From Candidatus Woesearchaeota archaeon (GTDB lineage Archaea; Nanobdellota; Nanobdellia; SCGC-AAA011-G17; GW2011-AR18): a DNA stretch of 64,000 nt. Location of the stretch: positions 40,058-104,057 of the forward strand of contig JAGVZM010000003.1 of the NCBI GenBank assembly GCA_018302545.1, given 5' to 3'. A program made the position numbers and the translations under genes. Numbering within the stretch: the first letter of the stretch is position 1; each line of letters opens with the position of its first letter. Below, piece by piece: positions 1-64,000 of this stretch. The notes beneath the pieces are model-generated. The model was not told the DNA's origin. It saw only the letters and a program-made list of their open reading frames with translations, and searched no databases.

Positions 1-2
1 TA

Positions 3-671
3 GACGACCATTTTGCAACAATAGTTAATGCAATAAAGGAAGGAAGAGGAATATATAACAATATTAAAAAGTTTATAAGCTATTTATTTTCTTGCAACCT
101 CGCAGAAGTATTAGTTATTTTCATAGCCTTGTTGATTAATTTACCATTACCATTAATTGCAGTACAAATATTATTAATGAACTTATTAACTGATGGGCTT
201 CCTGCCCTTGCATTAGGTATAGATAAAATAGAACAAGATGTAATGTCTCAATCTCCAAGAAATCCTAAAGAACACATAATAACCAAAAAAGATTTATTAT
301 TTATATTATTTCAAGGGGCAATAATGACAACAATAGTATTAAGCTTATTTTATTATTATCTAAAAACAAATAATATAAATTATGCTCAGACAGTTGCATT
401 CTCAGCTCTTGTCCTATGCCAACTATCCAACGCCTATAATTATCACACTGCAAAAAAATCAATATTTAAAACAAATCCATTTTCAAATAAACTCCTAATA
501 GGGGCAATTTTAACCTCTTTAATAATCCAAATAGTAGTAGTTTATTCTCTAAATAATTTATTTAAAACCATACAATTAGGGCTATACACAGTTTGCATAA
601 TTATTGGGGCAAGCCTAATCATGATAATATCCCAAGAATTGATAAAACTGTTCTCTAAACCAAATTACTGA
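3..671 (+). CDS. P-type cation-transporting ATPase, C-terminal fragment (5' end lies outside the window)
   Basis: The reading frame is open from nt 3 and in frame with the listed ORF at 129. Translation DDHFATIVNAIKEGRGIYNNIKKF...LLMNLLTDGLPALALG matches the conserved C-terminal TM region of P2-type ATPases. Confidence 0.7.
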   Translation, partial: DDHFATIVNAIKEGRGIYNNIKKFISYLFSCNLAEVLVIFIALLINLPLPLIAVQILLMNLLTDGLPALALGIDKIEQDVMSQSPRNPKEHIITKKDLLFILFQGAIMTTIVLSLFYYYLKTNNINYAQTVAFSALVLCQLSNAYNYHTAKKSIFKTNPFSNKLLIGAILTSLIIQIVVVYSLNNLFKTIQLGLYTVCIIIGASLIMIISQELIKLFSKPNY

Positions 672-673
672 AT

Positions 674-1347
674 TGTAAAGTAAACGTCACCAAATTTAGT
701 CCTAAAGGAAAAAATTAAATAGAAGGTTTGGTGAAACAAATTATTATAAATATGAACAATTTAAAGGCACCATTTATGAAACGAAGCTCAACAATATTTA
801 TTCAGGTAGTCATTGTGCTCATCGGCATCGGCGCTCTTGCCCTTATGCTTTGGGAACCTCACCTCGAGGGCAGGAATGTGCATGCCACACTTTTTGAAAT
901 TTACTTCAAAGATCCTTTTTTGGCGTATGAGTATATAGCGTCCATTGCGTTTTTCGTGGCGTTATATAAAGCGTTTAAATTGCTCGGATACATCGGGCAA
1001 AATAAGGTATTCTCGCAAGCGGCCGTGAATGCTTTGCGGACTATAAAATACTGTATGATATCTCTTATTGGTTTTATCGTGGGTGCAGAAGCCTACTTCT
1101 TTATAGCTGGAGGAGGTAAGGATGACATCGCTGGAGGCGTAATGATTGGTCTTTTAATGATTTTTTTCTCCGTCATAATCGCCACTGTGGCAACGGTGTT
1201 TGAAAGAGCCATATGCAAAAAGCAAAAACTTATATTTTTATAAATTAAATGAGGATTTTCTTATAAACAACTTTCATAAATTCATTAAGAACCTGAAATT
1301 TAAAAAACTACCTAAAATCATCAAAAATAAATGACGTTTACTTTACA
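674..1347. mobile_element. Inverted-repeat-bounded GC-rich mini-cassette carrying a DUF2975-like gene. It has 16-bp perfect terminal inverted repeats (TGTAAAGTAAACGTCA at 674-689, reverse complement at 1332-1347) and encodes no transposase.
   Basis: The perfect 16-bp inverted repeats were read directly. The enclosed ~640 bp is clearly GC-richer than the flanking DNA. Confidence 0.45.
728..1243 (+). CDS. Small multi-pass membrane protein, DUF2975-like
   Basis: Four predicted TM helices. About 45% GC against roughly 27% background. Topology resembles bacterial DUF2975 proteins. Confidence 0.45.
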   Translation: MVKQIIINMNNLKAPFMKRSSTIFIQVVIVLIGIGALALMLWEPHLEGRNVHATLFEIYFKDPFLAYEYIASIAFFVALYKAFKLLGYIGQNKVFSQAAVNALRTIKYCMISLIGFIVGAEAYFFIAGGGKDDIAGGVMIGLLMIFFSVIIATVATVFERAICKKQKLIFL

Positions 1348-1394
1348 GATCACAAATTACTAATATTTATATAGTCTTATAATATTATCAATAA

Positions 1395-2345
1395 TTGAAA
1401 ATTAAGATGAAAAAAATAACAAATACTGTATTTATAATTTTGTTTCTTGTAATATTCACTATACCTATATTTGCTGAGGATTCTATCAATAACGAATTTT
1501 CTAATGACTGTCTTACAGTAAAAGGAGGAGACGGTTCTTATTGGCTATGTGAGAGAGGTGTATTCTTGCACAATAAAAAAATGGCATTTATAGTTGAAGA
1601 AATTTCAGAAGACATAGTTAAAATAAGAGTAGATGATTCAAAAATTAGAATTAGTTTTACTAATACCTCAGAATTTGGACAAGAATCAAAGTTCGATTAT
1701 ATTGATGTAAAATATAAAATAACCTTTGAAGGTCTTGATAATAACAATACAAAAGTAAGACTAACTATAAATTCAATTACAGGAAAAGAATTAAAACAAA
1801 ATCTGCAAGTTCAAGAATGTAAACCTGGAGAAAGACGTTGTATTGATACAGCTGGAAATTTGAAGTATTCCCAACAAAATACTCAAGGATATTATGGGAT
1901 GCATAAAATATGTTGTGGTGATAATTCAAATTATGATTATAGTCCTGTTTGTGGAGATTTAAGTGGAGTTTGGAAAGATTGGCAACCCGTACCATCCTGT
2001 TCAGAAAATAAAGAAAAAACATCTAACCAAGAAGAAAAAGATGAAGAAAAACAAACAAAAGAATCAAATTCTAAAAAAATAGAAGAAAAATGTAATGGTT
2101 GTAAACAAAATGAAGTTTGCCTTCCAATAGGAACAAGATTAACTGAAGAAAATAAACCAAGATATTGCGATATTGACTTAAATATAAAAGAACAAAAAAC
2201 AAACAGTCAAAATTGCCAAAATAATTACGAATGTTCAACAAATCAATGTAGTAATAATGAGTGTGTAAATCTAACAGAAGAATTAAAAGAAACAAGAAGT
2301 CTTATACAAAAATTATTTGACTTATTAAGTAAGATTTTCGGTTAA
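1395..2345 (+). CDS. Secreted cysteine-rich protein of unknown function, with signal peptide
   Basis: N-terminal hydrophobic signal. Many Cys in CxxC and C-x-C arrangements and a K/E-rich linker. Confidence 0.5.
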   Translation: MKIKMKKITNTVFIILFLVIFTIPIFAEDSINNEFSNDCLTVKGGDGSYWLCERGVFLHNKKMAFIVEEISEDIVKIRVDDSKIRISFTNTSEFGQESKFDYIDVKYKITFEGLDNNNTKVRLTINSITGKELKQNLQVQECKPGERRCIDTAGNLKYSQQNTQGYYGMHKICCGDNSNYDYSPVCGDLSGVWKDWQPVPSCSENKEKTSNQEEKDEEKQTKESNSKKIEEKCNGCKQNEVCLPIGTRLTEENKPRYCDIDLNIKEQKTNSQNCQNNYECSTNQCSNNECVNLTEELKETRSLIQKLFDLLSKIFG

Positions 2346-2354
2346 ATTATATCT

Positions 2355-3700
2355 TCTAGTTCGCAATAACACTCTACTCCTTTAGGTCTGAGTGAATTGC
2401 GAAAATATATTCTCCAATATGTCTCTTATAGAACAATGGTGGACGACACGACAAGGGATACGCGCGTAGAACTTATAAACTAAAATTCCTAAATAATTCT
2501 AATGTTAAAAACTTACAAATTCAGAATATATCCAAACAAAAAACAAGAGATAAAACTATTAGAAACTCTAAATCTTTGTAGGTTCACCTACAATAAACAA
2601 TTAGAACTAAAGATAAACAAATATAAAGAAAATAAAGTAAATTTAACACAATTTGATCTAAATAATAACTTAATAATACTAAAAGAAGAAAATAAAGAAT
2701 TAAAACAAATTCATTCTCAAACATTACAAGATATAAATAAAAGAATTAGTTTAGCTTTTAATGGATTTTACAGAAGATTAAATAAAAGAGAACAAGTAGG
2801 TTTTCCTAGATTCAAAAGTAAATATAGATATGATTCAATAACATATCCTCAATCTGGATTCAAATTAGAAAATCAGCTTTATATTTCTAAAATAGGACAA
2901 ATAAATATTATTAAACACAGAGAAATAGAAGGTAAAGTTAAAACCTTAACAATTAAGAAAACTTCTACAAACAAATGGTTTGCATGTTTCTCAGTAGAAC
3001 AAGAAAGTAAGAGTCACTCTAATCTAACAAATGAAGAAACAATTGGAATAGATCTAGGAATAAATCACTTTTATGCAGATTCTAATGGAAATCTAGTAGA
3101 TAATCCAAAATATCTAAGAAAATCAGAGTTAAAGTTAAAGAAATTACAAAGAAAACATTCTAAAAAGTTAAAAGGTTCTAATAATAGAAATAAATCTAGA
3201 TTAAAACTAGCTAATCTACATGAATTAATAAGTAATCAAAGAAATGACTTCTTACATAAACAATCAAGACAATTAGTTAATAATTATAATACAATAGTAG
3301 TAGAAAGATTACAAATAAGTAATATGACTAAAAACCACTATTTAGCTAAATCTATAAATGATGCTTCTTGGAATAAGTTTCTACAACTACTTTCTTACAA
3401 AGTGGAAGAGACTGGTGGAAAGTTAGTAGAAATAGATCCAAGAAATACTAGTCAATTATGTATTTGTGGCAATAAAGTAGAAAAATCATTAGCTACTAGA
3501 GTGCATAGATGCAATAATTGTGGAATAGAAATGGATAGAGATCTTATGTCTGCTTTGATTATTAAGGAAAAGGGAATAAATGATTTTAGTATTATTACCG
3601 TAGGAACTACGGGAATTCAAGCCTGTCAGAGAACTTCAATAGAAGTTCAGTGAAGCAGGACGCTCGGTCCCTTTAGGGCCGAGTAGTTCACATAAAAAGA
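2355..3700 (+). mobile_element. IS200/IS605-family insertion sequence, TnpB-only (IS1341-like), about 1.35 kb
   Basis: Left-end hairpin TTCGCAAT(2360-2367)...ATTGCGAA(2396-2403). Right-end hairpin CTCGGTCCCTTTAGGGCCGAG (3663-3683). Both ends share the motif CCTTTAGGnCnGAGT. The ends are GC-richer than the background. Confidence 0.65.
2502..3653 (+). CDS. tnpB: TnpB (OrfB), RNA-guided nuclease of IS200/IS605 family
   Basis: N-terminal YKFRIYPNKKQ motif. RuvC-like segments (IGIDLGI, VVERLQIS). C-terminal zinc finger CICG...CNNCG. Confidence 0.85.
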   Translation: MLKTYKFRIYPNKKQEIKLLETLNLCRFTYNKQLELKINKYKENKVNLTQFDLNNNLIILKEENKELKQIHSQTLQDINKRISLAFNGFYRRLNKREQVGFPRFKSKYRYDSITYPQSGFKLENQLYISKIGQINIIKHREIEGKVKTLTIKKTSTNKWFACFSVEQESKSHSNLTNEETIGIDLGINHFYADSNGNLVDNPKYLRKSELKLKKLQRKHSKKLKGSNNRNKSRLKLANLHELISNQRNDFLHKQSRQLVNNYNTIVVERLQISNMTKNHYLAKSINDASWNKFLQLLSYKVEETGGKLVEIDPRNTSQLCICGNKVEKSLATRVHRCNNCGIEMDRDLMSALIIKEKGINDFSIITVGTTGIQACQRTSIEVQ

Positions 3701-3710
3701 TAAATACTTA
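3500..3710 (+). ncRNA. Candidate omega-RNA (reRNA) overlapping the tnpB 3' end and the right-end hairpin. The guide would extend into flanking DNA.
   Basis: Inferred from known TnpB/omega-RNA architecture. Right-end hairpin at 3663-3683. Confidence 0.3.
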
Positions 3711-3736
3711 AGTAGTAATTATATATTTGAAATTAT

Positions 3737-4300
3737 ATGAGTATATTTACTAAAAACAAGGTGGTTATAGTCCACGGTTGTACTTCTGATAAAAATGATT
3801 TAACTTTTAATAAACATTGGATGCCCTGGCTTAAAAAAGAATTAGAAAAATTAAATTTTAAAGTTAAAATACCTAAAATGCCAGAAACTTGGAAGCCAAA
3901 CTATAATAAATTCAAAAAAGAATTTGAAAAGAATAAAATAGATGAAGATACTATATTAATTGGACATAGTTGTGGCTGCGCTTTTATAGTTCGTTGGCTT
4001 GGAGAAACAAAACAAAAAATTAAGAAATTAATATTAATTGCCCCTTGGAAAATTTATGATAAGGATGACAAAATCAGAAAAGAATTTTATAATTATAAGA
4101 TTGACGAAAATATAAAAAAGAGAGTTAAAGAAATTATAATGTTTACTTCTAATAATGAGGAAGAAGATGGCAAAAAAAGCCTAAAGATCTTTCAAAAAGA
4201 GTTAGGCGGTAAAATTATAGAACTAAAAAATAAAGGGCACTATGCATTTGAAGATATGGGTTCAGAGGAATTTCCAGAATTATTAAAAGAGATTATATAA
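3737..4300 (+). CDS. alpha/beta-hydrolase, YdeN/RBBP9-like serine esterase
   Basis: GHSCG nucleophile elbow (GxSxG), about 187 aa. Confidence 0.5.
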   Translation: MSIFTKNKVVIVHGCTSDKNDLTFNKHWMPWLKKELEKLNFKVKIPKMPETWKPNYNKFKKEFEKNKIDEDTILIGHSCGCAFIVRWLGETKQKIKKLILIAPWKIYDKDDKIRKEFYNYKIDENIKKRVKEIIMFTSNNEEEDGKKSLKIFQKELGGKIIELKNKGHYAFEDMGSEEFPELLKEII

Positions 4301-4305
4301 ATAAT

Positions 4306-7035
4306 TTATCTCCTAAAACCCATTCTAGGACCAATTTTTCTAGGACTCTTAATTTCTCTAATAACTGAATCTATTTGGTTATCTCTCCAACCTTTAGATT
4401 TCAAGGCAATCTTTATTTTGCCTTCATTCAATCCCTTATTTAAAGAATTTTGTACAAACATCTTTAATGATTGATGATCCCTTTCAGTTTTAAACAAACC
4501 GCCACCAAAAGATCCTGAAACTGATGAAACAACCTTCCCAAATTTCTTATTCAAAAAACCACCTTTAAAGAACAATCCAAAATAAATTATAATTCCAATT
4601 ACAATAACAGCGACACCAATTAAAATGAATAGGAAAGTATTACCTTTTTTACAATCTTTAGGGCAACTAAGTTCATCTTCATCCTCTTCACAGAAATTAT
4701 TTCCACATTCACTTAATATTTCCACTTCGCCGTTTTTAGTAGTAGACTTATCTACCTCAACACTTTCTAAATCTGCAGGTAACACTGCCGTTCTTGCTTG
4801 TAGGGCTTTATTTAAATCTGTAGTATCTAACTTGTAAGCTATTTCATTTGAATATGCAAAACTATAAACTCCAGAAGCTGCATTAGTAATATTTCCCCCC
4901 TTAAAGACATCATCATTTCCTATTGAAAATCCAAAAGGTAAAAATTCATAAATTTTATTCCCATCACCATTTATAATTTTTTTAATGACTGTATATTCCT
5001 CTTTACTTCCATCAATATACTGTAAGTTCACAACCCTAGCTTCAAAATTCACATTTACATTTTTTTGAGCAGTTAGTAATTTAGTTCTTTGTAATTCTGT
5101 CGTAAACTCACAACAAGATTTAATTTGGTTTAATCCATTTATTTTTCCACCATCATTAAAATTAGAGCTATCTACATTAAAACTAATTGGTATTTTTGAG
5201 GATATAAATCCGGCTTGGCTTAATAAAGGAGCAATTAAACCATTTTTTTGTTGATCAGTTAAAGTAGCATTATTATTTATTCTATCAAATTTATTTTTTA
5301 TATCTGTTAGATTAGCTTCAAAATTATTTAATTTAGAATTTAATCCTATTAAATCAGCTGTATCTTTAACCTTTTCATTACCTTTTCTCAAATTATCTTT
5401 AAATAAACTCAAAGAACTTAAAGTAGTATTAATTATATTTCCACTTCCGCTGCTATCATTGCCAATTTCTATAAATACTTTATCAACATCAATCAAGCCT
5501 TCACTATCTTTAACTTTTAATTTTATCTCATAAACTCCAATTTTAGTATAGGTATAAGTCACAACTGGACCATTTCCTGTTTTTCCATCTCCAAAATCCC
5601 ATGTATAATTAATAATATTTCTTCCAAGAGGAGCAGTACTTGCACTTGCATCAAAAGTAACTAATTCTCCCTTTCCAGGTTTAAATGGATCAATTGTAAA
5701 AAATGCTACTGGAGCATCTACGACTTCAAATTTAGTTTTATTCGTTCTGCTTCCATTAAATTCAACATAAAATTCATAATCATTATCTTTTTCTTTCGGA
5801 GTAAGTACTGTATTTAATGACTCTAAATTTATGTTTACTAATCTATCATATTTTAAAGCTTCAGGAACATGGTTTATTTTCTTAAATTGTCTTTCTGTTG
5901 CAGAACTACCCCCTACTAAATATCTAAAGAATAAATTAGTTATCTTAACATCTCCACCACTACCAACTGTAAAATTAAGAGGCATAACTAAACTTCCAGA
6001 ATCACTCATATAATTATCAATATCCTCTTTTTTTATTTCAACTTGTTTTATATTACTAGGACCAACATTCAAGGCTTTATTATAAGTCATATACTGTCCA
6101 AAAATATAAAAATTCCTATTAAATTGGTTTTCTGCTCCATTAAAAAAAGAATTTTTAGGCTGTGTTGCTTTTGTTTTAATATCAAAATAATCTGTACTAT
6201 CTTCATTCGCGTTTGTTGGGTAAACACAGAAGTATAAAGGTTTATCTTCAGGAATATTCTTTATAATATCACAATCAACTTCTCTCATAGAATTACTTAA
6301 TCCATTAAGAGTACAACAAGGTGTTTCTTCTTGGCAAGCTTGATCTGAATCTCCCAAAACTTCCTCACTAATTGTAGCATTTAATCCAACATTAGGATCA
6401 CTAACCTTTTTCTGAGCAAAAACTTTAACTTTATATTTTCCAGAAGAATTAACATTAATTAATTGACACAAAACACTATTTCCTGTTATGCCCTGAGTTC
6501 CTTCAGTTCCAGAATCTGTAATATGTTTATTACTTAAATCAATAAAACCAGTTTCTCCACCCCTATATTCATAAATTTTTTTCTCCCCTAAATATATAGC
6601 TAGATCTCTCACGTTCCTTCCAATAGCTTCGACATCAAAAGTGAAATTAGTTACATCAACATCTCCAGAAGAAAAACCATTGCCACTTAAATCAACACCA
6701 ACCTCTATTTTAGAACCACCAGAAGAATTAAATTCTAATATTCCATTAGAATTTCCAACAGGACCAAAAGTAGCAGGAACTATATTATTTCCTTTATACA
6801 AATCTGCAGCCTGAAATAATTGCTTTAAAGTAACTTTATTATCTGAATCCCCATTATAAAAAATAACTTCAGAATTAGATGGAATATTTCCAGAGAAATT
6901 AAATTTAAAATAACCATCAAATGTATTATCAGGCCCATATTTTGTTCTTGTTAAATTAGTATCAACAAAAACATTTGCAAAAACAAAATTGCTTAATAAA
7001 ACAATAAATAAAACAATAAATAATCCTCTTTTCAT
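4306..7035 (-). CDS. Large cell-surface (S-layer-like) protein with PKD domain and C-terminal TM anchor
   Basis: Signal peptide. PKD-like segment (TWDFGDGKTG...YTYT). Cys-rich stalk, one C-terminal TM helix and a short basic tail. Confidence 0.55.
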   Translation of the reverse strand: MKRGLFIVLFIVLLSNFVFANVFVDTNLTRTKYGPDNTFDGYFKFNFSGNIPSNSEVIFYNGDSDNKVTLKQLFQAADLYKGNNIVPATFGPVGNSNGILEFNSSGGSKIEVGVDLSGNGFSSGDVDVTNFTFDVEAIGRNVRDLAIYLGEKKIYEYRGGETGFIDLSNKHITDSGTEGTQGITGNSVLCQLINVNSSGKYKVKVFAQKKVSDPNVGLNATISEEVLGDSDQACQEETPCCTLNGLSNSMREVDCDIIKNIPEDKPLYFCVYPTNANEDSTDYFDIKTKATQPKNSFFNGAENQFNRNFYIFGQYMTYNKALNVGPSNIKQVEIKKEDIDNYMSDSGSLVMPLNFTVGSGGDVKITNLFFRYLVGGSSATERQFKKINHVPEALKYDRLVNINLESLNTVLTPKEKDNDYEFYVEFNGSRTNKTKFEVVDAPVAFFTIDPFKPGKGELVTFDASASTAPLGRNIINYTWDFGDGKTGNGPVVTYTYTKIGVYEIKLKVKDSEGLIDVDKVFIEIGNDSSGSGNIINTTLSSLSLFKDNLRKGNEKVKDTADLIGLNSKLNNFEANLTDIKNKFDRINNNATLTDQQKNGLIAPLLSQAGFISSKIPISFNVDSSNFNDGGKINGLNQIKSCCEFTTELQRTKLLTAQKNVNVNFEARVVNLQYIDGSKEEYTVIKKIINGDGNKIYEFLPFGFSIGNDDVFKGGNITNAASGVYSFAYSNEIAYKLDTTDLNKALQARTAVLPADLESVEVDKSTTKNGEVEILSECGNNFCEEDEDELSCPKDCKKGNTFLFILIGVAVIVIGIIIYFGLFFKGGFLNKKFGKVVSSVSGSFGGGLFKTERDHQSLKMFVQNSLNKGLNEGKIKIALKSKGWRDNQIDSVIREIKSPRKIGPRMGFRR

Positions 7036-7144
7036 TAATTTATAATATTATAACTGGTTTAAAAGTTTTCCTGTGAGGGTTTTAATGTCCAAATAGTTAA
7101 CGCATATAATAACACTTATATAAATCCAAATTTATATTTAAGAA

Positions 7145-8089
7145 ATGAAAAAGAATCATGAATATTATGTTTCTAAAATAATACTAAAAGAGTTTAACGA
7201 ATCTCCAATCAGAATAACTAGAATGACTATTGGTATAGTTAATGAGGTTTACTTAGTAGTTTTAAAAAACAAAGAAATAATTGTGCGTTTAAATAAAAAC
7301 AAAGATTTAATATTGGGCTCCAGTAAATACATTCCTCTCTATAGTTCAAAAGGAATTAAGGTTCCTGAAATCTTAGTTGAAAATTATTCTAAAAAGGTTA
7401 TTCATTATTGTTACCAAATACTGAGTAAAATAGAAGGCAAAGACATAGACAAAGTAATTTCAAAGTTATCTAATAAAGAATTAAAAGAAATAGCAAAAGA
7501 GATCGCAAATATAATTATGAAGTTACGTAAAATTCCTACAAATAGAGAGTTTGGTTATGTAAGGACTAAAGAAAAGAATTTGTTTAATTCTTGGTCTGAT
7601 TATATGAATAATATGATTAAGGAAATTGAAAAAAACAACAAGAAAACAAAAGTCTTAGATAAAAACACTCTAGATATTTTAAATGAATTATTAATAAAAT
7701 ACAAAGATTATTTTGATAAAGTAAAATCAGAATTCTATTACGATGATTTAAGTTCTAAGAATGTGATGATAAATAAAGGCAAATTTAATGGAATTGTAGA
7801 TTTGGATGGTGCGATGTATGGCGACCCAATCGAAGCAATTGGGAGAATTAAAGCAAGTTGGTGTGGAAAATATTACGGCGAGTTTTATACTAGTGCGGTA
7901 ATTAAAGAATTAAAGTTAGATAATACTCAAAAAAAAATGGTAACAGTCTATGCAATATTTAACTTAGTTGGTTGGATGTGTGAAACAGGAGATTTTAATG
8001 CAAACGTTTCTAAAGAAATAGATTGGAATGAAGTAAAGAAAGATAAGGAAAAATTAAATAAACTTTACAATGAATTAAGTAAAAAATAA
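7145..8089 (+). CDS. Protein-kinase-like phosphotransferase (APH/choline-kinase fold)
   Basis: Catalytic D-L-S-S-K-N motif (YYDDLSSKNVMI) and DLDG metal-binding motif. Confidence 0.5.
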   Translation: MKKNHEYYVSKIILKEFNESPIRITRMTIGIVNEVYLVVLKNKEIIVRLNKNKDLILGSSKYIPLYSSKGIKVPEILVENYSKKVIHYCYQILSKIEGKDIDKVISKLSNKELKEIAKEIANIIMKLRKIPTNREFGYVRTKEKNLFNSWSDYMNNMIKEIEKNNKKTKVLDKNTLDILNELLIKYKDYFDKVKSEFYYDDLSSKNVMINKGKFNGIVDLDGAMYGDPIEAIGRIKASWCGKYYGEFYTSAVIKELKLDNTQKKMVTVYAIFNLVGWMCETGDFNANVSKEIDWNEVKKDKEKLNKLYNELSKK

Positions 8090-8093
8090 TCTC

Positions 8094-8606
8094 TTACTTC
8101 AAAGATTTAATAAGTTTTCCTCTTTCCATTCCAATGATCTCAACTTTTGCATCATTAAACTTAGTTTTGCATCCAAATAGATCATAAAGAAAGATACCTA
8201 AAGCAGCAATCTCAGAATGTGGTTGGTTTCCAACACTTAAATTATAATCACTTAGTTCATAAAATTCCGGTTCTACTTTTTCCCCACCAACAATGATTAA
8301 TATATTATTATCTAATTTATTTTTAAATTCTTTAAAGTCTTTTCCATAAACTGTAAGATGAACAATTACAAAATCTTCTTTTTTCTTTTCTTTAATCAAT
8401 TTAATTTCATTATCACAATATTTAATTTCAAATGGCCCTCCAAATTTATCAACGATTTTTTTAATACTTTCTTCCATATTAGAATCTTTTTGTCCAGAAT
8501 AATATAATTTAGAAGCACCAAAAGCCCTTGCAGTTAGTCCAACATGGCTGCTTACTCTTTTATCCCTGCTTATCCTATGATTTAATCTAAGAATCTCAAT
8601 TTTCAT
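8094..8606 (-). CDS. trm56: tRNA (cytidine56-2'-O)-methyltransferase aTrm56 (SPOUT)
   Basis: N-terminus [26 protein letters not shown] matches the conserved aTrm56 signature [26 protein letters not shown]. C-terminus has [11 protein letters not shown]. Confidence 0.7.
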   Translation of the reverse strand: [170 protein letters not shown]

Positions 8607-9132
8607 TTTCTAAAATCTCAAAAATATCTTTACTTATTTCATCAACTTTTCTATCCCCTTCAATTAAAATAACCTTTTCTTTATAATGTTTTAATAAAAC
8701 TTCAGTTTGTTCTCGATATATTTTATATCTATTTTTAATAACCTCTTCATTATCATCAGTCCTACCTTCTAATTCAGCTCTTTTTAATAATCTTAATTTC
8801 AAAGTATGAAAAGGAACATCTAAAGCTATAACTTTATCTATATTTGAGATGCTATCAAAAAATTCAGCTTGTTTTAAAGTCCTAGGATATCCATCTAAAA
8901 GATAATTATTTTTAGGAAGAAGATTTTTAATTAAACTATTTATAACCCTATCTGGAGCTAAAACCCCCTTATCATAATCTTCTTTGTTATAAGCCTCAAA
9001 AGAATTATTATTTTTAAAATATTCCCTAAATATTTGTCCTGTAGAAATATGTTTTAAATTTAGTTTCTCAGAAATTATCTTTGCTTGAGTTCCTTTTCCA
9101 GATCCAGGAGGACCAAAAATTATTAATTTCAT
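8596..9132 (-). CDS. adk: Adenylate kinase
   Basis: P-loop GPPGSGKGTQ, plus NMP-binding and LID regions. Confidence 0.85.
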   Translation of the reverse strand: MKLIIFGPPGSGKGTQAKIISEKLNLKHISTGQIFREYFKNNNSFEAYNKEDYDKGVLAPDRVINSLIKNLLPKNNYLLDGYPRTLKQAEFFDSISNIDKVIALDVPFHTLKLRLLKRAELEGRTDDNEEVIKNRYKIYREQTEVLLKHYKEKVILIEGDRKVDEISKDIFEILENEN

Positions 9133-9614
9133 CCAAAATATCTTTCCCCTTCTTCTTTCTTCTGTTCATTCTTCCAAGTATCAATCATCTTCATAACCGT
9201 TGCTTGAATTTCATTCTTGAAATGTTCCCATCTTTTAAAAGTTTTAACAATAAATTGGATATTTTTTTCATCATCAGAAGCTTCAACATCTAAATATATA
9301 GATTCTCTCTCTATAACCATTAATTCTTTATGTATATCTGACAATTTCTGTTTTTCATCATCAGTAAAAAAATTTGCTTCATAAGCACTCAATGCATTTT
9401 GCATACTAGGATAGATTATATTCTCTAGAATCCTACAAAAAAATACAACTTTTTCATTAATTCTCCTTCTTACTCTTCTAATTAAAAAATCTTCTTTATC
9501 AATAGTTGTAATCTCAAAATCTTTACTAAGATCATCAAAACTAGGTAAATCTTTATATTTATTTCTTAATTTTCCATACTCTTTTCTCAAATCAAATTTT
9601 TCTTCTTCACTCAT
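9129..9614 (-). CDS. Hypothetical protein, in operon with adk and trm56
   Basis: ORF only. The start overlaps adk (ATGA overlap). Confidence 0.45.
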   Translation of the reverse strand: MSEEEKFDLRKEYGKLRNKYKDLPSFDDLSKDFEITTIDKEDFLIRRVRRRINEKVVFFCRILENIIYPSMQNALSAYEANFFTDDEKQKLSDIHKELMVIERESIYLDVEASDDEKNIQFIVKTFKRWEHFKNEIQATVMKMIDTWKNEQKKEEGERYFG

Positions 9615-9707
9615 GAGGATTTAAGGAATATTGATAGTATATTTAAAGCTTATTCTGGGCTAAATTAAACAAATAGCCTTTTAAATTTTTTCTATGTCAT
9701 TAATTTT

Positions 9708-11177
9708 ATGTCTGTAACAGAATTAATCAAAACAGAAGCAGAATTAAAAGAAATAGCTGCCATAATGCAAGATAAGTTAAGATTTGATCCTGATGGGCAA
9801 ACTGTCTCTAGATGCACTCGTTTAGTTATTGATTCTGTTAAATTTGTAGACGGAACAAAAACTTCAGAATGCGGAAAAAGTATTTTACAAAATAATGAAG
9901 GAATAGGTGCCAAAACCTATTCCGGGTATAGATCCCCCTATGATCTTACGAAAGGTAATAAAGTAGAATTACTAGTTGCAAGAGATTCAGATCCAGTAAG
10001 GTTTAATTTTCATCCAAAAGGAATACCACTTCCTACAGATGAAAGAGTATATGTTGAAGATATACCTTCTGGCATTGATACTTTCGATCAAGAACTTAGA
10101 GAATTTACAAAATACCATCCAAATACAGAATTAAAAAGAAGATTTTTAGTAGAACAAAAAATTGTTGTTAATTCAGAAGGAGGAATTGCAATACAATCAA
10201 TACCTTTTTTAGGAGTTTATTACCAACAAGGTTTTTCACCACTACCCACTTCTAGAGACATAAACGTAGTATGTGCTTCTGAAGAAGATATTAAAAGATT
10301 TCCTAAATTAATAAAGTATATAGCTGACCCAACTCCAGATGGAAGAATAACTTCCTCTATATCATTTACAGAAGCATTTGATCAATTATACAAACTTGCT
10401 CCATTAAGAATAGAAAAATTAAAAGATCATATTAACATTCCAGGACTAGTAGATGTAGTTATTTTAACAGGCGTTCCAGCACACGAAGTATTTGGACATC
10501 ATTTTGAAGAGCCAATAGATCATCTAAATCAAGGCCAATCAAGCCCATTTTTCCTTGGCCAAAAATTAAAAACACCTAACATAATTCTTAAAGATGATCC
10601 AAATGTTCTAATCGAGGGATTTAGACCAACAGGATTTACTTATTTTGATGCATATGGAAGAACAAGAAAGACTGTAAACCACATAGTAAATGATGAAGTC
10701 TTTGGATTTTTAGGGGGAGAATATGCAGATCCTAAGAAACTAAAAGAATACAACGGATCAGAATTAAGACAATTTTCAGGAAACACATGTCAAGGTATGG
10801 ACGGACAATTTCCCCAGACTAGAATGTCTTGTACAGTTTTAGATGGTGTTCATGAAAACTTAGATTTAGAAGGAAAATTAGTTATTGTTTCTCATTCTGG
10901 ATTCACAGATAGACAAACTAAAGCCTATCAAATCTCAGCTGAAGAATGTTATATAATAAAAAATGGAGAACCTAGAAGAGTAGTACCTGTAAAAGTTGGA
11001 GGAAATATACACCAAGCATTAAGAGACATAACTCTTTTTGATAGGTGGAATTATAATTCAGGAACATGTGGTAAACCAGAACCAATTCATAAAAGACAAC
11101 TTGCAGAAGTTCCAGTCTCCCAATTTTCAAGAGTTCAATTATGGCAAGGGCAATATGTAGAAACTCTCCCAATTTAG
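9708..11177 (+). CDS. TldD/PmbA-family metallopeptidase
   Basis: HExxGH motif (AHEVFGHHFEE). Size of about 490 aa is typical. Confidence 0.55.
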   Translation: MSVTELIKTEAELKEIAAIMQDKLRFDPDGQTVSRCTRLVIDSVKFVDGTKTSECGKSILQNNEGIGAKTYSGYRSPYDLTKGNKVELLVARDSDPVRFNFHPKGIPLPTDERVYVEDIPSGIDTFDQELREFTKYHPNTELKRRFLVEQKIVVNSEGGIAIQSIPFLGVYYQQGFSPLPTSRDINVVCASEEDIKRFPKLIKYIADPTPDGRITSSISFTEAFDQLYKLAPLRIEKLKDHINIPGLVDVVILTGVPAHEVFGHHFEEPIDHLNQGQSSPFFLGQKLKTPNIILKDDPNVLIEGFRPTGFTYFDAYGRTRKTVNHIVNDEVFGFLGGEYADPKKLKEYNGSELRQFSGNTCQGMDGQFPQTRMSCTVLDGVHENLDLEGKLVIVSHSGFTDRQTKAYQISAEECYIIKNGEPRRVVPVKVGGNIHQALRDITLFDRWNYNSGTCGKPEPIHKRQLAEVPVSQFSRVQLWQGQYVETLPI

Positions 11178-11203
11178 GATATTAGGGCATTAACACAATT
11201 AAA

Positions 11204-11590
11204 TTATATATAAGGAATTTGAATTCTTAATCTTTCTTCCTCTTGCGAAATTACAGATCTCAATAATATTTGATCATCTAATTTGGTAAAATCTAATCCT
11301 AATCTCCTTTCTAAATATCTTATCGGATCTGCTGCAACTCTAAATACTAAATCTAAAGGCCCGCCTCTTCTTGTACATCCATAACAAATATATAAATTAC
11401 TTTTAGGCTTTAAGTAAAAAGAAGGTTCTTTCTCATCATGAAAAATACACAAACCTTTATAGTTTGATCCACTTGTTTGTTTTTTTACTCTATCTCCAAT
11501 TAAATCTAATCCAACAAATAAAATATCTAAATTTTCTAATGTTCTAAAAACTAAGTCTTCTTCTCCTCCAAAAAGTAAAAGTTGTTTCAT
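11204..11590 (-). CDS. Stand-alone CHC2 zinc-finger protein (bacterial DnaG primase zinc-binding-domain-like)
   Basis: CIFHDEKEPSFYLKPKSNLYICYGCTRRGG matches the CHC2 finger C-x-F-H-x-E-x-x-P-S-F...Y-x-C-x-x-C. Confidence 0.55.
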   Translation of the reverse strand: MKQLLLFGGEEDLVFRTLENLDILFVGLDLIGDRVKKQTSGSNYKGLCIFHDEKEPSFYLKPKSNLYICYGCTRRGGPLDLVFRVAADPIRYLERRLGLDFTKLDDQILLRSVISQEEERLRIQIPYI

Positions 11591-11595
11591 TATTA

Positions 11596-11681
11596 AGCCT
11601 CTGACGGGATTTGAACCCGCGATCTCCGCCTATTTAGACTATTTTACCAAGGCGATGCTCTACCAACTAAGCCACAGAGGC
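11596..11681 (-). tRNA. tRNA-Thr(GGU) with 13-nt intron at position 37/38. No encoded CCA.
   Basis: Manual fold gives acceptor GCCUCUG/CAGAGGC, D-arm with G18G19, anticodon stem UCGCC/GGCGG, loop UUGGUA|A, T-arm GCGGG-UUCAAAU-CCCGU and discriminator U. Confidence 0.85.
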
Positions 11682-11702
11682 AATGAAAAAATAAAATAAC
11701 TA

Positions 11703-12656
11703 TTATCTAAATAGTTTTGCATATCCTGCAGCAATCCTATTTTCCAACCCTAAATTTTTTGGGGAGAAACTATGAGGCAACCATTCATTAGTATCTGTTT
11801 TAAAAGTTTGTATAGATCCATCATTTCCAACATTAATAATATAAACAGGTAAAGGTTCTCCAGATTTTTCATTCAAAGATTGTATTGCTTCAGCAAATTC
11901 TAAAGCATGTTGTCTATCTTTATACATTACATTAGGAATACTCCCACTAGAAACAACAACTATCTCTTTTACATATCTTCTACTAGAATCATTACTCCCA
12001 TCCCTAAAATTACAGATAGCAGCAGAAATTGGTAGTTCTGGATGATAAGCAACATCTCCTCTAAAACTTCCTCTAAAAAGATTACCATTTTCACATACAA
12101 TAACTGCCCCATAGATTTTAGGACTAGATTCTGTTAAATAAATATCATAAGCACTTTGCTCAGCAAAGATAGCTTGTTTTATAGCATCAAGTCTTGATTC
12201 TTCTCCAATTACTTCTGTAAAATTAGATTTAAAATAGGCATTACCAGGAACAAGTACAGCAGTACCACCCTCTCTTGGAGCATTAATAATTACTAAATTA
12301 GCTAAATCAGTATATTGTTTTATAGCATCTCTACAATTACCGCAAGGATTTGGAATTTCATTACCGCCTAATCCTACAAATGCAATTATTTGAATAGAAT
12401 CTTCACTTCCGAAATTTTCCAATGCAGCAGCAATAACTGCTTCTTCGCCATGAGTCATTCCACTAGATATTCCTATCTCATGATTAGAACCTGCAACTAT
12501 ATTTCCATTTTTTGTGACTGCTCCTGTATTTACATGATATCCTGATTGAATAGGAGTAGCCTTAGATGTTAAAGCAGCCTCTAATGCTAGTAGCCATTTT
12601 GGATCTATATCCATTTTATCTTTATTTAAACCATTTATAAAATTCCATTTTGACAT
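11703..12656 (-). CDS. cdd: Cytidine deaminase, dimeric E. coli Cdd-like type (catalytic N-domain plus degenerate C-domain)
   Basis: HGEE and PCGNCRD zinc motifs in the first domain. The second domain lacks PCxxC. About 317 aa, GC-richer. Confidence 0.6.
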   Translation of the reverse strand: MSKWNFINGLNKDKMDIDPKWLLALEAALTSKATPIQSGYHVNTGAVTKNGNIVAGSNHEIGISSGMTHGEEAVIAAALENFGSEDSIQIIAFVGLGGNEIPNPCGNCRDAIKQYTDLANLVIINAPREGGTAVLVPGNAYFKSNFTEVIGEESRLDAIKQAIFAEQSAYDIYLTESSPKIYGAVIVCENGNLFRGSFRGDVAYHPELPISAAICNFRDGSNDSSRRYVKEIVVVSSGSIPNVMYKDRQHALEFAEAIQSLNEKSGEPLPVYIINVGNDGSIQTFKTDTNEWLPHSFSPKNLGLENRIAAGYAKLFR

Positions 12657-12737
12657 TTTCTTTATTCCTGGACAAACATATATTTTGTCACTTTAAATTT
12701 TCTATAATGTTACAATAACAAATTAAATATTTTTGTA

Positions 12738-14159
12738 TTAACCAGCAATCATATATAATCTCTCTCTATATTCAGCGCCTTTACCATCTCTATTAATTTT
12801 ATTTCTTAACTTCCTTAAAGCTTTATAATAATTTTGTTCTACTGCTTGACGGCTTATACCCCATGAACTAGCTATATCAACAAAACTTTCTTTTTTTCCA
12901 GAAAAACCAATTTTTCTCAAAAGTGCATCCCTTTGTCTTTTAGTTAGTTTAGATTCACCCATTAATAATTGAAGATCTGCTCTCAAAGCAAATCTTTCCT
13001 GTCTTAAAAATGATTCTTCTAAATCTACTGAGAATTTCTCATCTTCTAATAATTCAGAGTAGTCCTCTCCATCTTCATTAGACTGAGCATGTATACTGCT
13101 TGTTTTTGGCATCTCTAATAAAACAGTTTCTATTATTTTACATTCTTTAGCAATAACCTCTGATAATGAACCTTCAAAACCATTAAGGTTAGATCCACTT
13201 TCTTTTAGTTTACCAATTAAACCTTCAAAAGTATCACTTTTTTTCCTATCTCTTTTTAATTTTTTAGCTATTTGATGTTCTAAAGATCTTATTGCAACTT
13301 CTTGTTCAGAAGGATCCCTACGTAATTCTTCACTCAATTCTTTTTTAACTCTTTTAATCTTATTATATTTTATACTCCTATCATTAGGTACTCTTATAGT
13401 CCCACTTTGATCTTTTGATCCCCGTATCATATTCCCTCTAATCCTATGCTCTGCATAAGTAAGAAATCTTAAACCAGACCTATGATCATAGAGTTCTACA
13501 GCTCTTTCTAATCCTAAATTTCCTTCTTGAATAGCATCTAAAAGAGATAAGCCCCTTCTTCGTCTTCCATGAGCGAGAGGCACAACTAGATGTAGATTAC
13601 CTTCTATCAACTTACTCTTTATCCCCCTATACATATAAAGATTTTCTTCAATTCCATCTTTGACACTTTTAAACTCTGAATAATCTCCATCCTGAATAAC
13701 ACTTCTAAGATCTGAAGCTGCTTTTCTAATCACAATTGGAGGAATCTCATTAAAGAATCCTCTATATACTTCTTCAGATTTTTCATCACCAATTAGAGCT
13801 TCCATTAATCTTCTATAAGGATGTTTTTCAGGCAAGGAACCAAAACCATCACTTTCAAAATTTTTAATTTGTTCTTTAGAAAATAAACGCGTTTTTGAAG
13901 TTCCCCTATAACTTAAATAGTGTGGAACTAACAAGTACATTCCTGTTCTTCTTGAATAAACTCCTGTTGCTGAATAAGGGAATACTTGTAATTCTGTTGT
14001 AACAAGATAAGAAGCTAAATTATCATGAACAGCTGTTAACTCACCAACAATTCTTCTTTCATCACACTCATCGATCTTAGGTGTTTTAGCAATATTCCTT
14101 AAATATATTGTTTCTGCACTAAGTCCATTATCTGTATTATTTTTATTTTGTTTTTTCAT
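12738..14159 (-). CDS. RNA polymerase sigma-70 family factor (regions 1.2, 2, 3 and 4 all present)
   Basis: Region 2 GLSLLDAIQEGNLGLERAVELYDHRSGLRFLTYAEHRIRGNMIRGSKDQSGTIRVP versus the RpoD consensus [56 protein letters not shown]. Region 4 HTH LTKRQRDALL...ISRQAVEQ. Confidence 0.8.
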   Translation of the reverse strand: MKKQNKNNTDNGLSAETIYLRNIAKTPKIDECDERRIVGELTAVHDNLASYLVTTELQVFPYSATGVYSRRTGMYLLVPHYLSYRGTSKTRLFSKEQIKNFESDGFGSLPEKHPYRRLMEALIGDEKSEEVYRGFFNEIPPIVIRKAASDLRSVIQDGDYSEFKSVKDGIEENLYMYRGIKSKLIEGNLHLVVPLAHGRRRRGLSLLDAIQEGNLGLERAVELYDHRSGLRFLTYAEHRIRGNMIRGSKDQSGTIRVPNDRSIKYNKIKRVKKELSEELRRDPSEQEVAIRSLEHQIAKKLKRDRKKSDTFEGLIGKLKESGSNLNGFEGSLSEVIAKECKIIETVLLEMPKTSSIHAQSNEDGEDYSELLEDEKFSVDLEESFLRQERFALRADLQLLMGESKLTKRQRDALLRKIGFSGKKESFVDIASSWGISRQAVEQNYYKALRKLRNKINRDGKGAEYRERLYMIAG

Positions 14160-14225
14160 AGGATATTCAGAAGAGCTTTAAAAAGTTTTAAAAGACTTGC
14201 GCTATTCAAATATAATTTTAAAAAT

Positions 14226-14368
14226 GGTGCGAGGGGTAGGATTTGAACCTACGGAGGCCTAAGCCACAGGATTTCTCCCATTCGGTCTTAAGTTTGGCAA
14301 AGCTTCAGAGCTTACCTGCCCATCTAGTCCTTCCTTAAGGAAGATTGACCAGGCTCTGGTACCCTCGC
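14226..14368 (-). tRNA. Intron-containing class-II-like tRNA (Leu/Ser type, isotype unresolved), 143 nt, CCA encoded
   Basis: Acceptor GCGAGGG/CCCUCGC + A + CCA. T-arm GUAGG-UUCAAAU-CCUAC. D-loop GAGCCUGGUCAAU. Variable hairpin GGC-UUAG-GCC. About 55 nt of extra sequence contains two tetraloop hairpins. Confidence 0.6.
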
Positions 14369-14522
14369 ATAAATGTAAGGATCAAGAATTGTTTTATAAA
14401 CGTTTTTATTCTAATAAGATTTATTTCCTTTCTACTAAATTAGTTTTAAAATAAGATACCCCTCACTATGGATACAACTCTAAAGTAGTAATATTTATAA
14501 AGAATACCTGCCCCTATTTTCT

Positions 14523-14966
14523 ATGATAACTGAAGTTACAGCAGATATATTAGAACTTAAAGTAAATGCTATAGCTCATGGTTGTAATACTCAAGGGATT
14601 ATGAATGCAGGTTTGGCTAAGGTCTTAAAAGAACGTTTTCCAATAATGTATAAAGAATATAAAGCCTATTGTGAAACAGAAATGTTTAATCCAGGGGATA
14701 TACATTTTTATAGAAACCCAAAAGGACCAAATATTATAAATATAGCAACACAAATTGAACTAGAGAAGGGTGCAAGATTAGATTATATTGAAGAAGGCTT
14801 AAAAAAAATTGAAGATTCTTATTCAAGATGGGGAATAAATTCATTAGCAGTACCAAGAATTGGTTGCGGTCTTGGAGGTCTAGCTTGGAGAGATGTTAGA
14901 AGAGTTATATACTCTATTTTTGGTTCTTCTAATTTAGATGTAAGGGTTGTAACAAAGCCACATTAA
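14523..14966 (+). CDS. Macro-domain protein (ADP-ribose binding/processing)
   Basis: VNAIAHGCNTQGIMNAGLAKVL resembles the macro-domain N-terminal motif. About 147 aa. Confidence 0.55.
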   Translation: MITEVTADILELKVNAIAHGCNTQGIMNAGLAKVLKERFPIMYKEYKAYCETEMFNPGDIHFYRNPKGPNIINIATQIELEKGARLDYIEEGLKKIEDSYSRWGINSLAVPRIGCGLGGLAWRDVRRVIYSIFGSSNLDVRVVTKPH

Positions 14967-15436
14967 AAGGACAATTTTTCAGCAATGTTCTTAATTACCT
15001 CTTCAGCTTCTAATCCTCCCTTTATAGCATATTTTAAAGGATGATTTTTTTGTACTTTTATAAATACTCTATAAGTCGGGACAGTAAATGTAACCTCAAA
15101 CTTAATTCCAATATCTGTAGCCCCAATTAAGTGTCTTATTTCAGATTCACTAATAGAATTAAAATCATCTTCTACAAAATATATGTGATGTTCAGGGCTT
15201 AGAGCAGTAAACTGTCTATACTGTCTTATTTGAGTACCAAGTTCTCTTGTAGTAAAGTGTTGTCCTTTAATTATAACATTTTTTCCATCCAATAAAAATC
15301 CAGATATCTCTCTTTCATCTACAAATAATTTTTTATTCTTAATTTCTATTTGACATTTATAAGCGTCTAGATTACCCAATTCTATTATTTGATCTAATGG
15401 AATATATTGGGGTCCTTTTGTTGATGGTCTTCTCAT
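14963..15436 (-). CDS. Hypothetical protein
   Basis: ORF only. Confidence 0.4.
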   Translation of the reverse strand: MRRPSTKGPQYIPLDQIIELGNLDAYKCQIEIKNKKLFVDEREISGFLLDGKNVIIKGQHFTTRELGTQIRQYRQFTALSPEHHIYFVEDDFNSISESEIRHLIGATDIGIKFEVTFTVPTYRVFIKVQKNHPLKYAIKGGLEAEEVIKNIAEKLSF

Positions 15437-15567
15437 AAAAATAGTAATAAACTGTAAAAATATAAAGTTTTCTCATCTCATAAATTAAGATTATAAAAAA
15501 GATATCCTGTGGAAAAAATTAAGGGTCTTCCTACAAATCCTTTAACTGGTTTAAAATTAAAGGAAAT

Positions 15568-16038
15568 TCAGTGGGTTCCACTACTTCCAAAACCATCAGA
15601 CCTATTAGTAGAATCTAGATCTTGAACATAGTGAACTTGAACAGTTTCATATTTTTGAATTATAATCTGAGCAATTCTTTCATTTTTAGTTAGATCATAA
15701 GACAAGATTCCATGATTAACAACTATAACACTAATTTCCTCCCTATAGTTTGAATCAATAACTCCTCCCAGAGTATGAATTTCATGTTTAAATGCAAGGC
15801 CACTTCTATCTCTTATGTTGCCCCAATAACCTTGTGGGATTGCCATCTTAATCCCTGTTTTTATTAAAATCCTCTCTCCAGGTTTTAATTGATATTTATC
15901 TTGTTCAATCTCTTTTTTACTAGAATCTAAATCAACAATCCATCTTCCAGAAGCTCTTAAATCTAAACCGCAATCTCCTTGTCTAGAATAACAAATATCA
16001 TCCAAACCTTCAACAAGTTTAATTATCTTTAATTCCAT
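15568..16038 (-). CDS. dut: dUTP diphosphatase (trimeric dUTPase)
   Basis: Conserved dUTPase motifs GLDL, IDSNYREE and C-terminal RSDGFGSSG. Confidence 0.8.
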   Translation of the reverse strand: MELKIIKLVEGLDDICYSRQGDCGLDLRASGRWIVDLDSSKKEIEQDKYQLKPGERILIKTGIKMAIPQGYWGNIRDRSGLAFKHEIHTLGGVIDSNYREEISVIVVNHGILSYDLTKNERIAQIIIQKYETVQVHYVQDLDSTNRSDGFGSSGTH

Positions 16039-16085
16039 TTTCTATATATGCTCTCTTAATTTCTTCAAATGTTGATAAAAATTAT

Positions 16086-18674
16086 TCATTTTAACAAATC
16101 TACATCATGATGTCTGCTTTCTTTCATTCCAGCACCAGTAATCCTAATAAACTCTGCATTTTTCCATAACTCATTAATACTCTTAGATCCACAATAACTC
16201 ATCCCACTTTTCAATCCACCAATTAATTGGTAAATAACTTCTGTAACTTTCCCTCTATAAGGAATAGTCCCCTCAACGCCTTCAGGAACAACATCACTTA
16301 TGTCTGCATCATCTTTACCACTTTCTCTTTCTTTCTTACTTTTATTTGCACCAAAACCAGCCATTCCCCTATAAATTTTATATTTCCTTCCTTCCTTTAT
16401 TATTGTTTGTCCAGGACTTTCATCAGTTCCTGCTAACATATTTCCTAACATAACTGTAGAAGCTCCAGCTGCTAAAGCCTTAACAATATCTCCAGATTGT
16501 TTAATTCCACCATCAGCAATAACTGTAATTCCCACTTCATTCGCAACTTTAGCAGAATCCATAACAGCCGTTAATTGAGGCACACCACAACCAGTCTGAA
16601 TTCTAGTTATACAAATTGAATTATGAACTATTGCATTATTTGCTATAAAACTATGAGTAGGACAATCTATTTCCAAATCATAAACTTTAACACATAAATC
16701 TGTTTTTTCATTTTTTAATAATTTTACAACTTGATAATCTTCAGATAATCTTTTTTCTCCTGTATTTATTATTTCAGAAATATAACTTTGGCTAAAATTA
16801 TCCAAATTAGCATTTTTCAAATTACCTTTACTAATTTTCTTTTTTTGATTATTTGGAAATACACCTTTTAATAAATAGTGAACAATATTAAATAATTCTA
16901 TTAATTTTATTGAAGTATTTGAAAATCTTATTCTTCCCCTTTCTTCTATATTTCCATCTGTATCAATTAAACCATCTAAAATACCTTGCAAATATTCTCT
17001 ATTATTAATTAAATATTTTTGTGGTAATTCTTTATTTTTCTTTTTTCCAAAAGATTGTAAAAAATCTGAAAACGGTTTATAATATAAAATAACTTGAATT
17101 ATATTCTCTTTATATGTTACTTTACATTCTTTATTAAAGATATTTATTATAAATTTCATTAATTTATTAACTTTATCAATTTCATGCTTCCCAAAATACC
17201 ATCTAACAGAACCAACACGAGAATTTTTCTTTGAAATGCCGCTATGTGAAGACCCATCACCTAAAAATGTTCCAAAAATATAACCTAATTCATAACAAGG
17301 TTCAAGACTTACATCATTTAGATATTTATATCGAATTATCCAATTACCCCCAACTCTTTTTTTCAAATTAATTTTAAAATATTGTTCTAGTTCAAACTTT
17401 ATTTCTCTAGGAATTAATAAAACATCTTGTCTAAAATCTTTTACTTCTTTCCACTTGTATTTTGAAGCTTTAGGAATTGTTTTGCTTTGTTTTTGTAATA
17501 ATCTTACATAACCCCTACTTTGTATAGTTTCAATTGAAGAAGTATTCAAGTCTCCTACCCAATACCTATGTTCTGGAGTTACATGGGTTTCTTCATAAAA
17601 TATAGAGTTTCTAATTTTTCTAACTTCTTTAATTCCAGTACAAAATGCTTTTTTAACATTCACAGGTTCTCCATTCTTATTTATTACTCTTTCACCAGCC
17701 TTAATTTCTTCAATATTTTTATAAATTCCATTAGACATTAATACCCTAGTTCCTGCAGCAAAACAGCCCCCTCCAACTCCGACCTTAATACAATCTGCTC
17801 CCGCATTAATTAAATCTAAAGTTCCTTCAGCTGTAGCAACATTTCCAGCAATTATTTGAACATCTCCAAATCTATCTTTAATATTTTTTATAGTAGAAAG
17901 AGTCATATCATGATGTCCATGCGCAACATCTATACAAAGAACATCACATCCAACCTTAATTAAAGCTTCAGTTCTATCCAAATAATCTCCTTTAACCCCA
18001 ACAGCAGCACCAACTAATAATCTCCCTTTCTTATCTTTAGTAGCCAGAGGATGTTTCTCTCTATTAGTTATATCCTTAGCAGTAATTAACCCTTTTAAAA
18101 TTCCTTTACTATCAATTAAAGGAAGTTTCTCAATTTTATTTTGCTTTAATATTTCTTTTGCATTTTCAATATCTTTATTTATGTCACCAATAATTGATTT
18201 TTCTTTTGGAGTCATCAAATCTTTAATTTGTTTTAATAAATTGTCCTCAAACATCATATCTGTGTTTGTTAAAATTCCCACATATCTTCCAACATTATCT
18301 GTAATGGGAATTCCTGTAATATTTTTATCCTGCATTAAAATTTTAGCATCTTTTAAATTATGTTCTGGAGTTAAAGTATAAGGATTCTCTATTACAATTG
18401 CTTCTGATCTTTTAACTTTTAAAATTTCTTTAACTTGGTCGTCTATAGTTAAAAATCTATGAATAATTCCAAGACCCCCTTGTCTTGCCATTTCAATTGC
18501 CATTGCACTTTCCGTAACAGTATCCATATTGGCGCTTATTATAGGCATATTTAGTTTAATTTTATTAGTTAAAAAAGAACTTATATCAACATTTTTTCTA
18601 GAATATATATTGGAAAGTTTAGGAACTAATAAAACATCATCATAAGCTAATGCCTCTCTTATTTCATTATTCAT
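16086..18674 (-). CDS. guaB: Inosine-5'-monophosphate dehydrogenase containing an in-frame intein
   Basis: N-extein carries IMPDH and CBS domains. Catalytic loop VGVGGG|SICITR is split by 382 aa starting with Cys and ending HN. The intein holds two LAGLIDADG blocks. Confidence 0.9.
16620..17765 (-). other. Intein (382 aa) with LAGLIDADG homing-endonuclease domain, inserted at the IMPDH catalytic-Cys loop
   Basis: N-terminal Cys1 (CFAAGTRV). C-terminal ...IVHN with +1 Ser. Endonuclease blocks [13 protein letters not shown] and [14 protein letters not shown]. Confidence 0.8.
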
Positions 18675-18735
18675 TTTACTATAAATCTGAAATTTCTAGA
18701 CTATTTTTAAGTATTATTATCATAAAAGATATAAC

Positions 18736-21087
18736 TTAGAAACTACCTAAATCTAATTGCTTATTACCTTTTAATACATCCTCAAAATTAGTATTGAAAA
18801 AAACAAGAATTGAATCAGCAATAGGTTGTATCTGTCTTTTAATATAATGTTCATAATCGATTTTACTTTTCATCTTCTCTACAGGTTCTGGACCGTCTTC
18901 TGTGATTACATATTTTATTTTATTTGATTCTATTATCCCCCCTCTTTCTAAAAGTTTTCTAGCAGACAAAATGTGGGGTGGTGTAATCTTAGTGTATTCT
19001 TTTAAATCTTTCCTAATACTTTTAGTATAAACTAACATCTCATCATATTTTCCTTTTCTAACATCATCTACAAACTTCTTTGTAAATTTAACAACATCTT
19101 TATTATGAAAGACTCTATCTAATAATTCTTCTTGATATTTTTTAGCTAATTCAGTCCAATCAGATCTCACGGTTTCAAGTCCAGTAAATTCAATTTCCTC
19201 TTTTCCATTCTTAATGACTAAACCCGCATATCTCTTTTTAGCTCCCTCTTCCCTACCTCTAAGTTTAGGCATTAAACATTTAATGAAACATTTTTCATAC
19301 CTCAATTCTAAATAACTTTGACGTTTATACTCTTCTTTAATTAGATGATCATAAAATTCATTTATGTGTTTTTGAATCTTCTTTCCAATCTTATCTGCTT
19401 CTTCTAAATTTTTTGCTTTAGAAACTACAAATGAGCTGTCTGTGTCTTGATAAATTACTTCATAACCTAATTTTTCAATTTCTTTAGAAGTTAATTGAAT
19501 AATATATTGACCAAAATGAGTGATTGCATTTGCAACATTCATATCAAAAAATCTACAACTAGGAGAAGCTAAAACTCCAAAGAAAGAATTACTCAAAATC
19601 TTAATTGCATATCTTGTTAATTCATCTTTTTCTTTTCTTGCTTTTTCCCTTTCATGATATAATTCCGTTAAGATTATTGGCATTATTCCATCTTCATTTC
19701 TAAAGCAAGCTCCATTGGGTGCTTTGATTAAATTTTTACCTTTACAATATTCAACATAAGAGTAAGGATCAATATTAAAACTTCTCATCATACTAGGATA
19801 CAGACTTTTAAAATCTAAAATTAGAATATAATCGTAAATTCCAGGTTTACTCTCCTTAACATATCCCCCTTTAATTGGTTCCTCCTTCAAAGCGAATTTA
19901 GCACTAGGACAAACAATCTTTCTCTTTGTAGTCTCTCTTATATACAAAGAGTCAAGCGAAGCAATTGAAGCATTTACTCTATCTAAGGGCATACCTGTTA
20001 ATAAACTTCTTAATATAGTTAATTCAAATACTCCGCTCTTTTCTAAAATTCTTAATACTAAATCTGCATCTTTAAGATTATATGCAGCTAATTTTTTCTT
20101 ATTATTTCTCCATAGATCATCAATTTCTAAGTATTTATCATGTCCTGTAGTTTTGATTAATTTACCATCCCCTAAAATCTCTCCAGCTACAGTATCAAGT
20201 TTGAAATCTTTAGGTTTAATAAAAGAAACCTTCAATAAATTCAAACCATCTAAAACTTGCCTTCCAATAACATCAACTTTACTATCTTTAAAAAAATCAC
20301 TCTCAATTCTCAACTTAACTTTAGATCTCTCTCTGCCAAAATCAAAAGGAACTTTTAATTTATCACATTTTCCCTTTAAATAATCTAAATCAAAATCAAT
20401 AACATTCCAACCAGTAATAACATCAGGATCTAACTCTATAATATCATTAATAAAATTCTCAAGAACATTAGTTTCACCATTGCAAGAAATAGCACCTTCA
20501 ATTTTATCTTTAGAATTAATGAAAACTTTATTTACATTTCCACAAACATAACCTATGCAATATAATTCATCATTTTTAGGATCACCTTTACTACTTTCTA
20601 TATCAAAACTTAAAATCTTAATATTCTTCGGTTTATAATTATGAATTCCTATTATATCTGGCTCCTTATAAATTCTATCAACTCTTTCACCTATTTCATA
20701 TTCCCCCTCTATCTCTAAACTTCCTTGAATATCATGATCCATCATAAACCTATAAGAAAATCTTATATCTGCTTCATAACTTTCAATTCCTACTTCTGAA
20801 AACTGTTTTTTTAATTTAGGAACTTCTGCAGGAATATCCAAAAAAATCTTAATTACTTTATTGCCATTAAAATTTTGAAAATCGTCATCACTTACTTCAA
20901 AATCAGTTATACCCTTAGCTAATTTTAAATCTTGTTTTTTAATATAAAAATAAGGTTTATAAGAATTAACTGTTAGAAAACTTTCCCCATTCTCTAATCT
21001 TCCATATAAACAAACAAAAGATTTTCCACCAATTACTTTATATGTGGGATAAATAACAAAACCTTTCATAATGATAAAATGTATCAA
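18736..21087 (-). CDS. polB: Family B DNA polymerase
   Basis: Exo I FDIES. Pol motif A DFKSLYPSMM. Motif B KILSNSFFG. Motif C YQDTDS. Confidence 0.9.
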   Translation of the reverse strand: MIHFIIMKGFVIYPTYKVIGGKSFVCLYGRLENGESFLTVNSYKPYFYIKKQDLKLAKGITDFEVSDDDFQNFNGNKVIKIFLDIPAEVPKLKKQFSEVGIESYEADIRFSYRFMMDHDIQGSLEIEGEYEIGERVDRIYKEPDIIGIHNYKPKNIKILSFDIESSKGDPKNDELYCIGYVCGNVNKVFINSKDKIEGAISCNGETNVLENFINDIIELDPDVITGWNVIDFDLDYLKGKCDKLKVPFDFGRERSKVKLRIESDFFKDSKVDVIGRQVLDGLNLLKVSFIKPKDFKLDTVAGEILGDGKLIKTTGHDKYLEIDDLWRNNKKKLAAYNLKDADLVLRILEKSGVFELTILRSLLTGMPLDRVNASIASLDSLYIRETTKRKIVCPSAKFALKEEPIKGGYVKESKPGIYDYILILDFKSLYPSMMRSFNIDPYSYVEYCKGKNLIKAPNGACFRNEDGIMPIILTELYHEREKARKEKDELTRYAIKILSNSFFGVLASPSCRFFDMNVANAITHFGQYIIQLTSKEIEKLGYEVIYQDTDSSFVVSKAKNLEEADKIGKKIQKHINEFYDHLIKEEYKRQSYLELRYEKCFIKCLMPKLRGREEGAKKRYAGLVIKNGKEEIEFTGLETVRSDWTELAKKYQEELLDRVFHNKDVVKFTKKFVDDVRKGKYDEMLVYTKSIRKDLKEYTKITPPHILSARKLLERGGIIESNKIKYVITEDGPEPVEKMKSKIDYEHYIKRQIQPIADSILVFFNTNFEDVLKGNKQLDLGSF

Positions 21088-21140
21088 AACTATATAAATC
21101 TAATCGATAGCAATTTAAAATTTTCTATAAAAATTAAAAT

Positions 21141-21707
21141 ATGCATTCATATAACTTTTTATCAGGAGCAAGAGAAAAGCTAAAGGCTTATAAAAAACCA
21201 AATGACTTAGAGTTACTTGCAGCAACAGATGATCAAATAAAAGAGGAAAGCCCAGATCTACCTAATGAATCCTCAAAAAGATGTTTAAGGTCACAAACAT
21301 ATCTATTCTTAGATGACTGTAGAAGACTAGTCGAAGAGAATAAGCCCTATCGACCTTATCAAATAGGGATGGGAGCATTCTTCGGTGCAATGATTGGAGA
21401 AGGAATAAATCAAGCATTAAACACCAACAGTGTTATAAAAGGAATAGTACATGTAGGGTTTGCAGCAATAGGAACTACATTATGTAGATTGATAGGTGTT
21501 TATTTTAGAGAAGAAAGAATAAGAAATTTTGCAATTATCTATGCTGAAACCCTAGATGAAATACACAAAGGAAATTGCCTAGGAAAAATGGAATATACTC
21601 TTCCAGATAGTCCAGACTATAATCCAAGAACAATAAAGGCAAGAATGAAAAAAGCAAAACCTGAAAAAGTTTTAGAGTATAATCTTGAACTAAAAAACAG
21701 GCAATAA
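21141..21707 (+). CDS. Hypothetical protein (GC-richer)
   Basis: ORF only. Confidence 0.4.
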   Translation: MHSYNFLSGAREKLKAYKKPNDLELLAATDDQIKEESPDLPNESSKRCLRSQTYLFLDDCRRLVEENKPYRPYQIGMGAFFGAMIGEGINQALNTNSVIKGIVHVGFAAIGTTLCRLIGVYFREERIRNFAIIYAETLDEIHKGNCLGKMEYTLPDSPDYNPRTIKARMKKAKPEKVLEYNLELKNRQ

Positions 21708-21718
21708 TTTAAACAAAA

Positions 21719-23554
21719 CTATAAACTTTTAGGCGTAAGAGAAATTTCTTGAGAAACATCAACTTTTTCATCTCCTAAATAACCACCATAAAATTTATAC
21801 ATTGTTGTAGGATCAATATAAGCGCTATAGTTCTTTCTTTCAATTTTAAAATCTAATTTAAAACCAAAGTGCAAATGGACTCCACTCTTACCTTTAACCC
21901 TCCCAGTTCTTCCCATCTGCATAAGATCCTGTCCTAAACCAACTTGATCTAAAGGAGAAACATTAAAAGTATTAGGAACACCATGCAAATAGAATGTTTC
22001 AAATCCTAATTCAGGTTTACCATGTCTAACTTTAACATAATAACCATTAATATTATCTGAACCAGTATCTACAACAACCCCATCCATCACTGAATATATA
22101 GGATCTCCTTGAACTCCAGCTGTAGCAGGAGCAATGTCTATACCGTTATGGTGTCTTCCCCACCTTACCCCAAAATAAGAATTTATCTCAGTATTGACAG
22201 TAGGCCAACCTACACCTTGTTTTAAAGTCAAATAATAAGCCATTACTCTCCTTACATAATCATTTGTTTGATAAGTAAGATGATGTAAAACATCCCAGAT
22301 ATCATTGCTTCCAGCTTTTAGTTTTGCTTCTTTAACTTTTTTAGGACCAGCATTGTAATTTGCTAAAATCTCTACTAAAGAATCTTCTCCTGATGATGGG
22401 GAGTATCTACTATAAAGAGCAATACTATACACCGCTGCTCTTATATTTTCAGATGGATCATTTTTTACTTTATCCCAAGAAAATTCTTCACCACTCAAAA
22501 CCCCGCTTCTAATCAACCTATTTAATTCATCAACATTAATTCTTGTTTGTTGAGTAAGTCCATAAGCATCTTCTCCAGATTTTTTTACTTTTCTTTTCTT
22601 CCCATCAAAGTGTTTGAAATCTCCAGATTCAACAATTGCAATGGCTCTTCCAAAATCAGGATCAACCTCAAAATTATTTCTTTGATTAAATCTTTCTGCA
22701 TGATAGGCAAATGCATCCCAATAAGTTAATTGACCTTGTTCAAAAACATAACCTTCTCTACCTCTCCTTATTTCTTCTTTTCTTTTAATCTCCATTCTAG
22801 GAAGTTCAGGAATTTTTATTCTTTCAACCAAGCCGCTAATATCAGGAGTAGTTAATCCTGGTCTTTCAAGTGCAGCATGTGCAGCGCTAACTGAAAATAA
22901 AGCATATAATAAAGGGACTTTAGATGCCATCCTATTCCTTGCAGGAATCTTAGCTTTTTTTCTATTAAAATATCTTGACAAATCTCTACCAACTTTAACA
23001 CCCAATCCTGAAATTAATCCACCAACACCTAATTTAACCAAATCAAAATCATCTATAACAGTATAACCTAAATGTAAAGTTCCAGCACCAGCCACAAGAG
23101 GTAAAAGATATTTATTATTAACAAATTTATTTTCAGTCAAAAATCTCCTAGCATCAACAATTTTTTGATGCACCTTTCTTAATGCTCCTTTACCTTTAAC
23201 AACATAACTTCCTTTACTTTGATCATATAATCTATATAAATTAATACCTGTAGGAACTGCAATTCCAAATATTCCTGTTAAGCTAGCACCCCATTCTAAT
23301 ATAGAATAAGTTGTATCTCCAATAAACATTCCCATTTGAGTGCTTTCAACACTTAAAGCAAGACCTGCAGCACCAGGAATTAACCATTTCTCAACATGGG
23401 GCTTTATATCTCTTAATGTAGAGTTAAGTCTATCATCTAATTTACCAATTCCTTTTAAGAGTATATCTAATCCCATAACAATACAATTACCACAACTAAG
23501 TAGAAAATTTATAAAGATTTGTATAAGATAAAATTTGTCACTAATAAGAGACAA
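21719..23554 (-). CDS. Membrane-anchored peptidoglycan hydrolase with lytic transglycosylase (SLT) and M23 peptidase domains
   Basis: SLT motif ES...GLTQQ. M23 motifs HNGIDIA and HLHFG. N-terminal TM segments. GC-richer. Confidence 0.7.
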   Translation of the reverse strand: MSLISDKFYLIQIFINFLLSCGNCIVMGLDILLKGIGKLDDRLNSTLRDIKPHVEKWLIPGAAGLALSVESTQMGMFIGDTTYSILEWGASLTGIFGIAVPTGINLYRLYDQSKGSYVVKGKGALRKVHQKIVDARRFLTENKFVNNKYLLPLVAGAGTLHLGYTVIDDFDLVKLGVGGLISGLGVKVGRDLSRYFNRKKAKIPARNRMASKVPLLYALFSVSAAHAALERPGLTTPDISGLVERIKIPELPRMEIKRKEEIRRGREGYVFEQGQLTYWDAFAYHAERFNQRNNFEVDPDFGRAIAIVESGDFKHFDGKKRKVKKSGEDAYGLTQQTRINVDELNRLIRSGVLSGEEFSWDKVKNDPSENIRAAVYSIALYSRYSPSSGEDSLVEILANYNAGPKKVKEAKLKAGSNDIWDVLHHLTYQTNDYVRRVMAYYLTLKQGVGWPTVNTEINSYFGVRWGRHHNGIDIAPATAGVQGDPIYSVMDGVVVDTGSDNINGYYVKVRHGKPELGFETFYLHGVPNTFNVSPLDQVGLGQDLMQMGRTGRVKGKSGVHLHFGFKLDFKIERKNYSAYIDPTTMYKFYGGYLGDEKVDVSQEISLTPKSL

Positions 23555-23557
23555 TAA

Positions 23558-23707
23558 TTACAGTTCATCATCAAATCTATTGTTTAATCTTTTTTGGCAA
23601 GAACTACAAACAATTTTTCTTTTTCCATCAATTTTAATATAAGTTCCATCAATCTTACCAAGAAATAAAGTTTCAACCTTATTTTTACAAATATCACATT
23701 TAGTCAT
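23558..23707 (-). CDS. Small zinc-ribbon protein (49 aa, CxxC...CxxC), not in the supplied ORF track
   Basis: Manual translation MTKCDICKNKVETLF...CSSCQKRL. Confidence 0.35.
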   Translation of the reverse strand: MTKCDICKNKVETLFLGKIDGTYIKIDGKRKIVCSSCQKRLNNRFDDEL

Positions 23708-23737
23708 ATTAATAAAATATTAAATTATTATTTAAAA

Positions 23738-24943
23738 TTATTCTAATTGATTAAATCTTCCATTATACCTATTATCCCCATAACTAGCACCATCAAATTT
23801 TAAATCCCTTAAACAAACGCTTCTGTAAAATACTTCTCTGCCTAAATCTTCAGCACCACCAACAACTTCAATTTCTCCTTCAAAAGGAGCAGGAATACTA
23901 CTCTTACCTTTAATATGTATCATTCTTTGACTCTCTGTAGATGGGTGATTCTTACAATCAACACAGATACCATACATAACTTCAACTTCATCAGCTAAAC
24001 ACATCAAAGCGCTTGTTTCACCAAACCTTTTTCTATTGTAAGTTCTAGCTAATCCAAACACAACAATATCATATCCTTCAGATAATAAATTATGTACAGG
24101 CATATAAAGACCTTTAAGAGGTTCATCTTTTAAACCGATAAATTGAGATTCATCAATAAACACAGTTTTAACATTAGGATTTCTAATTACTCTATCGTAA
24201 ACCTCTTGTCCATTTGTAACCCCTATAGAATCAAATTCAGCCCTATCATGTGTTGCACATTTTCCTGTTTCAGAATACCTATTATCAGCTGCATAATTAA
24301 AAACCATAAATTCATTTTGTCTTAATTCTTCTTCAGCAACTAAATCTCCTAAAGTGGTTGTTTTTCCAACATACATCGGACCTGTTTTTACCATTAATTT
24401 TCCATGTCTTGGCCTTCCACCTTGTTTTGAAAAATGAGTAACACACCTAGGCTCATAATCTCTATCAATTTTAATACTTCTTCCAGCAGGAAGTTCACAA
24501 AAACCATCACCACATATAGCTTTCAAAACCTTAACATCATCAGAAATAGCCATTAAATCTGCCATAGAACCATAAGGCCAACCTTCTGAATCTAAATTTA
24601 AACCATAACCTATAACATTCCTGCCACTTCTAACTAAAGAATCAACTAAATCGACTATTCCTTCCTCCTTTTTAAAATGAGAAATTCCAGAGATTAGTAT
24701 CGCTCTAGTTTCATCAGTAATCAGTTCTGCAATTCCATTAGGATGTTCTAAAACATAGGCTTCATGACCTCCAATTTTACCAGGACTTCCAACATCATCC
24801 ATGGGATGTTTAACAACTAAAAAATTACCATTATGCTTGAAACCACTTGCTCTTGCAGAATTTAGAACTCTTACAGCATGGAATGTTTTTCTGGATTTAA
24901 CCGGACCAGAAAATAAAGTAAATTTCGCTAGTTTATAGGGCAA
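23738..24943 (-). CDS. tdk: Tandem-duplicated thymidine kinase (TK1 type). The N-terminal copy has a degenerate P-loop.
   Basis: C-terminal half has GPMYVGKTT, FIDESQF and a CxxC ribbon. N-terminal half is a TK-like fold with GPVKSRKT. Confidence 0.7.
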   Translation of the reverse strand: MPYKLAKFTLFSGPVKSRKTFHAVRVLNSARASGFKHNGNFLVVKHPMDDVGSPGKIGGHEAYVLEHPNGIAELITDETRAILISGISHFKKEEGIVDLVDSLVRSGRNVIGYGLNLDSEGWPYGSMADLMAISDDVKVLKAICGDGFCELPAGRSIKIDRDYEPRCVTHFSKQGGRPRHGKLMVKTGPMYVGKTTTLGDLVAEEELRQNEFMVFNYAADNRYSETGKCATHDRAEFDSIGVTNGQEVYDRVIRNPNVKTVFIDESQFIGLKDEPLKGLYMPVHNLLSEGYDIVVFGLARTYNRKRFGETSALMCLADEVEVMYGICVDCKNHPSTESQRMIHIKGKSSIPAPFEGEIEVVGGAEDLGREVFYRSVCLRDLKFDGASYGDNRYNGRFNQLE

Positions 24944-25111
24944 TACAGGTATGATCTTAATTCACCTCTCTCGAATTAATTTGAGATTTTTACTCAAACA
25001 AAATTGAGATAATGAGTTTATTAATAAACTTTACTTATGTTAAAAAATATAAAAAGAATTTTAATTCAAAAATCCAAAAATTAATTAAACCTTTGCAAAT
25101 TATTTTAATAA

Positions 25112-26893
25112 ATGAGAAAAGTATTAGCTATTGTAGAAAAAGACAAATGTCATCCAGATAAATGTCAGCATGAATGTATGAAATATGATCCAATAAATAA
25201 AACAGGGGGAGAAGGATTCCATATTAGTGAAGAAACCAAAAAGGCATGTATAAGCGATTCTGTAGTTATGGAAATGCATAAGATTTCAGCAAAAAAATGC
25301 CCCTTTCATGCAATTCACATTGTTAATCTGCCTGAAAAATTAAAAGAAGATCCAATACACAGTTATGGTTTAAACTCATTCGAGCTTTATTCACTGCCTC
25401 ATGTAAAAGAAAAGACAGTAGTTGGAATAATTGGAAGAAATGGAATTGGAAAATCTTCAGCATTACAATTTTTAACAGGAACTATAAAACCAAATTTAGG
25501 AAATTATCAAAAGCCTCTAAAAGAAAATGAAATAATTGAGAGATATTCAAATTCTTGGGTGGGAGAATATTTCAAAAAATTACTAAATAAACAATTAAAA
25601 ATTGCTTACAAACCTCAGCGTGTGGAGTTGCTCACTTCAATTTACAAAGGATATACTGTAAAAGAATTATTAAGCAAAGTAGATGAAAGAAAAATAATTC
25701 ACACACTATTAAATGATTTAGATATCCCAACAATAGAAAATAGAAAAATAGAAGAATTATCTGGTGGAGAATTACAAAGAGTTGCGATAATTGCAACAGT
25801 AGCTAAAAAAGCTGATGTTTATTATTTTGATGAGCCCTCATCTTTTTTGGATATAACTCATAGGATAAAAGCTGCTAGATTAATAAGATCTTTAGCTGAA
25901 AATTCTTCTGTTGTAGTAGTTGAACATGACTTAGCCACATTGGATTATATATCAGATGAAATCCAAATTGTTTATGGAGAACAAGCATGTTACGGTATAT
26001 TCTCTCAATCTAAAGCAGTAAGAAGAGGTATTAATGAGTATATGGAAGGTTTTCTACCTGATGAAAACATAAAGTTCAGACCATACTCAATAAAATTTGA
26101 AGAGCGCCCCATAGATAAATTTGTCTCACAAGAATTAATTTTAGAATTTCCAGAATTAGAAAAATCATATACATCATTTAAATTAAAAACCTCTCCTGGA
26201 AAATTACACAGAGGAGAAGTATTAACAATTATGGGAGCGAATGGTTTAGGCAAATCTACATTCTTAAAACTACTTTCAGGATTAGAAATTTCAGATAAAG
26301 GAAAATTAGAAAAGGTAAGGATAAGTTATAAACCTCAATACTTAAAAAATGATATTGAGGGTAATGTAGAGGATTATCTCAAGGGAATAGCAGGTTCTGA
26401 ATTCAATTCTTCTTGGTTCAAAGCGAATATTTTAGAAAAACTGAATATACAATCAATTTTACAAAATAAAATTTCTGAACTATCTGGAGGAGAATTACAA
26501 AAAGTTCACATAGCTGCTTGTCTAGCTTGTCCAGACAAAGATATAATAACAATGGATGAGCCTTCTGCTTTTATAGATGTAGAAGATAGATTAAATGTAG
26601 CAGAGATAATTAAGGATTTTGTAATAAACAAAAACATCGCAGCAATAATTGTAGATCATGATATCCAATTTATAGATTACTTAGCAGATTCTATGTTAGT
26701 CTTTGAAGGAACTCCTGCAAAGGAGGGACATGTTTTAGGAACTTTATCTAAAAGAGAAGGAATGAACAAAGTTCTAAAAGATTTAGATATTACTTATAGA
26801 AGAGATAAACAAACTGGTAGACCGCGTATCAATAAACCAGGTTCTCAATTAGATCAAGAACAAAGACATAAAGGGGAACATTACTATATCTAA
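25112..26893 (+). CDS. abcE1: ABCE1 (RNase L inhibitor, RLI), ribosome recycling ATPase with twin ABC domains
   Basis: N-terminal CHPDKC...KCPFHAIHIVNLPE, two Walker A/B domains and signature LSGGELQ. Several Fe-S ligand cysteines are replaced. Confidence 0.85.
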   Translation: MRKVLAIVEKDKCHPDKCQHECMKYDPINKTGGEGFHISEETKKACISDSVVMEMHKISAKKCPFHAIHIVNLPEKLKEDPIHSYGLNSFELYSLPHVKEKTVVGIIGRNGIGKSSALQFLTGTIKPNLGNYQKPLKENEIIERYSNSWVGEYFKKLLNKQLKIAYKPQRVELLTSIYKGYTVKELLSKVDERKIIHTLLNDLDIPTIENRKIEELSGGELQRVAIIATVAKKADVYYFDEPSSFLDITHRIKAARLIRSLAENSSVVVVEHDLATLDYISDEIQIVYGEQACYGIFSQSKAVRRGINEYMEGFLPDENIKFRPYSIKFEERPIDKFVSQELILEFPELEKSYTSFKLKTSPGKLHRGEVLTIMGANGLGKSTFLKLLSGLEISDKGKLEKVRISYKPQYLKNDIEGNVEDYLKGIAGSEFNSSWFKANILEKLNIQSILQNKISELSGGELQKVHIAACLACPDKDIITMDEPSAFIDVEDRLNVAEIIKDFVINKNIAAIIVDHDIQFIDYLADSMLVFEGTPAKEGHVLGTLSKREGMNKVLKDLDITYRRDKQTGRPRINKPGSQLDQEQRHKGEHYYI

Positions 26894-28698
26894 TAACCAA
26901 TTTGTTTTCTTATTGCTTTTAAATGAGGCACCAATGCTTTAGTCCAACTTTCTAAAACACCTTCAACTCTTCCACCAATTAAATCATTTATATCCACAAG
27001 ATTACCTTCAACAATAGACTTATCCTTAACTCGAACTTCTCCATCTGTATAAGTAGCATAAATTAATCCAAAATGATCCTTATCTACTTCTTCATCCTCA
27101 ACATATAAAGTTCCTACTAAGCTTGGTTCTGAATATTTTTCTTCAAACGTAACATCTCCTAAAACTTTATCTCTCAAACAATTAGCAATATAATCTGGCC
27201 CATGAGATCTAGCAACATGACCTCCAACTCCAATAGAGATTTTATCAAATAATCTTTTATCTCCATAATCCTTAATGTCACTAGATCTTCTATAAATAAA
27301 CACCTTATCTGAATTAGTAAATATGAGCATATAATCAATTACTTGCAAGACCTCAGGATCGCCTTCACAATCATATCTAGAATGGAAAAATCCTTTTTCA
27401 CATGTTTTTATTATCTCCCCTCTTTGAGCATCAGAATCTATAGATTCAAAACCAAATCTACCTCTTCTATTATTCAATAAACTCTCTTTCTCTTCAACCA
27501 ATACCAATCTATCTAATTTTCCATGTTCTTTAGCAGCACTTTTATAATCAAAATTAGTAAAATGCTTTGAAACTTTTGGGCCCCTCTGTCCTTGATAACT
27601 AGAACCTATTTTAGATCCATAAACTTTATCTGCATCCACTTCACATCTAAAAACATCTAATACACTTATAGGCATGCCATGTTCTAGTGCAATAGGTTTT
27701 AATTCATCTGATCTTACTTCAAAAACCAAATCTCCTAAGAATCCAGGATCTATAAAACCTGCAAAATGTAACATCCCTTGTATTCCAGTATGGTGTGTTG
27801 CCCTAACTTCAGAGCTTAATGCTGGACCAAACCTTAAAATTTCCGCAGAACTAAATAAATAATATTTTTCAGGTTCAATAACAACTCTTCCATCTTTAGC
27901 AAAAACAGGTTCGAAATAATCTTCAGACACTGACCCATTAGACTTTGATAAGTCAACAACAAAAGGAGGTTGTCTAGCCATTAAACCAACAATCCCAGAG
28001 CTAGACTTTCCTTCAAGATTTAATCTAACAACTAATTCTCCATTATCAATCTTAGCAGGAGTTAATGTTCCTCTTTCATCAGAATAGAGAAGCATAGGAT
28101 TTCTAATATGCTCTTCTATAATCTCCTTGTCATTTAACTTAGAATCTAAACCTTGGAAAAATCTAAGTTGGTTTAAAGTTAATCCTTCTGAAGCTTTTAC
28201 ATTAAATACCATAGGTTGTACTAATAACCATAGATCAGAAACACAACTATCTTCTCTTCCAATTAACTCATCAAAACTTGCGCTGTAATCTACTAATAAC
28301 CTAGTATTCAAAAAATTTCTTCCAGTTGTACTTTTAGGAGAAGATTTTACGCGTTGTCCTTCGCTTAATTTAATTTTTTCATTTAATTTTAATAAATAAG
28401 AATACCCAACTAATAAATGATCATCATCAAGTCTTATCTTTCTCCTTTTTCTCTTCTCTAAATGGAGTAAATGTCTATAAACCGAGTCTTTGCTAGTACC
28501 TTTAAAACCAGTAGCATCTAAAACATAACCATCTCCACTTAAAGTAGGTTCAAAAGAAGCAGGTTGCACTCTTTTTTCTAAAGCAGCACAATTATTTATT
28601 TCTTGAGATCCTTTAAAATTTCCCTCAGGAACAACTAACCTTCCTTCAACAATTAAATTTCTAATATCTTGAGAATTTAAAGCATAACCTCTTGTCAT
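26890..28698 (-). CDS. dCTP deaminase/dUTPase-superfamily protein, long form with extra C-terminal domain
   Basis: N-terminal DIRNLIVEGRLVV and HFAGFIDPGFLGDLVFEV resemble dCTP deaminase motifs. 602 aa. Confidence 0.45.
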   Translation of the reverse strand: MTRGYALNSQDIRNLIVEGRLVVPEGNFKGSQEINNCAALEKRVQPASFEPTLSGDGYVLDATGFKGTSKDSVYRHLLHLEKRKRRKIRLDDDHLLVGYSYLLKLNEKIKLSEGQRVKSSPKSTTGRNFLNTRLLVDYSASFDELIGREDSCVSDLWLLVQPMVFNVKASEGLTLNQLRFFQGLDSKLNDKEIIEEHIRNPMLLYSDERGTLTPAKIDNGELVVRLNLEGKSSSGIVGLMARQPPFVVDLSKSNGSVSEDYFEPVFAKDGRVVIEPEKYYLFSSAEILRFGPALSSEVRATHHTGIQGMLHFAGFIDPGFLGDLVFEVRSDELKPIALEHGMPISVLDVFRCEVDADKVYGSKIGSSYQGQRGPKVSKHFTNFDYKSAAKEHGKLDRLVLVEEKESLLNNRRGRFGFESIDSDAQRGEIIKTCEKGFFHSRYDCEGDPEVLQVIDYMLIFTNSDKVFIYRRSSDIKDYGDKRLFDKISIGVGGHVARSHGPDYIANCLRDKVLGDVTFEEKYSEPSLVGTLYVEDEEVDKDHFGLIYATYTDGEVRVKDKSIVEGNLVDINDLIGGRVEGVLESWTKALVPHLKAIRKQIGY

Positions 28699-28845
28699 GC
28701 TCTTGCATTCAATTTAACTTTTAAATACATTTATATCCAGAAAAAGTTACAACAAAACACTATTAAGGCTACAACTAAAATAGTAATAACAACTAAAAAC
28801 ATATTTTCTATTTAAGAAAATTATTTAAATCATTTCAACATCAGA

Positions 28846-28892
28846 ATACTATATTTTGTGTTTTACTTCAAATAAGACACAATATATTGTGT
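28846..28892 (+). promoter_or_regulatory. Two NrdR boxes. Box 2 ACACAATATATTGTGT (28877-28892) is a perfect palindrome. Box 1 is ATACTATATTTTGTGT (28846-28861). Centres are 31 bp apart.
   Basis: Match to the NrdR-box consensus acaCwAtATaTwGtgt. Lies in the divergent intergenic region just upstream of nrdR. Confidence 0.7.
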
Positions 28893-28909
28893 TTACTCTA
28901 GGGTAATAA

Positions 28910-29362
28910 ATGAAATGTATATTTTGTAACAACACAGAAACAAAAGTAGTTGATTCAAGAGAATCAGAAGATTTAACAAGAAGAAGAAGGGAATGTTTAA
29001 TCTGTCAAAAAAGGTTTACAACTTATGAAAGAGCAGAAGATCCGCAAGTATACATAATAAAGAAGGATAATAGAAGAGAATTATACAATAGGGGAAAACT
29101 AAAAGGGGGAATATTAAAAGCCTGTGAAAAAAGACCAATATCATTAGAAAAAATTGATATAGGTATAAACAAGATCGAGTCAAAACTAAGAACCTTAGAA
29201 AATAATGAAATACAAAGTAAGTTGCTTGGTGAAGAAGTAGCAAAAATGTTAAAACAACTTGATAAGGTAGCATACATAAGATTCGCATCTGTTTACAGAG
29301 AGTTTGAGGACATCGGAGACTTTAAAAAAGAAATTCAAATACTATCAAAAAGAAGGGGGTAA
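28910..29362 (+). CDS. nrdR: Transcriptional repressor NrdR (zinc ribbon plus ATP-cone)
   Basis: MKCIFCNNTETKVVDSRESEDLTRRRRECLICQKRFTTYE. Confidence 0.85.
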   Translation: MKCIFCNNTETKVVDSRESEDLTRRRRECLICQKRFTTYERAEDPQVYIIKKDNRRELYNRGKLKGGILKACEKRPISLEKIDIGINKIESKLRTLENNEIQSKLLGEEVAKMLKQLDKVAYIRFASVYREFEDIGDFKKEIQILSKRRG

Positions 29363-29367
29363 TGTAA

Positions 29368-31944
29368 ATGCAAAAAGAAGAAATAAAAAGAGGAGAAGAT
29401 TCTGTTTCTACATTTGAGGAGGGTTTGCAATCTATAGAGGAGTTAGCTACAAAAGGAACTAAAGTTCAGGTTACTGAAAATCAATTAAAGGTTATGCAGA
29501 ATAAATATTTAAGAGGAGATTCTGTTGAATTATGGTTAAGGAGAATAGCAAGAAACATTGCATTGCCAAATGTTTATTATTATTCTAAAGAATTTCAAAA
29601 AGAAATATTAAAAGGAGTAAAACATAAGATTACAATTTCAAATGATGAATATAAATCTGAATCTTTGCTCTTACAATTACCTGAGTTAACCAGAAATGAA
29701 AGAACCCAAAATTTCTATAAGTTTGAAGATAATATTATTAAGTTTGCACAAAAAAATAAAGAAGCAACCAAGATATTAAGATCTAAAGAAGAACAATTTT
29801 TCAAATTTTTATCTAGTTTTGATTTTTTACCAAACTCTCCATGTTTAATGAATGCTGGAAGAGATCTTCAAGGTTTACATGCATGTTATGTAATTCCTGT
29901 AGGAGACTCACTTGAAGAAATTTATTATGCTGTAACTACTATGGCTTTAATTCATCAATCTGGTGGAGGAACAGGCTTTGCATTCTCTAGATTAAGACCA
30001 GAAGGAGATAAAGTTAGATCTACTAAAGGAGTTTCATCTGGTCCTATGTCTTTCATAAAACTCTTTGATACCTCAACAGATGTTGTTCGTCAAGGAGGAA
30101 CTAGAAGAGGTGCAAATATGGGTATTTTACATTACAAACACCCAGATATTAGAAGTTTTATAACCTCAAAATCCAAAGACAAAGGTTTCTTACAGAACTT
30201 TAATATCTCTGTAGGAATAGATGAAGAATTTATTAAAGCAGTTGAAATTGGTGGAGAAATAGACTTAATTAATCCTAGGACTAATCAAGTAGTAAAAAGA
30301 GAAAAAGCAAGAGAGTTATGGGATTTAATGGCAAAATGTGCATGGGAAACAGGAGATCCTGGTTTTGTTGTTATAGATAGAATTAATAATACAAATTCAA
30401 ACCCAACACCAAAATTAGGTCCAGTAGAATCTACTAACCCGTGTGGAGAGCAACCCCTATTACCATGGGAGCCTTGTACTTTAGGTAGTATTAATCTATC
30501 TAATCATGTAACAGAAGAAAAAGGAAAGACAATTGTAGACTATCAAAAATTAGAATACACTTCAAAATTAGCAACAGAGTTTTTAGAGAATGTTGTTGAA
30601 ATGGGCAATTATCCTCTTCCAGAAATTGAAGTAATATCTAAAGGAAATAGACGTATAGGATTAGGAGTTATGGGTTGGGCAGAAATGTTAGTCAAATTAG
30701 AAATCCCCTATGACTCAGAGGAAGCAATAACATTAGCAGAGGAAGTAATGGCATTTATAAATGCTAAAGCTCTAGAAGCTTCTCAAGAACTATCAGAGCT
30801 AAGGGGAGTATTCCCCAATTACAAAGACTCTATCTACGACAAGAAAGGAACCTATTTTAGAGGTCAAGATATAAAAGTAAGAAATTGTGCAACAATAGCT
30901 CCAACAGGCACTATAGCAATAACTGCAGGTCTACAAGGCTCCGGTATTGAACCTTTCTTTGCAATTGCTTACAAAAGATATCAAGCAGAAGCGGTAGATG
31001 CCTTAAAGTTAGGTAAAGAACCAGATTCAAAATATGTTTATTTTGAAGTCATACCTGCCTTTTTGGAAGTAGCAGAAAAACACAATTGGTTCGGAGCAGA
31101 TAAAAATACTTTGCTTAAAAAAATATCAGATAATCACTCTTCTGTAAAAGGAGTTAAAGAAATTCCAGAACATATACAAAAAGTATTTGTGTCTTCTCAT
31201 GACATTCATTGGAAAACACATATAGACCATCAAGCAGCATATCAAAGAAATGTTGATAATGCAGTTTCAAAAACGATTAACATGACTAATTCAGTAACTA
31301 TAGAGGACATACAATCAGCTTACTTATATGCATATAAGTCTGGATTAAAAGGAGTGACTGTTTATAGAGATGGATGTAAAGAAGTACAAGTATTGAATTT
31401 AGCCCAAGACAAAAAAAAACAAGAACAAAAGCAAATACAAAAACAAAAAATAGAAAAAAAAGAAATTGATTATACAAAAGGCGCATCATCTGATTACTAT
31501 GAAATTGAGACAGGTTACGGAACTTTACATGTTAATATAGTTCATGACTCAGATGGTCCTTCAAAAATATTTGCTTCCATACCTCCATTAGGTACAGAGT
31601 TAAGTAATTTGACATGTGTTTTAGGAATATTTATGACTAAAGCATTTGAAGCTGGTTATGATCCTAGAAAAGCAATCAAACACTTAAATTCTGCAAAAGG
31701 AGATAAACCCATTGGATTTGGTGCAAATAGAATTGACTCAATACCTCATGCAATTGCTGTAGCTCTAAAAAGACATTTAGAGAAAACAGGTAAAGTAGGA
31801 GATCAAGAACAAAAAAGATTAACAGAGATGGACATTGGTGTTAAACAAGAACATTGTCCAAAATGTTATTCACCAAATGTAGAATATGTATCTGGTTGTT
31901 CATCTCCAACATGTATAGATTGTGGACATTCAGAATGTAGTTAA
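29368..31944 (+). CDS. nrdJ: Class II (adenosylcobalamin-dependent) ribonucleotide reductase with C-terminal zinc ribbon
   Basis: Active-site NPCGEQPL. C-terminal CPKC...CIDCGHSEC. K/Q-rich low-complexity linker. Confidence 0.85.
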   Translation: MQKEEIKRGEDSVSTFEEGLQSIEELATKGTKVQVTENQLKVMQNKYLRGDSVELWLRRIARNIALPNVYYYSKEFQKEILKGVKHKITISNDEYKSESLLLQLPELTRNERTQNFYKFEDNIIKFAQKNKEATKILRSKEEQFFKFLSSFDFLPNSPCLMNAGRDLQGLHACYVIPVGDSLEEIYYAVTTMALIHQSGGGTGFAFSRLRPEGDKVRSTKGVSSGPMSFIKLFDTSTDVVRQGGTRRGANMGILHYKHPDIRSFITSKSKDKGFLQNFNISVGIDEEFIKAVEIGGEIDLINPRTNQVVKREKARELWDLMAKCAWETGDPGFVVIDRINNTNSNPTPKLGPVESTNPCGEQPLLPWEPCTLGSINLSNHVTEEKGKTIVDYQKLEYTSKLATEFLENVVEMGNYPLPEIEVISKGNRRIGLGVMGWAEMLVKLEIPYDSEEAITLAEEVMAFINAKALEASQELSELRGVFPNYKDSIYDKKGTYFRGQDIKVRNCATIAPTGTIAITAGLQGSGIEPFFAIAYKRYQAEAVDALKLGKEPDSKYVYFEVIPAFLEVAEKHNWFGADKNTLLKKISDNHSSVKGVKEIPEHIQKVFVSSHDIHWKTHIDHQAAYQRNVDNAVSKTINMTNSVTIEDIQSAYLYAYKSGLKGVTVYRDGCKEVQVLNLAQDKKKQEQKQIQKQKIEKKEIDYTKGASSDYYEIETGYGTLHVNIVHDSDGPSKIFASIPPLGTELSNLTCVLGIFMTKAFEAGYDPRKAIKHLNSAKGDKPIGFGANRIDSIPHAIAVALKRHLEKTGKVGDQEQKRLTEMDIGVKQEHCPKCYSPNVEYVSGCSSPTCIDCGHSECS

Positions 31945-31998
31945 ACATATATTTTATTTTTCCATTATTTTTTTAAAGTTTTATTTATTTTATTTTTC

Positions 31999-32718
31999 AT
32001 GAAATCAAATATAACTAGAAGGTTGATAGTATCAGATTTAGACGAGATATTCTTTCCAATAAGACAAGTTTATGTAAATGCAATAAACATGAGATTTGGT
32101 CTTAGTTTAGATTCATCTAGTTATAATTGTTATGGGGTAATGGCTTGGTTAGCTTCTCATCATCCAGAAGTTTTTGCTGAAATTGAAAGAAGAGGAGGAA
32201 AACTTGAACATTTTAAGTGGTTAAGCGTAAATACTAATTTATTACAAGATACTCCTCCAATTCCAGGAACAGCAGAATATGCAGGAGAACTTAAAGATAG
32301 AAAAATATCACTAGGAATTGCAACCCATAGAGCATCTCCAAAAGATCCCCATTATTATTATCAAGATGGTCCAAAAATAACAAGAGAATGGTTAGTAAGA
32401 TTTGGAATACCCTTTGATTTTATAGAATTTACAGGAGAAAAAGCAGCTGCAATAGCAAAAATAGAAGGAGAAGCAGGCTGTTCTGCAGAAGTATATGTTG
32501 AAGACCATCCAGCAAATATAATTGAAACTCTTGAAGCAGGTTACAGAGTAGCATTTCCAGATAAAACTTATAATCAAGCAGATTTAATTTCAGAAGATGC
32601 AGATCCTATAAGTTATGGTAATGGTAGGTTTACTCAAGAAAAATGGACAAACACTTTAAGGTCTCCTAGAGTTCATAGAATAAAGCATTTAAGAGATATA
32701 TCTGATTTAGTTGCATAA
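31999..32718 (+). CDS. HAD-like hydrolase, possible 5'(3')-deoxyribonucleotidase
   Basis: IVSDLDEIF resembles the HAD motif I DxDG. Sits within the nucleotide cluster. GC-richer. Confidence 0.3.
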   Translation: MKSNITRRLIVSDLDEIFFPIRQVYVNAINMRFGLSLDSSSYNCYGVMAWLASHHPEVFAEIERRGGKLEHFKWLSVNTNLLQDTPPIPGTAEYAGELKDRKISLGIATHRASPKDPHYYYQDGPKITREWLVRFGIPFDFIEFTGEKAAAIAKIEGEAGCSAEVYVEDHPANIIETLEAGYRVAFPDKTYNQADLISEDADPISYGNGRFTQEKWTNTLRSPRVHRIKHLRDISDLVA

Positions 32719-32776
32719 ATTTATTACTATTCCATCCTCAATAACTTTAATAAATAAAATAAAAACCACTTAAAAA

Positions 32777-33085
32777 ATGCTAGAATTAAACAAGATAAAT
32801 TACAAAGAAGTAATATCTAAAGGAAAAGTAGTAGTTGACTATTGGGCCCCCTGGTGCGGCCCCTGCAGGGCAATGGCTCCTATATTTGAAGAACTAAGCA
32901 AAGAATTCAAAAAAGTCAAATTCACAAAATTAAATGTAGATGAAAATCAAGAAATTGCTTCTAAGTTAGGGATTCAGGGTATACCCACTTTAATTTTGTT
33001 TAAAGAGGGGAAGGAAATAAAAAGAAGAACAGGTTTACTCTCTAAATCAGCTTTAAAAGAACTTTTAGAAGACAATTTTTCTTAA
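32777..33085 (+). CDS. trxA: Thioredoxin
   Basis: WCGPC active site, about 102 aa. Confidence 0.85.
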
Positions 33086-33179
33086 TTATTATTACTATTA
33101 ATCGATAGTAACAAATAGTAAGGTTTATATATAAATATATACGAAATCTTTTAAACTTATATTTGTAAACAATTATAAA

Positions 33180-34871
33180 ATGGGAAAACATCTTAAATTA
33201 TCAAGAAAACAAAAAGTGTTTGCTGGAGTTTCAGGAGCTGTTGGACTAGGTTTAACAGGGATATTAGCCACTTGTTCTCCAGATGAAAGAATCCCAGAAG
33301 AAACAAAAAAATTTCAAATATCAGAATTTGCAACAGAGTTTGAACCCTTGAGAATTAGAGGAGATGGAAGACAAGTTTTCAGAACTAAAGTAAAACCTGG
33401 AGATGGAGCTTCCCATGTTGCTAAACGTTTTAATTATCTAGATAAAGAACAAGGAGATTTATATGAAGATATTTCTTGGCGAAAAGGCATTGTTAATAAT
33501 CAAGGCGCAGAAATAAGAAGATTTAAAGAAGGAGACGATGCTTATGTTGTCGCTTATAAAAATGAGGTAAGACAAGAATCAACTCCAAAAAGAAGACAAG
33601 AGCCTCCAATAGTAGAAGAAAAAAAACCTTCTCAAGAACCTAAAAAAACAGAACCAAAAAAACCTCAACAACCAAGACAACAACCTATTGTAGAAGAAGG
33701 AAAAATAAAGATTGTAGAGGCTAGAGGAAAATCAGAACCTTATGCAATTCTAATTAATAATGATGGTAGAGAATCAAGGCACTACACAGATAATCCAAAT
33801 AATGCATTTAATGCTTTAAGAAGATTAGGTGTTCCTGCTTGTAATATTTATTTTGTAACAGATCATAATAGAAATGCTTCATGTAAAGATCCTAGTCTAA
33901 ATTTAAGTTTCATAGGAACATCAGGAGGAGTTAGAGATGCTTTTGAGGATTTAGCAACAAGAATTGATTCTAATGATAGATTATTTATTTATATAACAGG
34001 TCATGGCGCAGAAAATGGATTTTTTAGTTTTACAAGAAATAATTCAATTTTAACTTATAATGATATTAGAGGCTATTCAGATGCACTTTCTCCAGAAGTA
34101 ACTATAGCAATGTCTGATCTTTGTTTTGGTGGCGAGATAACAGAAGCATTCAGAGATAGTAAAAGAAAAACTCTAGCATTTTCAAATAATCCAAACTCAA
34201 GGGAAGGAGTATGCAACCTATTTTCACCAGACTTTTTCAATATGCTAAGATATAATATGGCAGATATTGATGGTGATGGTTTAACCTCAATAAAAGAAGG
34301 ATATCTAGTTGCAAAATTAGGATATGAATATGCTCTTGAAAGAGACAGACATTTAACTAGTCATGAGAAAGAAGAAGTTCTAGACGGAGCCATAGAGTAT
34401 GTTACTAAGCAAGGTGGCTTAAGAAATCTAACTTTACCTATTGTCGCAACTGGAGGAATTCAGGATGCAACTTTAGATGGAAGATTGCTTGTTCCAGGTC
34501 AAATAAATCAAAGAACTGTAGAAGGAAGAGTAATTGAATTAAACGCATCTAATTATGAATCAGGGGTAATAGGTTCTAGGATTCCAGTAGTCGTCGATCT
34601 TTATACTAAATGGTGCCCAAATTGTCCAAGAGTAGAGAGACAAATGAAACAATTAGCTCCTTCATATGCAGGCAGAGTTAAATTTATAATGTTTGATGTA
34701 GATCAACCTGGTGCTATTAGTGAAGTAAGAAAATATAGCCCAGAATATGATGGTGCCATTCCAACAGTGTTATTTGTTAATAATGGGAACATTGTAAGGA
34801 CTTTACGTGGTGGTGCTCCAGATGCAAGATCGTTAAGCAAAGAAATAGGTTATGCTTTTTCTAGAAGATAA
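33180..34871 (+). CDS. Lipoprotein-like clan-CD cysteine peptidase (legumain/C13-like) fused to a C-terminal thioredoxin-fold domain
   Basis: Lipobox-like LATC. P/K-rich linker. FIYITGHGAENG (His) and DLCFGGE (Cys) dyad. DIDGDGLTS calcium-loop-like. WCPNCP CxxC. Confidence 0.5.
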   Translation: MGKHLKLSRKQKVFAGVSGAVGLGLTGILATCSPDERIPEETKKFQISEFATEFEPLRIRGDGRQVFRTKVKPGDGASHVAKRFNYLDKEQGDLYEDISWRKGIVNNQGAEIRRFKEGDDAYVVAYKNEVRQESTPKRRQEPPIVEEKKPSQEPKKTEPKKPQQPRQQPIVEEGKIKIVEARGKSEPYAILINNDGRESRHYTDNPNNAFNALRRLGVPACNIYFVTDHNRNASCKDPSLNLSFIGTSGGVRDAFEDLATRIDSNDRLFIYITGHGAENGFFSFTRNNSILTYNDIRGYSDALSPEVTIAMSDLCFGGEITEAFRDSKRKTLAFSNNPNSREGVCNLFSPDFFNMLRYNMADIDGDGLTSIKEGYLVAKLGYEYALERDRHLTSHEKEEVLDGAIEYVTKQGGLRNLTLPIVATGGIQDATLDGRLLVPGQINQRTVEGRVIELNASNYESGVIGSRIPVVVDLYTKWCPNCPRVERQMKQLAPSYAGRVKFIMFDVDQPGAISEVRKYSPEYDGAIPTVLFVNNGNIVRTLRGGAPDARSLSKEIGYAFSRR

Positions 34872-34901
34872 TTTTATTAAGATTTCTAGAATCCAATTAT
34901 T

Positions 34902-35675
34902 ATGTATTTAGTAGCAATAGGAGAAATATTCCTAAAAGGAAAAAACAGAGTAATTTTTGAAAGAAGATTAATTAGAAATATAAGAAAAACTCTAAACTTA
35001 GAAGAAAACGAATTATTAAAATTTAGAAATAGGTACATAATTAAAAAAGAAAACATTGAAAAATTAAAGAGGGTTTTCGGAATAATATTTTATGTAAAAG
35101 TTAAAGAATCTAAAAAAGAGGGGATTAAACAAACAGCATTATCTTTAATAAATAATGAAAATACTTTTAGAATTACAGCAAAAAAATCTCAAACATTAAA
35201 TAAGTCTTCTACAGAGATTAATGAAGAAATAGGTGAATATATTTTAGAAAAAAATCCAGGAATAAAAGTAAAACTAGATAATGCAGAGATAAACATAAAA
35301 ATAGAAGAATTAAGAAATAATTTTTATATTTACAAAGAAAAAGATATTGTTAGATGCTTAGGAGGATTACCAATAGGAACTGGAGGATTTGTACATATAA
35401 ATGTTAAGGATGATATGAAGTCAACAATAACCGCTTTTTTGTTATTAAAGAAAGGGTGCATAATATCTCTGTCTAAAGATTTACCATTAATTAATAAATT
35501 TACAGATTCATTTAATCTAAGGGTCAGACAAGAAAAAGATACAGACATCATAGCAATAGATGAAGACTTAAAGGATATAGAAATAAAAAGAGAAAATAAA
35601 CTGATTCTAAGACCTTTAATAGGTTATTCAGAGAAAGAGATAAAAGACTTATATTCCTTAGTAATCTCCTTGTGA
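34902..35675 (+). CDS. THUMP-domain protein, ThiI N-terminal-like. PP-loop is degenerate or absent.
   Basis: N-terminus GEIFLKGKNRVIFERRLIRNIRKTL resembles the ThiI start. Only 257 aa. Confidence 0.3.
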   Translation: MYLVAIGEIFLKGKNRVIFERRLIRNIRKTLNLEENELLKFRNRYIIKKENIEKLKRVFGIIFYVKVKESKKEGIKQTALSLINNENTFRITAKKSQTLNKSSTEINEEIGEYILEKNPGIKVKLDNAEINIKIEELRNNFYIYKEKDIVRCLGGLPIGTGGFVHINVKDDMKSTITAFLLLKKGCIISLSKDLPLINKFTDSFNLRVRQEKDTDIIAIDEDLKDIEIKRENKLILRPLIGYSEKEIKDLYSLVISL

Positions 35676-35709
35676 AAAACTATATAAACGCCTTAATTAA
35701 ATTTTAATC

Positions 35710-36330
35710 ATGAATCGTACAATAAAATTGTTGATGTTTTCTGATGTTTTCGTTTCTACAGGTTTTGGTTTAATAGAACCCATATTAGCAATCTTTATAA
35801 AAGAAAATTTAATAGGAGGAACTATATTTGCAGCAGGTATGGCAAGCACAATATTCTTTTTAACTAAATGTATTATTCAACTCCCGTTCTCAAAATATGT
35901 AGATAAGCACGATCATAAAATAAGATATTTACTAATAGGCTCATTATTAATAGCTTTAGTGCCATTTCTCTACGCTTTTGCTAAGCATATAAACACAATA
36001 TACCTAGCACAATTTGTTTATGGTATTGGAGCAGGCTTAGCATATCCAGCATGGCTTGGATTATGGAGCACAAATTTAGATAAGCATAATGAAAGTTTTG
36101 AGTGGAGCATGTATTCAACCTTTGTGGGAGTAGGTATAGCTGCAACTGCTGCAATAGGTGCAGGATTAGCACAATTTATAGGATATCATGCAACTTTCTT
36201 TATAGTTGGTTTTATGTCCTTAATAGGATGCGCAATAATATTCTTCCTTGATAAAAAACAAGAAAAATTAAAGAAAACACCAATACATCACTATCATAAA
36301 AAAAGAAAATTAGTAAAAAATCATAGATAA
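35710..36330 (+). CDS. Six-TM membrane protein resembling the C-terminal half of an MFS transporter
   Basis: Six predicted TM helices and a basic C-terminal tail. Confidence 0.4.
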   Translation: MNRTIKLLMFSDVFVSTGFGLIEPILAIFIKENLIGGTIFAAGMASTIFFLTKCIIQLPFSKYVDKHDHKIRYLLIGSLLIALVPFLYAFAKHINTIYLAQFVYGIGAGLAYPAWLGLWSTNLDKHNESFEWSMYSTFVGVGIAATAAIGAGLAQFIGYHATFFIVGFMSLIGCAIIFFLDKKQEKLKKTPIHHYHKKRKLVKNHR

Positions 36331-36338
36331 AATAATAT

Positions 36339-37223
36339 TTACATATTCTCCAATTTTTGAATTCTAGAATTTATATCAGGATGAGTACTAAAGAAATCTG
36401 TTTTCTTAAATGGATTACTAATAAATAAATGAGAAGTTGCCTTACTAGCGCCCCTTAACGCCGGCCCCTTATAATCTCTAAGTTTTTTTAAGGCGTTAGC
36501 TAATCCATTTGGATTTCTAGTTAATTTAGCACCAGAAGCATCTGCCAAAAACTCTCTTTTTCTAGATATTGCCAATTTAATTAATTCAGCAATCAAAGGA
36601 GCCAAAACTGCTAAAATTATACCTATAACTAAGACAACTGCATTACCTCCATCCCTATCATTCCTTCCACCACCAAACAAACTACCATAAAATACAAAAT
36701 CACTAATAATTACAGCCATACCAACCATAACACCCACAATCATCATATATCTTATATCATAATTTTTAATATGACTTAATTCATGTGCAATTACTCCCTC
36801 TAATTCTTCTCTATTCATAAGATTCAATAATCCAGTAGTAACAGCAACATGTGAATTTTCAGGATTTCTTCCAGTTGCAAAAGCATTTGGATTTTCATCA
36901 TTAATAACCCATACTTTAGGTTTAGGAATTCCAGCAGCAATAGCCAGTCCTTCTACTGTATTTATCAAGTAAGTATATTGGGGTTTCTTAGCTTCTACCG
37001 CCCTTGAAACTTTTAAAACAATTGAATCCCCATTAAAATAACTAAACATAATCAAAACAAAAGAAATAAAGAAAGCTAAAATCAATCCAAGTAAAGCATT
37101 ATTAAAAAATATTATACCAACCACATATCCTATAAATAACAGGAGTATCGAAAATAAAATTATTAAAAGAGTAGTCTTTAATTTATTACTCCTTATTTCA
37201 TCATAAAAACTTGTTTTATTCAT
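36339..37223 (-). CDS. htpX: HtpX-like M48 zinc metalloprotease
   Basis: HELSHIKNYD (HExxH) and TM segments. Confidence 0.8.
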   Translation of the reverse strand: MNKTSFYDEIRSNKLKTTLLIILFSILLLFIGYVVGIIFFNNALLGLILAFFISFVLIMFSYFNGDSIVLKVSRAVEAKKPQYTYLINTVEGLAIAAGIPKPKVWVINDENPNAFATGRNPENSHVAVTTGLLNLMNREELEGVIAHELSHIKNYDIRYMMIVGVMVGMAVIISDFVFYGSLFGGGRNDRDGGNAVVLVIGIILAVLAPLIAELIKLAISRKREFLADASGAKLTRNPNGLANALKKLRDYKGPALRGASKATSHLFISNPFKKTDFFSTHPDINSRIQKLENM

Positions 37224-37254
37224 AATAATAAAATAAGAAAAGACTATAAAAAGA

Positions 37255-37830
37255 TTATGAATTTATATTTAATTTCCAAGCTTGCTTATTAAATTTAATT
37301 ATTAACTCCAGAACTTCTTCCACATCTCTTCCAATTATAACTTGCCCATGATTTTTAATATTAATTATTGGAGATTTCTTAAGTAAATACAAAATTTCTT
37401 CACTTTCTTTTTTACTTGCGCCAATTATGCAATTATTAGTACAAGGAATTCTCAATTTATCTCCAAATTTTAAAACTAATAAATCATGTATATGAACTAC
37501 AACATTAATATTTGAAAAAGTACTATAAACTGATTTATGAATAAATAATTCTCTGGAAGGTTTTTTATTGGATTTAATATTAATAATAGAATTCTTAATA
37601 TTTGGTACAAAAACTATTGAATCTGAATCTATATTTCTCTTATCTACCCCACTAGCAGTAATAAAAAATCCATCCTTAAATCTAAGACTAAAGTTACCGC
37701 TACTTCTAAGATTTCCAGATTCTTCTACTATTGGGAGTAAACCTAAAAAACTAAGTTCTCTACCTAAATTTTTCATAACTTTTAATTTGTTAGATTCTCT
37801 TTGCAATTGTTTTTGAATAACATGATTCAT
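37255..37830 (-). CDS. Class II aldolase/adducin-family protein
   Basis: FITASGVDK and VVHIHD metal-binding motif. Confidence 0.5.
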   Translation of the reverse strand: MNHVIQKQLQRESNKLKVMKNLGRELSFLGLLPIVEESGNLRSSGNFSLRFKDGFFITASGVDKRNIDSDSIVFVPNIKNSIINIKSNKKPSRELFIHKSVYSTFSNINVVVHIHDLLVLKFGDKLRIPCTNNCIIGASKKESEEILYLLKKSPIINIKNHGQVIIGRDVEEVLELIIKFNKQAWKLNINS

Positions 37831-38696
37831 TTTTTAACCTCTAAAATATGCAATGTATGGTATTCAGGAACAACTTTTTGATCAAAACCCAATTCAACCA
37901 TTTTATTTTCAATAGCCTTATGTTCAGCAAAAAATTTCTTCCAAGATTGAGGAGTTTGAAAATTAAATGGAACATTAACTTTATTTTCTTCAAATTCACT
38001 AAAATGAATAACCCTATTGTAAAAATGATCAAAAAAAATATTTACTAATCTTTGTTGTTCTTCATTTAAATTGTCATATTTATCAACACCATAAACTGAT
38101 TCTATTACAATGATCTTTCCACTATTTTTTGTAACTCTAACTGCCTCTTTTATAACTTCAACAGGATTATCGCTGTGATGTAAAACGGTTAATAATAAAG
38201 TTGTATCAAACATATTATCATAAAATGGAATTTTTCCTTTTTGATTTATCAAAACAAAAGGCAATTCTAAATTCGAGATGTTCCCATTTCTATAAACATC
38301 TGCTAATATTACTTGTCTACTATTAGATTTAGCAATTAATTCTCCTACTTTACCATCTCCACAACCAAGATCTAAAATTTGATGACCTTGAATAAAATTT
38401 TTTATTTGATTAAATATTAAATTCGCCCTATTTCCTAATTTAACTGGAATTCCCTGAGTAATTCTTTTTTGATCAAATAATTGATGTACTTTTCTTTCAT
38501 AATTTTCTAATTTATCATAACTTTTAGCTTCTTTAATTGCAAATTCAACTACAGATTCAGAATCTTCAATTTCTAGATAATTTAAAACAGAAATTAAAGT
38601 TTTTCTAATATAATTTTCTATCTCAAAATCTTTGAATAATTTTTTTATTTCCGGGATATTTTTCCCAAATGAATTTTTTGTCATTTTTACCTCCAA
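37827..38696 (-). CDS. Class I SAM-dependent methyltransferase
   Basis: ILDLGCGDGKVG motif I. Confidence 0.7.
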   Translation of the reverse strand: MEVKMTKNSFGKNIPEIKKLFKDFEIENYIRKTLISVLNYLEIEDSESVVEFAIKEAKSYDKLENYERKVHQLFDQKRITQGIPVKLGNRANLIFNQIKNFIQGHQILDLGCGDGKVGELIAKSNSRQVILADVYRNGNISNLELPFVLINQKGKIPFYDNMFDTTLLLTVLHHSDNPVEVIKEAVRVTKNSGKIIVIESVYGVDKYDNLNEEQQRLVNIFFDHFYNRVIHFSEFEENKVNVPFNFQTPQSWKKFFAEHKAIENKMVELGFDQKVVPEYHTLHILEVKK

Positions 38697-38756
38697 TAAT
38701 ACTACTAATAGATAGTAAAATAAATATATAAATCTTATTTCCCCTCTAGGGAGGTA

Positions 38757-39512
38757 ATGGAAACAAAAATATTAGAAGAAATTGGTTTAACACCTGGAGA
38801 AATAAAAGTTTATTTAGCTTTAATCGGCTTAGGAGAAACAACAACAGGACCAATAGTTGATGAAGCTAGAGTCTCAATATCTAAAGTTTATTCAATATTA
38901 GAAAGATTATCTAAAAAAGGTTTAGTAAGCCATGTTGTAAAAAATAATGTAAAATATTTTAAAGCAGCAGATCCAAACAGATTATTAATTTACTTGCAAG
39001 AAAAAGAAGAACATCTAAAAAAACAAGAGCAAGAATTAAAAAAATTTATTCCAGAACTAGAATTAAAACAAAATTCTGCTGTAACTCAAGAAACAGCACA
39101 AGTATTTGATGAATTAAGAGGAATACAAACTGCAAGAGAAAGAACTTTAAAAATTATGAAAAAAGGAGACGAGATGTGGATTATCGGAATTGCAAGAACA
39201 CCCTATGATAAATTAACAGCTTACTTTAAAGATTATCACGAAAGAAGATTCAGAAAAGGAATAAAATGTAAATATCTTTATAATGAATATGCAAAAAATC
39301 CCTTTGGTCAAGAAGCTTCAAAATTTCCATTAAGTGAAGTTAAATATATGCCAGAAGAAATGATAACTCATGCTTGGATGGAAATATATGCCGATACAGT
39401 TACTATTGGTATAAATTTTAAAAAAACTTTTTCTATTGTAATACAAAATCAAGATGTAGCTGATTCATTTAGGAATTATGCTAAATTGCTTTGGAGTATT
39501 GCTAAAAAATAA
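38757..39512 (+). CDS. TrmB-family transcriptional regulator
   Basis: N-terminal LTPGEIKVYLALIGLGETTTGPIVDEARVSISKVYSILERLSKKGLV. Confidence 0.7.
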   Translation: METKILEEIGLTPGEIKVYLALIGLGETTTGPIVDEARVSISKVYSILERLSKKGLVSHVVKNNVKYFKAADPNRLLIYLQEKEEHLKKQEQELKKFIPELELKQNSAVTQETAQVFDELRGIQTARERTLKIMKKGDEMWIIGIARTPYDKLTAYFKDYHERRFRKGIKCKYLYNEYAKNPFGQEASKFPLSEVKYMPEEMITHAWMEIYADTVTIGINFKKTFSIVIQNQDVADSFRNYAKLLWSIAKK

Positions 39513-39539
39513 TTTAGCTAATCTTAAAAGCTTTTCTAA

Positions 39540-40232
39540 ATGATTTTATGGATGTTAATATTACATGAAGATTTATCTAAAGAAGCTGATATTGTTGCTG
39601 AAGCTTTAAGAGAAGTCTATAGATTAGATAGTCAAATAGAAGAAATAGATTTAACTACTTTATTTAGTCCAGTTCCAAATTTATCAAATGGTTATTTTGA
39701 TTCTGGAGGAAATCTATATAGAGAACTTAAAGATTTAGAAGCAAGTGTTTTAGTTTTAACTCCAAAAGATTTGTATATGAATACAGGTAATGTCTTTAAT
39801 CCAGAAGATGATTGGGTATTTGGATATCAACTAGAATTCTTTTATGTTGTATCAACTGCTCGTTTAAGAGACACTGATAGTAAACCCTCAACTGAAGTAA
39901 GAGTTAGTAAGGAATTATATCATAATAGAGTTAAAACTGTTGCCTTACATGAGATAGGACATAATGTTGTAAAAGCACATCATTTAAGAGATGCATTTTG
40001 GGTAAATGCTCAAAATGGCAGAAAGTTAAATTTAGGGGCTCATTGCACAGATTATTCATGTTTAATGTACGAATCTGTAGATATAATTGCACCAGATCCT
40101 AGTTTAGGTTATTTAGAAATCGGAGGAGAAAAAAGATATGATGCAGGCTTAGACCAATTATTACAAAGAATGTATCCAAATATGTTATGTAAACCATGTT
40201 TAAAAAGTGTAGATCTTAGTGAAATAAATTAA
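39540..40232 (+). CDS. amzA: Archaemetzincin-like zinc metalloprotease
   Basis: HEIGHNVVKAHH plus GAHC..YSC...CKPC cysteine cluster. Confidence 0.6.
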   Translation: MILWMLILHEDLSKEADIVAEALREVYRLDSQIEEIDLTTLFSPVPNLSNGYFDSGGNLYRELKDLEASVLVLTPKDLYMNTGNVFNPEDDWVFGYQLEFFYVVSTARLRDTDSKPSTEVRVSKELYHNRVKTVALHEIGHNVVKAHHLRDAFWVNAQNGRKLNLGAHCTDYSCLMYESVDIIAPDPSLGYLEIGGEKRYDAGLDQLLQRMYPNMLCKPCLKSVDLSEIN

Positions 40233-40233
40233 T

Positions 40234-40482
40234 TTAGATAGTATATTTATCTCTTAAATTTTGTAACTCAGAATAAAACTTATTTGTAGGATATCTTGCA
40301 ATTCTTCCTTCTTTTCCACTAATTTCAAGTCCAATATCATAAGACTCTTTAAGCAAATCCATATATCTATTTGCTAAAACAGGTGGTAAATTTGCTTCTC
40401 TTATAATTTTTAAAGTTTCATCTAAAACATTAGAAATTCTAACATCTAAAGAGTCTCTTATGTCTTTTAAAGCATTTGGCAT
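40234..40482 (-). CDS. Hypothetical protein
   Basis: ORF only. Confidence 0.4.
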   Translation of the reverse strand: MPNALKDIRDSLDVRISNVLDETLKIIREANLPPVLANRYMDLLKESYDIGLEISGKEGRIARYPTNKFYSELQNLRDKYTI

Positions 40483-40540
40483 AAAAAAAAGAATTTTTAA
40501 TATTTTAAGATCTTGTGTGGGTATCTAATACACCAAAATT

Positions 40541-41101
40541 TCAGAAACTAACTTTAACATTTTTTCTTTCTTCTTCTCTAGTCTCTAAGAAATTCTTTTT
40601 ATCAAAATTAAACACTTTAGAAATTAAATTACTTGGAAAACTCTCAACCTTCACATTCCAAGTTTGAACAGAATCATTAAAATGTTGCCTTGCATATGCG
40701 ATTTTACTTTCAGTTCCGCTTAATTCTTCCTGCAATTGCATAAAATTTTCACTTGCTTTTAAATTCGGATAATTTTCAGAAACAGCAAATATAGTTTTTA
40801 AAGCACCTTCTAATTGATTTTCAGCTTTCATCTTTCCATTTGCATCTTTAGCCTTCATAAAAGATGTTCTTGCTTCAGTAATTTCTTTTAAAGTAGACTT
40901 CTCATGTTTCATATAACCTTTAACAGTTTCCATTAGGTTTGGAATTAAATCAAATCTTCTCTTTAATTGAACATCAATTTGAGACCAAGCATTATCCATT
41001 CTATTTCTTAAATTAATAAATGAATTATAACTTAAAATAAACCAAAGTAATATAATCACTACAACAATAATCAATATCCATAAACCTATTCCTAATACCA
41101 T
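40541..41101 (-). CDS. LemA-family membrane protein
   Basis: N-terminal TM and NAWSQIDVQLKRRFDLIPNL. Confidence 0.8.
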   Translation of the reverse strand: MVLGIGLWILIIVVVIILLWFILSYNSFINLRNRMDNAWSQIDVQLKRRFDLIPNLMETVKGYMKHEKSTLKEITEARTSFMKAKDANGKMKAENQLEGALKTIFAVSENYPNLKASENFMQLQEELSGTESKIAYARQHFNDSVQTWNVKVESFPSNLISKVFNFDKKNFLETREEERKNVKVSF

Positions 41102-41195
41102 ACTTTCAATAAATATTATCTAATTTATAAACTTTATGAAAGTCTTTCAGAAATTTCTAAGAAAATTATATAAATTAATAATTTAAAATAATCAT

Positions 41196-41375
41196 ATGTT
41201 TGTATTGAAAAAAGCACATAGGTATTTTGTAGGAACTGCAGGAGTAATAGGGGCGATCTTGGGAATGACAATTATGGTGCCTTCTTTAATGCAAGACAAA
41301 ACAATAGCTGCAACACTTGCTGGTACATTAATGGTCATAGGTTTTATTCTTATGGCTATAGCTTTAGGAGACTAA
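41196..41375 (+). CDS. Small two-TM membrane protein (59 aa), not in the ORF track
   Basis: Manual translation MFVLKKAHRYFVGTAGVIGAILGMTIMV... Locally GC-rich. Stop abuts the next ORF. Confidence 0.35.
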   Translation: MFVLKKAHRYFVGTAGVIGAILGMTIMVPSLMQDKTIAATLAGTLMVIGFILMAIALGD

Positions 41376-41376
41376 A

Positions 41377-41637
41377 ATGGATTCTAAAATAATAGAAAAG
41401 AATTTATTAGATCTGGATTATAATATGTATTTACAATATTTCAACACTTGTTTAATAATTTTATCAACATATTTTATAGGACTTTTTACATTATTAATGA
41501 CAAAACAGACACAAGAGTATGATTTAATTATTATAATATCGCCCGTATTTGCAGTTTTAATGTTTGGATTATTAATACGCCTAAAAAATAAACTAAAGCA
41601 AACAAAAAATAAAATTAAAAATTTAAACACTAACTAA
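41377..41637 (+). CDS. Small membrane protein
   Basis: Two TM helices. Confidence 0.4.
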   Translation: MDSKIIEKNLLDLDYNMYLQYFNTCLIILSTYFIGLFTLLMTKQTQEYDLIIIISPVFAVLMFGLLIRLKNKLKQTKNKIKNLNTN

Positions 41638-41940
41638 AGAATATTCTTTGTGATTTGAATGATAAGAGAAAACTTCTCCATTAAATCCAGAATCAAAAAC
41701 ACCTCTCCAACCATGACTTAATCCTTCCGGAATAAAAACCCATGAAAATCTAGGCAATTCATAATCTCTACCATTAACAGTTAGAAATTTAACATTCTTT
41801 GCAAAATACATAGAATTTCCATGAGTATGTTCTTTTATAGCCTGGCCTTTATTCAATTCCATGACACAAACATCCGGCGTCTTACTTATATTTTCAATCA
41901 ATTCAAAATTACATTCTCTAATTACAATTCCATCTTTCAT
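41623..41940 (-). CDS. Cupin-domain protein
   Basis: HTHGNSMYF...G-x-x-H-G motifs. Confidence 0.45.
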   Translation of the reverse strand: MKDGIVIRECNFELIENISKTPDVCVMELNKGQAIKEHTHGNSMYFAKNVKFLTVNGRDYELPRFSWVFIPEGLSHGWRGVFDSGFNGEVFSYHSNHKEYSLVSV

Positions 41941-42006
41941 AAATATAAATTGATAAGCACATATTTTAAATTTCTGTTTATATAATATTAATAATTATAA
42001 TAATCT

Positions 42007-42660
42007 TTACTTCCCTTGCAATTCCAATTTCAATTCATCCAGAAACTTAAGTAAAACCCTTTCTCTTCTTTCTGCAATCTTTTTAGCCTTTTTTGTATGC
42101 ATTCTATCTTTAACTCTTAATAGTCTCGAATAAAAAACATCAACACTATATTTCAAATCTTCAGGTTCTCTATTTTCACAAAAAGGGTCGTCTGAATTAT
42201 AATAGGGCCTAAGCATTTGTCCAGAACTGGAAAACGTCCTCATTATTGAAATTACTCCTGTAGACTCTAATTTATCAGCATCTTGCAATATCTTCGCTTC
42301 TTTTAATTCTGGAATTATCCCTTTACTAAATGAGCATTGTTTTATTGCAGTATAAACTTTCCCAACCCTTTCCTTAGGATATTCTTTAATATTTTCCAAT
42401 ATTTCCTTAGCAAGTTCTGCACTTTCATCAGAAGCATCCTTAGATTTTGGATGGTTTTTAGGGTACACAATTATATCATGAAATAAAGCTGAAGGTATAA
42501 TAACGTCAAGATCCCCTCCCTCTTCATTACAAATTCGCTCCGCATTAGCCAATACTCTTAATGCATGTTCAAAATCATGAGAAATATCATCATTAACAAT
42601 TTTTTCTTTTGCGATTGAAATTAATCTATTCTTTAGTTTATCATTCATAAAATTAACCAA
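42007..42660 (-). CDS. HD-domain phosphohydrolase
   Basis: HDFEHALRV and ALFHDI. Confidence 0.7.
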   Translation of the reverse strand: MVNFMNDKLKNRLISIAKEKIVNDDISHDFEHALRVLANAERICNEEGGDLDVIIPSALFHDIIVYPKNHPKSKDASDESAELAKEILENIKEYPKERVGKVYTAIKQCSFSKGIIPELKEAKILQDADKLESTGVISIMRTFSSSGQMLRPYYNSDDPFCENREPEDLKYSVDVFYSRLLRVKDRMHTKKAKKIAERRERVLLKFLDELKLELQGK

Positions 42661-42706
42661 AAACTTATATATTTAAAAATTCCCATTTAATTAGAGAGGC
42701 GAATAT

Positions 42707-43639
42707 ATGAATTATCCCAAATTACAACTAATGCAGGCATTCACAACTAAGAATATTCCAGATTTAGATGTTTGTGTTTTAGCAGCTTTAGAATTATTTA
42801 TTAAAGAAGGTTTACCAAAGTTAAATTTAAAAAAATCAAAAAGACCTTTAGTAGTTGGCTCAGGAAATGCAGCAGCAACAGGAAGAATAATATTTGAAGA
42901 TCAAGATGCGGTTTTTGCAGATGAAGGAACATATGAAAATAAATTAAAAGTTATAAAATCAATAGACCAAGTTATAATAATCTCTGCATCAGGAAGTAAA
43001 CATGCAATTGAAATATCTAAAAAATTAAAAAGGTTAAATCCAGTTTTATTAACCTGTAATAAAAATGCTCCAGCAAAACAATATATAGATAATAAAAATT
43101 TCTACGTTTTCCCAAAAAATAGAGAACCTTACACTTACAATACATCAACATATTTAAGTATGATATTTGCCAAAACCCAAGAAGATCCAAAAGAGATTCT
43201 AAGTTTTTTAAAAACAAAAATTGATCCACTAATTCCTAAAAATTTAAAAAAATTCGATTCTTTCTATTTATTAATTCCAGTAGAATTTGACAACATGAGG
43301 GAAATGGCCTTGACCAAATTTGATGAGTTATTTGGCCCAATAATATCTGGAAGGGTTTTTACCCCAGAACAAACAAAACATGCTAAAACCGTAGTTTCAT
43401 CAAAAAAAGAATTTTTCATTAGTTTTGGTTATCCAAACAATAATTTTGGCTACGAGAATAATAGATTAAATATTCCTCTTCCTAAAAATGCGGATTATGC
43501 TTCTGTTATCTCAATAGTCTATTATATCATAGGTAAAATCCAAAAACAACACAAACCCTATTTCAAAAGAAGCATAGAAGAATATATGAAAAAAGCCTCT
43601 AATATCTTCAGTCTTGAATTAAAACCAATAGTAGAATAA
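42707..43639 (+). CDS. Hypothetical protein, possibly SIS-like fold
   Basis: VVGSGNAAATG...IIISASGSKHAIE. Confidence 0.35.
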   Translation: MNYPKLQLMQAFTTKNIPDLDVCVLAALELFIKEGLPKLNLKKSKRPLVVGSGNAAATGRIIFEDQDAVFADEGTYENKLKVIKSIDQVIIISASGSKHAIEISKKLKRLNPVLLTCNKNAPAKQYIDNKNFYVFPKNREPYTYNTSTYLSMIFAKTQEDPKEILSFLKTKIDPLIPKNLKKFDSFYLLIPVEFDNMREMALTKFDELFGPIISGRVFTPEQTKHAKTVVSSKKEFFISFGYPNNNFGYENNRLNIPLPKNADYASVISIVYYIIGKIQKQHKPYFKRSIEEYMKKASNIFSLELKPIVE

Positions 43640-43760
43640 AAAAGAATATATTATTCACTTGAAAATTTAATAGGTTTAGAAGTAAAGTAATTTTCTTTAA
43701 TAAGTTAAATAAAAATAAAACAAAAAAAAATATTTAATCTATTCAGATAATAAGAATATT

Positions 43761-43961
43761 TTACTCTTCCTTCTTACTTCTATAGCATTCTTTACAAAAT
43801 ACTTCTCTACCTTCAGTCGGTTTAAAAGGAACTTCACATTCCTGACCGCAAGCAGAGCATGTTGCTTTGTGCATTTCTCTAGGTCCGTCGAAACTTCTTC
43901 TATTGTCTCTTCTTGGACCACGGTGCTCTCTTTCCATTATTTGCTCCTCCAATTCTAACAT
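43761..43961 (-). CDS. Small arginine-rich zinc-ribbon protein (zf-trcl-like CxxC...CxxC)
   Basis: CSACGQECEVPFKPTEGREVFCKECY. Confidence 0.5.
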   Translation of the reverse strand: MLELEEQIMEREHRGPRRDNRRSFDGPREMHKATCSACGQECEVPFKPTEGREVFCKECYRSKKEE

Positions 43962-44086
43962 ACAAGAAAACTACAAGAATTTTCTATATGTAATGTAAAT
44001 ATAATATAAGCTCAAGATTTATAAAATTATCTTTAATGCAGAAAAACAGTAAAAAGCTTTAAATTGGGGTAAAAACCGCATATATC

Positions 44087-44836
44087 ATGGAAATTTCATT
44101 TTTTGAAGAATATCCAAATACTAAAAATCTAGAGAAATTAAAATTAATAAATTTTTCAACAAAATTATATTTAGCAGATTACTCCATAGAATCATATAAA
44201 GTTTATAAAAAACAATTGCAAAAAGAGCATAAAAATCTAAAAGAAGTTATTTGGTGGCCTATATTAAATTTCTCTGAAGGTTATTGGCTTTCACCATTTT
44301 CTAAGAGAAGAGCATTATTAAGATTATTTCATGTTTTATTAAAAGAAAGAATTCCAATAATGTGGGACGCAGAGGTTCCTAGAAAAAGATCCTTATTCTT
44401 AACACAATTTTTTAAACATTTTAAAAATAGGGCTCTAATAAGGAAATTCTTTTTAAAATATAAAGGACAGATCTATACAGCAGAGAATTTATTAGAAAAT
44501 TCTTTTCTAGAATATCTATGTTTAAATTTTAATCCAAAAAATTATGATAATATAAAAATAAAAATGATGTATTCTTCAATGCATCTATTACTAAATAAAG
44601 ATCCAGAATTTATGAAAAAAGAAATTAAAAAATTTAAAGACTTATTTGGTGATAAAATTTATATCGGATTGGGAGTTTTAGCAACTGGAGTTATAGGAAA
44701 TGAAAAAACAATGACTCCAGAACTTCTAGAAAGAGATCTAAAAATCTGTAAAGAATTAGATATTAAAGAAATTATTATTTTCAGATTAGGTGGATTAAAT
44801 AAAGAATATTTAAAGATTATAAAAAAATATATCTAA
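44087..44836 (+). CDS. Hypothetical protein
   Basis: ORF only. Confidence 0.4.
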   Translation: MEISFFEEYPNTKNLEKLKLINFSTKLYLADYSIESYKVYKKQLQKEHKNLKEVIWWPILNFSEGYWLSPFSKRRALLRLFHVLLKERIPIMWDAEVPRKRSLFLTQFFKHFKNRALIRKFFLKYKGQIYTAENLLENSFLEYLCLNFNPKNYDNIKIKMMYSSMHLLLNKDPEFMKKEIKKFKDLFGDKIYIGLGVLATGVIGNEKTMTPELLERDLKICKELDIKEIIIFRLGGLNKEYLKIIKKYI

Positions 44837-44895
44837 TTAAAAACCATAAAAACAGCAATAGTTAATATTTTAAAATTTTCTGAAATCTTAACTTT

Positions 44896-45189
44896 ATGAA
44901 ACAGGAATTATCTATAGAAGAAAGAGCCAGGATGGCAAGATCTATCTTAAAATTATTTGGATTTGTATCTGCTGCAGGTCTTGTAGGATTATTGTCCTCT
45001 CTTGGAGGATGTGATGACTCAGCCTGTTCAAGAATAAAAACAGGAATAACATACCAAGCTAATAGCTCTTATATCACCCACGATAGGGGGAAATATGTTA
45101 AAATTGATAGGCCAACAAATGTACCTGTATATTGTTTAGATGGAGAAAATGTTTCAGAAGAAATATACAGAAGAGTAATGGGTTTTTAG
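44896..45189 (+). CDS. Small hypothetical protein with N-terminal hydrophobic segment
   Basis: ORF only. Confidence 0.4.
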   Translation: MKQELSIEERARMARSILKLFGFVSAAGLVGLLSSLGGCDDSACSRIKTGITYQANSSYITHDRGKYVKIDRPTNVPVYCLDGENVSEEIYRRVMGF

Positions 45190-45195
45190 AGTATT

Positions 45196-46308
45196 TCATT
45201 TAAATTTAGCAAATTCTTTAATTTTATCAAGTAAACTTTTTTTCTCTTCAGTTTTTTGTAAATCTTTAAACAATTTTTTTTGTTGAGAACTTAATTTTTT
45301 AGGTGTAAAAACATTAACAATCACATACAAATCTCCTCTACCATATCCATCAACATAAGGTACTCCCTTTCCTTTAAGTCTAAAATTAGTCCCACTTTGT
45401 GTTCCAGAAGGGATCTTTATATTAACTTCATTATCTAAAGTAGGAACTTTTATTTCATCACCTAAAGCAGCTTGGCTAAAAGTAATTGGCACGTATAATT
45501 GCAGGTCATTACCTGTTCTTTCAAATATATCACTAGGCTTAACCTTTAAAATAACATATAAATCTCCAGAAATACCACCCCTCATTCCAGCTTCACCAGC
45601 TCTAGGAATTCTTAATCTAGAACCATTATCAACCCCTTTAGGAATTTTAACTTTAACTGTTTTAATTTTACTTAATCTTCCAGTACCATTACATGCTTTG
45701 CATTTATTTTTAATTTGTTTTCCTTCTCCCCCACAATCACTACAACTACTTACACTAGAAAAAACACCAAAAGGAGTTCTCCTATTCATTCTAACTTGGC
45801 CTGTTCCTTCACAACTTGGACAAACTTCTAATTTGCCATCTGAACTTCCTGTCCCATCACAATCCTCGCAAGTATCTAAGATATTTATTTCTATATCTTT
45901 AATAACACCAAATACTGCCTCTTCAAAATCTATCTCTAATTCATAAGCTAAATCTCTACCTCTGTTTTGCCTTCTCCTACTGCTTCCGCCTCCAAAAAAA
46001 GATTCAAAAGGATCTCCTCCGCCAAATATATCCCCAAAAATATCTCTGAAATCAAAATTCCTAAAAATATCTTCTTGGCTATATTTTTGATGGAATCCTG
46101 CATCACCAAATTGATCATATTTTGTTCTTTTCTGGTCATCACTTAGAACAGCATAAGCTTCAGATATATCCTTAAACTTATTAGCTGCCTCAGGATTATC
46201 AGGATTTCTATCAGGGTGATGTTCCATAGCTAGTTTCCTATAAGCTTTTTTAATTTCATCTTTACTAGCACCCTTCTCTACTCCTAAAGTTTTATAATAA
46301 TCACTCAT
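45196..46308 (-). CDS. dnaJ: Chaperone DnaJ
   Basis: J-domain with HPD. G/F region. Four CxxCxGxG repeats. Confidence 0.9.
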   Translation of the reverse strand: MSDYYKTLGVEKGASKDEIKKAYRKLAMEHHPDRNPDNPEAANKFKDISEAYAVLSDDQKRTKYDQFGDAGFHQKYSQEDIFRNFDFRDIFGDIFGGGDPFESFFGGGSSRRRQNRGRDLAYELEIDFEEAVFGVIKDIEINILDTCEDCDGTGSSDGKLEVCPSCEGTGQVRMNRRTPFGVFSSVSSCSDCGGEGKQIKNKCKACNGTGRLSKIKTVKVKIPKGVDNGSRLRIPRAGEAGMRGGISGDLYVILKVKPSDIFERTGNDLQLYVPITFSQAALGDEIKVPTLDNEVNIKIPSGTQSGTNFRLKGKGVPYVDGYGRGDLYVIVNVFTPKKLSSQQKKLFKDLQKTEEKKSLLDKIKEFAKFK

Positions 46309-46733
46309 CTAAACATCCCTATCAACATCGGTTTTGTATAATCATAAACAGTAAATCTAGATCCTATATTTAACCTTTCTTCTTGACATCTAACAAAATC
46401 ATAAAAAGTTCTAACCAAATCTCCTGCTCTTTGTAAATGTTCTAAATCAGGATTTTTTATATAATTACAAACAGATCTGCATAAAGCTCTTCTAATTCTA
46501 TTCCTTTTCTCTTGGCTTTCACCTAATTCTCTTAAATAATCAACTGCTTCTTCAACATAAGTGGCTAAATTTGTTATAGCTTTATTATCTATACCAAAAG
46601 CATCAAATTCTAAAACAAAAGATTTCCTGCCTAAAAATTTGCTTTCATTTGCATCTAAAAAAGAAATAAATCTATCAACAAGTTCTCTATCATCTGAAAA
46701 TTCAGCCTTTGCAAGAGCTTCTTTAAATTTCAT
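46305..46733 (-). CDS. Hypothetical protein inserted between dnaK and dnaJ
   Basis: ORF only. Overlaps dnaJ start. Confidence 0.45.
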   Translation of the reverse strand: MKFKEALAKAEFSDDRELVDRFISFLDANESKFLGRKSFVLEFDAFGIDNKAITNLATYVEEAVDYLRELGESQEKRNRIRRALCRSVCNYIKNPDLEHLQRAGDLVRTFYDFVRCQEERLNIGSRFTVYDYTKPMLIGMFR

Positions 46734-46759
46734 AATAAAAAATGAAAGGTTATAACCTC

Positions 46760-47125
46760 CTATCTCAATTTACTTTTAGCTTCTATCAATATCTGTTCAC
46801 ATTCATCATTAGGGTCACATAACTCTAGTTTTCCATCTAAACCATTATCAACTACCCTGCCTTCTCTAGCAAATCTAGAAGTATCAATTTTCCTTTTGAA
46901 TAAGATTACTAAGGAATCTTCTTTTCCAAAATTGCCTTTTGGCATTTCATCAGTAAAAATTACTTCTGTTTCATTACCAAATTTATAACTTCGTGAATAG
47001 ACCTCGCCCATTGTTATTTGATATGGTGAACCATTTTCATTCACATATTTAGCAATGTCCTTAATATAATAATTATTGGTACAACCAAAGACCCCAATTA
47101 ACGCTAAAGCGAGTAGTCTATTCAT
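46760..47125 (-). CDS. Small lipoprotein-like protein
   Basis: Signal sequence with Cys. Confidence 0.4.
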   Translation of the reverse strand: MNRLLALALIGVFGCTNNYYIKDIAKYVNENGSPYQITMGEVYSRSYKFGNETEVIFTDEMPKGNFGKEDSLVILFKRKIDTSRFAREGRVVDNGLDGKLELCDPNDECEQILIEAKSKLR

Positions 47126-48993
47126 TACTTATCTTCCTCATCATCTACAATTTCAGCATCAACAACTTTTTCTTTTCCACCATTCTTCTTGTCTTTTTTA
47201 ATTTCTCCATCTTTGGCTTCTTTTTCTTGCTTCATGGCATCTTGATACATTTTTGTAGACATTTCATGTATCTTAGTATTAATTTCATCTATCTTTTTCT
47301 TCAATTTATCTATTTCTTTATTTTTAATTAAGTCTCTAATTTCATTCTTCTCTTTCTCGATCTCAGAAATTTTATCTTTGTCTAATTTATCTCCAAAATC
47401 TTTTACACTTTTATCAATTGTATAAACTAAACTCTCAGCTTGGTTTATTACTTCAATTTCTTCTTTCTTCTTTTTATCTTGATCTGCATATTTTTCAGCT
47501 TCTTTTCTCATTCTATCAATTTCTTCTTTATCTAATTTAGTAGATCCAGAGATCCTAATATTTTGTTCTTTTCCAGTGGCTTTATCTTTAGCACCTACAT
47601 GTAAAATTCCATTTGCATCTATATCAAAAGTAACTTCAATTTGGGGAATTCCTCTAGGAGCAGGTGGAATGCCCATTAAATCAAATTTACCTAAGCTTTT
47701 ATTATCTGCAGCCATCTCTCTTTCACCTTGTAAAACATGAATAGTTACAGCTGTTTGATTGTCATCTGCAGTGCTAAATATCTGGCTTTTTTTAGTAGGC
47801 ACAGTAGTATTCCTATCTATTAATGAAGTTCTAACTCCTCCCAGAGTTTCAATACCAAGAGTTAAAGGAGTCACATCTAGTAATAATATATCTTTAACTT
47901 CGCCCCCTAAAACCCCAGCTTGAACCGAAGCCCCCATAGAAACACATTCCATAGGATCTACTCCTCTCTCAGCTTTAGCATTTAATAAATCCTCAACAAA
48001 CTTTTTAACCATTGGAATTCTTGTTGGACCACCAACTAAGATTACTTTATCAACTTCGCCAACTTTTAGACCTGCATCTTTCAAAGCTTGTAAGACTGGT
48101 TTCTTACATCTTTGGACTATTGAGTCTATTAATTCTTCTAATTTAGATCTTGTTAATCTTAATTGTAAATTATTTTGCTCATGTATAAAAGGCAGATTAA
48201 TATCTGTTTCCATCACAGTACTCAATTCTATCTTTGCTCTTTCACTTGCTTCTCTAATTCTTTGTAATGCAACTTGATCATCATTTAGATCAATTCCCGT
48301 CTCTTTCTTAAATTGGTCAATAACAAAATTCATAAGAGTAACATCCATATCTGTTCCACCAAGTTGAGTATCCCCAGATGTAGACTTAACTTCAAAAACG
48401 CCTCCTCCAAAATCCATAACAGTAACATCTAAAGTACCACCACCAAGATCAAAAACTAAAATTTTAGCCTCTTGATCTTGCTTGTCTAAACCATAAGCTA
48501 AAGAAGCAGCTGTAGGCTCATTAACAATCCTTACAACTTCTAAACCAGCTATCTCACCAGCATCTTTAGTTGCTTGTCTTTGATCATCATTAAAATAAGC
48601 TGGAACAGTAATAACAGCCTTCTCAACTTTTTCTCCTAAAAATTCTTCAGCATCTTTCTTTATTTTTTGCAGAATAAAAGCACTTATTTGTTGAGGTGTA
48701 AACTCTTTACCATGAACCTTATATTTAAAATTAGTACCTATCTTTCTTTTTGCAGCTATAATTGTGCCTTGAGGATTAGAAACAGCTTGTCTTCTAGCTG
48801 GTTCACCTACCAACATATTCCCATCTTTAGTAAAAGCAACCACACTTGGAAATGCTTTTCCATATAAACTAGTTCCTTCAGCACTAGGAATCATAACTGG
48901 TCTTCCTGCTTGCAAAACACTCGCAGCAGAATTTGATGTACCTAAATCTATACCTATAATTTTACTCATTTTTTTTACCTCCGTAAATATCAT
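47125..48993 (-). CDS. dnaK: Chaperone DnaK (Hsp70). The true start is probably the internal [11 protein letters not shown] at 48969.
   Basis: [16 protein letters not shown], canonical Hsp70 along the full length. Confidence 0.95.
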
Positions 48994-49159
48994 TTAATTT
49001 ATTTGCTAATCTCTTCTTTTTTGCAGCAAATTCTCTTCTATTCTTTAATGCAGCACATTTATGTTTAATATAATCTTGTTCAAAATAAAAAAATCTTCTA
49101 CATAAAGGACATTGAAAGGGTGTCCCCAAATTTGTTGATTCAACAATTGTTACGCTCAT
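48962..49159 (-). CDS. Small C2HC zinc-finger protein
   Basis: [19 protein letters not shown]. Confidence 0.35.
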
Positions 49160-49303
49160 TTTTTATATAAATTACCCCCTCTTGAATAATTGAACATAGG
49201 TTGAAATACCGTTTTATAACTAATATTACTAGGACTATACATATTTGATTTACTTATACAATATTTTGTCCCGCTTCCTTCATTTCCATGAGCATTGCAC
49301 ATT

Positions 49304-49549
49304 TTATTCAAAATCCTCCCCTAAATATCTTTTTCTCAAGACACTTCCTACTTGATCTATTGTTAAATCAGGTCTTTGATTTCTTAAACCATCACCAATT
49401 TCTACAATTTCTGAAACAGTAGAGTCATAATTTAATTCGTCTATCCTTCCCATGATTATCATTTCCCTAACTATTGGAATAGCTATATAAGCCGCAGTGT
49501 AAACATCAGTTAATCCTTTAATTCCATATCTATTCATTTTTTCCTCCAA
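49304..49549 (-). CDS. Hypothetical protein between grpE and dnaK
   Basis: ORF only. Confidence 0.4.
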   Translation of the reverse strand: MEEKMNRYGIKGLTDVYTAAYIAIPIVREMIIMGRIDELNYDSTVSEIVEIGDGLRNQRPDLTIDQVGSVLRKRYLGEDFE

Positions 49550-50036
49550 CTTTACTTATTCTAACTTTACTAGGCCTCAAAACTTTATTTTTTAGTATAT
49601 ATCCTCTTTGAATTTCATGAACCACAACATCCTCTTCTTCACCATTTATCATATCTATCACTTCATGTTTATATGGGTCAAATTTTTGACCATGAGACTG
49701 AATAATTTCTAATCCTTCTTCTTTTAAGGTCTTATGAAATTGATCCTCAATCATTTTAACACCTTTTAAAGTCTCTTCATCCTTTATTACTTCTATAGCT
49801 TTCTGAAAGCTATCAGCAACAGTCAATAATTTAGTAATTAATTTATGATTTGAAAAATTGACAAATTCTTGTTTCTCTTTTTCAGTTCTCTTCATATAAT
49901 TTTCAAATTCAGCCTGGAGTCTTCTCAAAGTATCCAAATATTCAACAAGTTGTTTTTCTTGTTCTTCAAGCCTTTTTTTAAGCTCTTGCTCTTGCGTTGA
50001 TTTTTCTTCAACTTTTTTATTCATATTAAACTCCAC
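49530..50036 (-). CDS. grpE: Nucleotide exchange factor GrpE
   Basis: Coiled-coil N-terminus and GrpE C-terminal beta-domain (RPSKVRISK). Confidence 0.85.
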   Translation of the reverse strand: MEFNMNKKVEEKSTQEQELKKRLEEQEKQLVEYLDTLRRLQAEFENYMKRTEKEKQEFVNFSNHKLITKLLTVADSFQKAIEVIKDEETLKGVKMIEDQFHKTLKEEGLEIIQSHGQKFDPYKHEVIDMINGEEEDVVVHEIQRGYILKNKVLRPSKVRISKVGGKNE

Positions 50037-50038
50037 TG

Positions 50039-50055
50039 TTGATCTAAGATCAACT
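50039..50055. promoter_or_regulatory. Perfect 17-bp palindrome GTTGATCTAAGATCAAC between grpE and the divergent wHTH regulator. Candidate heat-shock operator.
   Basis: Read directly. Located 3 bp upstream of the grpE start. Confidence 0.5.
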
Positions 50056-50104
50056 AAATAGATGTAAGACCAACAAATATTTAAACCTTTCTATCTTAGT
50101 AAAA

Positions 50105-50545
50105 TTGGTTAAAATGGCAGAAATAATGGAGTTTAGGGTAGTAAGGCTAAGAAAACCAGATGAAAAATCCCTAAATTTAGATTTACAATGGTTTGCCCAA
50201 AGTTTAGGCTTATTTGGAGATAGAGATAAAGAAAAGTCATGTTTTAGAGTCTTTTTGGAATTACTAAAAGCTAGTAGGCTAAGAAAACCAGTCTCTAGTG
50301 ATGATATAGCATTAAGGTCTAATCTATCTAGAGGAACAGTAGTCCATCATTTACATAGGTTGGAAGATTCAGGTTTAATAATTATAAAGCATAATAGGTA
50401 CTTGCTCAGAGAGCCAAATTTAGAAAATTTAATCCTAGAAATGAAAAAAGATATGCTAAGAACTATTCAAGATATACAAGAGATAGCTCAAGAAATAGAT
50501 GAAGAGTTAGGTCTAGTAAAAAGAGAAAAAAAGGCAGTTTCCTAA
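50105..50545 (+). CDS. Winged-helix transcriptional regulator divergent from the grpE-dnaK-dnaJ operon (candidate heat-shock repressor)
   Basis: wHTH-like segment LSRGTVVHHLHRLEDSGLI. Position is divergent to the operon. Confidence 0.5.
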   Translation: MVKMAEIMEFRVVRLRKPDEKSLNLDLQWFAQSLGLFGDRDKEKSCFRVFLELLKASRLRKPVSSDDIALRSNLSRGTVVHHLHRLEDSGLIIIKHNRYLLREPNLENLILEMKKDMLRTIQDIQEIAQEIDEELGLVKREKKAVS

Positions 50546-50612
50546 TTTATTACTATTATTAAATATACATGTATATACAAACACTTAGAAAGTTAAATTC
50601 TAAACTTAATTT

Positions 50613-52142
50613 ATGGGATTATTAAAAAGTTTAGAAAATGCACTCTTTAATGCAGCTGATAAATTAGAGTCAAATCCAGTTGTAAATAGAAGAGCCCTTT
50701 TACAAGGTGCAGCTGCAACTGCAGGAGCTGTAACTTTAATATCAAAACTGAGAGAATCAACAGCAGCAGAACCAAAATGGGATGTTTCTTATATGTGGCA
50801 TACAGATATAGACTCTGTTCTAGATTATCAAGAAGTTATAGGTCAAAAGTTAGGTCCAGAAGTAGAAAAAGAATTGCATGTTGTAAGAGGTAGATCAGGA
50901 AATTACGGTTTAATATATGATAGAAATGGAACTAAAGAAGAGGCAGAAAAAACTGCAAAAAATCACCAGAGAATACTAAAGAGAATAGGTTTAGAAGAAG
51001 CAACACCAATTCAAGATGAAGGATATTCTAAGCTTTATAACGTGGTTTATGGAAAAGGTCCAAATTTACAACAACTAAAGGGAGATTATAAAATTGTATA
51101 TAGAACATTAGGAATAGGAGTAGGAAAAGATTTAGTAATAGAAAGAATAAATGGAGACTACGCCTTAGTTTGGAGAAGAAGAGGAGATCTAGATTCAACA
51201 TTTGATATAGCAAGAGGACACGCACAAATTCTGAAAAAAGAAAATATAGAAGCATCAGTAATAACAGAAAATAATAATCCTACAGTTTTTGGAGAATCAA
51301 GCCATTTAGATGAAGATATTCCAGTAAAAAAATTAAGAGCAAAAAGACAAAAACCAAAACTGAATAATCTAGAATTAGAAATTGAAACCTTAATAGGAGA
51401 TTTAAGAAAAAAAGGATTAATTGAAGAGGATGAAGTAACTGCCTGGTCTGTTTATGATTTCACAACAGGAGAGAAATTAGTTTCTATTAATGAAGATGTT
51501 CCATTACAATGTGCAAGTATGGTCAAACCATTAGTGGCTTTAGCATTTTTCGATCAAGTAAAAAAAGGAAATCTAAGTTACACATCCAAAGCAAGAATGC
51601 ATATGGAAAGAATGATTCAAAAAAGTAGCAATTCTTCTACAAATTGGGTAATTGATAGATTAGGTGGCCCAGGCCAAGTTCAAAAAACATTAAAAGATTG
51701 TTATGGTAATGTTTGTCAGCAAACAAATGTTGTAGAAAGAATACCTGGAGGTGGAAGAACTTATAGAAATAAAGCATCAACACATGATTATAGCAGATTC
51801 TTGTATAATTTATGGAATAATAATTTACCTTACTCACAAGAAATAAAACGATTAATGGCTCTACCAGGAAGAGACAGGGTTTATACAGGAGCAAAAAAAG
51901 TTCCTGAAGGAACACTTGTTTATAATAAAACAGGAAGTACTGCTAGATTATGTGGAGATATGGGAATATTATATGCAAAAGGAAGAGATGGTGAAAGACA
52001 CGCTTATACTGTAGTAGGAGTAATACAAAAACAAAGAAAAACAAGAAGATATTTACCATGGATTGCATCAAGAGGTAATGTAATAAGAGAAGTTTCTAAT
52101 AAGGTCTATGAACATTTAAGACAAGTACATGATTTAGTTTGA
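50613..52142 (+). CDS. Tat-secreted protein with two SPOR-like peptidoglycan-binding repeats and a C-terminal serine beta-lactamase/PBP-like domain
   Basis: RRALLQGAAATAGA twin-arginine signal. SxxK (ASMVKP), SxN (SSN) and KTG (NKTGST) motifs. Confidence 0.6.
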   Translation: MGLLKSLENALFNAADKLESNPVVNRRALLQGAAATAGAVTLISKLRESTAAEPKWDVSYMWHTDIDSVLDYQEVIGQKLGPEVEKELHVVRGRSGNYGLIYDRNGTKEEAEKTAKNHQRILKRIGLEEATPIQDEGYSKLYNVVYGKGPNLQQLKGDYKIVYRTLGIGVGKDLVIERINGDYALVWRRRGDLDSTFDIARGHAQILKKENIEASVITENNNPTVFGESSHLDEDIPVKKLRAKRQKPKLNNLELEIETLIGDLRKKGLIEEDEVTAWSVYDFTTGEKLVSINEDVPLQCASMVKPLVALAFFDQVKKGNLSYTSKARMHMERMIQKSSNSSTNWVIDRLGGPGQVQKTLKDCYGNVCQQTNVVERIPGGGRTYRNKASTHDYSRFLYNLWNNNLPYSQEIKRLMALPGRDRVYTGAKKVPEGTLVYNKTGSTARLCGDMGILYAKGRDGERHAYTVVGVIQKQRKTRRYLPWIASRGNVIREVSNKVYEHLRQVHDLV

Positions 52143-52799
52143 TTCCTTTTTAAAGATAATTATATTCCCTCTTCCCTTTTTAATTTTCTCTATCTTTCCT
52201 TTGCTTTCCAATTCAGAAATAATCAAACTTATTTTTGCTTCTGAATAAGGAAATAATTTTCTTAAGTCTTTTTGTTTGATTCTCTTTTCATTTTTAATAA
52301 ATTCTAATACCTTATTCACAAGTTCATCATTTTCAAAATTATTTGATTTAACCACTCTATTTTTTCTAAAATTAAAAATTAAAAAAATAATAAGCAATAA
52401 TACTATAATTAGAATTGCCCAAATCCAAGAGTAGTTATTCTCGTTTAAATCTTCTTGAAAATCAGATTCAAGATCCACATCCTCTTCATTTGTATCAAAC
52501 TCAGGAAAGAGTATAATATCTAATTGATAGTTTCCATCATTTATTATAATCAAATTTTCATGCCCTAAAATAGAACCATTTAAGGAAAAAACAAATAGTT
52601 CATAATCTCCATTAGGTAACTCAAAAGAATAACTGCCATTTTTAACAACCTGTTTTTGTATAGGAGAACTATTAACTTCAATAATAATATTCGTAACATA
52701 ATCTAATGAGAAATCATAAATTTCTCCTTGTACTATTGCAGCTGATGAAAATGGAGTAATTAGCAGTATTATAGTAATAAAAGAGATTAACCATTTCAT
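52134..52799 (-). CDS. Membrane-anchored winged-helix protein
   Basis: Signal peptide, one TM helix, C-terminal wHTH (KQKDLRKLFPYSEAKISLIISELESKGKI). Confidence 0.45.
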   Translation of the reverse strand: MKWLISFITIILLITPFSSAAIVQGEIYDFSLDYVTNIIIEVNSSPIQKQVVKNGSYSFELPNGDYELFVFSLNGSILGHENLIIINDGNYQLDIILFPEFDTNEEDVDLESDFQEDLNENNYSWIWAILIIVLLLIIFLIFNFRKNRVVKSNNFENDELVNKVLEFIKNEKRIKQKDLRKLFPYSEAKISLIISELESKGKIEKIKKGRGNIIIFKKESN

Positions 52800-52961
52800 A
52801 TAATAAATTAAAATTCGGTCTATAAATAGCTTTCTTTTGCTAAATTCAAATGATATAAAGTTTCATAAAGTTTTGTAAAGCTTTAAAATAGGCAAAACTA
52901 AAAGTATATTTATATATAAGGAAACTAATAACAACTTATCAAAATTTCATAGGAGGACAAA

Positions 52962-54014
52962 ATGAAAAAGACAATATCCATTGCATTAAGCTTATTGATT
53001 ATAATTAGTATCTTGCCATTCGCTTATGCTGAAAATATAGAAATTGAAAGCGATACAAGAGTATTAACTGATTCAGAAACAAATACAGAATTAGGAGCCT
53101 CAGTAGAAGTGTCTACAGATGATAATGAAAGAGGATCAAGAGAGGAAAATAAAGGAAGAAAAAGAGCAGAAACAAAGATAAAATCGAATATAGAAATTAA
53201 AAATTTGATGAAGGAAAGAATAGAATCAAGAAAGAATTTATTGCACGAATCTAGAAAAGATTTCTTGGATTTAAAAAAGGATTTAAAATCCTGTAGGGGA
53301 AAAGATAATGATAAATGTGATCAGTTAAGAATAGATGTCCAGCTAAAATCAAAAGAATATATGTTAGGTGCAGCAATGAGAATAATAGAAACACTAGAAT
53401 TAGCTAAAGAAAAACTAGAAGAAACAAATATAAATGCTGAAGTAAAAACAGGACTTTTATCTAGACTAGAGACAGATATTAAAGCAATGAATGATGTAAA
53501 AATCAAGATTCAAGGAATAAATGAATCAGAGCCTTCAAAAGAACAAGTAAAAGATGTAGCAGAAGACTTAAAATCAGAATGGAAAAGATCTCAAAGAACA
53601 TTATTAGTTATTAATTATGTTTTAGTTGACTTAAAAGCGAATAATATATTAGAAAAATCCGAAAAGTTGAAAGAAAGATTAAATAAGATAATAGAAAGCT
53701 TAGAATCTAAAGGAGAATTAACTGCTGAAATAAAATTAAAAGTAGATGAATTGAACATTCACCTTAACAAAGCTAAAGAGAAAAGAGAAGAAGCATTAAA
53801 GATCTTTGCTGAAGTTCCAGTAGTTCATGATACAGAAGATCAAGAAGTTTGGAAAAACACAAAAGAGGGACATAAATTACATAAAGAAGCTAGAGAAGAA
53901 CTTAGAAAAGCACATAAATTATTAATCGAAATTGTAAGATTAATAAAAGGTACAGATAACTTAACAGTTATTGCAGAATCAAATACAGAAGTAAATGTAG
54001 AGGAGAGTGCTTAA
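52962..54014 (+). CDS. Secreted coiled-coil protein
   Basis: Signal peptide followed by K/E-rich heptad-like sequence. Confidence 0.45.
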   Translation: MKKTISIALSLLIIISILPFAYAENIEIESDTRVLTDSETNTELGASVEVSTDDNERGSREENKGRKRAETKIKSNIEIKNLMKERIESRKNLLHESRKDFLDLKKDLKSCRGKDNDKCDQLRIDVQLKSKEYMLGAAMRIIETLELAKEKLEETNINAEVKTGLLSRLETDIKAMNDVKIKIQGINESEPSKEQVKDVAEDLKSEWKRSQRTLLVINYVLVDLKANNILEKSEKLKERLNKIIESLESKGELTAEIKLKVDELNIHLNKAKEKREEALKIFAEVPVVHDTEDQEVWKNTKEGHKLHKEAREELRKAHKLLIEIVRLIKGTDNLTVIAESNTEVNVEESA

Positions 54015-54222
54015 AATGAAAATACTTATTTTAGCTTTTTTATTAGTTAGTGTATTTTTAATTGCTTGTACTCCTGAAGAAAAAGTAAATAAAGAAGAAA
54101 TTAATTCAGTAAGTCAACAAGTAGATTCTATTGATGTAGAAACTATCAACGGATTAGATGATGAAATAGATTTAAATGAATTCGAGAATCTAGATGAAAA
54201 TCTAGATTTAGAAGACCTTTAA
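54007..54222 (+). CDS. Small acidic lipoprotein
   Basis: Lipobox-like LIAC. D/E-rich tail. Confidence 0.4.
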   Translation: MLKMKILILAFLLVSVFLIACTPEEKVNKEEINSVSQQVDSIDVETINGLDDEIDLNEFENLDENLDLEDL

Positions 54223-54500
54223 ACCAGTTCTTCTAATTCTTTTTTTATTTGTTTATTGTGCCCAACTAAAGCAGTAACTCTACTTCTAATTTCACTTATT
54301 CTTCTAGAAACATCAATCCCTAAGTGGCAAGCATAAACCTCTGCATAAAATAAAACCTCTGGTAAAGTTGAAAAAGCAATAGGCCCTTCCTTTAAGAAAC
54401 AAGTTGTATCTTTACTAATTTTATCTGCATATTTTAAAAGACTATAAACAGTTATTTCACTTATATCTGCTTTTCCAGAATAAAAACTTGTCATGACCAT
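54219..54500 (-). CDS. Hypothetical protein
   Basis: ORF only. Confidence 0.35.
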   Translation of the reverse strand: MVMTSFYSGKADISEITVYSLLKYADKISKDTTCFLKEGPIAFSTLPEVLFYAEVYACHLGIDVSRRISEIRSRVTALVGHNKQIKKELEELV

Positions 54501-54530
54501 TAACTGACTAAAAAGAAAAATAATTTAAAA

Positions 54531-55535
54531 TTAACTACTAACAGCTTGACTCGCTATAGCAGAAGCAAAACTCGAAGGAATTGAGAATCCTATACCTTCA
54601 GAATTTCCTACTTTATATGTGTTTATTCCAACAATTTGTTTTTTATTATTTATCAAAGGACCACCAGAATTTCCAGGATTAATTGCAACATCTGTTTGTA
54701 TGTATCCAACACCACTACTATCTATATTTCTATTTAAAGCACTAATTATTCCTTCTGTAACTGTAAAACTTAAACCTAAAGGATTACCAACAGCAATAAC
54801 TCTTTCACCAACTTTAATGTCAGAAGAACTAGCAAAACTTAAAGCACTAAAACCACTACTAGAACTTATTTTTAGAACAGCTAAGTCAGCATTACTAGCA
54901 ACACCAATTAAAGTAGCACTATAACTATTGCCATTATAATCAATTGCCTGTATGCTACTTACCCCTTCTATAACATGTTTATTTGTCATTATATAGCCTT
55001 GAGAATTAAAAATAACACCGCTCCCTTGCCCTTTATTCGTTCTTATACTTACAACAGACCTAATTACCTCATCAACTATAGAAGAAAAATCAGCACTACT
55101 AACTTGAATACTAGAAATTTGAGTTTCTAATTCAGAATTTTTTTTATTCAAATTACTAACTTGTCCAGAAACAGACTCTAATCCTTCTTGAGTAGCCTCT
55201 GTAGCACCTCTAACACTATTTAAATCCAGTTTTAATTTGGAAGTTTCAGAATTTAAATTATCTTGTAATGTTTTAAAATTTTTATTTGTTTTTTCTTCTA
55301 TTGCTTTTCTCTGATTAGTACTAAATTCTCTTTCTTCATCTATCTTATTTAATAACTTACTCTCCGTATCATTTAGTTCAGAATCTAAATTATCTAACTT
55401 ACCACCAAGACTACTTATCTGACTTTTATAATCAGTTTTCAATGAATTATAAGTTACATAATTTGTACCAATTAAAATTATTAAGAAAACAAATCCAAAC
55501 AACATTAAATCTGTAAATCTCAAATCAGTTCGCAT
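54531..55535 (-). CDS. Membrane-anchored trypsin-like serine protease (S1C/HtrA-like, no PDZ domain)
   Basis: Catalytic TNKHV (His), DLAVLKI (Asp), GNSGGP (Ser). N-terminal TM and coiled coil. Confidence 0.7.
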   Translation of the reverse strand: MRTDLRFTDLMLFGFVFLIILIGTNYVTYNSLKTDYKSQISSLGGKLDNLDSELNDTESKLLNKIDEEREFSTNQRKAIEEKTNKNFKTLQDNLNSETSKLKLDLNSVRGATEATQEGLESVSGQVSNLNKKNSELETQISSIQVSSADFSSIVDEVIRSVVSIRTNKGQGSGVIFNSQGYIMTNKHVIEGVSSIQAIDYNGNSYSATLIGVASNADLAVLKISSSSGFSALSFASSSDIKVGERVIAVGNPLGLSFTVTEGIISALNRNIDSSGVGYIQTDVAINPGNSGGPLINNKKQIVGINTYKVGNSEGIGFSIPSSFASAIASQAVSS

Positions 55536-55647
55536 TATAAATTAATCATTAATATTATTTAATAATGTTTTGGAATTATCTAGCCACATAGATTTTAAAT
55601 TTGTAGAAAACAAAAAAGTTTAATAGTCTCATTATAAAGAGGAATAT

Positions 55648-56154
55648 ATGGAAAATCCCTTACTAACTTTAAAACCAAGCATTACCAACGCATTATTACC
55701 TTCATTTTTAAAAAATTTATTTTATGCAATCATAATATCAGGAATAGCTTTTTTAATTTCCCTTATATTAAGATTTTTTGATATAATAGATTATACAACC
55801 TCAACATTATTGGTTTCAGCAGCAGTTTTAATTATAGTAGTAGACTTAATTCCAACAATTATAAGATTAATAATATTATACAATACTAAATATTTATTTT
55901 ATCCACACCATTTAATAAGAGAATTTGAGTTAATAATAATTAAAAGATATTCAGTACCTTATAATCAAATAGTAAATATAAAAACAAAAGTATCTTTATG
56001 GGATAGATTATGCAATGCAGGAGATATAATAATACATACAGCAGAAGATAAGGCGCAAGATTTAATTTTACATTATATAAAAAACCCACAAGAATTAGAA
56101 CATAGATTATATAAAATGGCACACATAACTAAAGACAAAAAAGTTCATAACTAA
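55648..56154 (+). CDS. Membrane protein, possibly bacterial-PH (YdbT-like) domain
   Basis: Two or three TM helices plus a soluble domain. Confidence 0.35.
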   Translation: MENPLLTLKPSITNALLPSFLKNLFYAIIISGIAFLISLILRFFDIIDYTTSTLLVSAAVLIIVVDLIPTIIRLIILYNTKYLFYPHHLIREFELIIIKRYSVPYNQIVNIKTKVSLWDRLCNAGDIIIHTAEDKAQDLILHYIKNPQELEHRLYKMAHITKDKKVHN

Positions 56155-56230
56155 ACAAATTCCGTTTTCATCTAATTCCAGTCATTATCCAACCAAAAGC
56201 TTTAAAAACACCCCATTTTTGCTATTTAAT

Positions 56231-56403
56231 GGGCGGTCATAGTGGCTTGGTTCCACCCGATCTCATCGATCTATTCAAGATTGAAAGATCTGAGGAATTC
56301 GAACTCGGAATGAGTTTATCTCTATAAATTCACGAGAGAGTTAAGCAAGCCGACGTTTTATGTTGTACTGTTCTTCGAACGGGAAGCATATTTCGCTGCC
56401 CAC
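56231..56403 (+). rRNA. rrf: 5S rRNA, expanded to about 173 nt with two extra hairpins
   Basis: GGGCGGUCAUAGUGG...CCACCCGAUCUCAU...UUCGAACUCGGAA...UUAAGC...GUACUG...CGCUGCCC. The ends pair (GGGCGG/CUGCCC). A TATA-like GCTATTTAAT lies upstream. Confidence 0.7.
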
Positions 56404-56456
56404 CTTATTTTCTCTTAAAGAATAAAGTTTATATAATATCAATTTCTCAAGATTAT

Positions 56457-57947
56457 ATGAAAAAAAGAGCATTATTTATTGTCTTAATACTCCTTTTAAT
56501 TTTAATATCTTGTACTAAAGAAAAACCAACCCCTAATGAAGTTCTTGATAATATAGATGATCAAAAACCACGAGTTCAAAATAATGAAAATCAACAAGAA
56601 TCTGAAAAACAAGTACAAGAAAATAATCAAAGACCACAAATAAGAAAAAATACACAACCAATTCAAACATCTGTAGGAATTACAGACCCTCTTGCAGTAT
56701 TCAAACCTGCTAAGATAAGTTTACAAGCATTTGGAAAACCATTCAAAGATACAACATTTGGAACTACTTTAACAAGAGTAGGAGAAACAGAAAGACTAGT
56801 TGATGACATTGGTGTTCAGCATTGGGATAGACATACTTATTCTCAATTACAAGCATTTAATTTAGATAATAGTTTAATAATGTTAAACAATAATAATTTA
56901 ATGACTTTTAGAGATATGAATGATAATTTAAAAATTGTATATCAATTTGAAAATGTAATAAATACTCCAAGATGGAACCCAATAAATAAACATGAAGTTT
57001 ATCATTTTAGATTTTTTGAAGAAAGAGTGAGTTTACTAAAAACAAATGTAATGAGTGGAGAAACAGAAACAGTAGTAGAATATCCTGAAAAATATGTTAA
57101 TATAGAAAATACTGTATCTTCAGAAGAACTATCAAATGATGGAAGATGGATTGTTGCCTATTTATTTGACAAAAATGATGATGGTTATTTTGTTGCTTAT
57201 GATCTAATAGATAAAAAATTCGGAGTTCAATTAGGAGAACATACTGAATTATTTAATGGCCCTTGTGGAAAATTCCAAGATAGAGATAATGCTGATGAAG
57301 GAGGCAGTTATGATGCTGGTCCAAATTGGGTAAGAGCTTCTCCTTTAGGAAAAATGGTTATAGCCTGGAATAGGCCTGGAAACGAAAGATGCAGGGGTAT
57401 AGAAGTTTTAGATATTAAAACTGGAAAATATATTGGTCATGTTGGAGAAAGTGGTTCCCATAGTGATGTAGGTTTAGATAAAAATGGAAATGAAGTTTAC
57501 GTTGCTTTCTATGAAGGTTATATTGGAGCAACAACTTTTCCAGGTGCAACCTCTCCAAATACTTTTGAATCTAATCCAGAAAAACCTTATTTCCAAGTTT
57601 TATTAGATCCAGATTATGGACATACTTGGCATTTATCATGTCAAGGTGCACCAGGTGTTTGTGTTGTAACTTCAGAACCAGAAATAAAAGGAAATCCATT
57701 TGATGATGAAATCTATTTAGTTTATTTAGATAGTGATGTTCAAAGAGGAGATAATTCAAATGCTAAAGTTAGAAGATTAGCACATACAAGATTAGATGAT
57801 ACTTCTTGTGAGGTTGATGGAGAATTTAGTTATAGAATGCAGCCTCAAGCAAGTATTTCTAGAGACGGAAGTTATGTTGTATTTGCTTCTAATTGGGGAA
57901 AATGTGGAGATGCAAGTTATTCTTATTTAATAGATTTAAGAAAATAG
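56457..57947 (+). CDS. Secreted lipoprotein, probably beta-rich, function unknown
   Basis: Lipobox LISC. Confidence 0.45.
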   Translation: MKKRALFIVLILLLILISCTKEKPTPNEVLDNIDDQKPRVQNNENQQESEKQVQENNQRPQIRKNTQPIQTSVGITDPLAVFKPAKISLQAFGKPFKDTTFGTTLTRVGETERLVDDIGVQHWDRHTYSQLQAFNLDNSLIMLNNNNLMTFRDMNDNLKIVYQFENVINTPRWNPINKHEVYHFRFFEERVSLLKTNVMSGETETVVEYPEKYVNIENTVSSEELSNDGRWIVAYLFDKNDDGYFVAYDLIDKKFGVQLGEHTELFNGPCGKFQDRDNADEGGSYDAGPNWVRASPLGKMVIAWNRPGNERCRGIEVLDIKTGKYIGHVGESGSHSDVGLDKNGNEVYVAFYEGYIGATTFPGATSPNTFESNPEKPYFQVLLDPDYGHTWHLSCQGAPGVCVVTSEPEIKGNPFDDEIYLVYLDSDVQRGDNSNAKVRRLAHTRLDDTSCEVDGEFSYRMQPQASISRDGSYVVFASNWGKCGDASYSYLIDLRK

Positions 57948-57949
57948 AA

Positions 57950-58252
57950 TTATCTTTTATTAAACTCTTCTAAAGCCAATTTATAAGCATCTAATTCTGT
58001 TTTTTCTTCTCTTGACAATTCTCTTGATTGATGTTCAGCGCCTCCTAAAGTAAATGCCTCCAATTTACCAATTCTTCCTTGAATATCTAAAAATCCTAAT
58101 TGTCCTGATTGATTATAAGAGCCAAAAGAATCTGTACCAATTCTAGTTAAAAGTTCAGAAGCTTGTCTGTAATAGGTAGTATTTCTCAAATAATTATCTC
58201 TATCTCCCTCTCCCTGAATAATAACCAACTTTGGTTTTTTATCTTCTTCCAT
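57950..58252 (-). CDS. Hypothetical protein
   Basis: ORF only. Confidence 0.35.
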   Translation of the reverse strand: MEEDKKPKLVIIQGEGDRDNYLRNTTYYRQASELLTRIGTDSFGSYNQSGQLGFLDIQGRIGKLEAFTLGGAEHQSRELSREEKTELDAYKLALEEFNKR

Positions 58253-58293
58253 ATTAATAAAAATAAAGAAAAAATCTTAAAACTTTCTAAAGT

Positions 58294-58329
58294 TCAATTC
58301 TTCCTATCAGCAATCTTCCATAAATATTA
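58294..58329. repeat. Left copy of a ~36-bp direct repeat duplicating the 3' end of the trmB-like gene. It encodes ...YLWKIADRKN*.
   Basis: TCAATTCTTCCTATCAGCAATCTTCCATAAATATTA versus 58839-58874 TTAATTTTTCCGATCAGCAATTTTCCATAAATATTC. Confidence 0.6.
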
Positions 58330-58389
58330 AAGATTAAATAATATAATCAAAAAAGTAAATTATTTAAATCCTTAAGTATAATTAGAATT

Positions 58390-58563
58390 ATGACAACTGA
58401 AACCCAACAAATACTAGCAGAATTGAAAGCAATAAGATCAGAACTTGATTTTATTAAAGGGCATATTGTAGATCTTGACCTTGTACTTACAGATGCAGAT
58501 TTAAAAACATTAGATGAATCTGAAAAAGAGTTGCAACAAGGAAAGACAAAGAGGCTGGTATAA
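58390..58563 (+). CDS. Antitoxin of a RelE/ParE-type toxin-antitoxin pair (57 aa, not in the ORF track)
   Basis: Manual translation MTTETQQILAELKAIRSELDFIKGHIVDLDLVLTDADLKTLDESEKELQQGKTKRLV. Stop lies 2 nt before the toxin TTG start. Confidence 0.5.
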   Translation: MTTETQQILAELKAIRSELDFIKGHIVDLDLVLTDADLKTLDESEKELQQGKTKRLV

Positions 58564-58565
58564 AT

Positions 58566-58841
58566 TTGTCTTATCAAGTACATCTTTCTAAAAATGCAGA
58601 TGAATTCTTAGAAAAATTAGATAAACACCTAAATGAGAGAATCAAAAAGCGATTAATAAAGCTGGCAGAGAATCCAATACCAACTGATGCAAAATTCATC
58701 ACACGTGATAAATCAGAAGATAAAATTTTTCGATATAGGATTGGAGAATATAGAGCACTTTATAAGATAAAAGAAAAAGAAAGGATTGTTCTTATTGCTG
58801 AGATTGACAAAAGACCAAGAATATATGATAAAATTAATTAA
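58566..58841 (+). CDS. relE: RelE/ParE-family toxin
   Basis: YRIGEYRALYKIKEKERIVLIAEIDKRPRIY matches the RelE C-terminal signature. Confidence 0.7.
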   Translation: MSYQVHLSKNADEFLEKLDKHLNERIKKRLIKLAENPIPTDAKFITRDKSEDKIFRYRIGEYRALYKIKEKERIVLIAEIDKRPRIYDKIN

Positions 58842-59590
58842 TTTTTCCGATCAGCAATTTTCCATAAATATTCAAAATGATTTTTATAAGTTTCAGCTAT
58901 ATCTTTATTTTTAATCATAATTGCAGTTATAGGATTTCCCCAAGTAACAATAACAACTTTATCCCCATAAACAAAGGTATTTGTTGGATTAAAATCTTTA
59001 GCTTCCAAAAACCTATATTCTGTATTAGGTGCAACATCTTTATCAAATAAAAATACATCTTTGCTTTTTACAGTTATAATTCTTTCATTTATTTTATTAT
59101 TTCTCAAATCTCTAAAATATTGCTTCATAAAAATAGGTAAAGCTTCTTCATATTTTTTATCTTCTATGCCTGTAACTAAAACATCTTTTTCAGTTTTAAT
59201 AATGTCTTTAAGAAAATATTTCAAACCTTCACTGCCTCTAAAAACTTCAACAAAAGTATCTTCTCTAGGTAATTTCATAAATGATTCTAATTCTGGAAGA
59301 ATCTTCTCAAAATCTTTTTCTTGTTCATCTAAAATTCTTTTCTTTTCATCTAAATATTGTTTAATTTTTGAAGGATGAACTGCTTGAAAATGTTTCTTTG
59401 CTCCTTTTAAAACAGTTGTTACTAAGCCTTTTTCAATTAATTGTTCCAATTTATCATAGACATGTACCCTATAAATCCTAGTTCTATTAGAAATTTCATA
59501 AGCAGAACTAAGTCCTGATTTTAATAAATCTAAATATATTTTTATCTCATTATCAGTAAGCCCTAATTTTCTTAACACAGTATCATCCAT
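58838..59590 (-). CDS. TrmB-family transcriptional regulator (second copy)
   Basis: LTDNEIKIYLDLLKSGLSSAYEISNRTRIYRVHVYDKLEQLIEKGLV. Confidence 0.7.
   Translation of the reverse strand: MDDTVLRKLGLTDNEIKIYLDLLKSGLSSAYEISNRTRIYRVHVYDKLEQLIEKGLVTTVLKGAKKHFQAVHPSKIKQYLDEKKRILDEQEKDFEKILPELESFMKLPREDTFVEVFRGSEGLKYFLKDIIKTEKDVLVTGIEDKKYEEALPIFMKQYFRDLRNNKINERIITVKSKDVFLFDKDVAPNTEYRFLEAKDFNPTNTFVYGDKVVIVTWGNPITAIMIKNKDIAETYKNHFEYLWKIADRKN
58839..58874. repeat. Right copy of the ~36-bp direct repeat. This is the authentic 3' end of the trmB-like gene.
   Basis: See the left copy. About 31 of 36 positions are identical. Confidence 0.6.
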
Positions 59591-59699
59591 ATTATTCTAA
59601 TCTATTATTTCTTTATATATTTTTCGTACTAATTTGGTACGACAATATTTTAAGTATATTATATGTTTACTACTATTAAGTCAAAAATCGGAGGAAAAA

Positions 59700-60416
59700 A
59701 TGAAAGCAGAAAAACAATTTGTAGAAAAACTAAACAAAGCAATGATTGAAGATTTTGTTGCTGTAAACAAAAAAAGAAATCCAATAGCAAAAAACCTTGC
59801 TAAAGATATGAAAGCACTTCAATATGTAATAGGGCAATATTCAATATTTCCAAAAAACATTGTGAGTTTCTTAGAATTTGCTAAAAACAAAGCAAAAGAA
59901 ATGAATTGGAAAAATGTTGAAGAAGAAATAATTAGAAACATGGGTGAAGAATTAGGATCAAAATCTAATGGAATAACACATTATGACCTTTTAGTAAATG
60001 GTGTAAAAGAAGAATTAGGTTTAGATATAAGTAATATCCAAATATCAGAATCAACAAAAAATTTCATAGAATCAATGAAGTCTATCTTATCTAATAAAAA
60101 TCCTTATTATATTATGGGTGCAACTTATGCATTAGAAGATTCAGCAGTTCCTGAGTTAGCTTTAGTTGTAGAATGGGTAAGTCATTTATTCATAGAAATA
60201 ACTGGAAAACCAATTCAAGATAAGACCTTGAAATTTTTCTTTGACATGCACTTAGGTGTATGGGAACCAGGACATGAAGAAGGACTTAGAAATACAGTAT
60301 TTGAAAAAATATCTAGCGAAGAAGATAGAGATAACTTTGAAGCAGGATTCAGAGAAGTACTAAAAACAATGGACTTTTGGTGGAATGGTTTGTATAATGA
60401 AGCAAGTCAAAATTGA
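59700..60416 (+). CDS. Heme-oxygenase-like/TenA-like multihelical protein (iron-containing redox enzyme family?). Start placed at the internal ATG preceded by GGAGG.
   Basis: The all-helical impression is weak. SD GGAGG lies 6 nt upstream of ATG 59700. Confidence 0.35.
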   Translation: MKAEKQFVEKLNKAMIEDFVAVNKKRNPIAKNLAKDMKALQYVIGQYSIFPKNIVSFLEFAKNKAKEMNWKNVEEEIIRNMGEELGSKSNGITHYDLLVNGVKEELGLDISNIQISESTKNFIESMKSILSNKNPYYIMGATYALEDSAVPELALVVEWVSHLFIEITGKPIQDKTLKFFFDMHLGVWEPGHEEGLRNTVFEKISSEEDRDNFEAGFREVLKTMDFWWNGLYNEASQN

Positions 60417-60429
60417 AGGAGAATAAAAT

Positions 60430-60933
60430 ATGTTTAAAGATTTTGTAAAAGAATCATATAAAAAAGATTGGCCTACAATGGTGAATAATCTAACTTCAAA
60501 TGGATTATCTATATTTAGTGCCTCTGTAGCTTCAGGAATTTGTGATAACTTAGAATATTCAACAGAGACTACTACAGGAATTGCAACTTTAGTAGATTTT
60601 GCTGCATTTTGGGGCACATTTATTCCACAATTAATGTATAGAGATAAAGAATATTTGAAAGATGAAAAAGGAAATTATTCAAAAAATAAAATTAAAGCAA
60701 AAGCAAGAGAATACGGAAGTATGTTTACTCTGCTTGAAGGAACTTACTTAATAGCAAGACCACTAATACAATATTATTTAGATAAAAAAGGCCTAGATCC
60801 TGCTTTAGCTTCTGCTGTGTCTCAAGCAGGTATCATAACTATTTACACTGCATTATTGCCAATAATAAGAACTGGAATAAAAAAATTAAGTAATAAAAAT
60901 TTAGATGATTTGGTTAATGGAGAAGAAAAATGA
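60430..60933 (+). CDS. Hypothetical protein
   Basis: ORF only. Confidence 0.35.
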   Translation: MFKDFVKESYKKDWPTMVNNLTSNGLSIFSASVASGICDNLEYSTETTTGIATLVDFAAFWGTFIPQLMYRDKEYLKDEKGNYSKNKIKAKAREYGSMFTLLEGTYLIARPLIQYYLDKKGLDPALASAVSQAGIITIYTALLPIIRTGIKKLSNKNLDDLVNGEEK

Positions 60934-61343
60934 AAAATAAATTAGTGAGTACAATTTTATGTTTAGCTTTAAGTTTTAATGCATGTAATAAAGAATCACC
61001 TTGTAAAGAAAAAGTTGCTTATGAATTAAAAATAGAACCTATAAAATTAGAAGATAAAACTCTTGAGGAAGTTAGATGTTCATTTGACCCAATGGAACAA
61101 AGAGCAACGATTCGAAATAAATCAGAAAGTTATAGTTTATATGTTGGTTATGGAACCACAGATAATTTAGGTGTTAGATATTCGCAAGTAGAAACTTTGA
61201 ATTTATTAAGTGCTTGTAGAGATACAATTAATGATATAAAAATAAAAGGTATTCCTTTGGTAAGAAAAGATGAAAGAATGATTTATGATGTAATTGAATT
61301 TGAAATTGGAGGTAAAAGATATACTCGTTTTGTATCTGAATAA
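60930..61343 (+). CDS. Small lipoprotein
   Basis: LSFNAC lipobox-like. Confidence 0.4.
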   Translation: MKNKLVSTILCLALSFNACNKESPCKEKVAYELKIEPIKLEDKTLEEVRCSFDPMEQRATIRNKSESYSLYVGYGTTDNLGVRYSQVETLNLLSACRDTINDIKIKGIPLVRKDERMIYDVIEFEIGGKRYTRFVSE

Positions 61344-61350
61344 ATTAAAA

Positions 61351-61824
61351 ATGAAAGAATTTATAGATTCAACAATATTTATGGGTATGCATAATAAAGA
61401 TGAAACAATAAGAATTGCATGTAAAAACTTTTTTGTAAAAAGAATAAAAAAGAAAATTTACATGAGCTTAGAACAAGTTGGTAAGTGTGACGATATAATT
61501 TGGAAATTTGATAGAAGAACCCAAGACGCATATTATCCTTTCATGGACAACTTACATACAATAATGAATATTAAAAGAGTTTCTTATAATGAAAAAGATA
61601 TAAAACATTCAATGTCTATAAAAGAAGATAAGTTGAGTTTTTCAGAAAAATTAACTCTAGGAATGACAATTGCAAGAAAGGGCAGATTAATAACGTTAAA
61701 AAAGTCTTTATTAAATTTAAGAAATAAAAATATTATTTATCTTAAAATTGACGAAAAAGAATTATCATTTCCAGAAGAATTGGAAAAACTTTATCAAGAA
61801 TCTCTAAAAATAAGAATCAATTAA
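61351..61824 (+). CDS. Hypothetical protein (start moved to MKEFIDS to avoid a 50-nt overlap)
   Basis: ORF only. Confidence 0.35.
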   Translation: MKEFIDSTIFMGMHNKDETIRIACKNFFVKRIKKKIYMSLEQVGKCDDIIWKFDRRTQDAYYPFMDNLHTIMNIKRVSYNEKDIKHSMSIKEDKLSFSEKLTLGMTIARKGRLITLKKSLLNLRNKNIIYLKIDEKELSFPEELEKLYQESLKIRIN

Positions 61825-61854
61825 TTTTTATAATCTAATATTTCTAATAAAGTA

Positions 61855-62193
61855 ATGAAAATATCAAAAAAACAAAAAGCAAGAGAAGAAGCTTTAGAAA
61901 AAATTAATGATTTATTCAAACAAGCTAAATCTAATCCAGAAAAAGCAAATTTGTATGTAAAAAAAGCTAGGAAAATAGGCATGAAAGTTAATCTTCCTAT
62001 GCCAAAAGAATACAAAAGAAAATTCTGCAAACATTGTTATAATTATTTCCAAGATAAAAATTATAGAGTAAGGACAAGAAATAAAATGGTTGTTTATTAT
62101 TGTTTAAATTGTAAGAAATATATGAAATTTAAGATGATTATTAAAAATAATTTAAAGAAAAAAAGTTTATTAAAATTAAAACCAAAAAGTTGA
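61855..62193 (+). CDS. rnp4: RNase P protein subunit Rpp21/Rpr2
   Basis: Basic N-terminal helix plus zinc ribbon CKHC...CLNC. Confidence 0.7.
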   Translation: MKISKKQKAREEALEKINDLFKQAKSNPEKANLYVKKARKIGMKVNLPMPKEYKRKFCKHCYNYFQDKNYRVRTRNKMVVYYCLNCKKYMKFKMIIKNNLKKKSLLKLKPKS

Positions 62194-62258
62194 GGCAAAA
62201 AATCTGCAGATACAAGTGAAAAATCGATGAGATAATATACGGAAAAATTTAAAAGTAT

Positions 62259-62693
62259 TTGCCTTATATTTTGTTTATGGATTACGCAGCAGTATTAATG
62301 ATAAAAAATAGAAATGATGAAATTCTATTTGGAAAAAGATCTCCAATTAAAAAAGATTATCCAAATTGTTGGGCATTACCAAGTGAAACCTCACACGAAA
62401 GCGAATCTCCAGAAGACTGTGCGAAAAGAGGAGCAAAAGAAGAGCTAGGAGTTAAGATCAAAATCGAAAAAATTCTTAAGTCCCACACATATAAACGAGA
62501 CTCTGGAAGAGATATAACTATTCATATATATTTATGTTCTATTGAATTTGGAGAACCAAAAAATTTAGCACCTGAAGAAATAACAGAATTAAAATGGCAA
62601 AAATTAGATGAGTTTTACAAACAACATTCCGATCAAGAGATAGCTAAAGGATTACAAGAATTAAGAAAAAATTACAAAGAATTAAATATATAA
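62259..62693 (+). CDS. NUDIX hydrolase
   Basis: Nudix box GAKEELGVKIKIEKIL. Confidence 0.65.
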   Translation: MPYILFMDYAAVLMIKNRNDEILFGKRSPIKKDYPNCWALPSETSHESESPEDCAKRGAKEELGVKIKIEKILKSHTYKRDSGRDITIHIYLCSIEFGEPKNLAPEEITELKWQKLDEFYKQHSDQEIAKGLQELRKNYKELNI

Positions 62694-62696
62694 AAT

Positions 62697-63137
62697 TTAT
62701 CTTCGTTTAAAACCTTTGTCTATCAAATAATGAGAATCTCTAATCTCAAATCCCAAAGATTTAAACAACTCAAGTGAGGCTTTATTAGTCTTTTCAGCAT
62801 GACAAAATATTAAAGGAATTTCAATTTCTTCCAATTTTTGAATAATTTTTTCAATTAATTTTGAAGCAATACCTTGTCTTCTATAATCCTCAATAACTGC
62901 GACCTTTTGTATATAGCCTCTAAATGCACCGTCATGTGTTGCAAAAGCAGAACCGATAATTTTTCCATTATCTTCAGCCACAAAACAAAGCCCCTTATTT
63001 CTATTCAACATATTCAAAAATTTTCCCTTAGAAAAATATGAGTCTTTGAGTTTATTATCATTAAGTAAAAATGAAATATCTTCGAAATCATCTTCTTTTG
63101 TTTCTCTAATATTGATTTTCATATTTACAGTAAACAA
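62697..63137 (-). CDS. GNAT-family N-acetyltransferase
   Basis: QKVAVIEDYRRQGIASKLIE (acetyl-CoA motif A). Confidence 0.7.
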   Translation of the reverse strand: MFTVNMKINIRETKEDDFEDISFLLNDNKLKDSYFSKGKFLNMLNRNKGLCFVAEDNGKIIGSAFATHDGAFRGYIQKVAVIEDYRRQGIASKLIEKIIQKLEEIEIPLIFCHAEKTNKASLELFKSLGFEIRDSHYLIDKGFKRR

Positions 63138-63138
63138 A

Positions 63139-63408
63139 TTATTTTTTATTAGGAATTACAATCCAAGCCAAGAAATAAGCAATAACTGCCATAACATTTG
63201 TAAAAATTAAAAGTAATATTGCAATAACTCTAATAACCGTACTATCCATATCTAAATATTCAGCTATTCCACCGCAAACTCCGCCTATCTTTTTATCCTT
63301 TTCAGATAAAAACAGTCTTTTAATTTGTTTAACCATAATAAAATATAAAGACAAACAATTAAATATCTTTCTAAAACCACCTAAACAAACCTCTAATGGG
63401 TTTAGCAA
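63139..63408 (-). CDS. PspC-domain membrane protein
   Basis: GGVCGGIAEYLDMDSTVIRVIAILL. Confidence 0.6.
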   Translation of the reverse strand: MLNPLEVCLGGFRKIFNCLSLYFIMVKQIKRLFLSEKDKKIGGVCGGIAEYLDMDSTVIRVIAILLLIFTNVMAVIAYFLAWIVIPNKK

Positions 63409-63826
63409 TTATTTTCTGTTTAAGTTTAAATTCTTCATTAGCAATTTTTTGCCATTCTTCTTTAATCCATTTTTTCTCTAATTTTAAAGCCTCACTAAAA
63501 CCTCTTTTCTTTAAATCCTTATTAACAATTCCTCCTTTATGAGGGTGATTATATAATCTAGGTAAGGGGCTATTGAAACCATGGGAGTAGTGAACCAACT
63601 CATGGGCTATTGTCAAATCAATAATATAAGTTGGAATTTTTAAATCTCTAAAATAACCATTAATAACAATCTCTGAATCATTATTTTTTAATTTTTTAAT
63701 ATGTCCAAATTTGTTCTTCCACTTCCCCTTGAATCTAATTTTAACTATATTTTTTCTCTCAACATCATTAAATGCATTATTCCATAAATATTCTAATCTC
63801 TCTCTTAAAAAATAATCATCTCTCAT
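63371..63826 (-). CDS. SprT-like/DUF45 zinc metallo-hydrolase
   Basis: TIAHELVHYSH (HExxH). Confidence 0.55.
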   Translation of the reverse strand: MRDDYFLRERLEYLWNNAFNDVERKNIVKIRFKGKWKNKFGHIKKLKNNDSEIVINGYFRDLKIPTYIIDLTIAHELVHYSHGFNSPLPRLYNHPHKGGIVNKDLKKRGFSEALKLEKKWIKEEWQKIANEEFKLKQKIIAKPIRGLFRWF

Positions 63827-63856
63827 ACATTGAATAACAAATTAGCATTTATTAAA

Positions 63857-64000
63857 TTAACGCAATCTTAAAACTATTTTAGGATTTTCGTTTATTATTG
63901 AACAAAGATGTTGTGCTTCTTTTGTAGCTCCTTGATAAAGTGACTTAAGTGAAAATTTTCTTCTTCTAGAATCATAACAATGTTCTCTAACATTACTTAC
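63857..64000 (-). CDS. C-terminal fragment of a protein whose 5' part lies outside the window
   Basis: The minus-strand frame is open from the window edge to a TAA (reverse complement of TTA at 63857-63859). Confidence 0.3.
   Translation of the reverse strand, partial: VSNVREHCYDSRRRKFSLKSLYQGATKEAQHLCSIINENPKIVLRLR

Follow-up and report, generated by a model that had tools for sequence, protein, structure and literature searches.

The nrdR-nrdJ operon of a Woesearchaeota (DPANN) archaeon is preceded by two NrdR boxes which, judging from their sequence and arrangement, very probably form the functional NrdR operator of these genes. Both boxes were located in a 64-kb stretch of DNA, the whole of which was analysed and is referred to below as the window. 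Box 1 (ATACTATATTTTGTGT) spans positions 28846-28861 and box 2 (ACACAATATATTGTGT) positions 28877-28892; the latter agrees with the consensus at every position and is fully palindromic over its 16 bp, and each of the two carries C4, A6, A8, T9, T11 and G13, the six highly conserved positions of the NrdR box (PMC13584703). They are joined by a linker of 15 bp (28862-28876), no strand being assigned to the linker or to the boxes. The centre-to-centre distance is 31 bp, approximately three helical turns, and 17 nt separate box 2 from the nrdR ATG at 28910. NrdR requires two boxes for binding (PMC13584703), and the predominant linker length is 15-16 bp (PMC13584703, PMC12051234); as operator criterion we took a linker of 15-16 bp, with 14-17 or 24-27 bp tolerated, and the linker of the window locus has 15 bp. 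The original prediction had placed paired canonical NrdR boxes before nrdR-nrdJ, and the box sequences, the palindrome and the 31-bp centre spacing all match it to the base. From the box pair and the operon taken together, we infer that nrdR-nrdJ is autoregulated in this archaeon.

Box Statistics in the Window

The published loose regular expression for box pairs had no discriminating power at 30% GC, returning 15 pairs in the window against 14.4 expected in shuffled sequences. In its place, a consensus-weighted box score with a maximum of 22 was used, together with a strict core of six positions. By this score, box 2 (22) and box 1 (20) are the top two 16-mers of the 64 kb, the third-ranked one reaching 18, and the pair score of 42 compares with a highest value of 35 among 100 shuffles. 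The two boxes are also the only sites in the whole window that match the palindrome at three mismatches or fewer. The strict core, C.A.AT.T.G, occurs 25 times in the 64 kb against 21 expected and gives one single pair with permitted spacing; a strict-core pair with permitted spacing turned up in 91 of 2000 shuffles. A further box-like 16-mer, within nrdR codons 2-7 (28914-28929), was considered and rejected: it lacks C4, it lies at a linker of 21 bp, and the CxxC codons account for it.

The Regulator and Reductase Genes

Gene nrdR (28910-29362, + strand) encodes a protein of 150 aa that combines a zinc ribbon, with C3, C6, C29 and C32 arranged as C3-x2-C6 and C29-x2-C32, and an ATP-cone. The zinc ribbon matches Pfam Zn_ribbon_NrdR with an E value of 8.4e-17 over profile positions 1-42 of 42, and the ATP-cone is matched by its Pfam profile with an E value of 5.4e-18 over residues 48-134, aligning to the ATP-cones of E. 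coli and S. coelicolor NrdR without large gaps. The NCBIfam NrdR equivalog model TIGR00244, which together with PF22811 and PF03477 marks the NrdR family, gives 176.6 bits against a cut-off of 124.65, and full-length alignments were obtained with NrdR of E. coli (9fvr, E 1e-41) and of S. coelicolor (7p37, E 1e-24). In the cryo-EM study of S. coelicolor NrdR the DNA-contact residues are R12, D15, R17, R26-29 and R37 (PMC9110341); in the window protein they align to K12, D15, R17, R24-27 and R35, and E. coli NrdR likewise has K at position 12. A defect in either the zinc ribbon or the ATP-cone had been named as evidence against the proposal; Pfam, TIGR00244 and the alignments are all positive, and both domains are intact. 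By these sequence features, the gene downstream of the boxes is a bona fide NrdR gene, and an identical protein is on record at NCBI as 'transcriptional regulator NrdR [Candidatus Woesearchaeota archaeon]'.

The second gene of the operon, nrdJ (29368-31944, + strand), codes for a class II (B12-dependent) ribonucleotide reductase (RNR). It begins 5 nt past the nrdR stop and has a Shine-Dalgarno-like sequence of its own, GGGGGTAAT; its product matches Pfam Ribonuc_red_lgC with an E value of 2e-122 and TIGR02504 NrdJ_Z with 639 bits, where the cut-off is 400. Elsewhere the window encodes ABCE1/RLI, aTrm56, a TrmB regulator and a family B polymerase. The host had been taken for an archaeon, an assignment with which both the NCBI name, Candidatus Woesearchaeota archaeon, and the presence of ABCE1/RLI, aTrm56 and TrmB on the contig agree. 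As for tRNA genes, ARAGORN found none in the window and Rfam found one.

The locus resembles the nrdRJ operon of S. coelicolor (7P37; PMC9110341) in several respects: nrdR is followed by a class II nrdJ in an autoregulated operon, autoregulation being what we infer for the archaeon, two 16-bp boxes are separated by a 15-bp linker with C4 and G13 in both, and the DNA-contact residues of the S. coelicolor regulator are conserved in the window protein. The two differ in that S. coelicolor NrdR has 195 aa and a long C-terminal tail, whereas the window protein has 150 aa and no such tail, and in that the centre of box 2 is AA in S. coelicolor nrdRJ and the consensus AT in the window. The host here is an archaeon, and a BRE/TATA-like element precedes the boxes, with no -35/-10 promoter.

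Conservation of the Operator in Related Loci

A comparative footprint of the boxes in relatives, which had been put forward as a check of the proposal, was positive. The close-relative set comprised six loci whose NrdR is 75-80% identical to that of the window, giving 7 sequences with the window itself, and the 150 nt upstream of nrdR were aligned with plain MAFFT, a procedure that is independent of any motif. All six close relatives have nrdR-nrdJ. The upstream neighbour of nrdR, on the other hand, varies among them (a divergent dcd, a co-directional dcd, DHFR, dCMP deaminase or an unknown gene), and the conserved block thus belongs to nrdR. Within the 7 sequences, the invariant columns of box 1 are A3, C4, A6, T11, T12 and G13, and box 2 has ten invariant columns, the core positions C4, A6, A8, T11 and G13 among them. 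The linker is without an invariant column except for the TTT that follows box 1 immediately. Outside the boxes, all seven share a TTTACT that follows box 2 and a GGTAA that precedes the ATG.

The wider set was drawn from species-representative genomes and consisted of 54 archaeal-labelled and 26 bacterial nrdR loci. The best pair of the whole locus stands directly upstream of nrdR, with a linker of 15-16 bp, in 24 of the 54 archaeal and in 10 of the 26 bacterial loci. Besides the window, 30 archaeal loci have a box pair with a 15-16 bp linker before nrdR-nrdJ or nrdR-nrdD. Across these 31 archaeal loci, every copy of box 1 has both C4 and G13, as do 30 of the 31 copies of box 2, counts that carry an ascertainment bias in that the distant loci were gathered by a consensus-based score; the linker measures 15 bp in 11 loci and 16 bp in the other 20. 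Start codons follow box 2 at a median of 23 nt in archaea versus 64 nt in bacteria.

The boxes go with an adjacent reductase gene rather than with nrdR alone, the pair being missing where nrdR lacks a reductase neighbour. In the boxed archaeal loci the next gene is nrdJ in 19 and nrdD in 9, the remainder running into the contig end, and Pfam NRDD confirms five of the nine nrdD assignments. In the unboxed archaeal loci, nrdJ is downstream in only 2 of 30 (Fisher P = 3e-12, a value that overstates independence, since the loci are interrelated).

Predicted Promoter Context of the Boxes

In the upstream regions of the window, most first genes have a BRE/TATA-like motif, GAAA-N-TTTAWATA, with its centre 23-26 nt ahead of the ATG, a position that implies leaderless mRNAs, and GGAGG-like motifs are found before internal genes. 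A position weight matrix (PWM) was trained on 31 promoters of the window. Its top match on the + strand of the dcd/nrdR intergenic region is 28816-28835, with a score of 7.1 that lies in the training range, and neither NrdR box is among the ten best matches in this region. The predicted archaeal promoter of nrdR-nrdJ (28814-28831, + strand) consists of a BRE-like AAGAAAA (28814-28820) and a TATA-like TTATTTAAAT (28821-28830), the PWM 8-mer being TTTAAATC (28824-28831). The TATA-like element ends 14 nt upstream of box 1, and in the alignment of close relatives the AAGAAAA-TTATTTAAAT element is kept.

The distance from the TATA centre to the start of transcription in archaea is usually 24-27 nt, which, applied to the BRE/TATA position, puts the predicted start at approximately 28851-28855, inside box 1. 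The transcript from there would have a leader of about 57 nt that includes box 2 and a Shine-Dalgarno-like GGGTAA; the predicted part of this leader after box 2 (28893-28909, + strand) contains TTACT (28893-28897) and the GGGTAA (28901-28906). We hold this promoter geometry, with BRE/TATA at 28814-28831 and the start inside box 1, to be somewhat probable, the TATA being a consensus match in AT-rich DNA.

Of the 31 archaeal loci, 30 have a BRE/TATA-like element whose end lies 7-26 nt before box 1; such an element stands before 3.1% of random anchors in the same loci and before box 1 in 0 of 9 bacterial loci. Conversely, TTGAC adjoins box 1 in 7 of 10 bacterial loci versus 0 of 31 archaeal ones. 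The bacterial loci differ from the archaeal arrangement in that TTGAC(A) directly precedes box 1 and the linker opens with a TATAAT-like hexamer, box 1 being the -35/-10 spacer; a sigma-70 promoter scan of the dcd/nrdR intergenic region of the window gave no match. The reading that fits best places the boxes of the window after an archaeal BRE/TATA and not inside a promoter of bacterial type.

Even a real operator could contain the promoter, with AATATATT, the AT-rich centre of box 2, as the TATA of a leaderless nrdR mRNA and NrdR in direct competition with TBP. The centre of box 2 is at -25.5 from the nrdR ATG, and the modal TATA centre of the first genes of the window, at -23 to -26 from the ATG with its implied leaderless mRNAs, speaks for such a placement. 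However, the PWM of the window leaves both boxes out of its top 10 and scores 28816-28835 in its training range, and a Shine-Dalgarno-like GGTAA that is invariant in close relatives lies between box 2 and the ATG. Over the archaeal loci, moreover, start codons follow box 2 at anything from -2 to 59 nt (with an outlier at 213 nt), against a constrained 7-26 nt from the TATA to box 1, and where box 2 is a mere 5-7 nt away from the ATG, a TATA within it would put the transcription start inside the gene. We therefore consider an embedded promoter unlikely and retain the reading of a BRE/TATA upstream of both boxes.

It could also be argued that the complementary palindromes act in the RNA, as a hairpin in the 5' leader that attenuates transcription or masks translation. 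The stretch 28846-28915 does fold, box 1 pairing with box 2 at -14.1 kcal/mol (z-score -2.6; 4 of 200 shuffles as stable), but two copies of any palindrome pair, so that the fold is a by-product, and a transcript starting inside box 1 would leave half of the stem absent. The intergenic region has no meaningful Rfam match, the conserved positions are those of the NrdR contacts and not those that would maximise pairing, and compensatory changes that keep the pairing and break the box consensus were not seen. A role as RNA element is scarcely credible on this evidence, and the boxes are treated below as a DNA operator.

Proposed Regulatory Switch

The switch that we propose is modelled on the biochemistry of bacterial NrdR (PMC9110341, PMC12051234). 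If the archaeal protein behaves in the same way, a rise of dATP relative to ATP would cause the ATP-cone to take up ATP plus dATP, and NrdR loaded with both nucleotides would assemble into a tetramer whose zinc ribbons bind the two boxes from the same side of the helix. So bound, the tetramer would turn nrdR-nrdJ transcription off. With ATP alone, NrdR would form oligomers unable to bind DNA, and nrdR-nrdJ would be on.

As the predicted start lies inside box 1, the bound tetramer would extend from about -7 to about +40. From positions of this type several archaeal repressors prevent the recruitment of the polymerase, and MDR1 of Archaeoglobus, Phr and LrpA of Pyrococcus and NrpR of Methanococcus bind over the start, downstream of the TATA. 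The likeness of NrdR to these four is one of predicted position only; it suggests a block of RNA polymerase recruitment during which TBP/TFB may still bind, and NrdR would most likely act at the recruitment or the escape of the archaeal RNA polymerase, not at TBP/TFB binding. The four belong to unrelated families, whereas NrdR is a zinc-ribbon/ATP-cone sensor of ATP/dATP that would sit as a tetramer on two sites three turns apart.

If this is true, a sensor of ATP/dATP of bacterial type gates the archaeal pre-initiation complex at polymerase recruitment, and the locus gives the first defined operator and promoter architecture for an archaeal NrdR. It also provides a concrete operator/promoter layout that is open to testing, and it predicts that a small-genome DPANN archaeon keeps a dedicated feedback loop from the dNTP pool to its ribonucleotide reductase. 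The bacterial-type dNTP feedback switch is in itself ordinary; what is mildly new is its consistent placement just downstream of an archaeal BRE/TATA. Knowledge of NrdR itself is unchanged, archaeal NrdR being already documented: it has been reported in 22% of archaeal genomes (PMC13584703), and haloarchaeal nrdR-nrdA/B operons of bacterial origin were listed in 2010 (PMC3019208). One recent preprint describes NrdR as absent from archaea. Large-scale box surveys have dealt with bacterial genomes only (PMC13584703), and the literature that we searched contained no operator layout, no binding study and no TSS map for an archaeal NrdR, and no paper that connects NrdR with DPANN lineages or with promoter elements of archaea.

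Relation to Bacterial and Haloarchaeal Operons

The haloarchaeal nrdR-nrdA/B operons (Lundin et al. 2010, PMC3019208) are likewise archaeal RNR operons headed by nrdR, with evidence of inter-domain transfer. They differ from the present one in that they carry class I RNRs, belong to Halobacteriales and have no operator described, whereas here the reductase is of class II, the host a DPANN archaeon and the operator defined. On the bacterial side, CPR/Patescibacteria (such as L011 Woykebacteria, L081 and L077) have NrdRs with 54-58% identity to that of the window, among the nearest bacterial ones retrieved. Their operators share the boxes and the 15-16 bp linker, and an RNR gene lies downstream wherever one was recovered (nrdJ in the CPR loci; in L081 an ATP-cone-bearing, RNR-like gene). 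In a rough NJ tree the NrdRs of DPANN and CPR stand together, apart from those of other bacteria. Together with the NrdJ match given below, the tree suggests, short of proof, an exchange between the co-occurring DPANN and CPR groups.

After a horizontal transfer of this kind, the boxes might be an inactive relic of a bacterial nrdR-RNR cassette, with no role under archaeal transcription. The grouping of archaeal NrdRs with CPR bacterial ones in the rough NJ tree is in keeping with that view, as are the top NrdJ match beyond the close clade, a Woesebacteria protein at 51% identity, and the documented transfer of nrdR-RNR operons into haloarchaea (PMC3019208). Nevertheless, across archaeal NrdRs that are 55-80% identical the essential box positions have remained invariant, although linker and flanks have diverged. 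A BRE/TATA stands at a constrained distance in place of the bacterial -35/-10, which implies that the operator has been under selection in its archaeal setting, and all the DNA-contact residues of NrdR are kept. An inactive relic is thus very unlikely. We think it rather probable that the NrdR operator moved between domains as a module and was re-fitted to other transcription machinery: the two boxes that make up the -35/-10 spacer and the first transcribed stretch in CPR bacteria would, in DPANN archaea, have come to lie a constrained 7-26 nt after a BRE/TATA. With the same operator as its CPR relatives and another core promoter, the locus would be a natural example of a repressor site that survives transfer between transcription systems.

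Other Nucleotide Genes in the Window

The original prediction went beyond the operon and proposed an NrdR regulon wired into the nucleotide genes of this archaeon. This wider claim did not hold within the 64 kb, where boxes occur only at nrdR-nrdJ: no other NrdR operator was found there, despite the presence of adk, cdd-like, IMPDH, polB, tk, dcd-like and trx genes, and the regulon within the window is the RNR operon only. Two genes had been singled out as possible further members, the cdd-like gene by a supposed weaker box and the dcd-like gene by its position next to the operator, and both would have to be direct NrdR targets if the regulon were broader.

The sequence upstream of the cdd-like gene (11703-12656, - strand) is indeed present, ACAAACATATATTTTGT at 12672-12688 with no strand assigned, in the AT-rich promoter region of that gene, but it is not an NrdR box. 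Its best register, CAAACATATATTTTGT, has A at position 4, T at position 13 and a score of 15 of 22, a value that is reached by 199 16-mers of the window. It is palindromic in the outer 5 bp only, no partner box was found at a permitted spacing, and it is not conserved upstream of two cdd-like homologues (L090 and L091), a thin sample given that a metagenome scan recovered only these two loci. Without C4 and G13, without a partner, at a chance-level score and without conservation, ACAAACATATATTTTGT was rejected as an NrdR box; what speaks for it is the partial similarity of an AT-rich sequence, and two boxes are needed for NrdR binding (PMC13584703).

As for the divergent dcd-like gene (26890-28698), the intergenic region is physically shared between it and the boxes, as had been claimed. 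This gene, however, has a TATA-like element of its own at 28718-28725 on the - strand (TTTAAAAG; PWM match 28714-28733, score 6.8), whose centre is about 23.5 nt from its own ATG and about 120 bp from the boxes, and co-regulation is therefore unlikely. In relatives, in addition, dcd is often co-directional or absent beside the same operator. Direct control of the cdd-like and dcd-like genes by NrdR has, on these grounds, very little probability, and the reading of an operator that serves nrdR-nrdJ is kept. A further sequence, AAACATATATTTT, common to the region upstream of cdd and the region after the nrdJ stop, was discarded as well; it is not enriched, with 3 matches versus 1.6 expected, and is not conserved after nrdJ in relatives.

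Additional Elements in the Intergenic Region

Upstream of the predicted nrdR-nrdJ promoter, a conserved element, AAACATATTTTC (28797-28808, + strand), lies approximately 23 nt before the TATA 8-mer. Scored as an NrdR box it reaches 14 of 22 and is not box-like. A motif ATATWYTY at -21 or -23 from the TATA is found in 14 of the 31 archaeal nrdR loci versus 1 of 31 other promoters of the window.

Further upstream, the columns of CTAAAATAGTA (CTA-W3-TAGTA; 28775-28785, no strand assigned) are invariant in the 7 close relatives only, despite the differing upstream gene. A hydrophobic ORF of 23 codons on the minus strand (28802-28731) was rejected as a gene candidate: its frame is not kept in relatives, so that what is conserved there is the DNA.

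The window lacks a third box upstream of the TATA, the best score in that position being 14, at background level. Such a box was observed in a few relatives, namely L076, in which it is perfect and has a linker of 31, L034 and L038.

Conserved elements upstream of the predicted nrdR promoter

Two further conserved elements were located upstream of the predicted nrdR TATA element (28821-28830): an ATATWYTY element at 28797-28808 and a CTA-W3-TAGTA element at 28775-28785. The first has a fixed position relative to the TATA (-21 or -23) in 14 of the 31 archaeal nrdR loci that carry a box pair upstream of nrdR, against 1 of 31 other promoters in the window; the second was found in the 7 close relatives (the window and six other loci), with its central W3 in either orientation. 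Neither element scores as an NrdR box, and both may be sites for another factor.

NrdR boxes and box-like sequences at nrdR loci

Among the nrdR loci from other genomes (L-numbers), a third NrdR box was observed upstream of the TATA box in some archaeal loci, L076, L034 and L038. The third box of L076 is perfect (ACACAATATATAGTGT, about 3908-3923); with 31 bp between it and box 1, the TATA of this locus has a box on either side. Within a tight archaeal nrdR clade (L012-L052, about 28 loci), no box pair was found within +/-4 kb of nrdR, and these same nrdR genes have no adjacent RNR gene. In the window itself, a box-like sequence, AATGTATATTTTGTAA, falls within nrdR codons 2-7 (28914-28929), 21 bp after box 2; it scores 15 of a maximum of 22 and lacks the essential C4, and it was rejected as a box. 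Its likeness to a box arises incidentally from the TGT...TGT codons that encode the zinc-ribbon CxxC.

The dcd-like gene and the genes following nrdJ

The intergenic region between dcd and nrdR also holds a 23-codon hydrophobic ORF (MFLVVITILVVALIVFCCNFFWI) on the minus strand (28731-28802), which was discarded as a candidate gene, its frame not being kept in relatives. The dcd-like protein itself (602 aa, 26890-28698, minus strand) matches DCD_N, DCD and DCD_C over residues 39-381, while about 220 C-terminal residues gave no Pfam or NCBIfam match. The long form also occurs in L088 (606 aa); the forms in L086, L087 and L089 measure 364-374 aa.

Downstream of nrdJ, on the plus strand, lie a 239-aa ORF (31999-32718) with no significant family match (a faint HAD_2, E 0.045) and, after it, a thioredoxin gene (32777-33085). 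At the corresponding place, relatives carry an NT5C-like deoxynucleotidase. T-runs and a TATA-like element are present 3' of the nrdJ stop, a sequence arrangement which suggests that the genes after nrdJ form a separate transcript.

One or more inteins interrupt nrdJ in several close relatives (L084, L088 and L089), giving products of 1229-2116 aa, and the window nrdJ (858 aa) has none. The intein in the window IMPDH gene (16086-18674, minus strand) carries Hint and LAGLIDADG domains.

Other genes in the window

This archaeal contig encodes a sigma-70-like protein of bacterial type: a 473-aa ORF on the minus strand (12738-14159) with matches to Sigma70_r2 (E 1.8e-10), r3 and r4. Genes for sigma-70 have been reported earlier from Woesearchaeota, their function being unexplained (PMC8204110).

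ARAGORN found no tRNA in the window, and the one Rfam tRNA match (11596-11681, 86 nt, minus strand) probably contains an intron. Both programs missed another tRNA-like sequence, about 142 nt long (about 14226-14367, minus strand), which has acceptor halves GCGAGGG/CCCTCGC, the T-loop GGTTCAAATCC and an encoded CCA, presumably with large or non-canonical introns.

The thymidine kinase ORF (401 aa, 23738-24943, minus strand) matches the TK domain over residues 181-377 only, leaving about 180 N-terminal residues as an extension without match; its start codon is TTG, which may be mis-set. Bacterial or mobile-type genes were also observed in the window, namely an M23 peptidase and SLT transglycosylase protein (21719-23554, minus strand), a stand-alone DnaG-type CHC2 zinc-finger ORF (11204-11590, minus strand) and an IS605 OrfB/TnpB (2502-3653, plus strand).

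Follow-up and report, generated by a model that had tools for sequence, protein, structure and literature searches.

The window, a 64-kb stretch of a contig from Candidatus Woesearchaeota, a tiny archaeon of symbiotic type, contains a complete open reading frame for a serine hydrolase in which a signal region precedes a duplicated N-terminal module, a linker and a C-terminal catalytic domain (Table 1). A protein combining a lytic transglycosylase (SLT) domain with an M23 peptidase, which the first-pass annotation had set beside this gene as another secreted, murein-directed enzyme, is indeed encoded in the same window, 27 kb away and unlinked, and is a possible functional companion of the serine hydrolase.

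Table 1. Positions of the serine hydrolase features and of the SLT-M23 gene within the window
Feature	Residues	Positions	Strand	Basis
Complete open reading frame	509 aa + stop codon	50613..52142	+	Identical to an NCBI protein labelled "serine hydrolase [Candidatus Woesearchaeota archaeon]"
Signal region	1-52	50613..50768	+	TIGR01409 match at residues 24-44; RR in homologues; helix from model
Repeat 1	55-138	50775..51026	+	hhalign; models; beta-alpha-beta-beta-alpha-beta
Repeat 2	139-224	51027..51284	+	hhalign; models; fold as repeat 1
Linker, Lys/Arg-rich, length variable in family	225-252	51285..51368	+	pLDDT 66-83; large indel region in alignment
Class-A beta-lactamase-fold / penicillin-binding-type serine hydrolase domain	253-509	51369..52139	+	PF13354, Foldseek
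S302-M-V-K305, nucleophile Ser and general-base Lys (Ambler S70/K73)	302-305	51516..51527	+	Motif and conservation
S338-S-N340, SxN (SDN-loop) motif (Ambler 130-132)	338-340	51624..51632	+	Motif and conservation
Omega-like loop, GNVCQQTNVVERIPGGGRTYRNKAS	365-389	51705..51779	+	Conservation; placement from alignments and model
K439-T-G441, KTG on strand beta3 (Ambler 234-236)	439-441	51927..51935	+	Motif, model, conservation
SLT (lytic transglycosylase) + M23 peptidase protein		21719..23554	-	PF01464 29.4 bits, PF01551 52 bits

The contig is genuinely archaeal and homogeneous in composition. It carries a family B DNA polymerase, RLI/ABCE1, TrmB regulators and DUF7343 as archaeal markers, together with sigma-70, dnaK/grpE/dnaJ and the SLT-M23 gene, which are of bacterial type. 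The serine hydrolase gene agrees with its neighbours in GC (0.32), GC3 (0.12) and codon usage (r = 0.87), and is compositionally native and not chimeric. Were the gene a bacterial contaminant, or the contig mis-binned or chimeric, the gene would not be archaeal, and the overwhelmingly bacterial membership of the protein family and the bacterial-type genes just named could be read in this way, but the archaeal markers on the same contig, the composition shared with the neighbours and eight further archaeal copies, two of them beside archaeal genes, argue against it, as do passages of PMC8204110 reporting that Woesearchaeota genuinely possess sigma-70 along with other bacterial genes. Such an origin is extremely improbable and close to refuted, a chimeric contig having been rejected on composition and on the independent archaeal copies.

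Export signal and duplicated N-terminal module

In the signal region, a long n-region, helical at residues 2-20 in the model, leads to the arginine pair R26-R27 (nt 50688-50693); an h-region rich in Gly, Ala and Thr follows, and the c-region ends in STAA. The string NRRALLQGAAATAGAV, which had been taken for a twin-arginine signal, is found in the open reading frame, where a Tat-type motif of the S/T-R-R-x-F-L kind, N-R-R-A-L-L-Q, is followed by the weakly hydrophobic GAAATAGAVTLI. TIGR01409 exceeds its cutoff of 16.7 bits on the isolated N-terminal 55 aa (18.2 bits, residues 24-44) but stays below it on the full protein (14.3 bits), and Pfam TAT_signal (PF10518) is likewise below threshold on the whole protein (12.6 vs 22.7 bits). 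The arginine pair is kept in all 23 aligned RR-type homologous N-termini and in nine of nine archaeal copies. Bacterial copies from Desulfobulbales carry Sec-type signals; given the RR signals of the archaeal copies, the protein is therefore extracytoplasmic in both domains. Judging from its signal, the serine hydrolase is probably exported via Tat, a route used, according to passages of PMC12352652, by about a third of the archaeal secreted peptidoglycan hydrolases that have a recognised signal peptide. No TatA or TatC was found within the 64-kb window by motif, transmembrane count or Pfam, and an E. coli TatA query found no TatA across other archaeal loci totalling 86 kb.

The region between the signal and the linker had been described as two SPOR-like repeats of ~60 aa. 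A duplication is indeed present, although its unit is ~85 aa: hhalign of the family sub-alignments 54-138 and 139-224 gives 99% probability (E = 7e-18, 78-84 columns), whereas BLASTP of the two halves against each other yields no match, indicating that the internal duplication is real yet seen by profiles alone. In two models (pLDDT 90-96), DSSP assigns to each repeat a sheet of four strands with two helices packed behind it, in the order beta-alpha-beta-beta-alpha-beta, and the best-superposing single domain is the SPOR domain of CwlC (1x60; prob 0.99, TM 0.65, rmsd 4.4 A, 22% identity). SPOR domains (PF05036; FtsN, DamX, RlpA, CwlC) share this RNP-type fold with the module; they are often tandem or joined to wall enzymes, are poorly conserved in sequence, and are recognised by a conserved Gln and a basic patch on the exposed face of the sheet and by the binding of denuded glycan (PMC6895207). 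The same RNP-type fold is common to ACT, RRM and many other domains.

The likeness to SPOR does not extend to sequence. None of 29 family N-terminal segments matches Pfam SPOR (PF05036) at E<=10, the whole protein has no match to it at E<=1, and hhalign against a profile of FtsN SPOR, a narrow one, gives a probability of <1%. A SPOR-type conserved Gln on strand beta1 is not evident in the family, in which the conserved polar residues of the repeats are D57/N143 and S59/S145, both on strand beta1, and R189. The module, unlike SPOR, occurs with one catalytic partner only: hmmsearch over 1.84 billion representatives returned 150 proteins, none beyond this enzyme family, the module was never found on another catalytic domain, and both sequence and profile (hmmsearch) comparisons of the N-terminal region with PDB sequences gave no match. 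An apparent new architecture among the matches (P0238, 4172 aa, 11 matched stretches) is the coiled coil of a YadA-type adhesin and was discarded as spurious. The tandem 85-aa module is thus exclusive to this enzyme family and absent from Pfam and NCBIfam, and its predicted likeness to SPOR holds at the level of the fold only. The top Foldseek matches of the module are tandem ACT/ferredoxin-like regulatory domains (GcvR-like 1u8s, the AHAS small subunit, the ACT domain of SerB); ACT as the primary assignment was rejected, as the matches have rmsd >10 A and E >1e-3 and the protein is extracytoplasmic.

Catalytic domain and omega-like loop

By profile and model, the C-terminal domain has the fold of class A beta-lactamases and PBPs, and its catalytic motifs are intact. 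PF13354 (Beta-lactamase2) matches in two stretches (74.8 bits, cutoff 22; E = 7.9e-21), and the AlphaFold model of the protein (pLDDT 90.2, pTM 0.82) finds its best Foldseek match in the penicillin-binding protein PBP-A (2j7v; E = 1.4e-13, TM 0.76), followed by BlaB (2wuq) and LRA-5 (8eo5), and agrees with TEM and related structures at TM ~0.72. HMM and structure prediction, which had been proposed as a check on each domain, thus support the beta-lactamase fold and a SPOR type of fold, but yield no SPOR sequence or profile match. The SxxK, SxN and KTG motifs reported by the first-pass annotation are all intact and follow one another in canonical class A order on a class A fold. Among 64 diverse full-length representatives the catalytic residues are near-invariant, with the nucleophile S302 in 63 and K305 in all 64. 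As for the spacing, that between SxN and KTG is canonical (101 residues vs 104 in TEM), whereas that between SxxK and SxN is shorter (36 vs 60), owing to a stretch from helix H2 to H4/H5 that is ~24-26 residues shorter than in class A enzymes. The loop around position 105 has no counterpart here, and substrate specificity may therefore be unusual. The equivalog model bla_class_A of NCBIfam scores 39.2 bits (cutoff 200), and none of the named bla families of NCBIfam passed, every score being far below its cutoff.

PBP-A of Thermosynechococcus elongatus (Tll2115) is the best match of the catalytic domain in sequence as well (phmmer E = 1.6e-4, profile E = 2.1e-11) and ranks first by phmmer, profile hmmsearch and Foldseek, yet at only ~19% identity. 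It is an experimentally proven DD-carboxypeptidase/endopeptidase, a class-A-like low-molecular-weight PBP of cyanobacteria (PMC11189452), and resembles the serine hydrolase in its SxxK, SxN and KTG motifs and in an extra N-terminal region before the PBP domain. The Woesearchaeota enzyme family differs from it in the shorter SxxK-SxN segment, in a tandem 85-aa module of its own, and in the omega-like loop, where Leu158 of PBP-A takes the place of Glu166, while in the family a near-invariant Glu precedes the aligned Ile-Pro by two residues. The second-closest structure group is that of LRA-5, a metagenomic class A "precursor" beta-lactamase (Foldseek E ~1e-12), which is a single domain of 290 aa with Val166, whereas the serine hydrolase family has a Glu aligned to the engineered V166E. 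TEM, SHV and CTX-M share the fold, the helix order, the ASxxK, SxN, GGP and KTG motifs and, from H4/H5 on, the same offsets, but the serine hydrolase lacks ExxLN, is shortened in the 86-118 region and carries an extra N-terminal module of 200 aa.

In the omega-like loop, E375 (nt 51735-51737), I377, P378, G381, Y384 and N386 are near-invariant, being kept in 60 (with Asp in two more), 60, 57, 60, 63 and 64 of the 64 representatives, respectively. E375 follows the GGP anchor by 22 residues, compared with 21 for Glu166 in TEM, and a gapless alignment pairs it with the engineered Glu of LRA-5 V166E; the loop equals that of LRA-5 in length, the two aligning gaplessly between the conserved Asp (D392) and position 166. 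The alignments with PBP-A and wild-type LRA-5 instead place I377-P378 at positions 166-167, like Leu158-Pro of PBP-A, and HMMER likewise pairs I377 with Leu158, leaving the conserved E375 two residues upstream. E375 is located at or adjoining Ambler position 166. An equivalent of Asn170 (ExxLN) was not found in the 64 representatives, in which the fourth residue after E375 is variable (P/A/S/T/D) and the sole invariant Asn of the loop is N386, 11 residues after E375. Leu158 of PBP-A and Val166 of LRA-5 stand where class A enzymes have Glu166 (PMC11189452, PMC12777564). LRA-5, with Val166, lacks a deacylation water and is virtually inactive (PMC12777564); a Glu at 166 activates it (V166E) and lifts the beta-lactamase activity of PBP-A 90-fold (PMC12777564, PMC11189452).

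Family distribution and gene neighbourhoods

The search of species-representative genomes found 533 relatives, a lower bound that puts the family in at least 533 species-level genomes, mostly of Desulfobulbales but also of other bacteria and of Woesearchaeota. The PBP-A family, by contrast, has been described as restricted to cyanobacteria (PMC11189452). At least nine copies are from Woesearchaeota or other archaea, all with RR signals, and two of the eight copies outside the window adjoin archaeal genes, in one case RNA polymerase and in the other ATP-dependent DNA ligase, prefoldin and NMD3. In a neighbour-joining tree, the archaeal copies fall in a deep, star-like bush of RR-signal proteins mixed with bacterial lineages, and the tree resolves neither the direction nor the number of inter-domain transfers. 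The family is mainly bacterial, and the gene is long resident in Woesearchaeota.

The archaeal neighbourhoods of the family gene contain no wall-related genes and no conserved synteny. In one Desulfobulbales synteny block the gene has a divergent VanY D,D-carboxypeptidase as a neighbour, a possible link of the family to murein in bacteria; as a family-wide functional link this neighbour was rejected, as it is confined to that block and absent elsewhere.

Candidate functions and implications

The likeliest of the candidate readings makes the protein a Tat-exported, low-molecular-weight penicillin-binding-type serine acyl-transferase/hydrolase acting as a DD-peptidase on bacterial murein, a proposal for which the chances appear evenly balanced. 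S302, activated by K305 and aided by S338/N340 and K439-T-G441, would attack a stem-peptide bond of bacterial murein, either D-Ala-D-Ala or D-Ala-mDAP, as the fold family suggests. The resulting acyl-enzyme would be resolved by water, possibly activated by E375 of the omega-like loop, to free the product, giving DD-carboxypeptidase and/or DD-endopeptidase activity as in PBP-A, and the N-terminal module would most likely position the enzyme on the sacculus or shape the substrate site. Since the archaeon itself lacks murein, the substrate would have to come from bacteria that it lives on or beside, as their wall or as muropeptides; it is plausible that the enzyme would remodel the wall of such a partner or prey. 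Similar logic has been applied to other archaeal peptidoglycan hydrolases, namely Woldo/Danwoldo of Halogranum and the lytic transglycosylases of Woesearchaeota and Pacearchaeota, which in passages of PMC12352652, PMC8204110 and PMC9723730 are bacterial-type wall enzymes with export signals, often Tat, in murein-free archaea. As described there, Woesearchaeota carry murein lytic transglycosylases (PMC8204110, PMC9723730) and some peptidoglycan hydrolases secreted by archaea kill bacteria (PMC12352652). Those hydrolases are glycosidases, amidases and metallopeptidases fused to known wall-binding domains, from which the serine hydrolase differs, and the passages on archaeal peptidoglycan hydrolases in these three papers make no mention of a serine enzyme of the PBP/beta-lactamase fold.

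In favour of the PBP/murein reading are the fold with its near-invariant catalytic residues, PBP-A as the top structure match, the bla_class_A score far below its cutoff, the export signals in both domains, the VanY neighbour in Desulfobulbales, the native archaeal context with an SLT-M23 gene on the same contig, and the published wall enzymes of archaea. Several observations count against a DD-peptidase: E375 is a beta-lactamase-like feature missing from PBP-A and LRA-5, the module has no demonstrable homology to known peptidoglycan-binding domains, wall genes are missing from the archaeal neighbourhoods and the VanY link belongs to one bacterial lineage, the 64-kb window contains no TatA/TatC, and the SxxK-SxN region is shortened. 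A rival reading is a genuine beta-lactamase, in which S302 would be acylated by beta-lactams and E375, as the Glu166 equivalent, would activate the deacylating water, shielding the archaeon, or a bacterial partner on which it depends, from beta-lactams in the community. A class A fold with all three motifs, an E375 as conserved as the catalytic residues, its distance from GGP and its gapless pairing with the Glu of LRA-5 V166E, and the gain of activity that this Glu brings to LRA-5 and PBP-A are all in keeping with such an enzyme. Nevertheless, no beta-lactamase family model passed its cutoff, the Asn expected four residues after E375 is missing, the alternative alignment sets I377-P378 and not E375 at 166-167, the nearest structures are all non-lactamases, none of the matched beta-lactamase structures has an accessory tandem domain, and archaea have no beta-lactam target (PMC7697635); a beta-lactamase is thus distinctly improbable. 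The role in antibiotic defence that the first-pass annotation had considered is weak for the last of these reasons.

It is also unlikely that the protein is a class-A-fold serine hydrolase of a non-murein substrate (D-amino-acid peptides, esters or exopolymers), or a non-catalytic, BlaB-like sensor of beta-lactams or muropeptides, with an ACT/ferredoxin-like tandem serving as a ligand-binding or oligomerisation module. Such roles would suit the presence of BlaB of S. cacaoi among the closest structures, the shortened loop from H2 to H4/H5, the archaeal neighbourhoods without wall-related context and the tandem ACT/ferredoxin-like domains that head the Foldseek matches of the module, albeit at an rmsd (>10 A) and E (>1e-3) that themselves speak against the ACT reading. 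The strong purifying selection on all catalytic residues argues against a non-catalytic role, an export signal is found in every lineage, and of the close relatives the only one characterised by experiment acts on murein as a DD-peptidase (PMC11189452).

The DD-peptidase proposal can be extended to a Woesearchaeota enzyme of Tat export whose module is a new, SPOR-analogous murein-targeting domain and which works with the SLT-M23 protein in a toolkit that the archaea would use to attach to, feed on or kill bacteria, the family joining cyanobacterial PBP-A as a second natural lineage at the boundary between PBPs and class A beta-lactamases; taken jointly, these elements form a speculative and rather doubtful picture. 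The enzyme, which most likely trims peptides of bacterial cell walls, would be a modest addition to the known bacterial-wall enzymes of these archaea. If the function is confirmed, a serine DD-peptidase would join the glycosidases and metallopeptidases proposed for contact between DPANN archaea and bacterial walls, bacterial rather than archaeal partners or prey would be supported for some Woesearchaeota, and a new accessory domain family would be added outside Pfam and NCBIfam.

For the evolution of beta-lactamases, the family provides a natural and widespread class-A-fold lineage, in at least 533 species-level genomes that include cultivable Desulfobulbales, in which PBP-like features are combined with a conserved omega-loop Glu, and it is exactly such an intermediate that the engineered PBP-A L158E and LRA-5 V166E attempt to mimic. 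A 2020 survey reported no class A homologues in archaea (PMC7697635); such homologues are present, which corrects the published impression of their absence.

A class A-fold family in a woesearchaeal genome

The focal ORF lies exactly where the first-pass annotation had placed it, and its product matches, at 100% identity, a protein that NCBI lists as 'serine hydrolase [Candidatus Woesearchaeota archaeon]'. Such a generic annotation of the gene was already known, as were murein-directed enzymes in DPANN, and the family is no categorical surprise. New here are an uncharacterised class A-fold family whose omega loop holds a conserved Glu, a duplicated accessory domain that is private to the family and absent from Pfam and NCBIfam, and the occurrence of this family, with predicted Tat signals, in nine or more archaeal genomes, in contrast to a 2020 survey in which archaea yielded no class A homologue (PMC7697635).

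The 64 kb around the focal gene is archaeal, with genes for RLI/ABCE1, family B DNA polymerase, TrmB-type regulators, a DUF7343 protein and an IMPDH that contains an intein. The bacterial-type genes of the same window (dnaK/grpE/dnaJ, a sigma-70-like protein and an SLT+M23 protein) are of a kind that one study documents as genuine in Woesearchaeota (PMC8204110). The composition of the focal gene matches that of its neighbors (GC = 0.32, GC3 = 0.12), and its codon-usage correlation of 0.87 falls within the 0.80-0.98 spanned by the other window genes. The gene has therefore been resident in the archaeal genome for a long time; a chimera or a recent arrival is ruled out, and contamination as its source is hardly credible. 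The SLT-M23 enzyme that the first-pass annotation mentioned is indeed encoded in the window. In place of a classical signal peptide it has hydrophobic segments within the N-terminal ~200 residues, and it resembles murein-degrading proteins described for Woesearchaeota.

Features of the window and of the focal protein
Feature	Position	Strand	Details
IS605-family OrfB/TnpB-like gene	2502-3653	+	OrfB_IS605 + Cas12f1-like TNB domain
tRNA	11596-11681	-	Rfam, 60 bits, 86 nt
Nucleotide-salvage genes	11703-12656 and 23738-31944		concentrated here
Sigma-70-like ORF	12738-14159	-	472 aa; Sigma70 regions 2, 3, 4: 40.9, 23.9, 22.8 bits
IMP dehydrogenase + intein	16086-18674	-	862-aa ORF; Hint + LAGLIDADG homing-endonuclease domains
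SLT+M23 protein	21719-23554	-	611 aa; SLT lytic transglycosylase + M23 peptidase domains
Focal ORF	50613-52142	+	509 aa
n-region before RR	50613-50687 (residues 1-25)		25 aa, helix predicted
Catalytic domain	residues 253-509		PF13354, 74.8 bits
DUF3865 / haem-oxygenase-like iron enzyme	59634-60416	+	198.6 bits

Catalytic domain and probable function

Structure prediction (full-length AlphaFold model, pLDDT 90.2, pTM 0.82) supports a class A beta-lactamase/PBP fold for the catalytic domain. By Foldseek, the closest solved structure is PBP-A of Thermosynechococcus (E = 1.4e-13, TM 0.76), followed by BlaB of Streptomyces cacaoi and LRA-5, and only after these by TEM-type enzymes. The SxxK, SxN and KTG motifs read from the sequence at first pass stand in canonical order (S302xxK305, S338xN340, K439TG441) and are kept in at least 60 of 64 diverse full-length representatives (K439 and T440 in 60 each, the remaining residues in at least 62), but the SxxK-to-SxN spacing is shortened. 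The segment from H2 to H4/H5 is ~24-26 residues shorter than in TEM, and consequently the S-to-S spacing is 36, not 60; from H4/H5 onward the offset to TEM is constant, helix by helix, with the GGP motif included.

Across the 64 representatives, conservation of the omega loop (residues 365-389) equals that of the active site: E375 in 60 (plus two with Asp), I377 in 60, P378 in 57, G381 in 60, Y384 in 63 and N386 in all 64. PBP-A (Leu158) and LRA-5 (Val166) are not beta-lactamases because they lack the Glu166 general base (PMC11189452, PMC12777564), and whether E375 takes the place of that Glu decides between a hydrolytic DD-peptidase or lactamase and a PBP-A-like protein. In TEM, Glu166 lies 21 residues past the GGP anchor and in the focal protein E375 lies 22 past it; likewise, the engineered Glu of LRA-5 V166E aligns without gaps to E375. 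Against this, HMMER alignments with PBP-A and wild-type LRA-5 set I377-P378 on positions 166-167, and Asn at +4 from E375 is absent from the 64 representatives. On balance, we think it slightly more likely than not that E375 is the functional equivalent of Glu166.

The best explanation, to which we give an even chance, is that the focal protein is an exported DD-carboxy/endopeptidase of bacterial murein peptides. The exported enzyme would cleave such peptides, with the tandem N-terminal module targeting it or shaping substrate binding, and, because murein is absent from the archaeon itself, would draw its substrate from bacterial neighbors. This fits what the literature describes, namely lytic transglycosylases in Woesearchaeota (PMC8204110, PMC9723730) and archaeal secreted peptidoglycan hydrolases, with Tat-type signal peptides making up about one third of those recognised in the latter (PMC12352652). 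That the protein is instead a true beta-lactamase is improbable: E375 speaks for it, but the protein scores far under the cutoff of every curated beta-lactamase family model (bla_class_A 39 vs 200 bits), N170 is missing, and the biology is unsupportive. That it acts on some other substrate, or as a sensor, is unlikely too, if a little less so. The family of the putative DD-peptidase is a worthwhile biochemical target, the more so since cultivable Desulfobulbales carry homologues.

Export signal and N-terminal module

Residues 24-44 (VNRRALLQGAAATAGAVTLIS) had been read as a Tat signal. Scans of the whole protein fall under threshold (Pfam 12.6 vs 22.7 bits; TIGR01409 14.3 vs 16.7), whereas the isolated 55-residue N-terminus passes TIGR01409 (18.2 vs 16.7). 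The comparative evidence for a Tat signal is more persuasive than these scores: RR is the sole invariant position across 23 aligned RR-type N-termini of relatives, 11 of which match TIGR01409, and all nine archaeal copies identified have the RR pair and, after it, a stretch of mild hydrophobicity. A large Desulfobulbales clade has ordinary Sec-type signals instead, and the protein is thus predicted to be extracytoplasmic in all clades, by an export route that varies between them. As for the Tat machinery, whose presence had been raised at first pass, neither TatA nor TatC is encoded within the 64-kb window. The n-region is unusually long, and a similar stretch (L..L....AD.L) is found in several of the closest relatives (proteins P0004, P0009, P0011, P0070 and P0086); this part of the Tat signal could act in chaperone binding or in regulation.

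Plain BLASTP found no repeat between the two N-terminal halves; hhalign of family sub-alignments, residues 54-138 against 139-224, gave 99% probability (E = 7e-18, 78-84 columns). The internal duplication suspected at first pass is thus real, with units of ~85 aa rather than 60. Both units are modelled as beta-alpha-beta-beta-alpha-beta (pLDDT 95.7 for the N-terminal part alone). The proposed likeness to SPOR holds partly at the level of the fold and fails at that of sequence. Foldseek of the module against the PDB gave no match at E<=0.001, and most matches were tandem ACT/ferredoxin-like pairs with rmsd >10 A; the only well-superposed single domain was the CwlC SPOR domain 1x60 (prob 0.99, TM 0.65, rmsd 4.4 A, 22% identity). 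Pfam SPOR matched none of 29 family members at E<=10, an N-terminal profile search of PDB sequences found nothing, and hhalign against an FtsN-SPOR profile, itself narrow, gave <1% probability. SPOR domains are poorly conserved in sequence, and what defines them is an RNP fold whose exposed sheet bears a conserved Gln and a basic patch (PMC6895207), whereas no such Gln is evident in the repeats of the 64 representatives. Searched against 1.84 billion representatives, the module profile recovered only 150 proteins, and 63 of the 64 that reach 400 aa carry the family's own catalytic domain; the other, a candidate new architecture, is a spurious match to an adhesin coiled coil. We read it as an accessory module, specific to this family, whose fold is of the ferredoxin/RNP class; it may be analogous to SPOR, with SPOR membership not demonstrable. 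One-repeat variants exist: a homologue in another Woesearchaeota MAG (JBFKKL010000094.1, 251-1660) matches only from residue 142 on, apparently with a single repeat and a different, RR-containing N-terminus, and it joins bacterial proteins of ~410-430 aa as one-repeat forms.

Distribution and other features of the window

The family, largely bacterial, is a sizeable one, with 1905 matches among scored candidates in a 90%-clustered database and 533 relatives in species-representative genomes. The best 80 of these 533 are mostly Desulfobulbales, including the cultured Desulfopila, Desulfosediminicola, Desulfogranum, Desulforhopalus and Hydrosulfovibrio, with scattered Eisenbacteria, Myxococcota and Poribacteria and four further Woesearchaeota MAGs. 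The two closest relatives (53% and 52% identity) are woesearchaeal, and two more archaeal copies were recognised by gene context, one adjoining archaeal RNA polymerase and the other ATP-dependent DNA ligase, prefoldin and NMD3. In a neighbor-joining tree, the Sec-signal Desulfobulbales form a tight clade and the RR-signal sequences a deep unresolved bush in which archaea mix with bacterial lineages; the tree therefore fixes neither the number nor the direction of transfers. Gene neighborhoods give no functional clue save in one conserved Desulfobulbales synteny block (PFOR - GntR - VanY - homologue; loci L003, L004 and L007), where a VanY-family D,D-carboxypeptidase lies directly upstream in divergent orientation; the remaining bacterial loci examined lack this neighbor.

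Elsewhere in the window, the IS605-family gene represents a mobile element on the contig. Woesearchaeota sigma-70 genes are reported as genuine and of unknown role (PMC8204110). The tRNA received no ARAGORN call; it is long enough to suggest that it holds an intron or is an atypical archaeal tRNA. The salvage set would fit a scavenging way of life, and includes an unusually long thymidine kinase ORF (401 aa), a dCTP deaminase-like protein of 602 aa, a ribonucleotide reductase and a double cytidine/dCMP deaminase. The DUF3865 gene adjoins a TrmB-family regulator.

What the first reader, a model, noticed from the sequence alone, without database searches (positions are those of the whole stretch)
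56231..56403. Expanded 5S rRNA with two extra hairpins
The gene has all the 5S landmarks: GGUCAUAGUGG, CCACCCGAUCUCAU, CCGAACUCGGAA, UUAAGC, GUACUG and pairing ends. It is about 173 nt rather than about 120-130 nt. Two insertions form local hairpins. One is GAUCU-AUUCAAGAUUGAA-AGAUC after the CCCGAUCUCAU segment. The other is CUCU-AUAAAUUCACG-AGAG between CGGAA and UUAAGC. Insertions in 5S rRNA are rare. I recall the classic case is Halococcus morrhuae, but have not verified this.
Basis: seen in the sequence. Interest (0 to 1): 0.6.

Follow-up and report, generated by a model that had tools for sequence, protein, structure and literature searches.

The report
5S rRNA gene with two introns
This is the 5S ribosomal RNA gene of a tiny uncultured archaeon, and its two extra pieces look like short introns that the tRNA-splicing enzyme would cut out, which I found no report of for any 5S rRNA gene.

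Summary
The 5S rRNA gene is real: window 56230-56404 (+), 175 nt, with its own TATA box and a T-rich stop. Rfam RF00001 matches it end to end, but at 33.9 bits, below the curated cut-off of 38.

Nine other distinct Woesearchaeota/Nanoarchaeota 5S genes carry them. All ten have the first insert; eight have the second.

Both inserts fit the archaeal bulge-helix-bulge (BHB) splicing motif. A 4-bp helix pairs exon bases with the 3' end of the insert, with 3-nt unpaired stretches on opposite strands and a variable inner hairpin that keeps its pairing. Only the motif-forming bases of the inserts are conserved.

Cutting at the standard BHB positions turns all ten genes (137-175 nt) into RNAs of 113-116 nt. 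Each folds alone into the classic 5S shape. The second junction equals the sequence of relatives that lack that insert.

My best reading (about 0.7) is two tandem mini-introns of 31 and 29 nt around a 12-nt middle exon. Retained expansion segments remain possible (about 0.2), and no RNA data were available. I found no published 5S rRNA intron.

The parts
56201..56208 (+). TATA box (TTTAAAAA) of a stand-alone archaeal promoter, 29 nt upstream of the gene start
   Evidence: Sequence. In the relatives checked, a TTTATAAAT or TTTTAAATA box sits at about -31 to -28. Promoter function is inferred.
56230..56404 (+). 5S rRNA gene (precursor, 175 nt)
   Evidence: RF00001 matches positions 1-120 at 33.9 bits, E 2.5e-5. 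Core helices I-V are 94.7% paired across 10 genes, with 12 compensatory pairs.
56230..56266 (+). Exon 1 (37 nt): helix I 5' strand, loop A, helix II and III 5' strands, first half of loop C (ends ...GAUCUCAU)
   Evidence: Alignment A2 columns 1-37; in-silico splicing.
56267..56297 (+). Predicted intron 1 (31 nt) in loop C, at E. coli position 40/41
   Evidence: BHB1 elements: outer helix 56258-56260 with 56299-56301 (CGA:UCG); central helix 56261-56264 with 56292-56295 (UCUC:GAGG); unpaired 56265-56267 (AUC) and 56296-56298 (AAU); inner stem 56268-56272 with 56286-56290. There is one extra U at 56291..
56298..56309 (+). Exon 2, a 12-nt micro-exon (UUCGAACUCGGA): second half of loop C plus helix III 3' strand
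   Evidence: Invariant in all 10 genes. The search pattern fixed ten of these twelve bases. It lies between the two predicted introns.
56310..56338 (+). Predicted intron 2 (29 nt) at the conserved AA bulge of helix III, at E. coli position 52/53
   Evidence: BHB2 elements: central helix 56304-56307 with 56333-56336 (CUCG:CGAG, invariant in 8/8); unpaired 56308-56310 (GAA) and 56337-56339 (AGA); inner stem 56311-56319 with 56324-56332, where 6 of 9 pairs covary..
56339..56404 (+). Exon 3 (66 nt): AGUUAAGC..., helix II 3' strand, helices V and IV, helix I 3' strand
   Evidence: Alignment A2 columns 111-177.
56405..56416 (+). T-rich stretch (TTATTTTCTCTT), the likely archaeal transcription stop
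   Evidence: Sequence. Relatives also have T-rich sequence right after the gene. Terminator function is inferred.

Best explanation
This is the 5S rRNA gene of a Candidatus Woesearchaeota (DPANN) archaeon, interrupted by two short archaeal bulge-helix-bulge (BHB) introns of 31 and 29 nt. They sit 12 nt apart, in loop C and at the AA bulge of helix III.

Proposed steps:
1. The gene is transcribed from its own TATA promoter as a precursor of about 175 nt (inferred).
2. Helices I, II, IV and V fold as in any 5S. The helix III/loop C arm first folds into two tandem BHB motifs. In each, four exon bases pair with the conserved 3' end of the insert (UCUC:GAGG and CUCG:CGAG), with 3-nt unpaired stretches on opposite strands (shown by comparison and energy).
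3. The tRNA splicing endonuclease EndA cuts after the second base of each unpaired stretch. RtcB joins the three exons (37 + 12 + 66 nt) and probably circularises the introns (inferred by analogy).
4. The freed UCGG then pairs with CCGA to form mature helix III. The product is a canonical 115-nt 5S rRNA.
For: 1. The BHB fold is 96.8% paired across 10 genes, with 12 pairs changed on both sides. No shuffle of 500 reached this, and slid controls pair only 25-56%.
2. Eight of 10 genes have a strict 3-4-3 motif at site 1, with a 3-bp outer helix and the identical junction CCCAU|UUCGAAC. Seven of 8 pass at site 2 with the junction CUCGGA|AGUUAAGC. The background rate of such motifs in this AT-rich window is 3.9e-5 (strict) or 5.9e-4 (central helix plus inner stem) per fixed site and length.
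3. Inside the inserts only the motif-forming bases are conserved, at 84% and 96% identity. The inner stem and loop are at 35% and 61%, and exons at 81%. This explains the invariant CGAG and nearly invariant AGA tail.
4. Splicing in silico turns genes of 137-175 nt into RNAs of 113-116 nt. Each folds alone into the 5S Y shape with a 7-nt loop C. The spliced RNA has 4 nt between CCCA and GAAC, as in the Rfam consensus.
5. L002 and L004 lack insert 2 and read CUCGGAAGUUAAGC, exactly the predicted ligation product. L004's nearest relatives (83-89% exon identity) carry the insert.
6. The double-BHB fold is the unconstrained minimum-energy structure in L001 and L009. It is 0.8-2.5 kcal/mol better than a fold with mature helix III forced in all 8 two-insert genes.
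7. The same window holds a tRNA-Thr with a canonical 13-nt BHB intron, so the organism uses this pathway.
8. Published 5S expansion segments lack complementarity to the core and, with one exception, do not interrupt conserved motifs. Both inserts here do the opposite. Site 1 (E. coli 40/41) lies next to positions 42-43, which uL5 blocks in bacteria (PMC7812874).
9. Short (<50 nt) hairpin BHB introns are known in 16S rRNA genes (PMC4496867). Diverse DPANN EndAs carry the L3 loop, which is associated with increased tRNA gene disruption and, like the other specific loops, is thought to broaden substrate specificity (PMC5829648).
Against: 1. There are no RNA data, so excision is inferred only.
2. 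The window's own BHB1 is the least canonical of the ten. It has an extra U (56291) between the inner stem and the central helix, a U-G pair in that helix, and a local minimum-energy fold that is an irregular hairpin. L002 shares the extra U.
3. BHB2 has only a weak conventional outer helix (2 of 3 positions pair).
4. RNAalifold, run without guidance, prefers mature helix III stacked on the site-1 central helix. That is the fold a retained insert would take. In the one-insert genes it is the minimum-energy structure, better by 1.7-3.9 kcal/mol.
5. The exon sides of the outer helix and of the site-2 central helix are invariant, partly because the search pattern fixed them. They therefore offer no covariation. 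The one compensatory change in a central helix (columns 34:64, CG to UA in the window) fits both models.
6. Site 2 is also one of the most permissive sites for true expansion segments in bacteria.
7. The motif was recognised after looking at the data, and each insert probably arose once.
8. No EndA or RtcB gene lies in the window.
Confidence: 0.7

Rival explanations
1. Retained expansion segments. The two inserts stay in the mature 5S rRNA as extra hairpins that project from loop C and the helix III bulge, as in Halococcus morrhuae or Thermoanaerobacterium.
For: - Expanded 5S rRNAs exist, with up to three segments per molecule. Loop C and the helix III bulge (52-53) are among the least obstructed sites in bacteria (PMC7812874).
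- RNAalifold's unguided consensus keeps mature helix III with the site-1 central helix and inner stem stacked on it.
- That fold is the minimum-energy structure in L002 and L004.
- The window's own site-1 motif is imperfect.
Against: - It does not explain why both inserts have a 4-bp helix to exon bases flanked by 3-nt unpaired stretches placed to give the canonical product.
- It does not explain an invariant CGAG that competes with helix III for CUCG.
- Only the motif-forming bases of the inserts are conserved.
- Known expansion segments lack complementarity to the core, and insert 1 splits the conserved loop C motif.
Confidence: 0.2
2. Cleaved but not ligated. EndA cuts at the BHB motifs and the 5S rRNA works as fragments held together by base pairing (a fragmented rRNA).
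For: It shares the BHB evidence of the main model. Fragmented rRNAs are known in other systems (my own knowledge).
Against: The 12-nt middle exon would be held only by the helix III pairs. In archaea, EndA cuts are normally followed by RtcB ligation (PMC4496867). Nothing in the sequence specifically points to this.
Confidence: 0.04
3. A decaying or non-functional 5S copy (pseudogene), with a normal 5S gene elsewhere in the genome.
For: Only 64 kb of the genome was seen. Stepanov and Fox describe 5S remnants and possible pseudogenisation in some bacteria.
Against: - Core helices are 94.7% paired with 12 compensatory pairs across 10 lineages at 70-97% identity.
- The promoter and T-rich stop are conserved.
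- There is no second 5S in the window or in the related loci.
- Nanobdellota genomes usually have a single set of rRNA genes (bioRxiv 10.64898/2026.05.13.725050).
Confidence: 0.03

Closest known systems
Short (<50 nt) hairpin-forming BHB introns in 16S rRNA genes of Thermoproteales (Jay and Inskeep 2015, PMC4496867)
   Same: Tiny introns with no ORF inside an rRNA gene. Each is a hairpin that keeps the bulge-helix-bulge core, sits in conserved rRNA sequence, and is removed by the tRNA splicing endonuclease and RtcB. Two introns can lie a few nucleotides apart: 7-8 nt there, 12 nt here.
   Different: The host gene is 5S rRNA, not 16S or 23S. The lineage is DPANN (Woesearchaeota), not Crenarchaeota. 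No partner intron with a homing endonuclease is seen. Splicing here is predicted, not shown.
Archaeal tRNA introns with the hBHBh' motif, including the tRNA-Thr(GGU) intron in this window (11596-11681, minus strand)
   Same: A 4-bp exon:intron helix, two 3-nt bulges, similar lengths (13 nt versus 29-31 nt), and the same predicted cut positions after the second bulge base.
   Different: The host is an rRNA. The motif competes with a helix of the mature RNA (helix III) instead of extending the anticodon stem. BHB2 lacks a normal outer helix, and the window's BHB1 has an extra base.
Expanded 5S rRNAs of Halococcus morrhuae and Thermoanaerobacterium (Stepanov and Fox 2021, PMC7812874; PMC7530397)
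   Same: An oversized 5S gene with self-pairing insertions. One site (the helix III bulge, 52-53) is shared with the thermoanaerobacterial type. Both kinds are easily missed by annotation.
   Different: Those inserts are retained in the ribosome, as shown experimentally for two species. They have no complementarity to the core and do not split conserved motifs. The archaeal cases sit at 104.1-105, not in the loop C/helix III arm. They have no BHB geometry.
[quoted passage not shown] PMC10515664, PMC7714728)
   Same: EndA acts on an rRNA precursor. A BHB with one extra nucleotide is still cut in vitro in M. maripaludis.
   Different: Those motifs flank the rRNA and release or circularise it. 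Here they lie inside the mature-coding sequence, so the exons must be ligated.

Membership tests
5S rRNA (Rfam RF00001) | Full-length match to the covariance model at or above the curated gathering score (38 bits) | tested here: inconclusive
   The match is full length (1-120) with E 2.5e-5, but at 33.9 bits it is below 38. Relatives with one insert score 61.5-66.6 and those with two inserts score 37.3-42.9. The shortfall tracks the inserts.
5S rRNA (Rfam RF00001) | Helices I-V with compensatory changes; conserved loop A, loop C and loop E sequences | tested here: met
   36 core pairs are 94.7% paired across 10 genes, 12 of them with changes on both sides. CAUAG, CCCGAU, CGAACUCGGAAGUUAAGC (after in-silico splicing) and GUACUG are all present.
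Archaeal BHB (hBHBh') intron | A 4-bp central helix flanked by two 3-nt bulges on opposite strands, with outer and inner helices | tested here: met
   Site 1 is strict in 8 of 10 genes, including a 3-bp outer helix. The window and L002 deviate by one extra U. At site 2 the central helix and both 3-nt stretches are present in 8 of 8, the inner stem is 5-9 bp, and the outer helix is weak. For the window alone the match is relaxed rather than strict.
Archaeal BHB (hBHBh') intron | Removal at the canonical cut positions restores a functional host RNA | tested here: met
   The spliced RNAs are 113-116 nt and fold into the 5S shape. The site-2 junction equals the insert-free relatives L002 and L004. 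The spacing in loop C matches the Rfam consensus.
Archaeal BHB (hBHBh') intron | The intron is actually excised and the exons ligated in the cell | not testable with these tools
   No transcriptome data were accessible.
Archaeal BHB (hBHBh') intron | The host encodes the splicing endonuclease EndA and the ligase RtcB | tested here: inconclusive
   Neither family was found among the window's ORFs of at least 80-90 aa, but the window is only 64 kb. A BHB intron in the window's tRNA-Thr implies the pathway exists. DPANN EndAs are described in PMC5829648.
5S rRNA expansion segment (sensu Stepanov and Fox 2021) | The insert is retained in mature, ribosome-bound 5S rRNA | not testable with these tools
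   This needs RNA or a ribosome structure.
5S rRNA expansion segment (sensu Stepanov and Fox 2021) | The insert is self-contained, has no notable complementarity to the core, and does not interrupt conserved motifs | tested here: not met
   GGGA/GAGG pairs with core UCCC/UCUC, and CGAG pairs with core CUCG. Insert 1 splits the conserved loop C sequence CCCAU^UUCGAAC. The criteria come from PMC7812874.

The most novel reading that the evidence does not exclude
These would be the first introns described in any 5S rRNA gene. In a clade of Woesearchaeota, 5S rRNA maturation would depend on the tRNA splicing machinery (EndA and RtcB). It would pass through a precursor fold with two tandem BHB motifs and a 12-nt micro-exon. 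Each 5S made would release two circular RNAs of about 30 nt, so in step with ribosome production. Because the inserts push the gene to or below Rfam's cut-off, such genes are also systematically under-annotated in DPANN genomes.
Probability: 0.55. Interest if true: 0.75.

Novelty: new member of a known kind. Interest (0 to 1): 0.62.

Why it matters
- **A new host gene for archaeal introns.** BHB introns are known in tRNA, 16S, 23S and a few mRNAs. Full-text searches of about 8 million papers found no report of one in 5S rRNA. If spliced, these would tie all three rRNAs of an archaeon to the tRNA splicing enzymes.
- **A demanding natural substrate.** Two adjacent motifs and a 12-nt exon would be a useful test of DPANN endonuclease specificity and of the order of splicing.
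- **An evolutionary question.** It would show that intron spread in small-genome symbionts reaches even the smallest rRNA.
- **A practical consequence.** Two-insert genes score 33.9-42.9 bits against a cut-off of 38. Standard pipelines will therefore miss some of them, which affects '5S present' criteria for genome quality in DPANN.
- **If the inserts are retained instead.** They would be the first 5S expansion segments outside Halobacteriales in Archaea, which is also new but less surprising.

Tried and rejected
- **ARAGORN on the window.** It found no tRNA, because it missed the intron-containing tRNA-Thr that Rfam finds.
- **Rfam at the gathering threshold.** It misses the 5S. The E-value mode was needed.
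Rejected: 29% paired in relatives.
- **Simple BHB scanner as a significance test on one sequence.** Lax motifs are common in this AT-rich DNA: 234 strict and 3545 relaxed hits in 128 kb over 47 intron lengths. A single-sequence hit therefore means little. Only the per-site rate combined with conservation is informative. The strict scanner also does not pick up the window's own site-1 motif.
- **Metagenome pattern scan.** Of 32 loci, 25 were chance matches and 7 were true 5S genes, of which 2 duplicated loci from the genome scan.
- **Two scans of viral contigs for insert-bearing 5S.** Both returned nothing.
- **Looking for more 5S genes through neighbouring genes.** The flanking proteins are not syntenic in relatives. 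Homologues of the downstream 496-aa protein lie next to an NFACT_N gene, not a 5S.
- **Search for EndA or RtcB in the window.** Neither was found.
- **Assembly artefact.** Rejected: an identical copy is in an independent assembly and the architecture is conserved in relatives.

Full report
**1. What is there**

Window 56230-56404 (+) lies in a 302-nt gap between two ORFs. Rfam's 5S model RF00001 matches it over all 120 model positions at 33.9 bits. E is 2.5e-5 on the local stretch and 0.0035 on the whole window. That is below the curated cut-off of 38, so the default scan of the window reports only a tRNA. Infernal absorbs the extra sequence as a single 68-nt insertion in the helix III/loop C arm.

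A TATA box (TTTAAAAA, 56201-56208) sits 29 nt upstream, and a T-rich stretch follows the 3' end. The relatives have the same layout. No second 5S is in the window.

The genome is about 29% G+C. It encodes archaeal markers: aTrm56, family B DNA polymerase, ABCE1 and the RNase P subunit Rpp21. The gene downstream of the 5S is recorded at NCBI as a hypothetical protein of a Candidatus Woesearchaeota archaeon, locus tag J4216_. A separate Logan assembly of run SRR2090155 contains the identical 5S gene.

**2. Relatives**

One pattern scan of species-representative genomes gave four hits, all Woesearchaeota or Nanoarchaeota MAGs. One metagenome scan gave 32 loci. Of these, 7 are true 5S genes (2 duplicate loci from the genome scan) and 25 are chance matches.

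Together with the window this makes ten distinct genes, aligned as A2. All ten carry insert 1, and eight carry insert 2. L002 and L004 read CUCGGAAGUUAAGC at site 2.

The core 5S helices are 94.7% paired, with 12 pairs changed on both sides. These are functional genes under selection, at 70-97% exon identity to one another.

**3. Anatomy of the inserts**

*Insert 1* follows CCCAU in loop C, at E. coli position 40/41. Eight of the ten genes have exactly this layout:
- outer helix CGA:UCG (3 bp);
- central helix UCCC:GGGA (4 bp, exon bases paired with insert bases);
- 3 unpaired nt (AUA) on the 5' strand;
- an inner hairpin of 4-8 bp with a variable loop;
- 3 unpaired nt (AGU) on the 3' strand.

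*Insert 2* sits at the conserved AA bulge of helix III, at position 52/53. Its layout is:
- central helix CUCG:CGAG (4 bp, invariant in 8 of 8);
- unpaired GAA and AGA (AAA in L008);
- an inner stem of 5-9 bp.

This is the bulge-helix-bulge motif cut by the archaeal tRNA splicing endonuclease.

Pair counts for this fold across the alignment:
- 96.8% of cells are paired, and 12 pairs are changed on both sides;
- 0 of 500 shuffles reach the observed values, and slid controls pair only 25-56%;
- all 5 pairs of inner stem 1 and 6 of 9 pairs of inner stem 2 covary;
- one central-helix pair is C-G in nine genes and U-A in the window.

**4. Is the motif more than chance?**

A scanner for strict motifs finds 234 hits on both strands of the window over 47 intron lengths. 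It requires a 3/3 outer helix, a 4/4 central helix, 3-nt bulges and an inner stem of at least 4 bp. That is 3.9e-5 per fixed site and length. Without the outer helix the rate is 5.9e-4. A lone hit somewhere in AT-rich DNA therefore means little.

A hit at the one site and length that restores a canonical 5S is improbable. Here it happens at two sites and is maintained across lineages in which the insert interiors have diverged to 35% identity. Inside the inserts, only the motif-forming bases are conserved: 84% and 96% identity, against 35% and 61% for the inner stem and loop, and 81% for exons. This accounts for the invariant CGAG and nearly invariant AGA tail of insert 2.

**5. Splicing in silico**

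The cut rule is after the second base of each 3-nt bulge. This is the standard rule from my own knowledge of BHB introns. It agrees with the canonical 37/38 intron of the tRNA-Thr(GGU) gene in this same window. That intron has central helix UUGG:CUAA, bulges UAA and AUA, and a length of 13 nt.

Applied to the 5S genes, the rule gives these results:
- The window's introns are 56267-56297 (31 nt) and 56310-56338 (29 nt).
- The exons are 37, 12 and 66 nt.
- All ten genes (137-175 nt) collapse to 113-116 nt.
- Each product folds on its own into the canonical 5S Y shape, with the AA bulge and a 7-nt loop C.
- The product has 4 nt between CCCA and GAAC, as in the Rfam consensus.
- The site-2 junction equals the sequence of L002 and L004.
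- L004's closest relatives (83-89% exon identity) all carry insert 2, so the insert has been gained or lost precisely.

**6. Energetics**

The two BHB motifs and mature helix III exclude each other, because they use the same CGA and CUCG bases. From:

| Genes | Result |
|---|---|
| L001, L009 (two inserts) | The double-BHB fold is the unconstrained minimum-energy structure |
| Other six two-insert genes | The double-BHB fold is within 0.5-3.6 kcal/mol of the minimum |
| All eight two-insert genes | The double-BHB fold is 0.8-2.5 kcal/mol better than a fold with mature helix III forced |
| L002, L004 (one insert) | The mature-like fold wins by 1.7-3.9 kcal/mol |

The outer helix of BHB1 is complete before the 3' strand of helix III is transcribed. 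Co-transcriptional formation of the motif is therefore plausible (inference).

**7. Evidence for the rival (retained expansion segments)**

- RNAalifold, run without guidance, returns mature helix III with the site-1 central helix and inner stem stacked on it. It also returns the inner stem of insert 2. That is what a retained insert would look like.
- Site 52-53 is one of the least obstructed sites for true 5S expansion segments in bacteria (PMC7812874).
- The window's own BHB1 is the least canonical of the ten. It has an extra U at 56291, a U-G pair in the central helix, and a local minimum-energy fold that is an irregular hairpin. L002 shares the extra U.
- BHB2 has only a weak outer helix.
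- The exon sides of the outer helix and of the site-2 central helix are invariant, partly because my search pattern fixed them. No covariation can be read there.

Points against the rival:
[quoted passage not shown] Positions 42-43 are blocked by uL5 in bacteria. Insert 1 splits the conserved loop C sequence at 40/41, and both inserts pair with core bases.
- An M. maripaludis pre-16S BHB with one extra nucleotide is still cut by EndA in vitro (PMC10515664).
- Diverse DPANN EndAs carry the L3 loop. It is associated with increased tRNA gene disruption and, like the other specific loops, is thought to broaden substrate specificity (PMC5829648).

**8. Comparison with what is known**

- The closest analogues are the short (<50 nt) hairpin BHB introns of Thermoproteales 16S rRNA genes (PMC4496867) and ordinary tRNA introns.
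- Expanded 5S rRNAs are known in Halobacteriales and some Firmicutes: 89 cases, with no DPANN and no metagenomic data (PMC7812874). Those authors note that excision cannot be excluded without RNA data.
- Full-text searches found no paper with the phrases '5S rRNA intron(s)', 'intron in the 5S', 'introns in 5S' or 'intron-containing 5S'.
- Nothing relevant came from searches combining 5S rRNA with BHB, DPANN or Woesearchaeota.
- A 2026 preprint on 208 complete Nanobdellota genomes detects 5S by cmsearch. It notes some genomes (three named) without a detectable 5S and says nothing about inserts.

**9. Verdict**

The interpretation 'expanded mature 5S' is less likely than 'two tandem BHB mini-introns', which I put at about 0.7 against 0.2.

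The mechanism from cleavage onward is inferred. The motif, its conservation, the covariation and the exactness of the in-silico product are shown.

Two-insert genes score 33.9-42.9 bits against a cut-off of 38, and 3 of 8 fall below it. Such genes will be under-annotated.

Noticed in passing
window 11596-11681 (-): A tRNA-Thr(GGU) gene with a 13-nt canonical bulge-helix-bulge intron at 37/38 (central helix UUGG:CUAA, bulges UAA and AUA). Rfam finds it at 60 bits. ARAGORN in its default mode reports no tRNA in the whole window.
   Followed up: partly
window 16086-18674 (-): An IMP dehydrogenase ORF of 862 aa that carries an intein (Hom_end-associated Hint domain inside the IMPDH domain).
   Followed up: no
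window 12738-14159 (-): A 473-aa ORF with a bacterial Sigma-70 region 2 domain (E 1.8e-10) in an otherwise archaeal genome.
   Followed up: no
window 21719-23554 (-): A 611-aa ORF that combines a lytic transglycosylase (SLT) domain with an M23 peptidase domain. These are bacterial murein-hydrolase domains, found here in a DPANN archaeon, and could be a tool for attacking a bacterial host or prey.
   Followed up: no
window 2502-3653 (+): An IS605-family OrfB/TnpB (Cas12f-like TNB domain) transposon-associated nuclease gene.
   Followed up: no
window 45196-50036 (-): A bacterial-type chaperone cluster: grpE (49530-50036), dnaK (47125-48993) and dnaJ (45196-46308), with two small unassigned ORFs in between.
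   Followed up: no
window 58566-59590 and 38757-39512: A ParE toxin gene (58566-58841) overlaps the end of a TrmB-family regulator gene on the opposite strand. A second TrmB-family regulator lies at 38757-39512.
   Followed up: no
L002 and L004 (also L024 and L036), 5S genes: These relatives carry only the loop C insert and score 61.5-66.6 bits with RF00001, against 33.9-42.9 for two-insert genes. L004's nearest relatives all have the second insert, so that insert has been precisely lost or gained within a shallow clade.
   Followed up: partly
window 56291; L002 equivalent position: The window and L002 share one extra U between the inner stem and the central helix of the first motif. This makes their motif non-canonical: either a 5-bp helix with a 2-3-nt bulge, or a 4-bp helix with an opposing 1-nt bulge. 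I could not tell whether this reflects a tolerant endonuclease or loss of splicing in that sub-lineage.
   Followed up: partly

Follow-up and report, generated by a model that had tools for sequence, protein, structure and literature searches.

A toxin-antitoxin cassette between two copies of a trmB-like gene end in a Woesearchaeota chromosome

How does a toxin-antitoxin (TA) module without a mobility gene come to lie between two copies of the last codons of a neighboring gene? TA loci are among the most mobile genes of prokaryotes and most of their chromosomal copies have neither transposase nor integrase; to our knowledge, how such transposase-less loci move is a long-standing question. It is raised here by a cassette of about 500 bases (putative promoter, antitoxin and toxin, 58335-58841) in the chromosome of a member of the Woesearchaeota, a DPANN archaeon, within a 64-kb stretch of DNA (64,000 nucleotides, hereafter the window). 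The initial annotation had read it as a mobile RelE-type module inserted at the 3' end of a trmB-like regulator gene by a site-specific or target-duplicating event.

Alignment of the two borders confirmed the imperfect direct repeats that had been proposed to bracket the TA pair, with a length of 39 to 41 nt. The repeat covers 39 nt (58296-58334 versus 58840-58878, 34/39 identical, spacing of 544 nt), or 41 nt in register (58294-58334 and 58838-58878, both on the minus strand), and the 505-nt insert between the copies consists of a putative promoter and the two TA genes only. Using a 27-mer of the repeat with 3 mismatches allowed, we found only two sites in the 64 kb, where 0 were expected in 100 shuffles, and the pair ranked top among the direct repeats of the whole window. 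The right copy forms the end of a gene encoding a TrmB-like transcriptional regulator of 250 aa (58838-59590, minus strand; Pfam PF01978, E=1.3e-15), which reads HFEYLWKIADRKN followed by a stop on that strand, with FEYLWKIADRKN and the stop within the repeat. The left copy reads TAA, YLWKIADRKN and TGA in succession (L-stop-YLWKIADRKN-stop), in frame after a stop as first described, and lies 42-82 nt upstream of an ORFan gene (57950-58252). The toxin and trmB-like genes are convergent and their stop codons overlap by 4 nt. Three other assemblies (SRR2090155, ERZ27254845 and SAMN03842431) carry the structure unchanged, or with 2 SNPs outside it, which rules out an assembly artefact. The G+C content of the cassette equals that of its surroundings, and composition thus gives no sign of a foreign origin.

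The TrmB-like protein has 393 homologues with an E-value of at most 1e-10, including orthologues in Woesearchaeota MAGs; among the 120 matches listed, its own protein (100%) aside, identity ranges from 67 to 73%. Since the motif FE(Y/H)LWKIA at its C-terminus is kept in 12 orthologues without a cassette, the right repeat represents the native trmB end, in agreement with the first reading. In the left repeat we see a displaced copy of the 11 final codons of this gene, one that no longer functions.

We looked for an empty, cassette-free version of the site in relatives and found none, nor did we find a donor lineage with the cassette beside trmB. Exact-protein look-ups of the toxin, the antitoxin, the ORFan neighbor and the TrmB-like protein returned the same strain only, a homologue search with the left-neighbor ORFan against 5.8 billion proteins returned only itself, and a scan of species-representative genomes with the TrmB-like protein yielded orthologues no more than 72% identical, all of them lacking synteny, cassette and repeat. 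Since no empty site was found, insertion in the window is inferred from the duplication together with the behavior of the cassette family.

The module itself is ordinary. The two genes were found where they had been annotated, the antitoxin at 58390-58563 (plus strand, ATG start, TAA stop at 58561-58563, 57 aa) and, after a gap of 2 nt, the toxin at 58566-58841 (plus strand, TTG start, 91 aa), which already bears the name RelE/ParE family toxin in GenBank (MBS3167984.1). The toxin matched the Pfam profile PF05016 (ParE_toxin) over its full length (residues 5-87, E=1.8e-9, 38.5 bits for a cut-off of 23), a RelE-like toxin PHROG (E=1.8e-15) and the PDB profiles of 2KHE, 1WMI_A, Rv2866 and E. coli RelE, and the profile of its family matched the aRelE of Pyrococcus horikoshii (E=1.4e-6). 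Its AlphaFold2 model (pLDDT 91.7) has the order strand-helix-helix-four strands, and a Foldseek search with this model gave 1WMI_A, the P. horikoshii aRelE, as best match (TM 0.81/0.84, rmsd 2.1 A, 25% identity). Among the PDB matches, the first 11 were without exception RelE proteins; RelE structures came first (E 1e-6 to 6e-4) and ParE structures ranked 34th or lower (E>0.02). The toxin keeps all 23 invariant columns of an alignment of 34 family sequences, in which the motifs FRYRxG and KRPRxY vary little or not at all, and its nearest homologue is 73% identical. Sequence matches and predicted fold support the RelE-type assignment, and we regard the protein as a predicted archaeal RelE-type member of the RelE/ParE superfamily.

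The 57-aa product of the upstream gene is a putative antitoxin, a role supported by position and co-conservation. It has a coiled-coil-like N-terminal helix and an acidic C-terminal segment (LTDxD..EAEKDLKxGKTKRL), and belongs to a conserved family without a name, whose members are 55-58 aa long and which comprises at least 150 cluster representatives with an E-value of at most 1e-3 (nearest homologue 68% identical). Profile searches with Pfam, NCBIfam, PADLOC, PHROGs and PDB, a check proposed from the outset, matched no named family and returned coiled-coil noise only; a candidate assignment to DUF6284 was rejected on a sub-threshold Pfam score. In 76/80 related loci, the gene next upstream of the toxin homologue encodes a homologue of the antitoxin, so that the small ORF is a real and conserved partner of the toxin, in the usual type II layout of two small, adjacent, co-oriented genes. 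In this respect, the module resembles the archaeal aRelE/aRelB system (PHS013/PHS014 of P. horikoshii, PDB 1WMI), with a toxin model that superposes on aRelE, a small upstream antitoxin without a recognisable DNA-binding domain and a tight two-gene operon, although no antitoxin that has been solved or named is detectably related in sequence to the one found here.

The cassette also appears to have its own BRE/TATA promoter. Read from the sequence, the putative archaeal promoter (58350-58368, plus strand) consists of an A-rich BRE-like stretch (58350-58359) and a TATA box, TTATTTAAA (58360-58368). Between the end of this box and the antitoxin ATG there are 21 nt, a spacing that implies a leaderless or near-leaderless mRNA. 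By eye, a (C)CGAAA-TTTATAAA/TATTTAAA motif could be recognised at about -35 to -22 in most of 60 related cassettes, and an automated TATA score had its best match at -27 to -35 in 37/60.

To the earlier suggestion that the module is mobile, and to the proposed check for the same cassette at other loci, metagenomic data gave a positive answer. The same two-gene cassette occurs in dozens of unrelated contexts (80 metagenomic loci; L numbers below), measures about 480-560 bp from promoter to stop codon with nothing else in it, and in most cases sits directly against a gene end, be it that of a protein, tRNA or rRNA gene. Flanking repeats that are specific to the locus and 19-159 nt long were present at 13/42 testable non-redundant cassettes (31%), compared with 17/381 control positions in the same loci (4.5%; odds ratio 9.6, p=5e-7); about two thirds of the cassettes have no detectable flanking repeat. 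A protein-level search for diverged displaced ends (27% versus 5.8% at a score of at least 45) gained little over this DNA-level scan. Where repeats are present, the right copy begins at a position between -7 and +34 nt relative to the toxin stop, 14/18 loci have a left copy whose end lies 24-88 nt ahead of the antitoxin ATG, and at least 13 independent loci have a near-equal, minimal repeat-to-repeat spacing of 484-577 nt. Several cassettes are 85-91% identical at the DNA level in unrelated flanks (L060/L088 over 496 nt, L071/L100 over 483 nt, and L079/L082/L090); in those, homology sets in at the promoter motif or no more than about 50 nt ahead of it, and stops 13-45 nt past the toxin. Repeat sequences are unrelated between loci, homologous cassettes included, and the right-hand repeat of L071 does not travel with the related cassette of L100. 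These comparisons indicate a TA cassette family that is, on sequence grounds, mobile.

Some loci are arrays in which cassettes are split by one shared repeat, as at L071/L113 (9 copies, mostly TA cassettes). Single-gene cassettes, with an NYN-domain gene or a metallophosphoesterase gene, were seen alongside the TA pairs. The motif ATCAGCA, considered as a common core, occurs in the repeats of the window and L071 and at no other locus, and was put down to coincidence. The window has no tRNAs, no Rfam family lies under the repeats tested, and a tRNA end suspected in the L048 repeat could not be confirmed.

We then considered mobility machinery. A Pfam scan of ORFs of at least 90 aa, covering the window beyond its first 44 kb (about 14 kb upstream of the cassette and about 5 kb downstream, to the window end), detected no integrase or transposase, the neighboring genes being housekeeping genes or of no known function, and none was detected in the 17 kb around an 8-cassette array. 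A transposon or MITE was rejected, as the best inverted match of the cassette ends was no better than in shuffles and the repeat length of 19-159 nt is not fixed. A site-specific integrative element was likewise rejected, with no integrase found and no att core common to the repeats of related elements; given the lack of both, integration was more likely driven by homology.

The differences between the two repeat copies are informative on their origin. Of the four differences that fall in the 11 codons of the window, every one (4/4) is silent, including AGG/CGG and TGA/TAA (p=0.0005-0.004), and an allele-like pattern of the same kind recurs at two further loci, L084 and L108. The gene ends of L084, SEVPYAYFRVRFS-stop versus SEVPYAYFRLTFS-stop, have 9 nt differences and only 2 aa differences (p=0.001-0.003). 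Two uninterrupted paralogues serve there as proxies for the empty site: the native downstream flank stays with the left copy and the gene body with the right copy, and the working copy has a different, complete C-terminal tail (LTFS-stop). L108 has one gene end in three allele-like versions, of which one has an in-frame 15-nt deletion; a metallophosphoesterase cassette and the TA cassette separate them. The repeat copies thus look like two once-functional alleles. If they were duplicates of one target made at the insertion, one working and one dead, the exclusively silent differences of the window and the allele-like ones of L084 and L108 would be unexpected.

On this basis the footprint proposed in the initial annotation can be divided. 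All four copy differences being silent, an att-like copy carried by the cassette fits better than target duplication, and that option has gained ground; target duplication at the insertion and a site-specific recombinase have both lost it. We lean, if only slightly, towards an autonomous TA cassette that arrived at the trmB end by homologous recombination together with a carried gene end. Such a cassette would not have cut and duplicated its target. It would have travelled with a short piece of the adjoining gene, from a related donor genome or from beside a paralogue, and integrated by ordinary homologous recombination through this piece, the intermediate being either a circle with one repeat copy or a linear fragment with a one-sided homology anchor. 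The imported gene end would now terminate trmB, and the resident end, displaced across the cassette, would be the left repeat; the host gene would stay intact and no dedicated recombinase would be required. Recurrence at the same gene end would produce cassette arrays. Addiction would be expected to retain the module, the stable toxin cleaving ribosome-bound mRNA once the labile antitoxin is no longer made, and would penalise loss of the cassette through recombination between both repeats.

Several points weigh against arrival with a carried end. Neither an empty site nor a donor lineage was found, the argument from silent substitutions draws on 4 differences in the window and on two further loci, many other repeats are near-perfect, and about two thirds of the cassettes have no detectable repeat. 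The 39 nt of the repeat, with 87% identity, make a very short substrate for homologous recombination, and homology alone does not explain the first arrival at a new gene end, for which an illegitimate joint is required. Homology-facilitated illegitimate recombination, in which a one-sided homologous anchor is combined with an illegitimate joint, has been described in naturally transformable bacteria; we know of no link between this process and a specific cassette family, and of no demonstration in archaea. The cassettes resemble it in that foreign DNA would enter beside a homologous anchor with no dedicated enzyme and with variable joints.

The reading that survives best after this one, which we nonetheless consider unlikely, is a strict long target duplication, in which a promoter-TA fragment was joined into a staggered break, about 40 nt were filled in and the copies diverged later. 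Repeats that vary in length from 19 to 159 nt and are unrelated in sequence from locus to locus speak for it. So does the frequency of near-perfect repeats (0-2 mismatches; 30/30 in L102 and 27/28 in L086, to which 42/45 in L040 may be added), which recent duplications predict, although such repeats cannot tell a carried copy from a fresh duplication. It also has what we regard as the closest precedent, the "insertion with long target duplication" of bacterial restriction-modification genes (Nobusato et al., 2000, Gene 259:99; Furuta et al., 2010, PMC2853133), where repeat lengths run from no less than 30 bp to about 400 bp, include repeats that span gene stops, and where DNA breakage by the restriction enzyme was suggested; no archaeal case survived that screen (PMC2853133). 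By analogy with these insertions, the cassette is a small addictive unit with no mobility gene and with long, target-derived direct repeats of variable length that often span the stop or start of the neighboring gene, and in the window the repeat is longer than 30 bp, has only two copies in 64 kb and is accompanied by no other mobile-element genes. In contrast to them, it belongs to a TA family of DPANN archaea, and an mRNA-cleaving RelE cannot break DNA. The non-coding left copy should moreover accept any change under strict duplication, yet 4/4 differences in the window are silent; the allele-like pattern recurs in L084 and L108, and duplication cannot create the distinct complete tail of L084. 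Copies that differ like alleles point to a carried gene end, and not to a duplication made on the spot.

Integrative elements often target the 3' ends of tRNA or protein genes and carry a replacement gene end in attP. The cassette could accordingly be imagined as the last remnant of a larger integrase-bearing element, a provirus or integrative plasmid, that entered the trmB 3' end and of which the TA genes and att sites are left, a reading to which we assign a very low probability. Silent differences would also be expected from the gene-end copy of such an element, TA modules resist deletion, and the intact host gene, the displaced original end at the other border and the accretion in tandem that leads to arrays are all alike. 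Unlike these elements, however, the insert is of about 500 bp with no integrase in or near it and a repeat that differs at each locus, so that no single integrase specificity fits. The spacing of the 13 or more independent loci leaves no room for, or trace of, other genes, the promoter-to-stop sequence is all that related cassettes have in common, and no relatives of the toxin were found among the 2.9 million viral contigs of IMG/VR.

Still less probable is an integron-type gene cassette, with attC-like repeats and an IntI encoded elsewhere. TA-rich archaeal integron arrays have been reported in Nanoarchaeota and integrase-less attC clusters (CALINs) include archaeal ones (Ghaly et al., 2022, PMC9668308). 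Arrays with a conserved repeat exist at several related loci (L071/L113). As in integron cassettes and CALINs, the units are compact and often TA modules with their own promoter, and the repeats between cassettes resemble one another inside one genome but vary from genome to genome. Against this, the window has two repeat copies only, of which the right one is conserved coding sequence of a housekeeping regulator and hence part of a host gene, and our scans found no IntI. Neither strand of the window repeat folds above shuffles (z -0.5 to +0.8), which led us to reject an attC hairpin, and the RYYYAAC...GTTRRRY core pair is absent from it; the L071 repeat has the reversed arrangement (5'-GTT...AAC-3') with only a weak hairpin and no real covariation. 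Finally, attC sites travel with their cassette, whereas the right-hand repeats here do not (L071 versus L100).

Equally improbable is that the left copy is the leftover of a recent tandem trmB paralogue that lost its body by deletion or replacement with the cassette. Tandem TrmB-like paralogues do exist in relatives (L005, L006, L020 and L024), and such an origin would explain the silent differences. Those paralogues, however, are only 27-40% identical, while the protein sequence of the left copy matches the resident C-terminus at 100%. In addition, the end-point of the deletion would have to coincide with the cassette boundary, and the recurrence of this footprint at many other loci would be left unexplained.

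What is new here is a cassette family found in dozens of contexts with locus-specific repeats. It provides many independent natural insertion footprints, with minimal borders, locus-specific repeats, allele-like displaced ends and arrays, which make the movement of TA modules testable by read-level population genomics and simple recombination assays. With this family, insertion with long target duplication, reported so far for restriction-modification genes of bacteria, comes to include TA modules and archaea, and a different mechanism is suggested, a carried gene end instead of a staggered cut. More tentatively, DPANN archaea may possess a cassette system comparable to integrons but driven by homology and free of any recombinase, whose minimal transcription units (TA pairs or single genes) would move between genomes or paralogues by recombination through the last codons of a host gene that they carry. 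If so, repeated arrivals would push resident ends outward and leave arrays split by fossil alleles of one gene end, and the system would offer a general answer to how TA loci spread without a mobility gene.

The initial annotation had described, in this AT-rich window (G+C about 27% around the locus), a 57-aa antitoxin ORF (58390-58563, +) followed by a TTG-initiated toxin ORF (58566-58841, +, 91 aa), and both were found at these positions. The stop codon of the toxin overlaps that of a convergent TrmB-like ORF (58838-59590, -, 250 aa), and a 100-aa ORF (57950-58252, -) lies to the left. The imperfect direct repeats reported to bracket the pair, then put at about 36 bp, were aligned over 39 nt (58296-58334 vs 58840-58878; 34/39 identical, spacing 544 nt) and outrank every other direct repeat in the 64 kb, where a 27-mer from the repeat had no other occurrence with up to 3 mismatches (expected matches 0). 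In minus-strand translation, the right copy gives the C-terminal end of the TrmB-like protein (...HFEYLWKIADRKN*) and the left copy reads L*YLWKIADRKN*, still encoding the same ending after a stop, as had been noticed. Neither hairpin potential in the repeat nor terminal inverted repeats of the cassette (promoter, antitoxin and toxin) were found. Three further independent assemblies carry the same cassette-repeat structure, and the initial description holds in all its details. In GenBank, the locus belongs to a 186-kb contig (locus tags J4216_0257x-0259x) and the toxin is named "RelE/ParE family toxin".

The toxin matched the Pfam family ParE_toxin above threshold and the PHROG "RelE-like toxin". 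A profile of 34 toxin-family sequences matched T. thermophilus RelE, P. horikoshii aRelE, M. tuberculosis RelG and E. coli RelE, and the window toxin keeps 23/23 invariant columns of this alignment. The RelE fold, on which the initial assignment depended, was recovered in an AlphaFold2 model (pLDDT 91.7), for which aRelE was the best structural match (1WMI_A, TM 0.81/0.84, rmsd 2.1 A) and RelE structures ranked above ParE structures. Within the RelE/ParE superfamily, the toxin probably belongs to the RelE side, with a predicted RelE-like action and archaeal aRelE as the closest relative. Non-ATG starts (TTG/GTG), as at 58566, are common in this family (family alignment A1), and the C-terminus of the window toxin is 3-4 residues longer than in most relatives because translation continues as far as the trmB stop codon. 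For the antitoxin, no relative was found in Pfam, NCBIfam, PADLOC, PHROGs or the PDB; we regard the ORF as a real gene because a homologue (37-68% identical) is located immediately 5' of the toxin homologue in 76/80 related loci and at least 150 cluster representatives matched among 1.8 billion proteins, with the conserved core ..LDYIKxH..D.D.VLTDDD.ESLKEAEKDLKxGKTKRL. The toxin-antitoxin (TA) module is in itself an ordinary, previously annotated one, and the antitoxin family is unnamed.

The 80 related loci (L-numbers below) were returned by scanning metagenomes with the toxin alignment. Looking for the cassette elsewhere, as had been suggested, returned closely related copies in unrelated flanks: L060/L088 (91.5% over 496 nt), L071/L100 (88% over 483 nt) and L079/L082/L090 (about 85% over 504-563 nt). 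Homology starts at the BRE/TATA motif or up to about 50 nt 5' of it and ends 13-45 nt past the toxin; judged by these limits, the mobile unit is the promoter and two genes, nothing more. The TATA box of the window cassette (TTATTTAAA) is at 58360-58368. A canonical archaeal BRE/TATA motif was seen by eye at about -35 to -22 from the antitoxin ATG in most of 60 related cassettes, and an automated TATA score gave its best match at -27 to -35 in 37/60. Since this motif precedes the antitoxin ATG, the unit looks like a self-sufficient operon, and its mRNA is probably leaderless.

To score flanking repeats, we compared the 600 nt before each cassette with the 500 nt after it and kept the highest-scoring ungapped direct repeat of the two stretches, with a cut-off score of at least 19. 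Repeats were detected at 13/42 non-redundant cassettes vs 17/381 pseudo-cassette positions chosen within the cassettes' own loci (odds ratio 9.6, p=5e-7), several of the 17 control matches being repeat-flanked cassettes or paralogues themselves. They measure 19-159 nt, differ in sequence at every locus and are either intergenic or run across gene ends. Their placement is consistent, with the right copy beginning -7 to +34 nt relative to the toxin stop, the left copy ending 24-88 nt 5' of the antitoxin ATG in 14/18 loci, and a spacing of mostly 484-577 nt. In L111 (3687-3828) and L095 (2555-2676), TA cassettes follow tRNA-Thr and tRNA-Arg genes, beginning about 45 nt past their 3' ends, and no flanking repeat was detectable. 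In L103 (4281-6896), the right repeat of the TA cassette directly adjoins an archaeal 23S rRNA gene at its 3' end, and a group I intron (Rfam RF00028, 53 bits) interrupts that gene. Over its first ~35 nt, this repeat matches the hairpin-rich repeat of 159 nt that flanks the related L052 cassette.

By Pfam (PF01978, E=1.3e-15), the convergent 250-aa ORF encodes a TrmB-family regulator with hundreds of homologues in Woesearchaeota and Nanoarchaeota MAGs, about 70% identical among the matches listed, which places the host among the DPANN archaea. Twelve cassette-free orthologues share its end motif at the same length (e.g. ...FEHLWKIAEKKN*), so we read the right repeat as native gene sequence, in agreement with its initial description as the true trmB-like 3' end, and the left repeat as an extra copy. 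The empty site was not obtained: exact-protein look-ups returned the same strain only, and the nearest TrmB-like orthologues were at most 72% identical and without synteny to the window locus. Neighbouring genes are housekeeping or unknown (dnaJ-dnaK-grpE, protease, RNase P subunit, NUDIX, GNAT and others), and no integrase or transposase was found among the ORFs of at least 90 aa scanned from 44 kb to the window end. The left neighbour (57950-58252) is an ORFan whose sole match among 5.8 billion proteins is itself, Pfam, PADLOC and PHROGs all being negative; the displaced trmB end occupies its expected promoter position, and a GAA-to-TAA change there leads to a TTTAATATTTAT stretch. Divergent from the trmB-like gene is a DUF3865/haem-oxygenase-like iron enzyme gene (59634-60416, +, E=1.4e-58), plausibly a regulatory target of the TrmB-like protein. 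A bacterial-type chaperone cluster occurs here in a DPANN archaeon (45196-50036, -: dnaJ, two small unknown ORFs, dnaK, grpE); after it come two winged-helix regulators and a protein of 509 aa that has a beta-lactamase-family domain (50613-52142).

On balance, we favor a mechanism in which the incoming cassette would bring its own copy of the neighbor gene's end and recombine through it, the resident end being pushed outward; the intermediate could be circular, excised by recombination between the repeats, or linear, with homology at one joint and an illegitimate joint at the other. In L084, where two uninterrupted paralogues serve as empty-site proxies, the left copy continues as native downstream flank and the right one as gene body, so the repeat is host-derived. 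The working copy ends ...YFRLTFS* and the displaced copy ...YFRVRFS*, with different synonymous codons for Phe, Ser and stop, and 9 nt differences yield only 2 aa differences (p about 0.001-0.003, simulations). In the window, the four differences within YLWKIADRKN* (AAG/AAA, AGG/CGG, AAG/AAA, TGA/TAA) are all silent (4/4, p=0.0005-0.004). The simplest explanation would be carried ends, every repeat copy having once been a functional gene end in some lineage. L108 (2010-4330) has, in order, an HD-domain gene, a metallophosphoesterase gene, a displaced HD end (~19 codons), a TA cassette and a second displaced end. The HD-domain gene ends ...REKIMKVFLNELGKEIDGKDM* in the working copy, ...RLMKQFLNELGKEIDGKDM* after the metallophosphoesterase cassette and ...KREKIMKLFLNELGKDL* after the TA cassette; the three versions differ by silent and conservative changes, one in-frame deletion and unequal extents, the second displaced copy being more diverged, of different extent and carrying the in-frame 15-nt deletion. 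Such an arrangement looks like the outcome of cassettes accreting one after another at a single gene end.

The footprint most resembles the "insertion with long target duplication" of bacterial restriction-modification genes (Nobusato 2000; Furuta 2010, PMC2853133), which likewise have long variable repeats often spanning gene stops and no mobility gene; no archaeal case came out of that survey (PMC2853133), and our searches of a paper library with few subscription journals turned up no use of the concept for TA cassettes. We consider a genuine long target duplication at insertion rather unlikely here: a dead duplicate is expected to gain mostly non-silent changes, whereas the window differences are all silent, and the working copy alone explains them only if the dead copy was frozen. 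The initial interpretation is essentially right: mobile insertion is supported by the unrelated flanks and the repeat excess, and of the two forms then named, the att-like one with a carried gene end fits better than target duplication, the copies being allele-like. Gene-end-targeting integrative elements also carry a gene end, but here no integrase was found near the window cassette or the L071 array, and there is no common att core. TA-rich archaeal integron arrays are known (PMC9668308), and we rejected an integron cassette, as neither the window repeat nor the L071 array repeat is a canonical attC and flanking repeats do not move along with related cassettes.

More than two same-orientation repeat copies occur in six loci (L071, 9; L084, 4; L086, L108, L110 and L072, 3 each). 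In L071 (1-8252; same contig as L113 3000-10300, Ga0307435_1000016), nine same-orientation repeats of ~70-100 nt with the invariant core ATCAGCAGA.CTGCCCTTTA lie between eight small cassettes, mostly TA (PemK/DUF7557 twice, ParE, PIN/MazE, TumE/HVO_A0114, others), flanked by a collagen-like gene on one side and TspO on the other; no integrase was found within 17 kb. L084 (1305-6944) has three paralogous surface-protein-like genes alternating with two large ATPase genes, one paralogue being an 88-aa C-terminal fragment adjoining the TA cassette, which suggests recombination among paralogous units around it. In L086 (1019-1768), a lone NYN/LabA-like gene (185 aa, -) is flanked on both sides by a perfect 31-nt direct repeat beginning directly past the stop of a PadR-like gene, so repeat-flanked cassettes are not restricted to TA modules. 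It is the footprint that is of interest, the window being one clear example of a family-wide pattern, from which we infer a recombinase-free way for minimal TA cassettes, along with some further small genes, to become lodged at gene ends in DPANN archaea.
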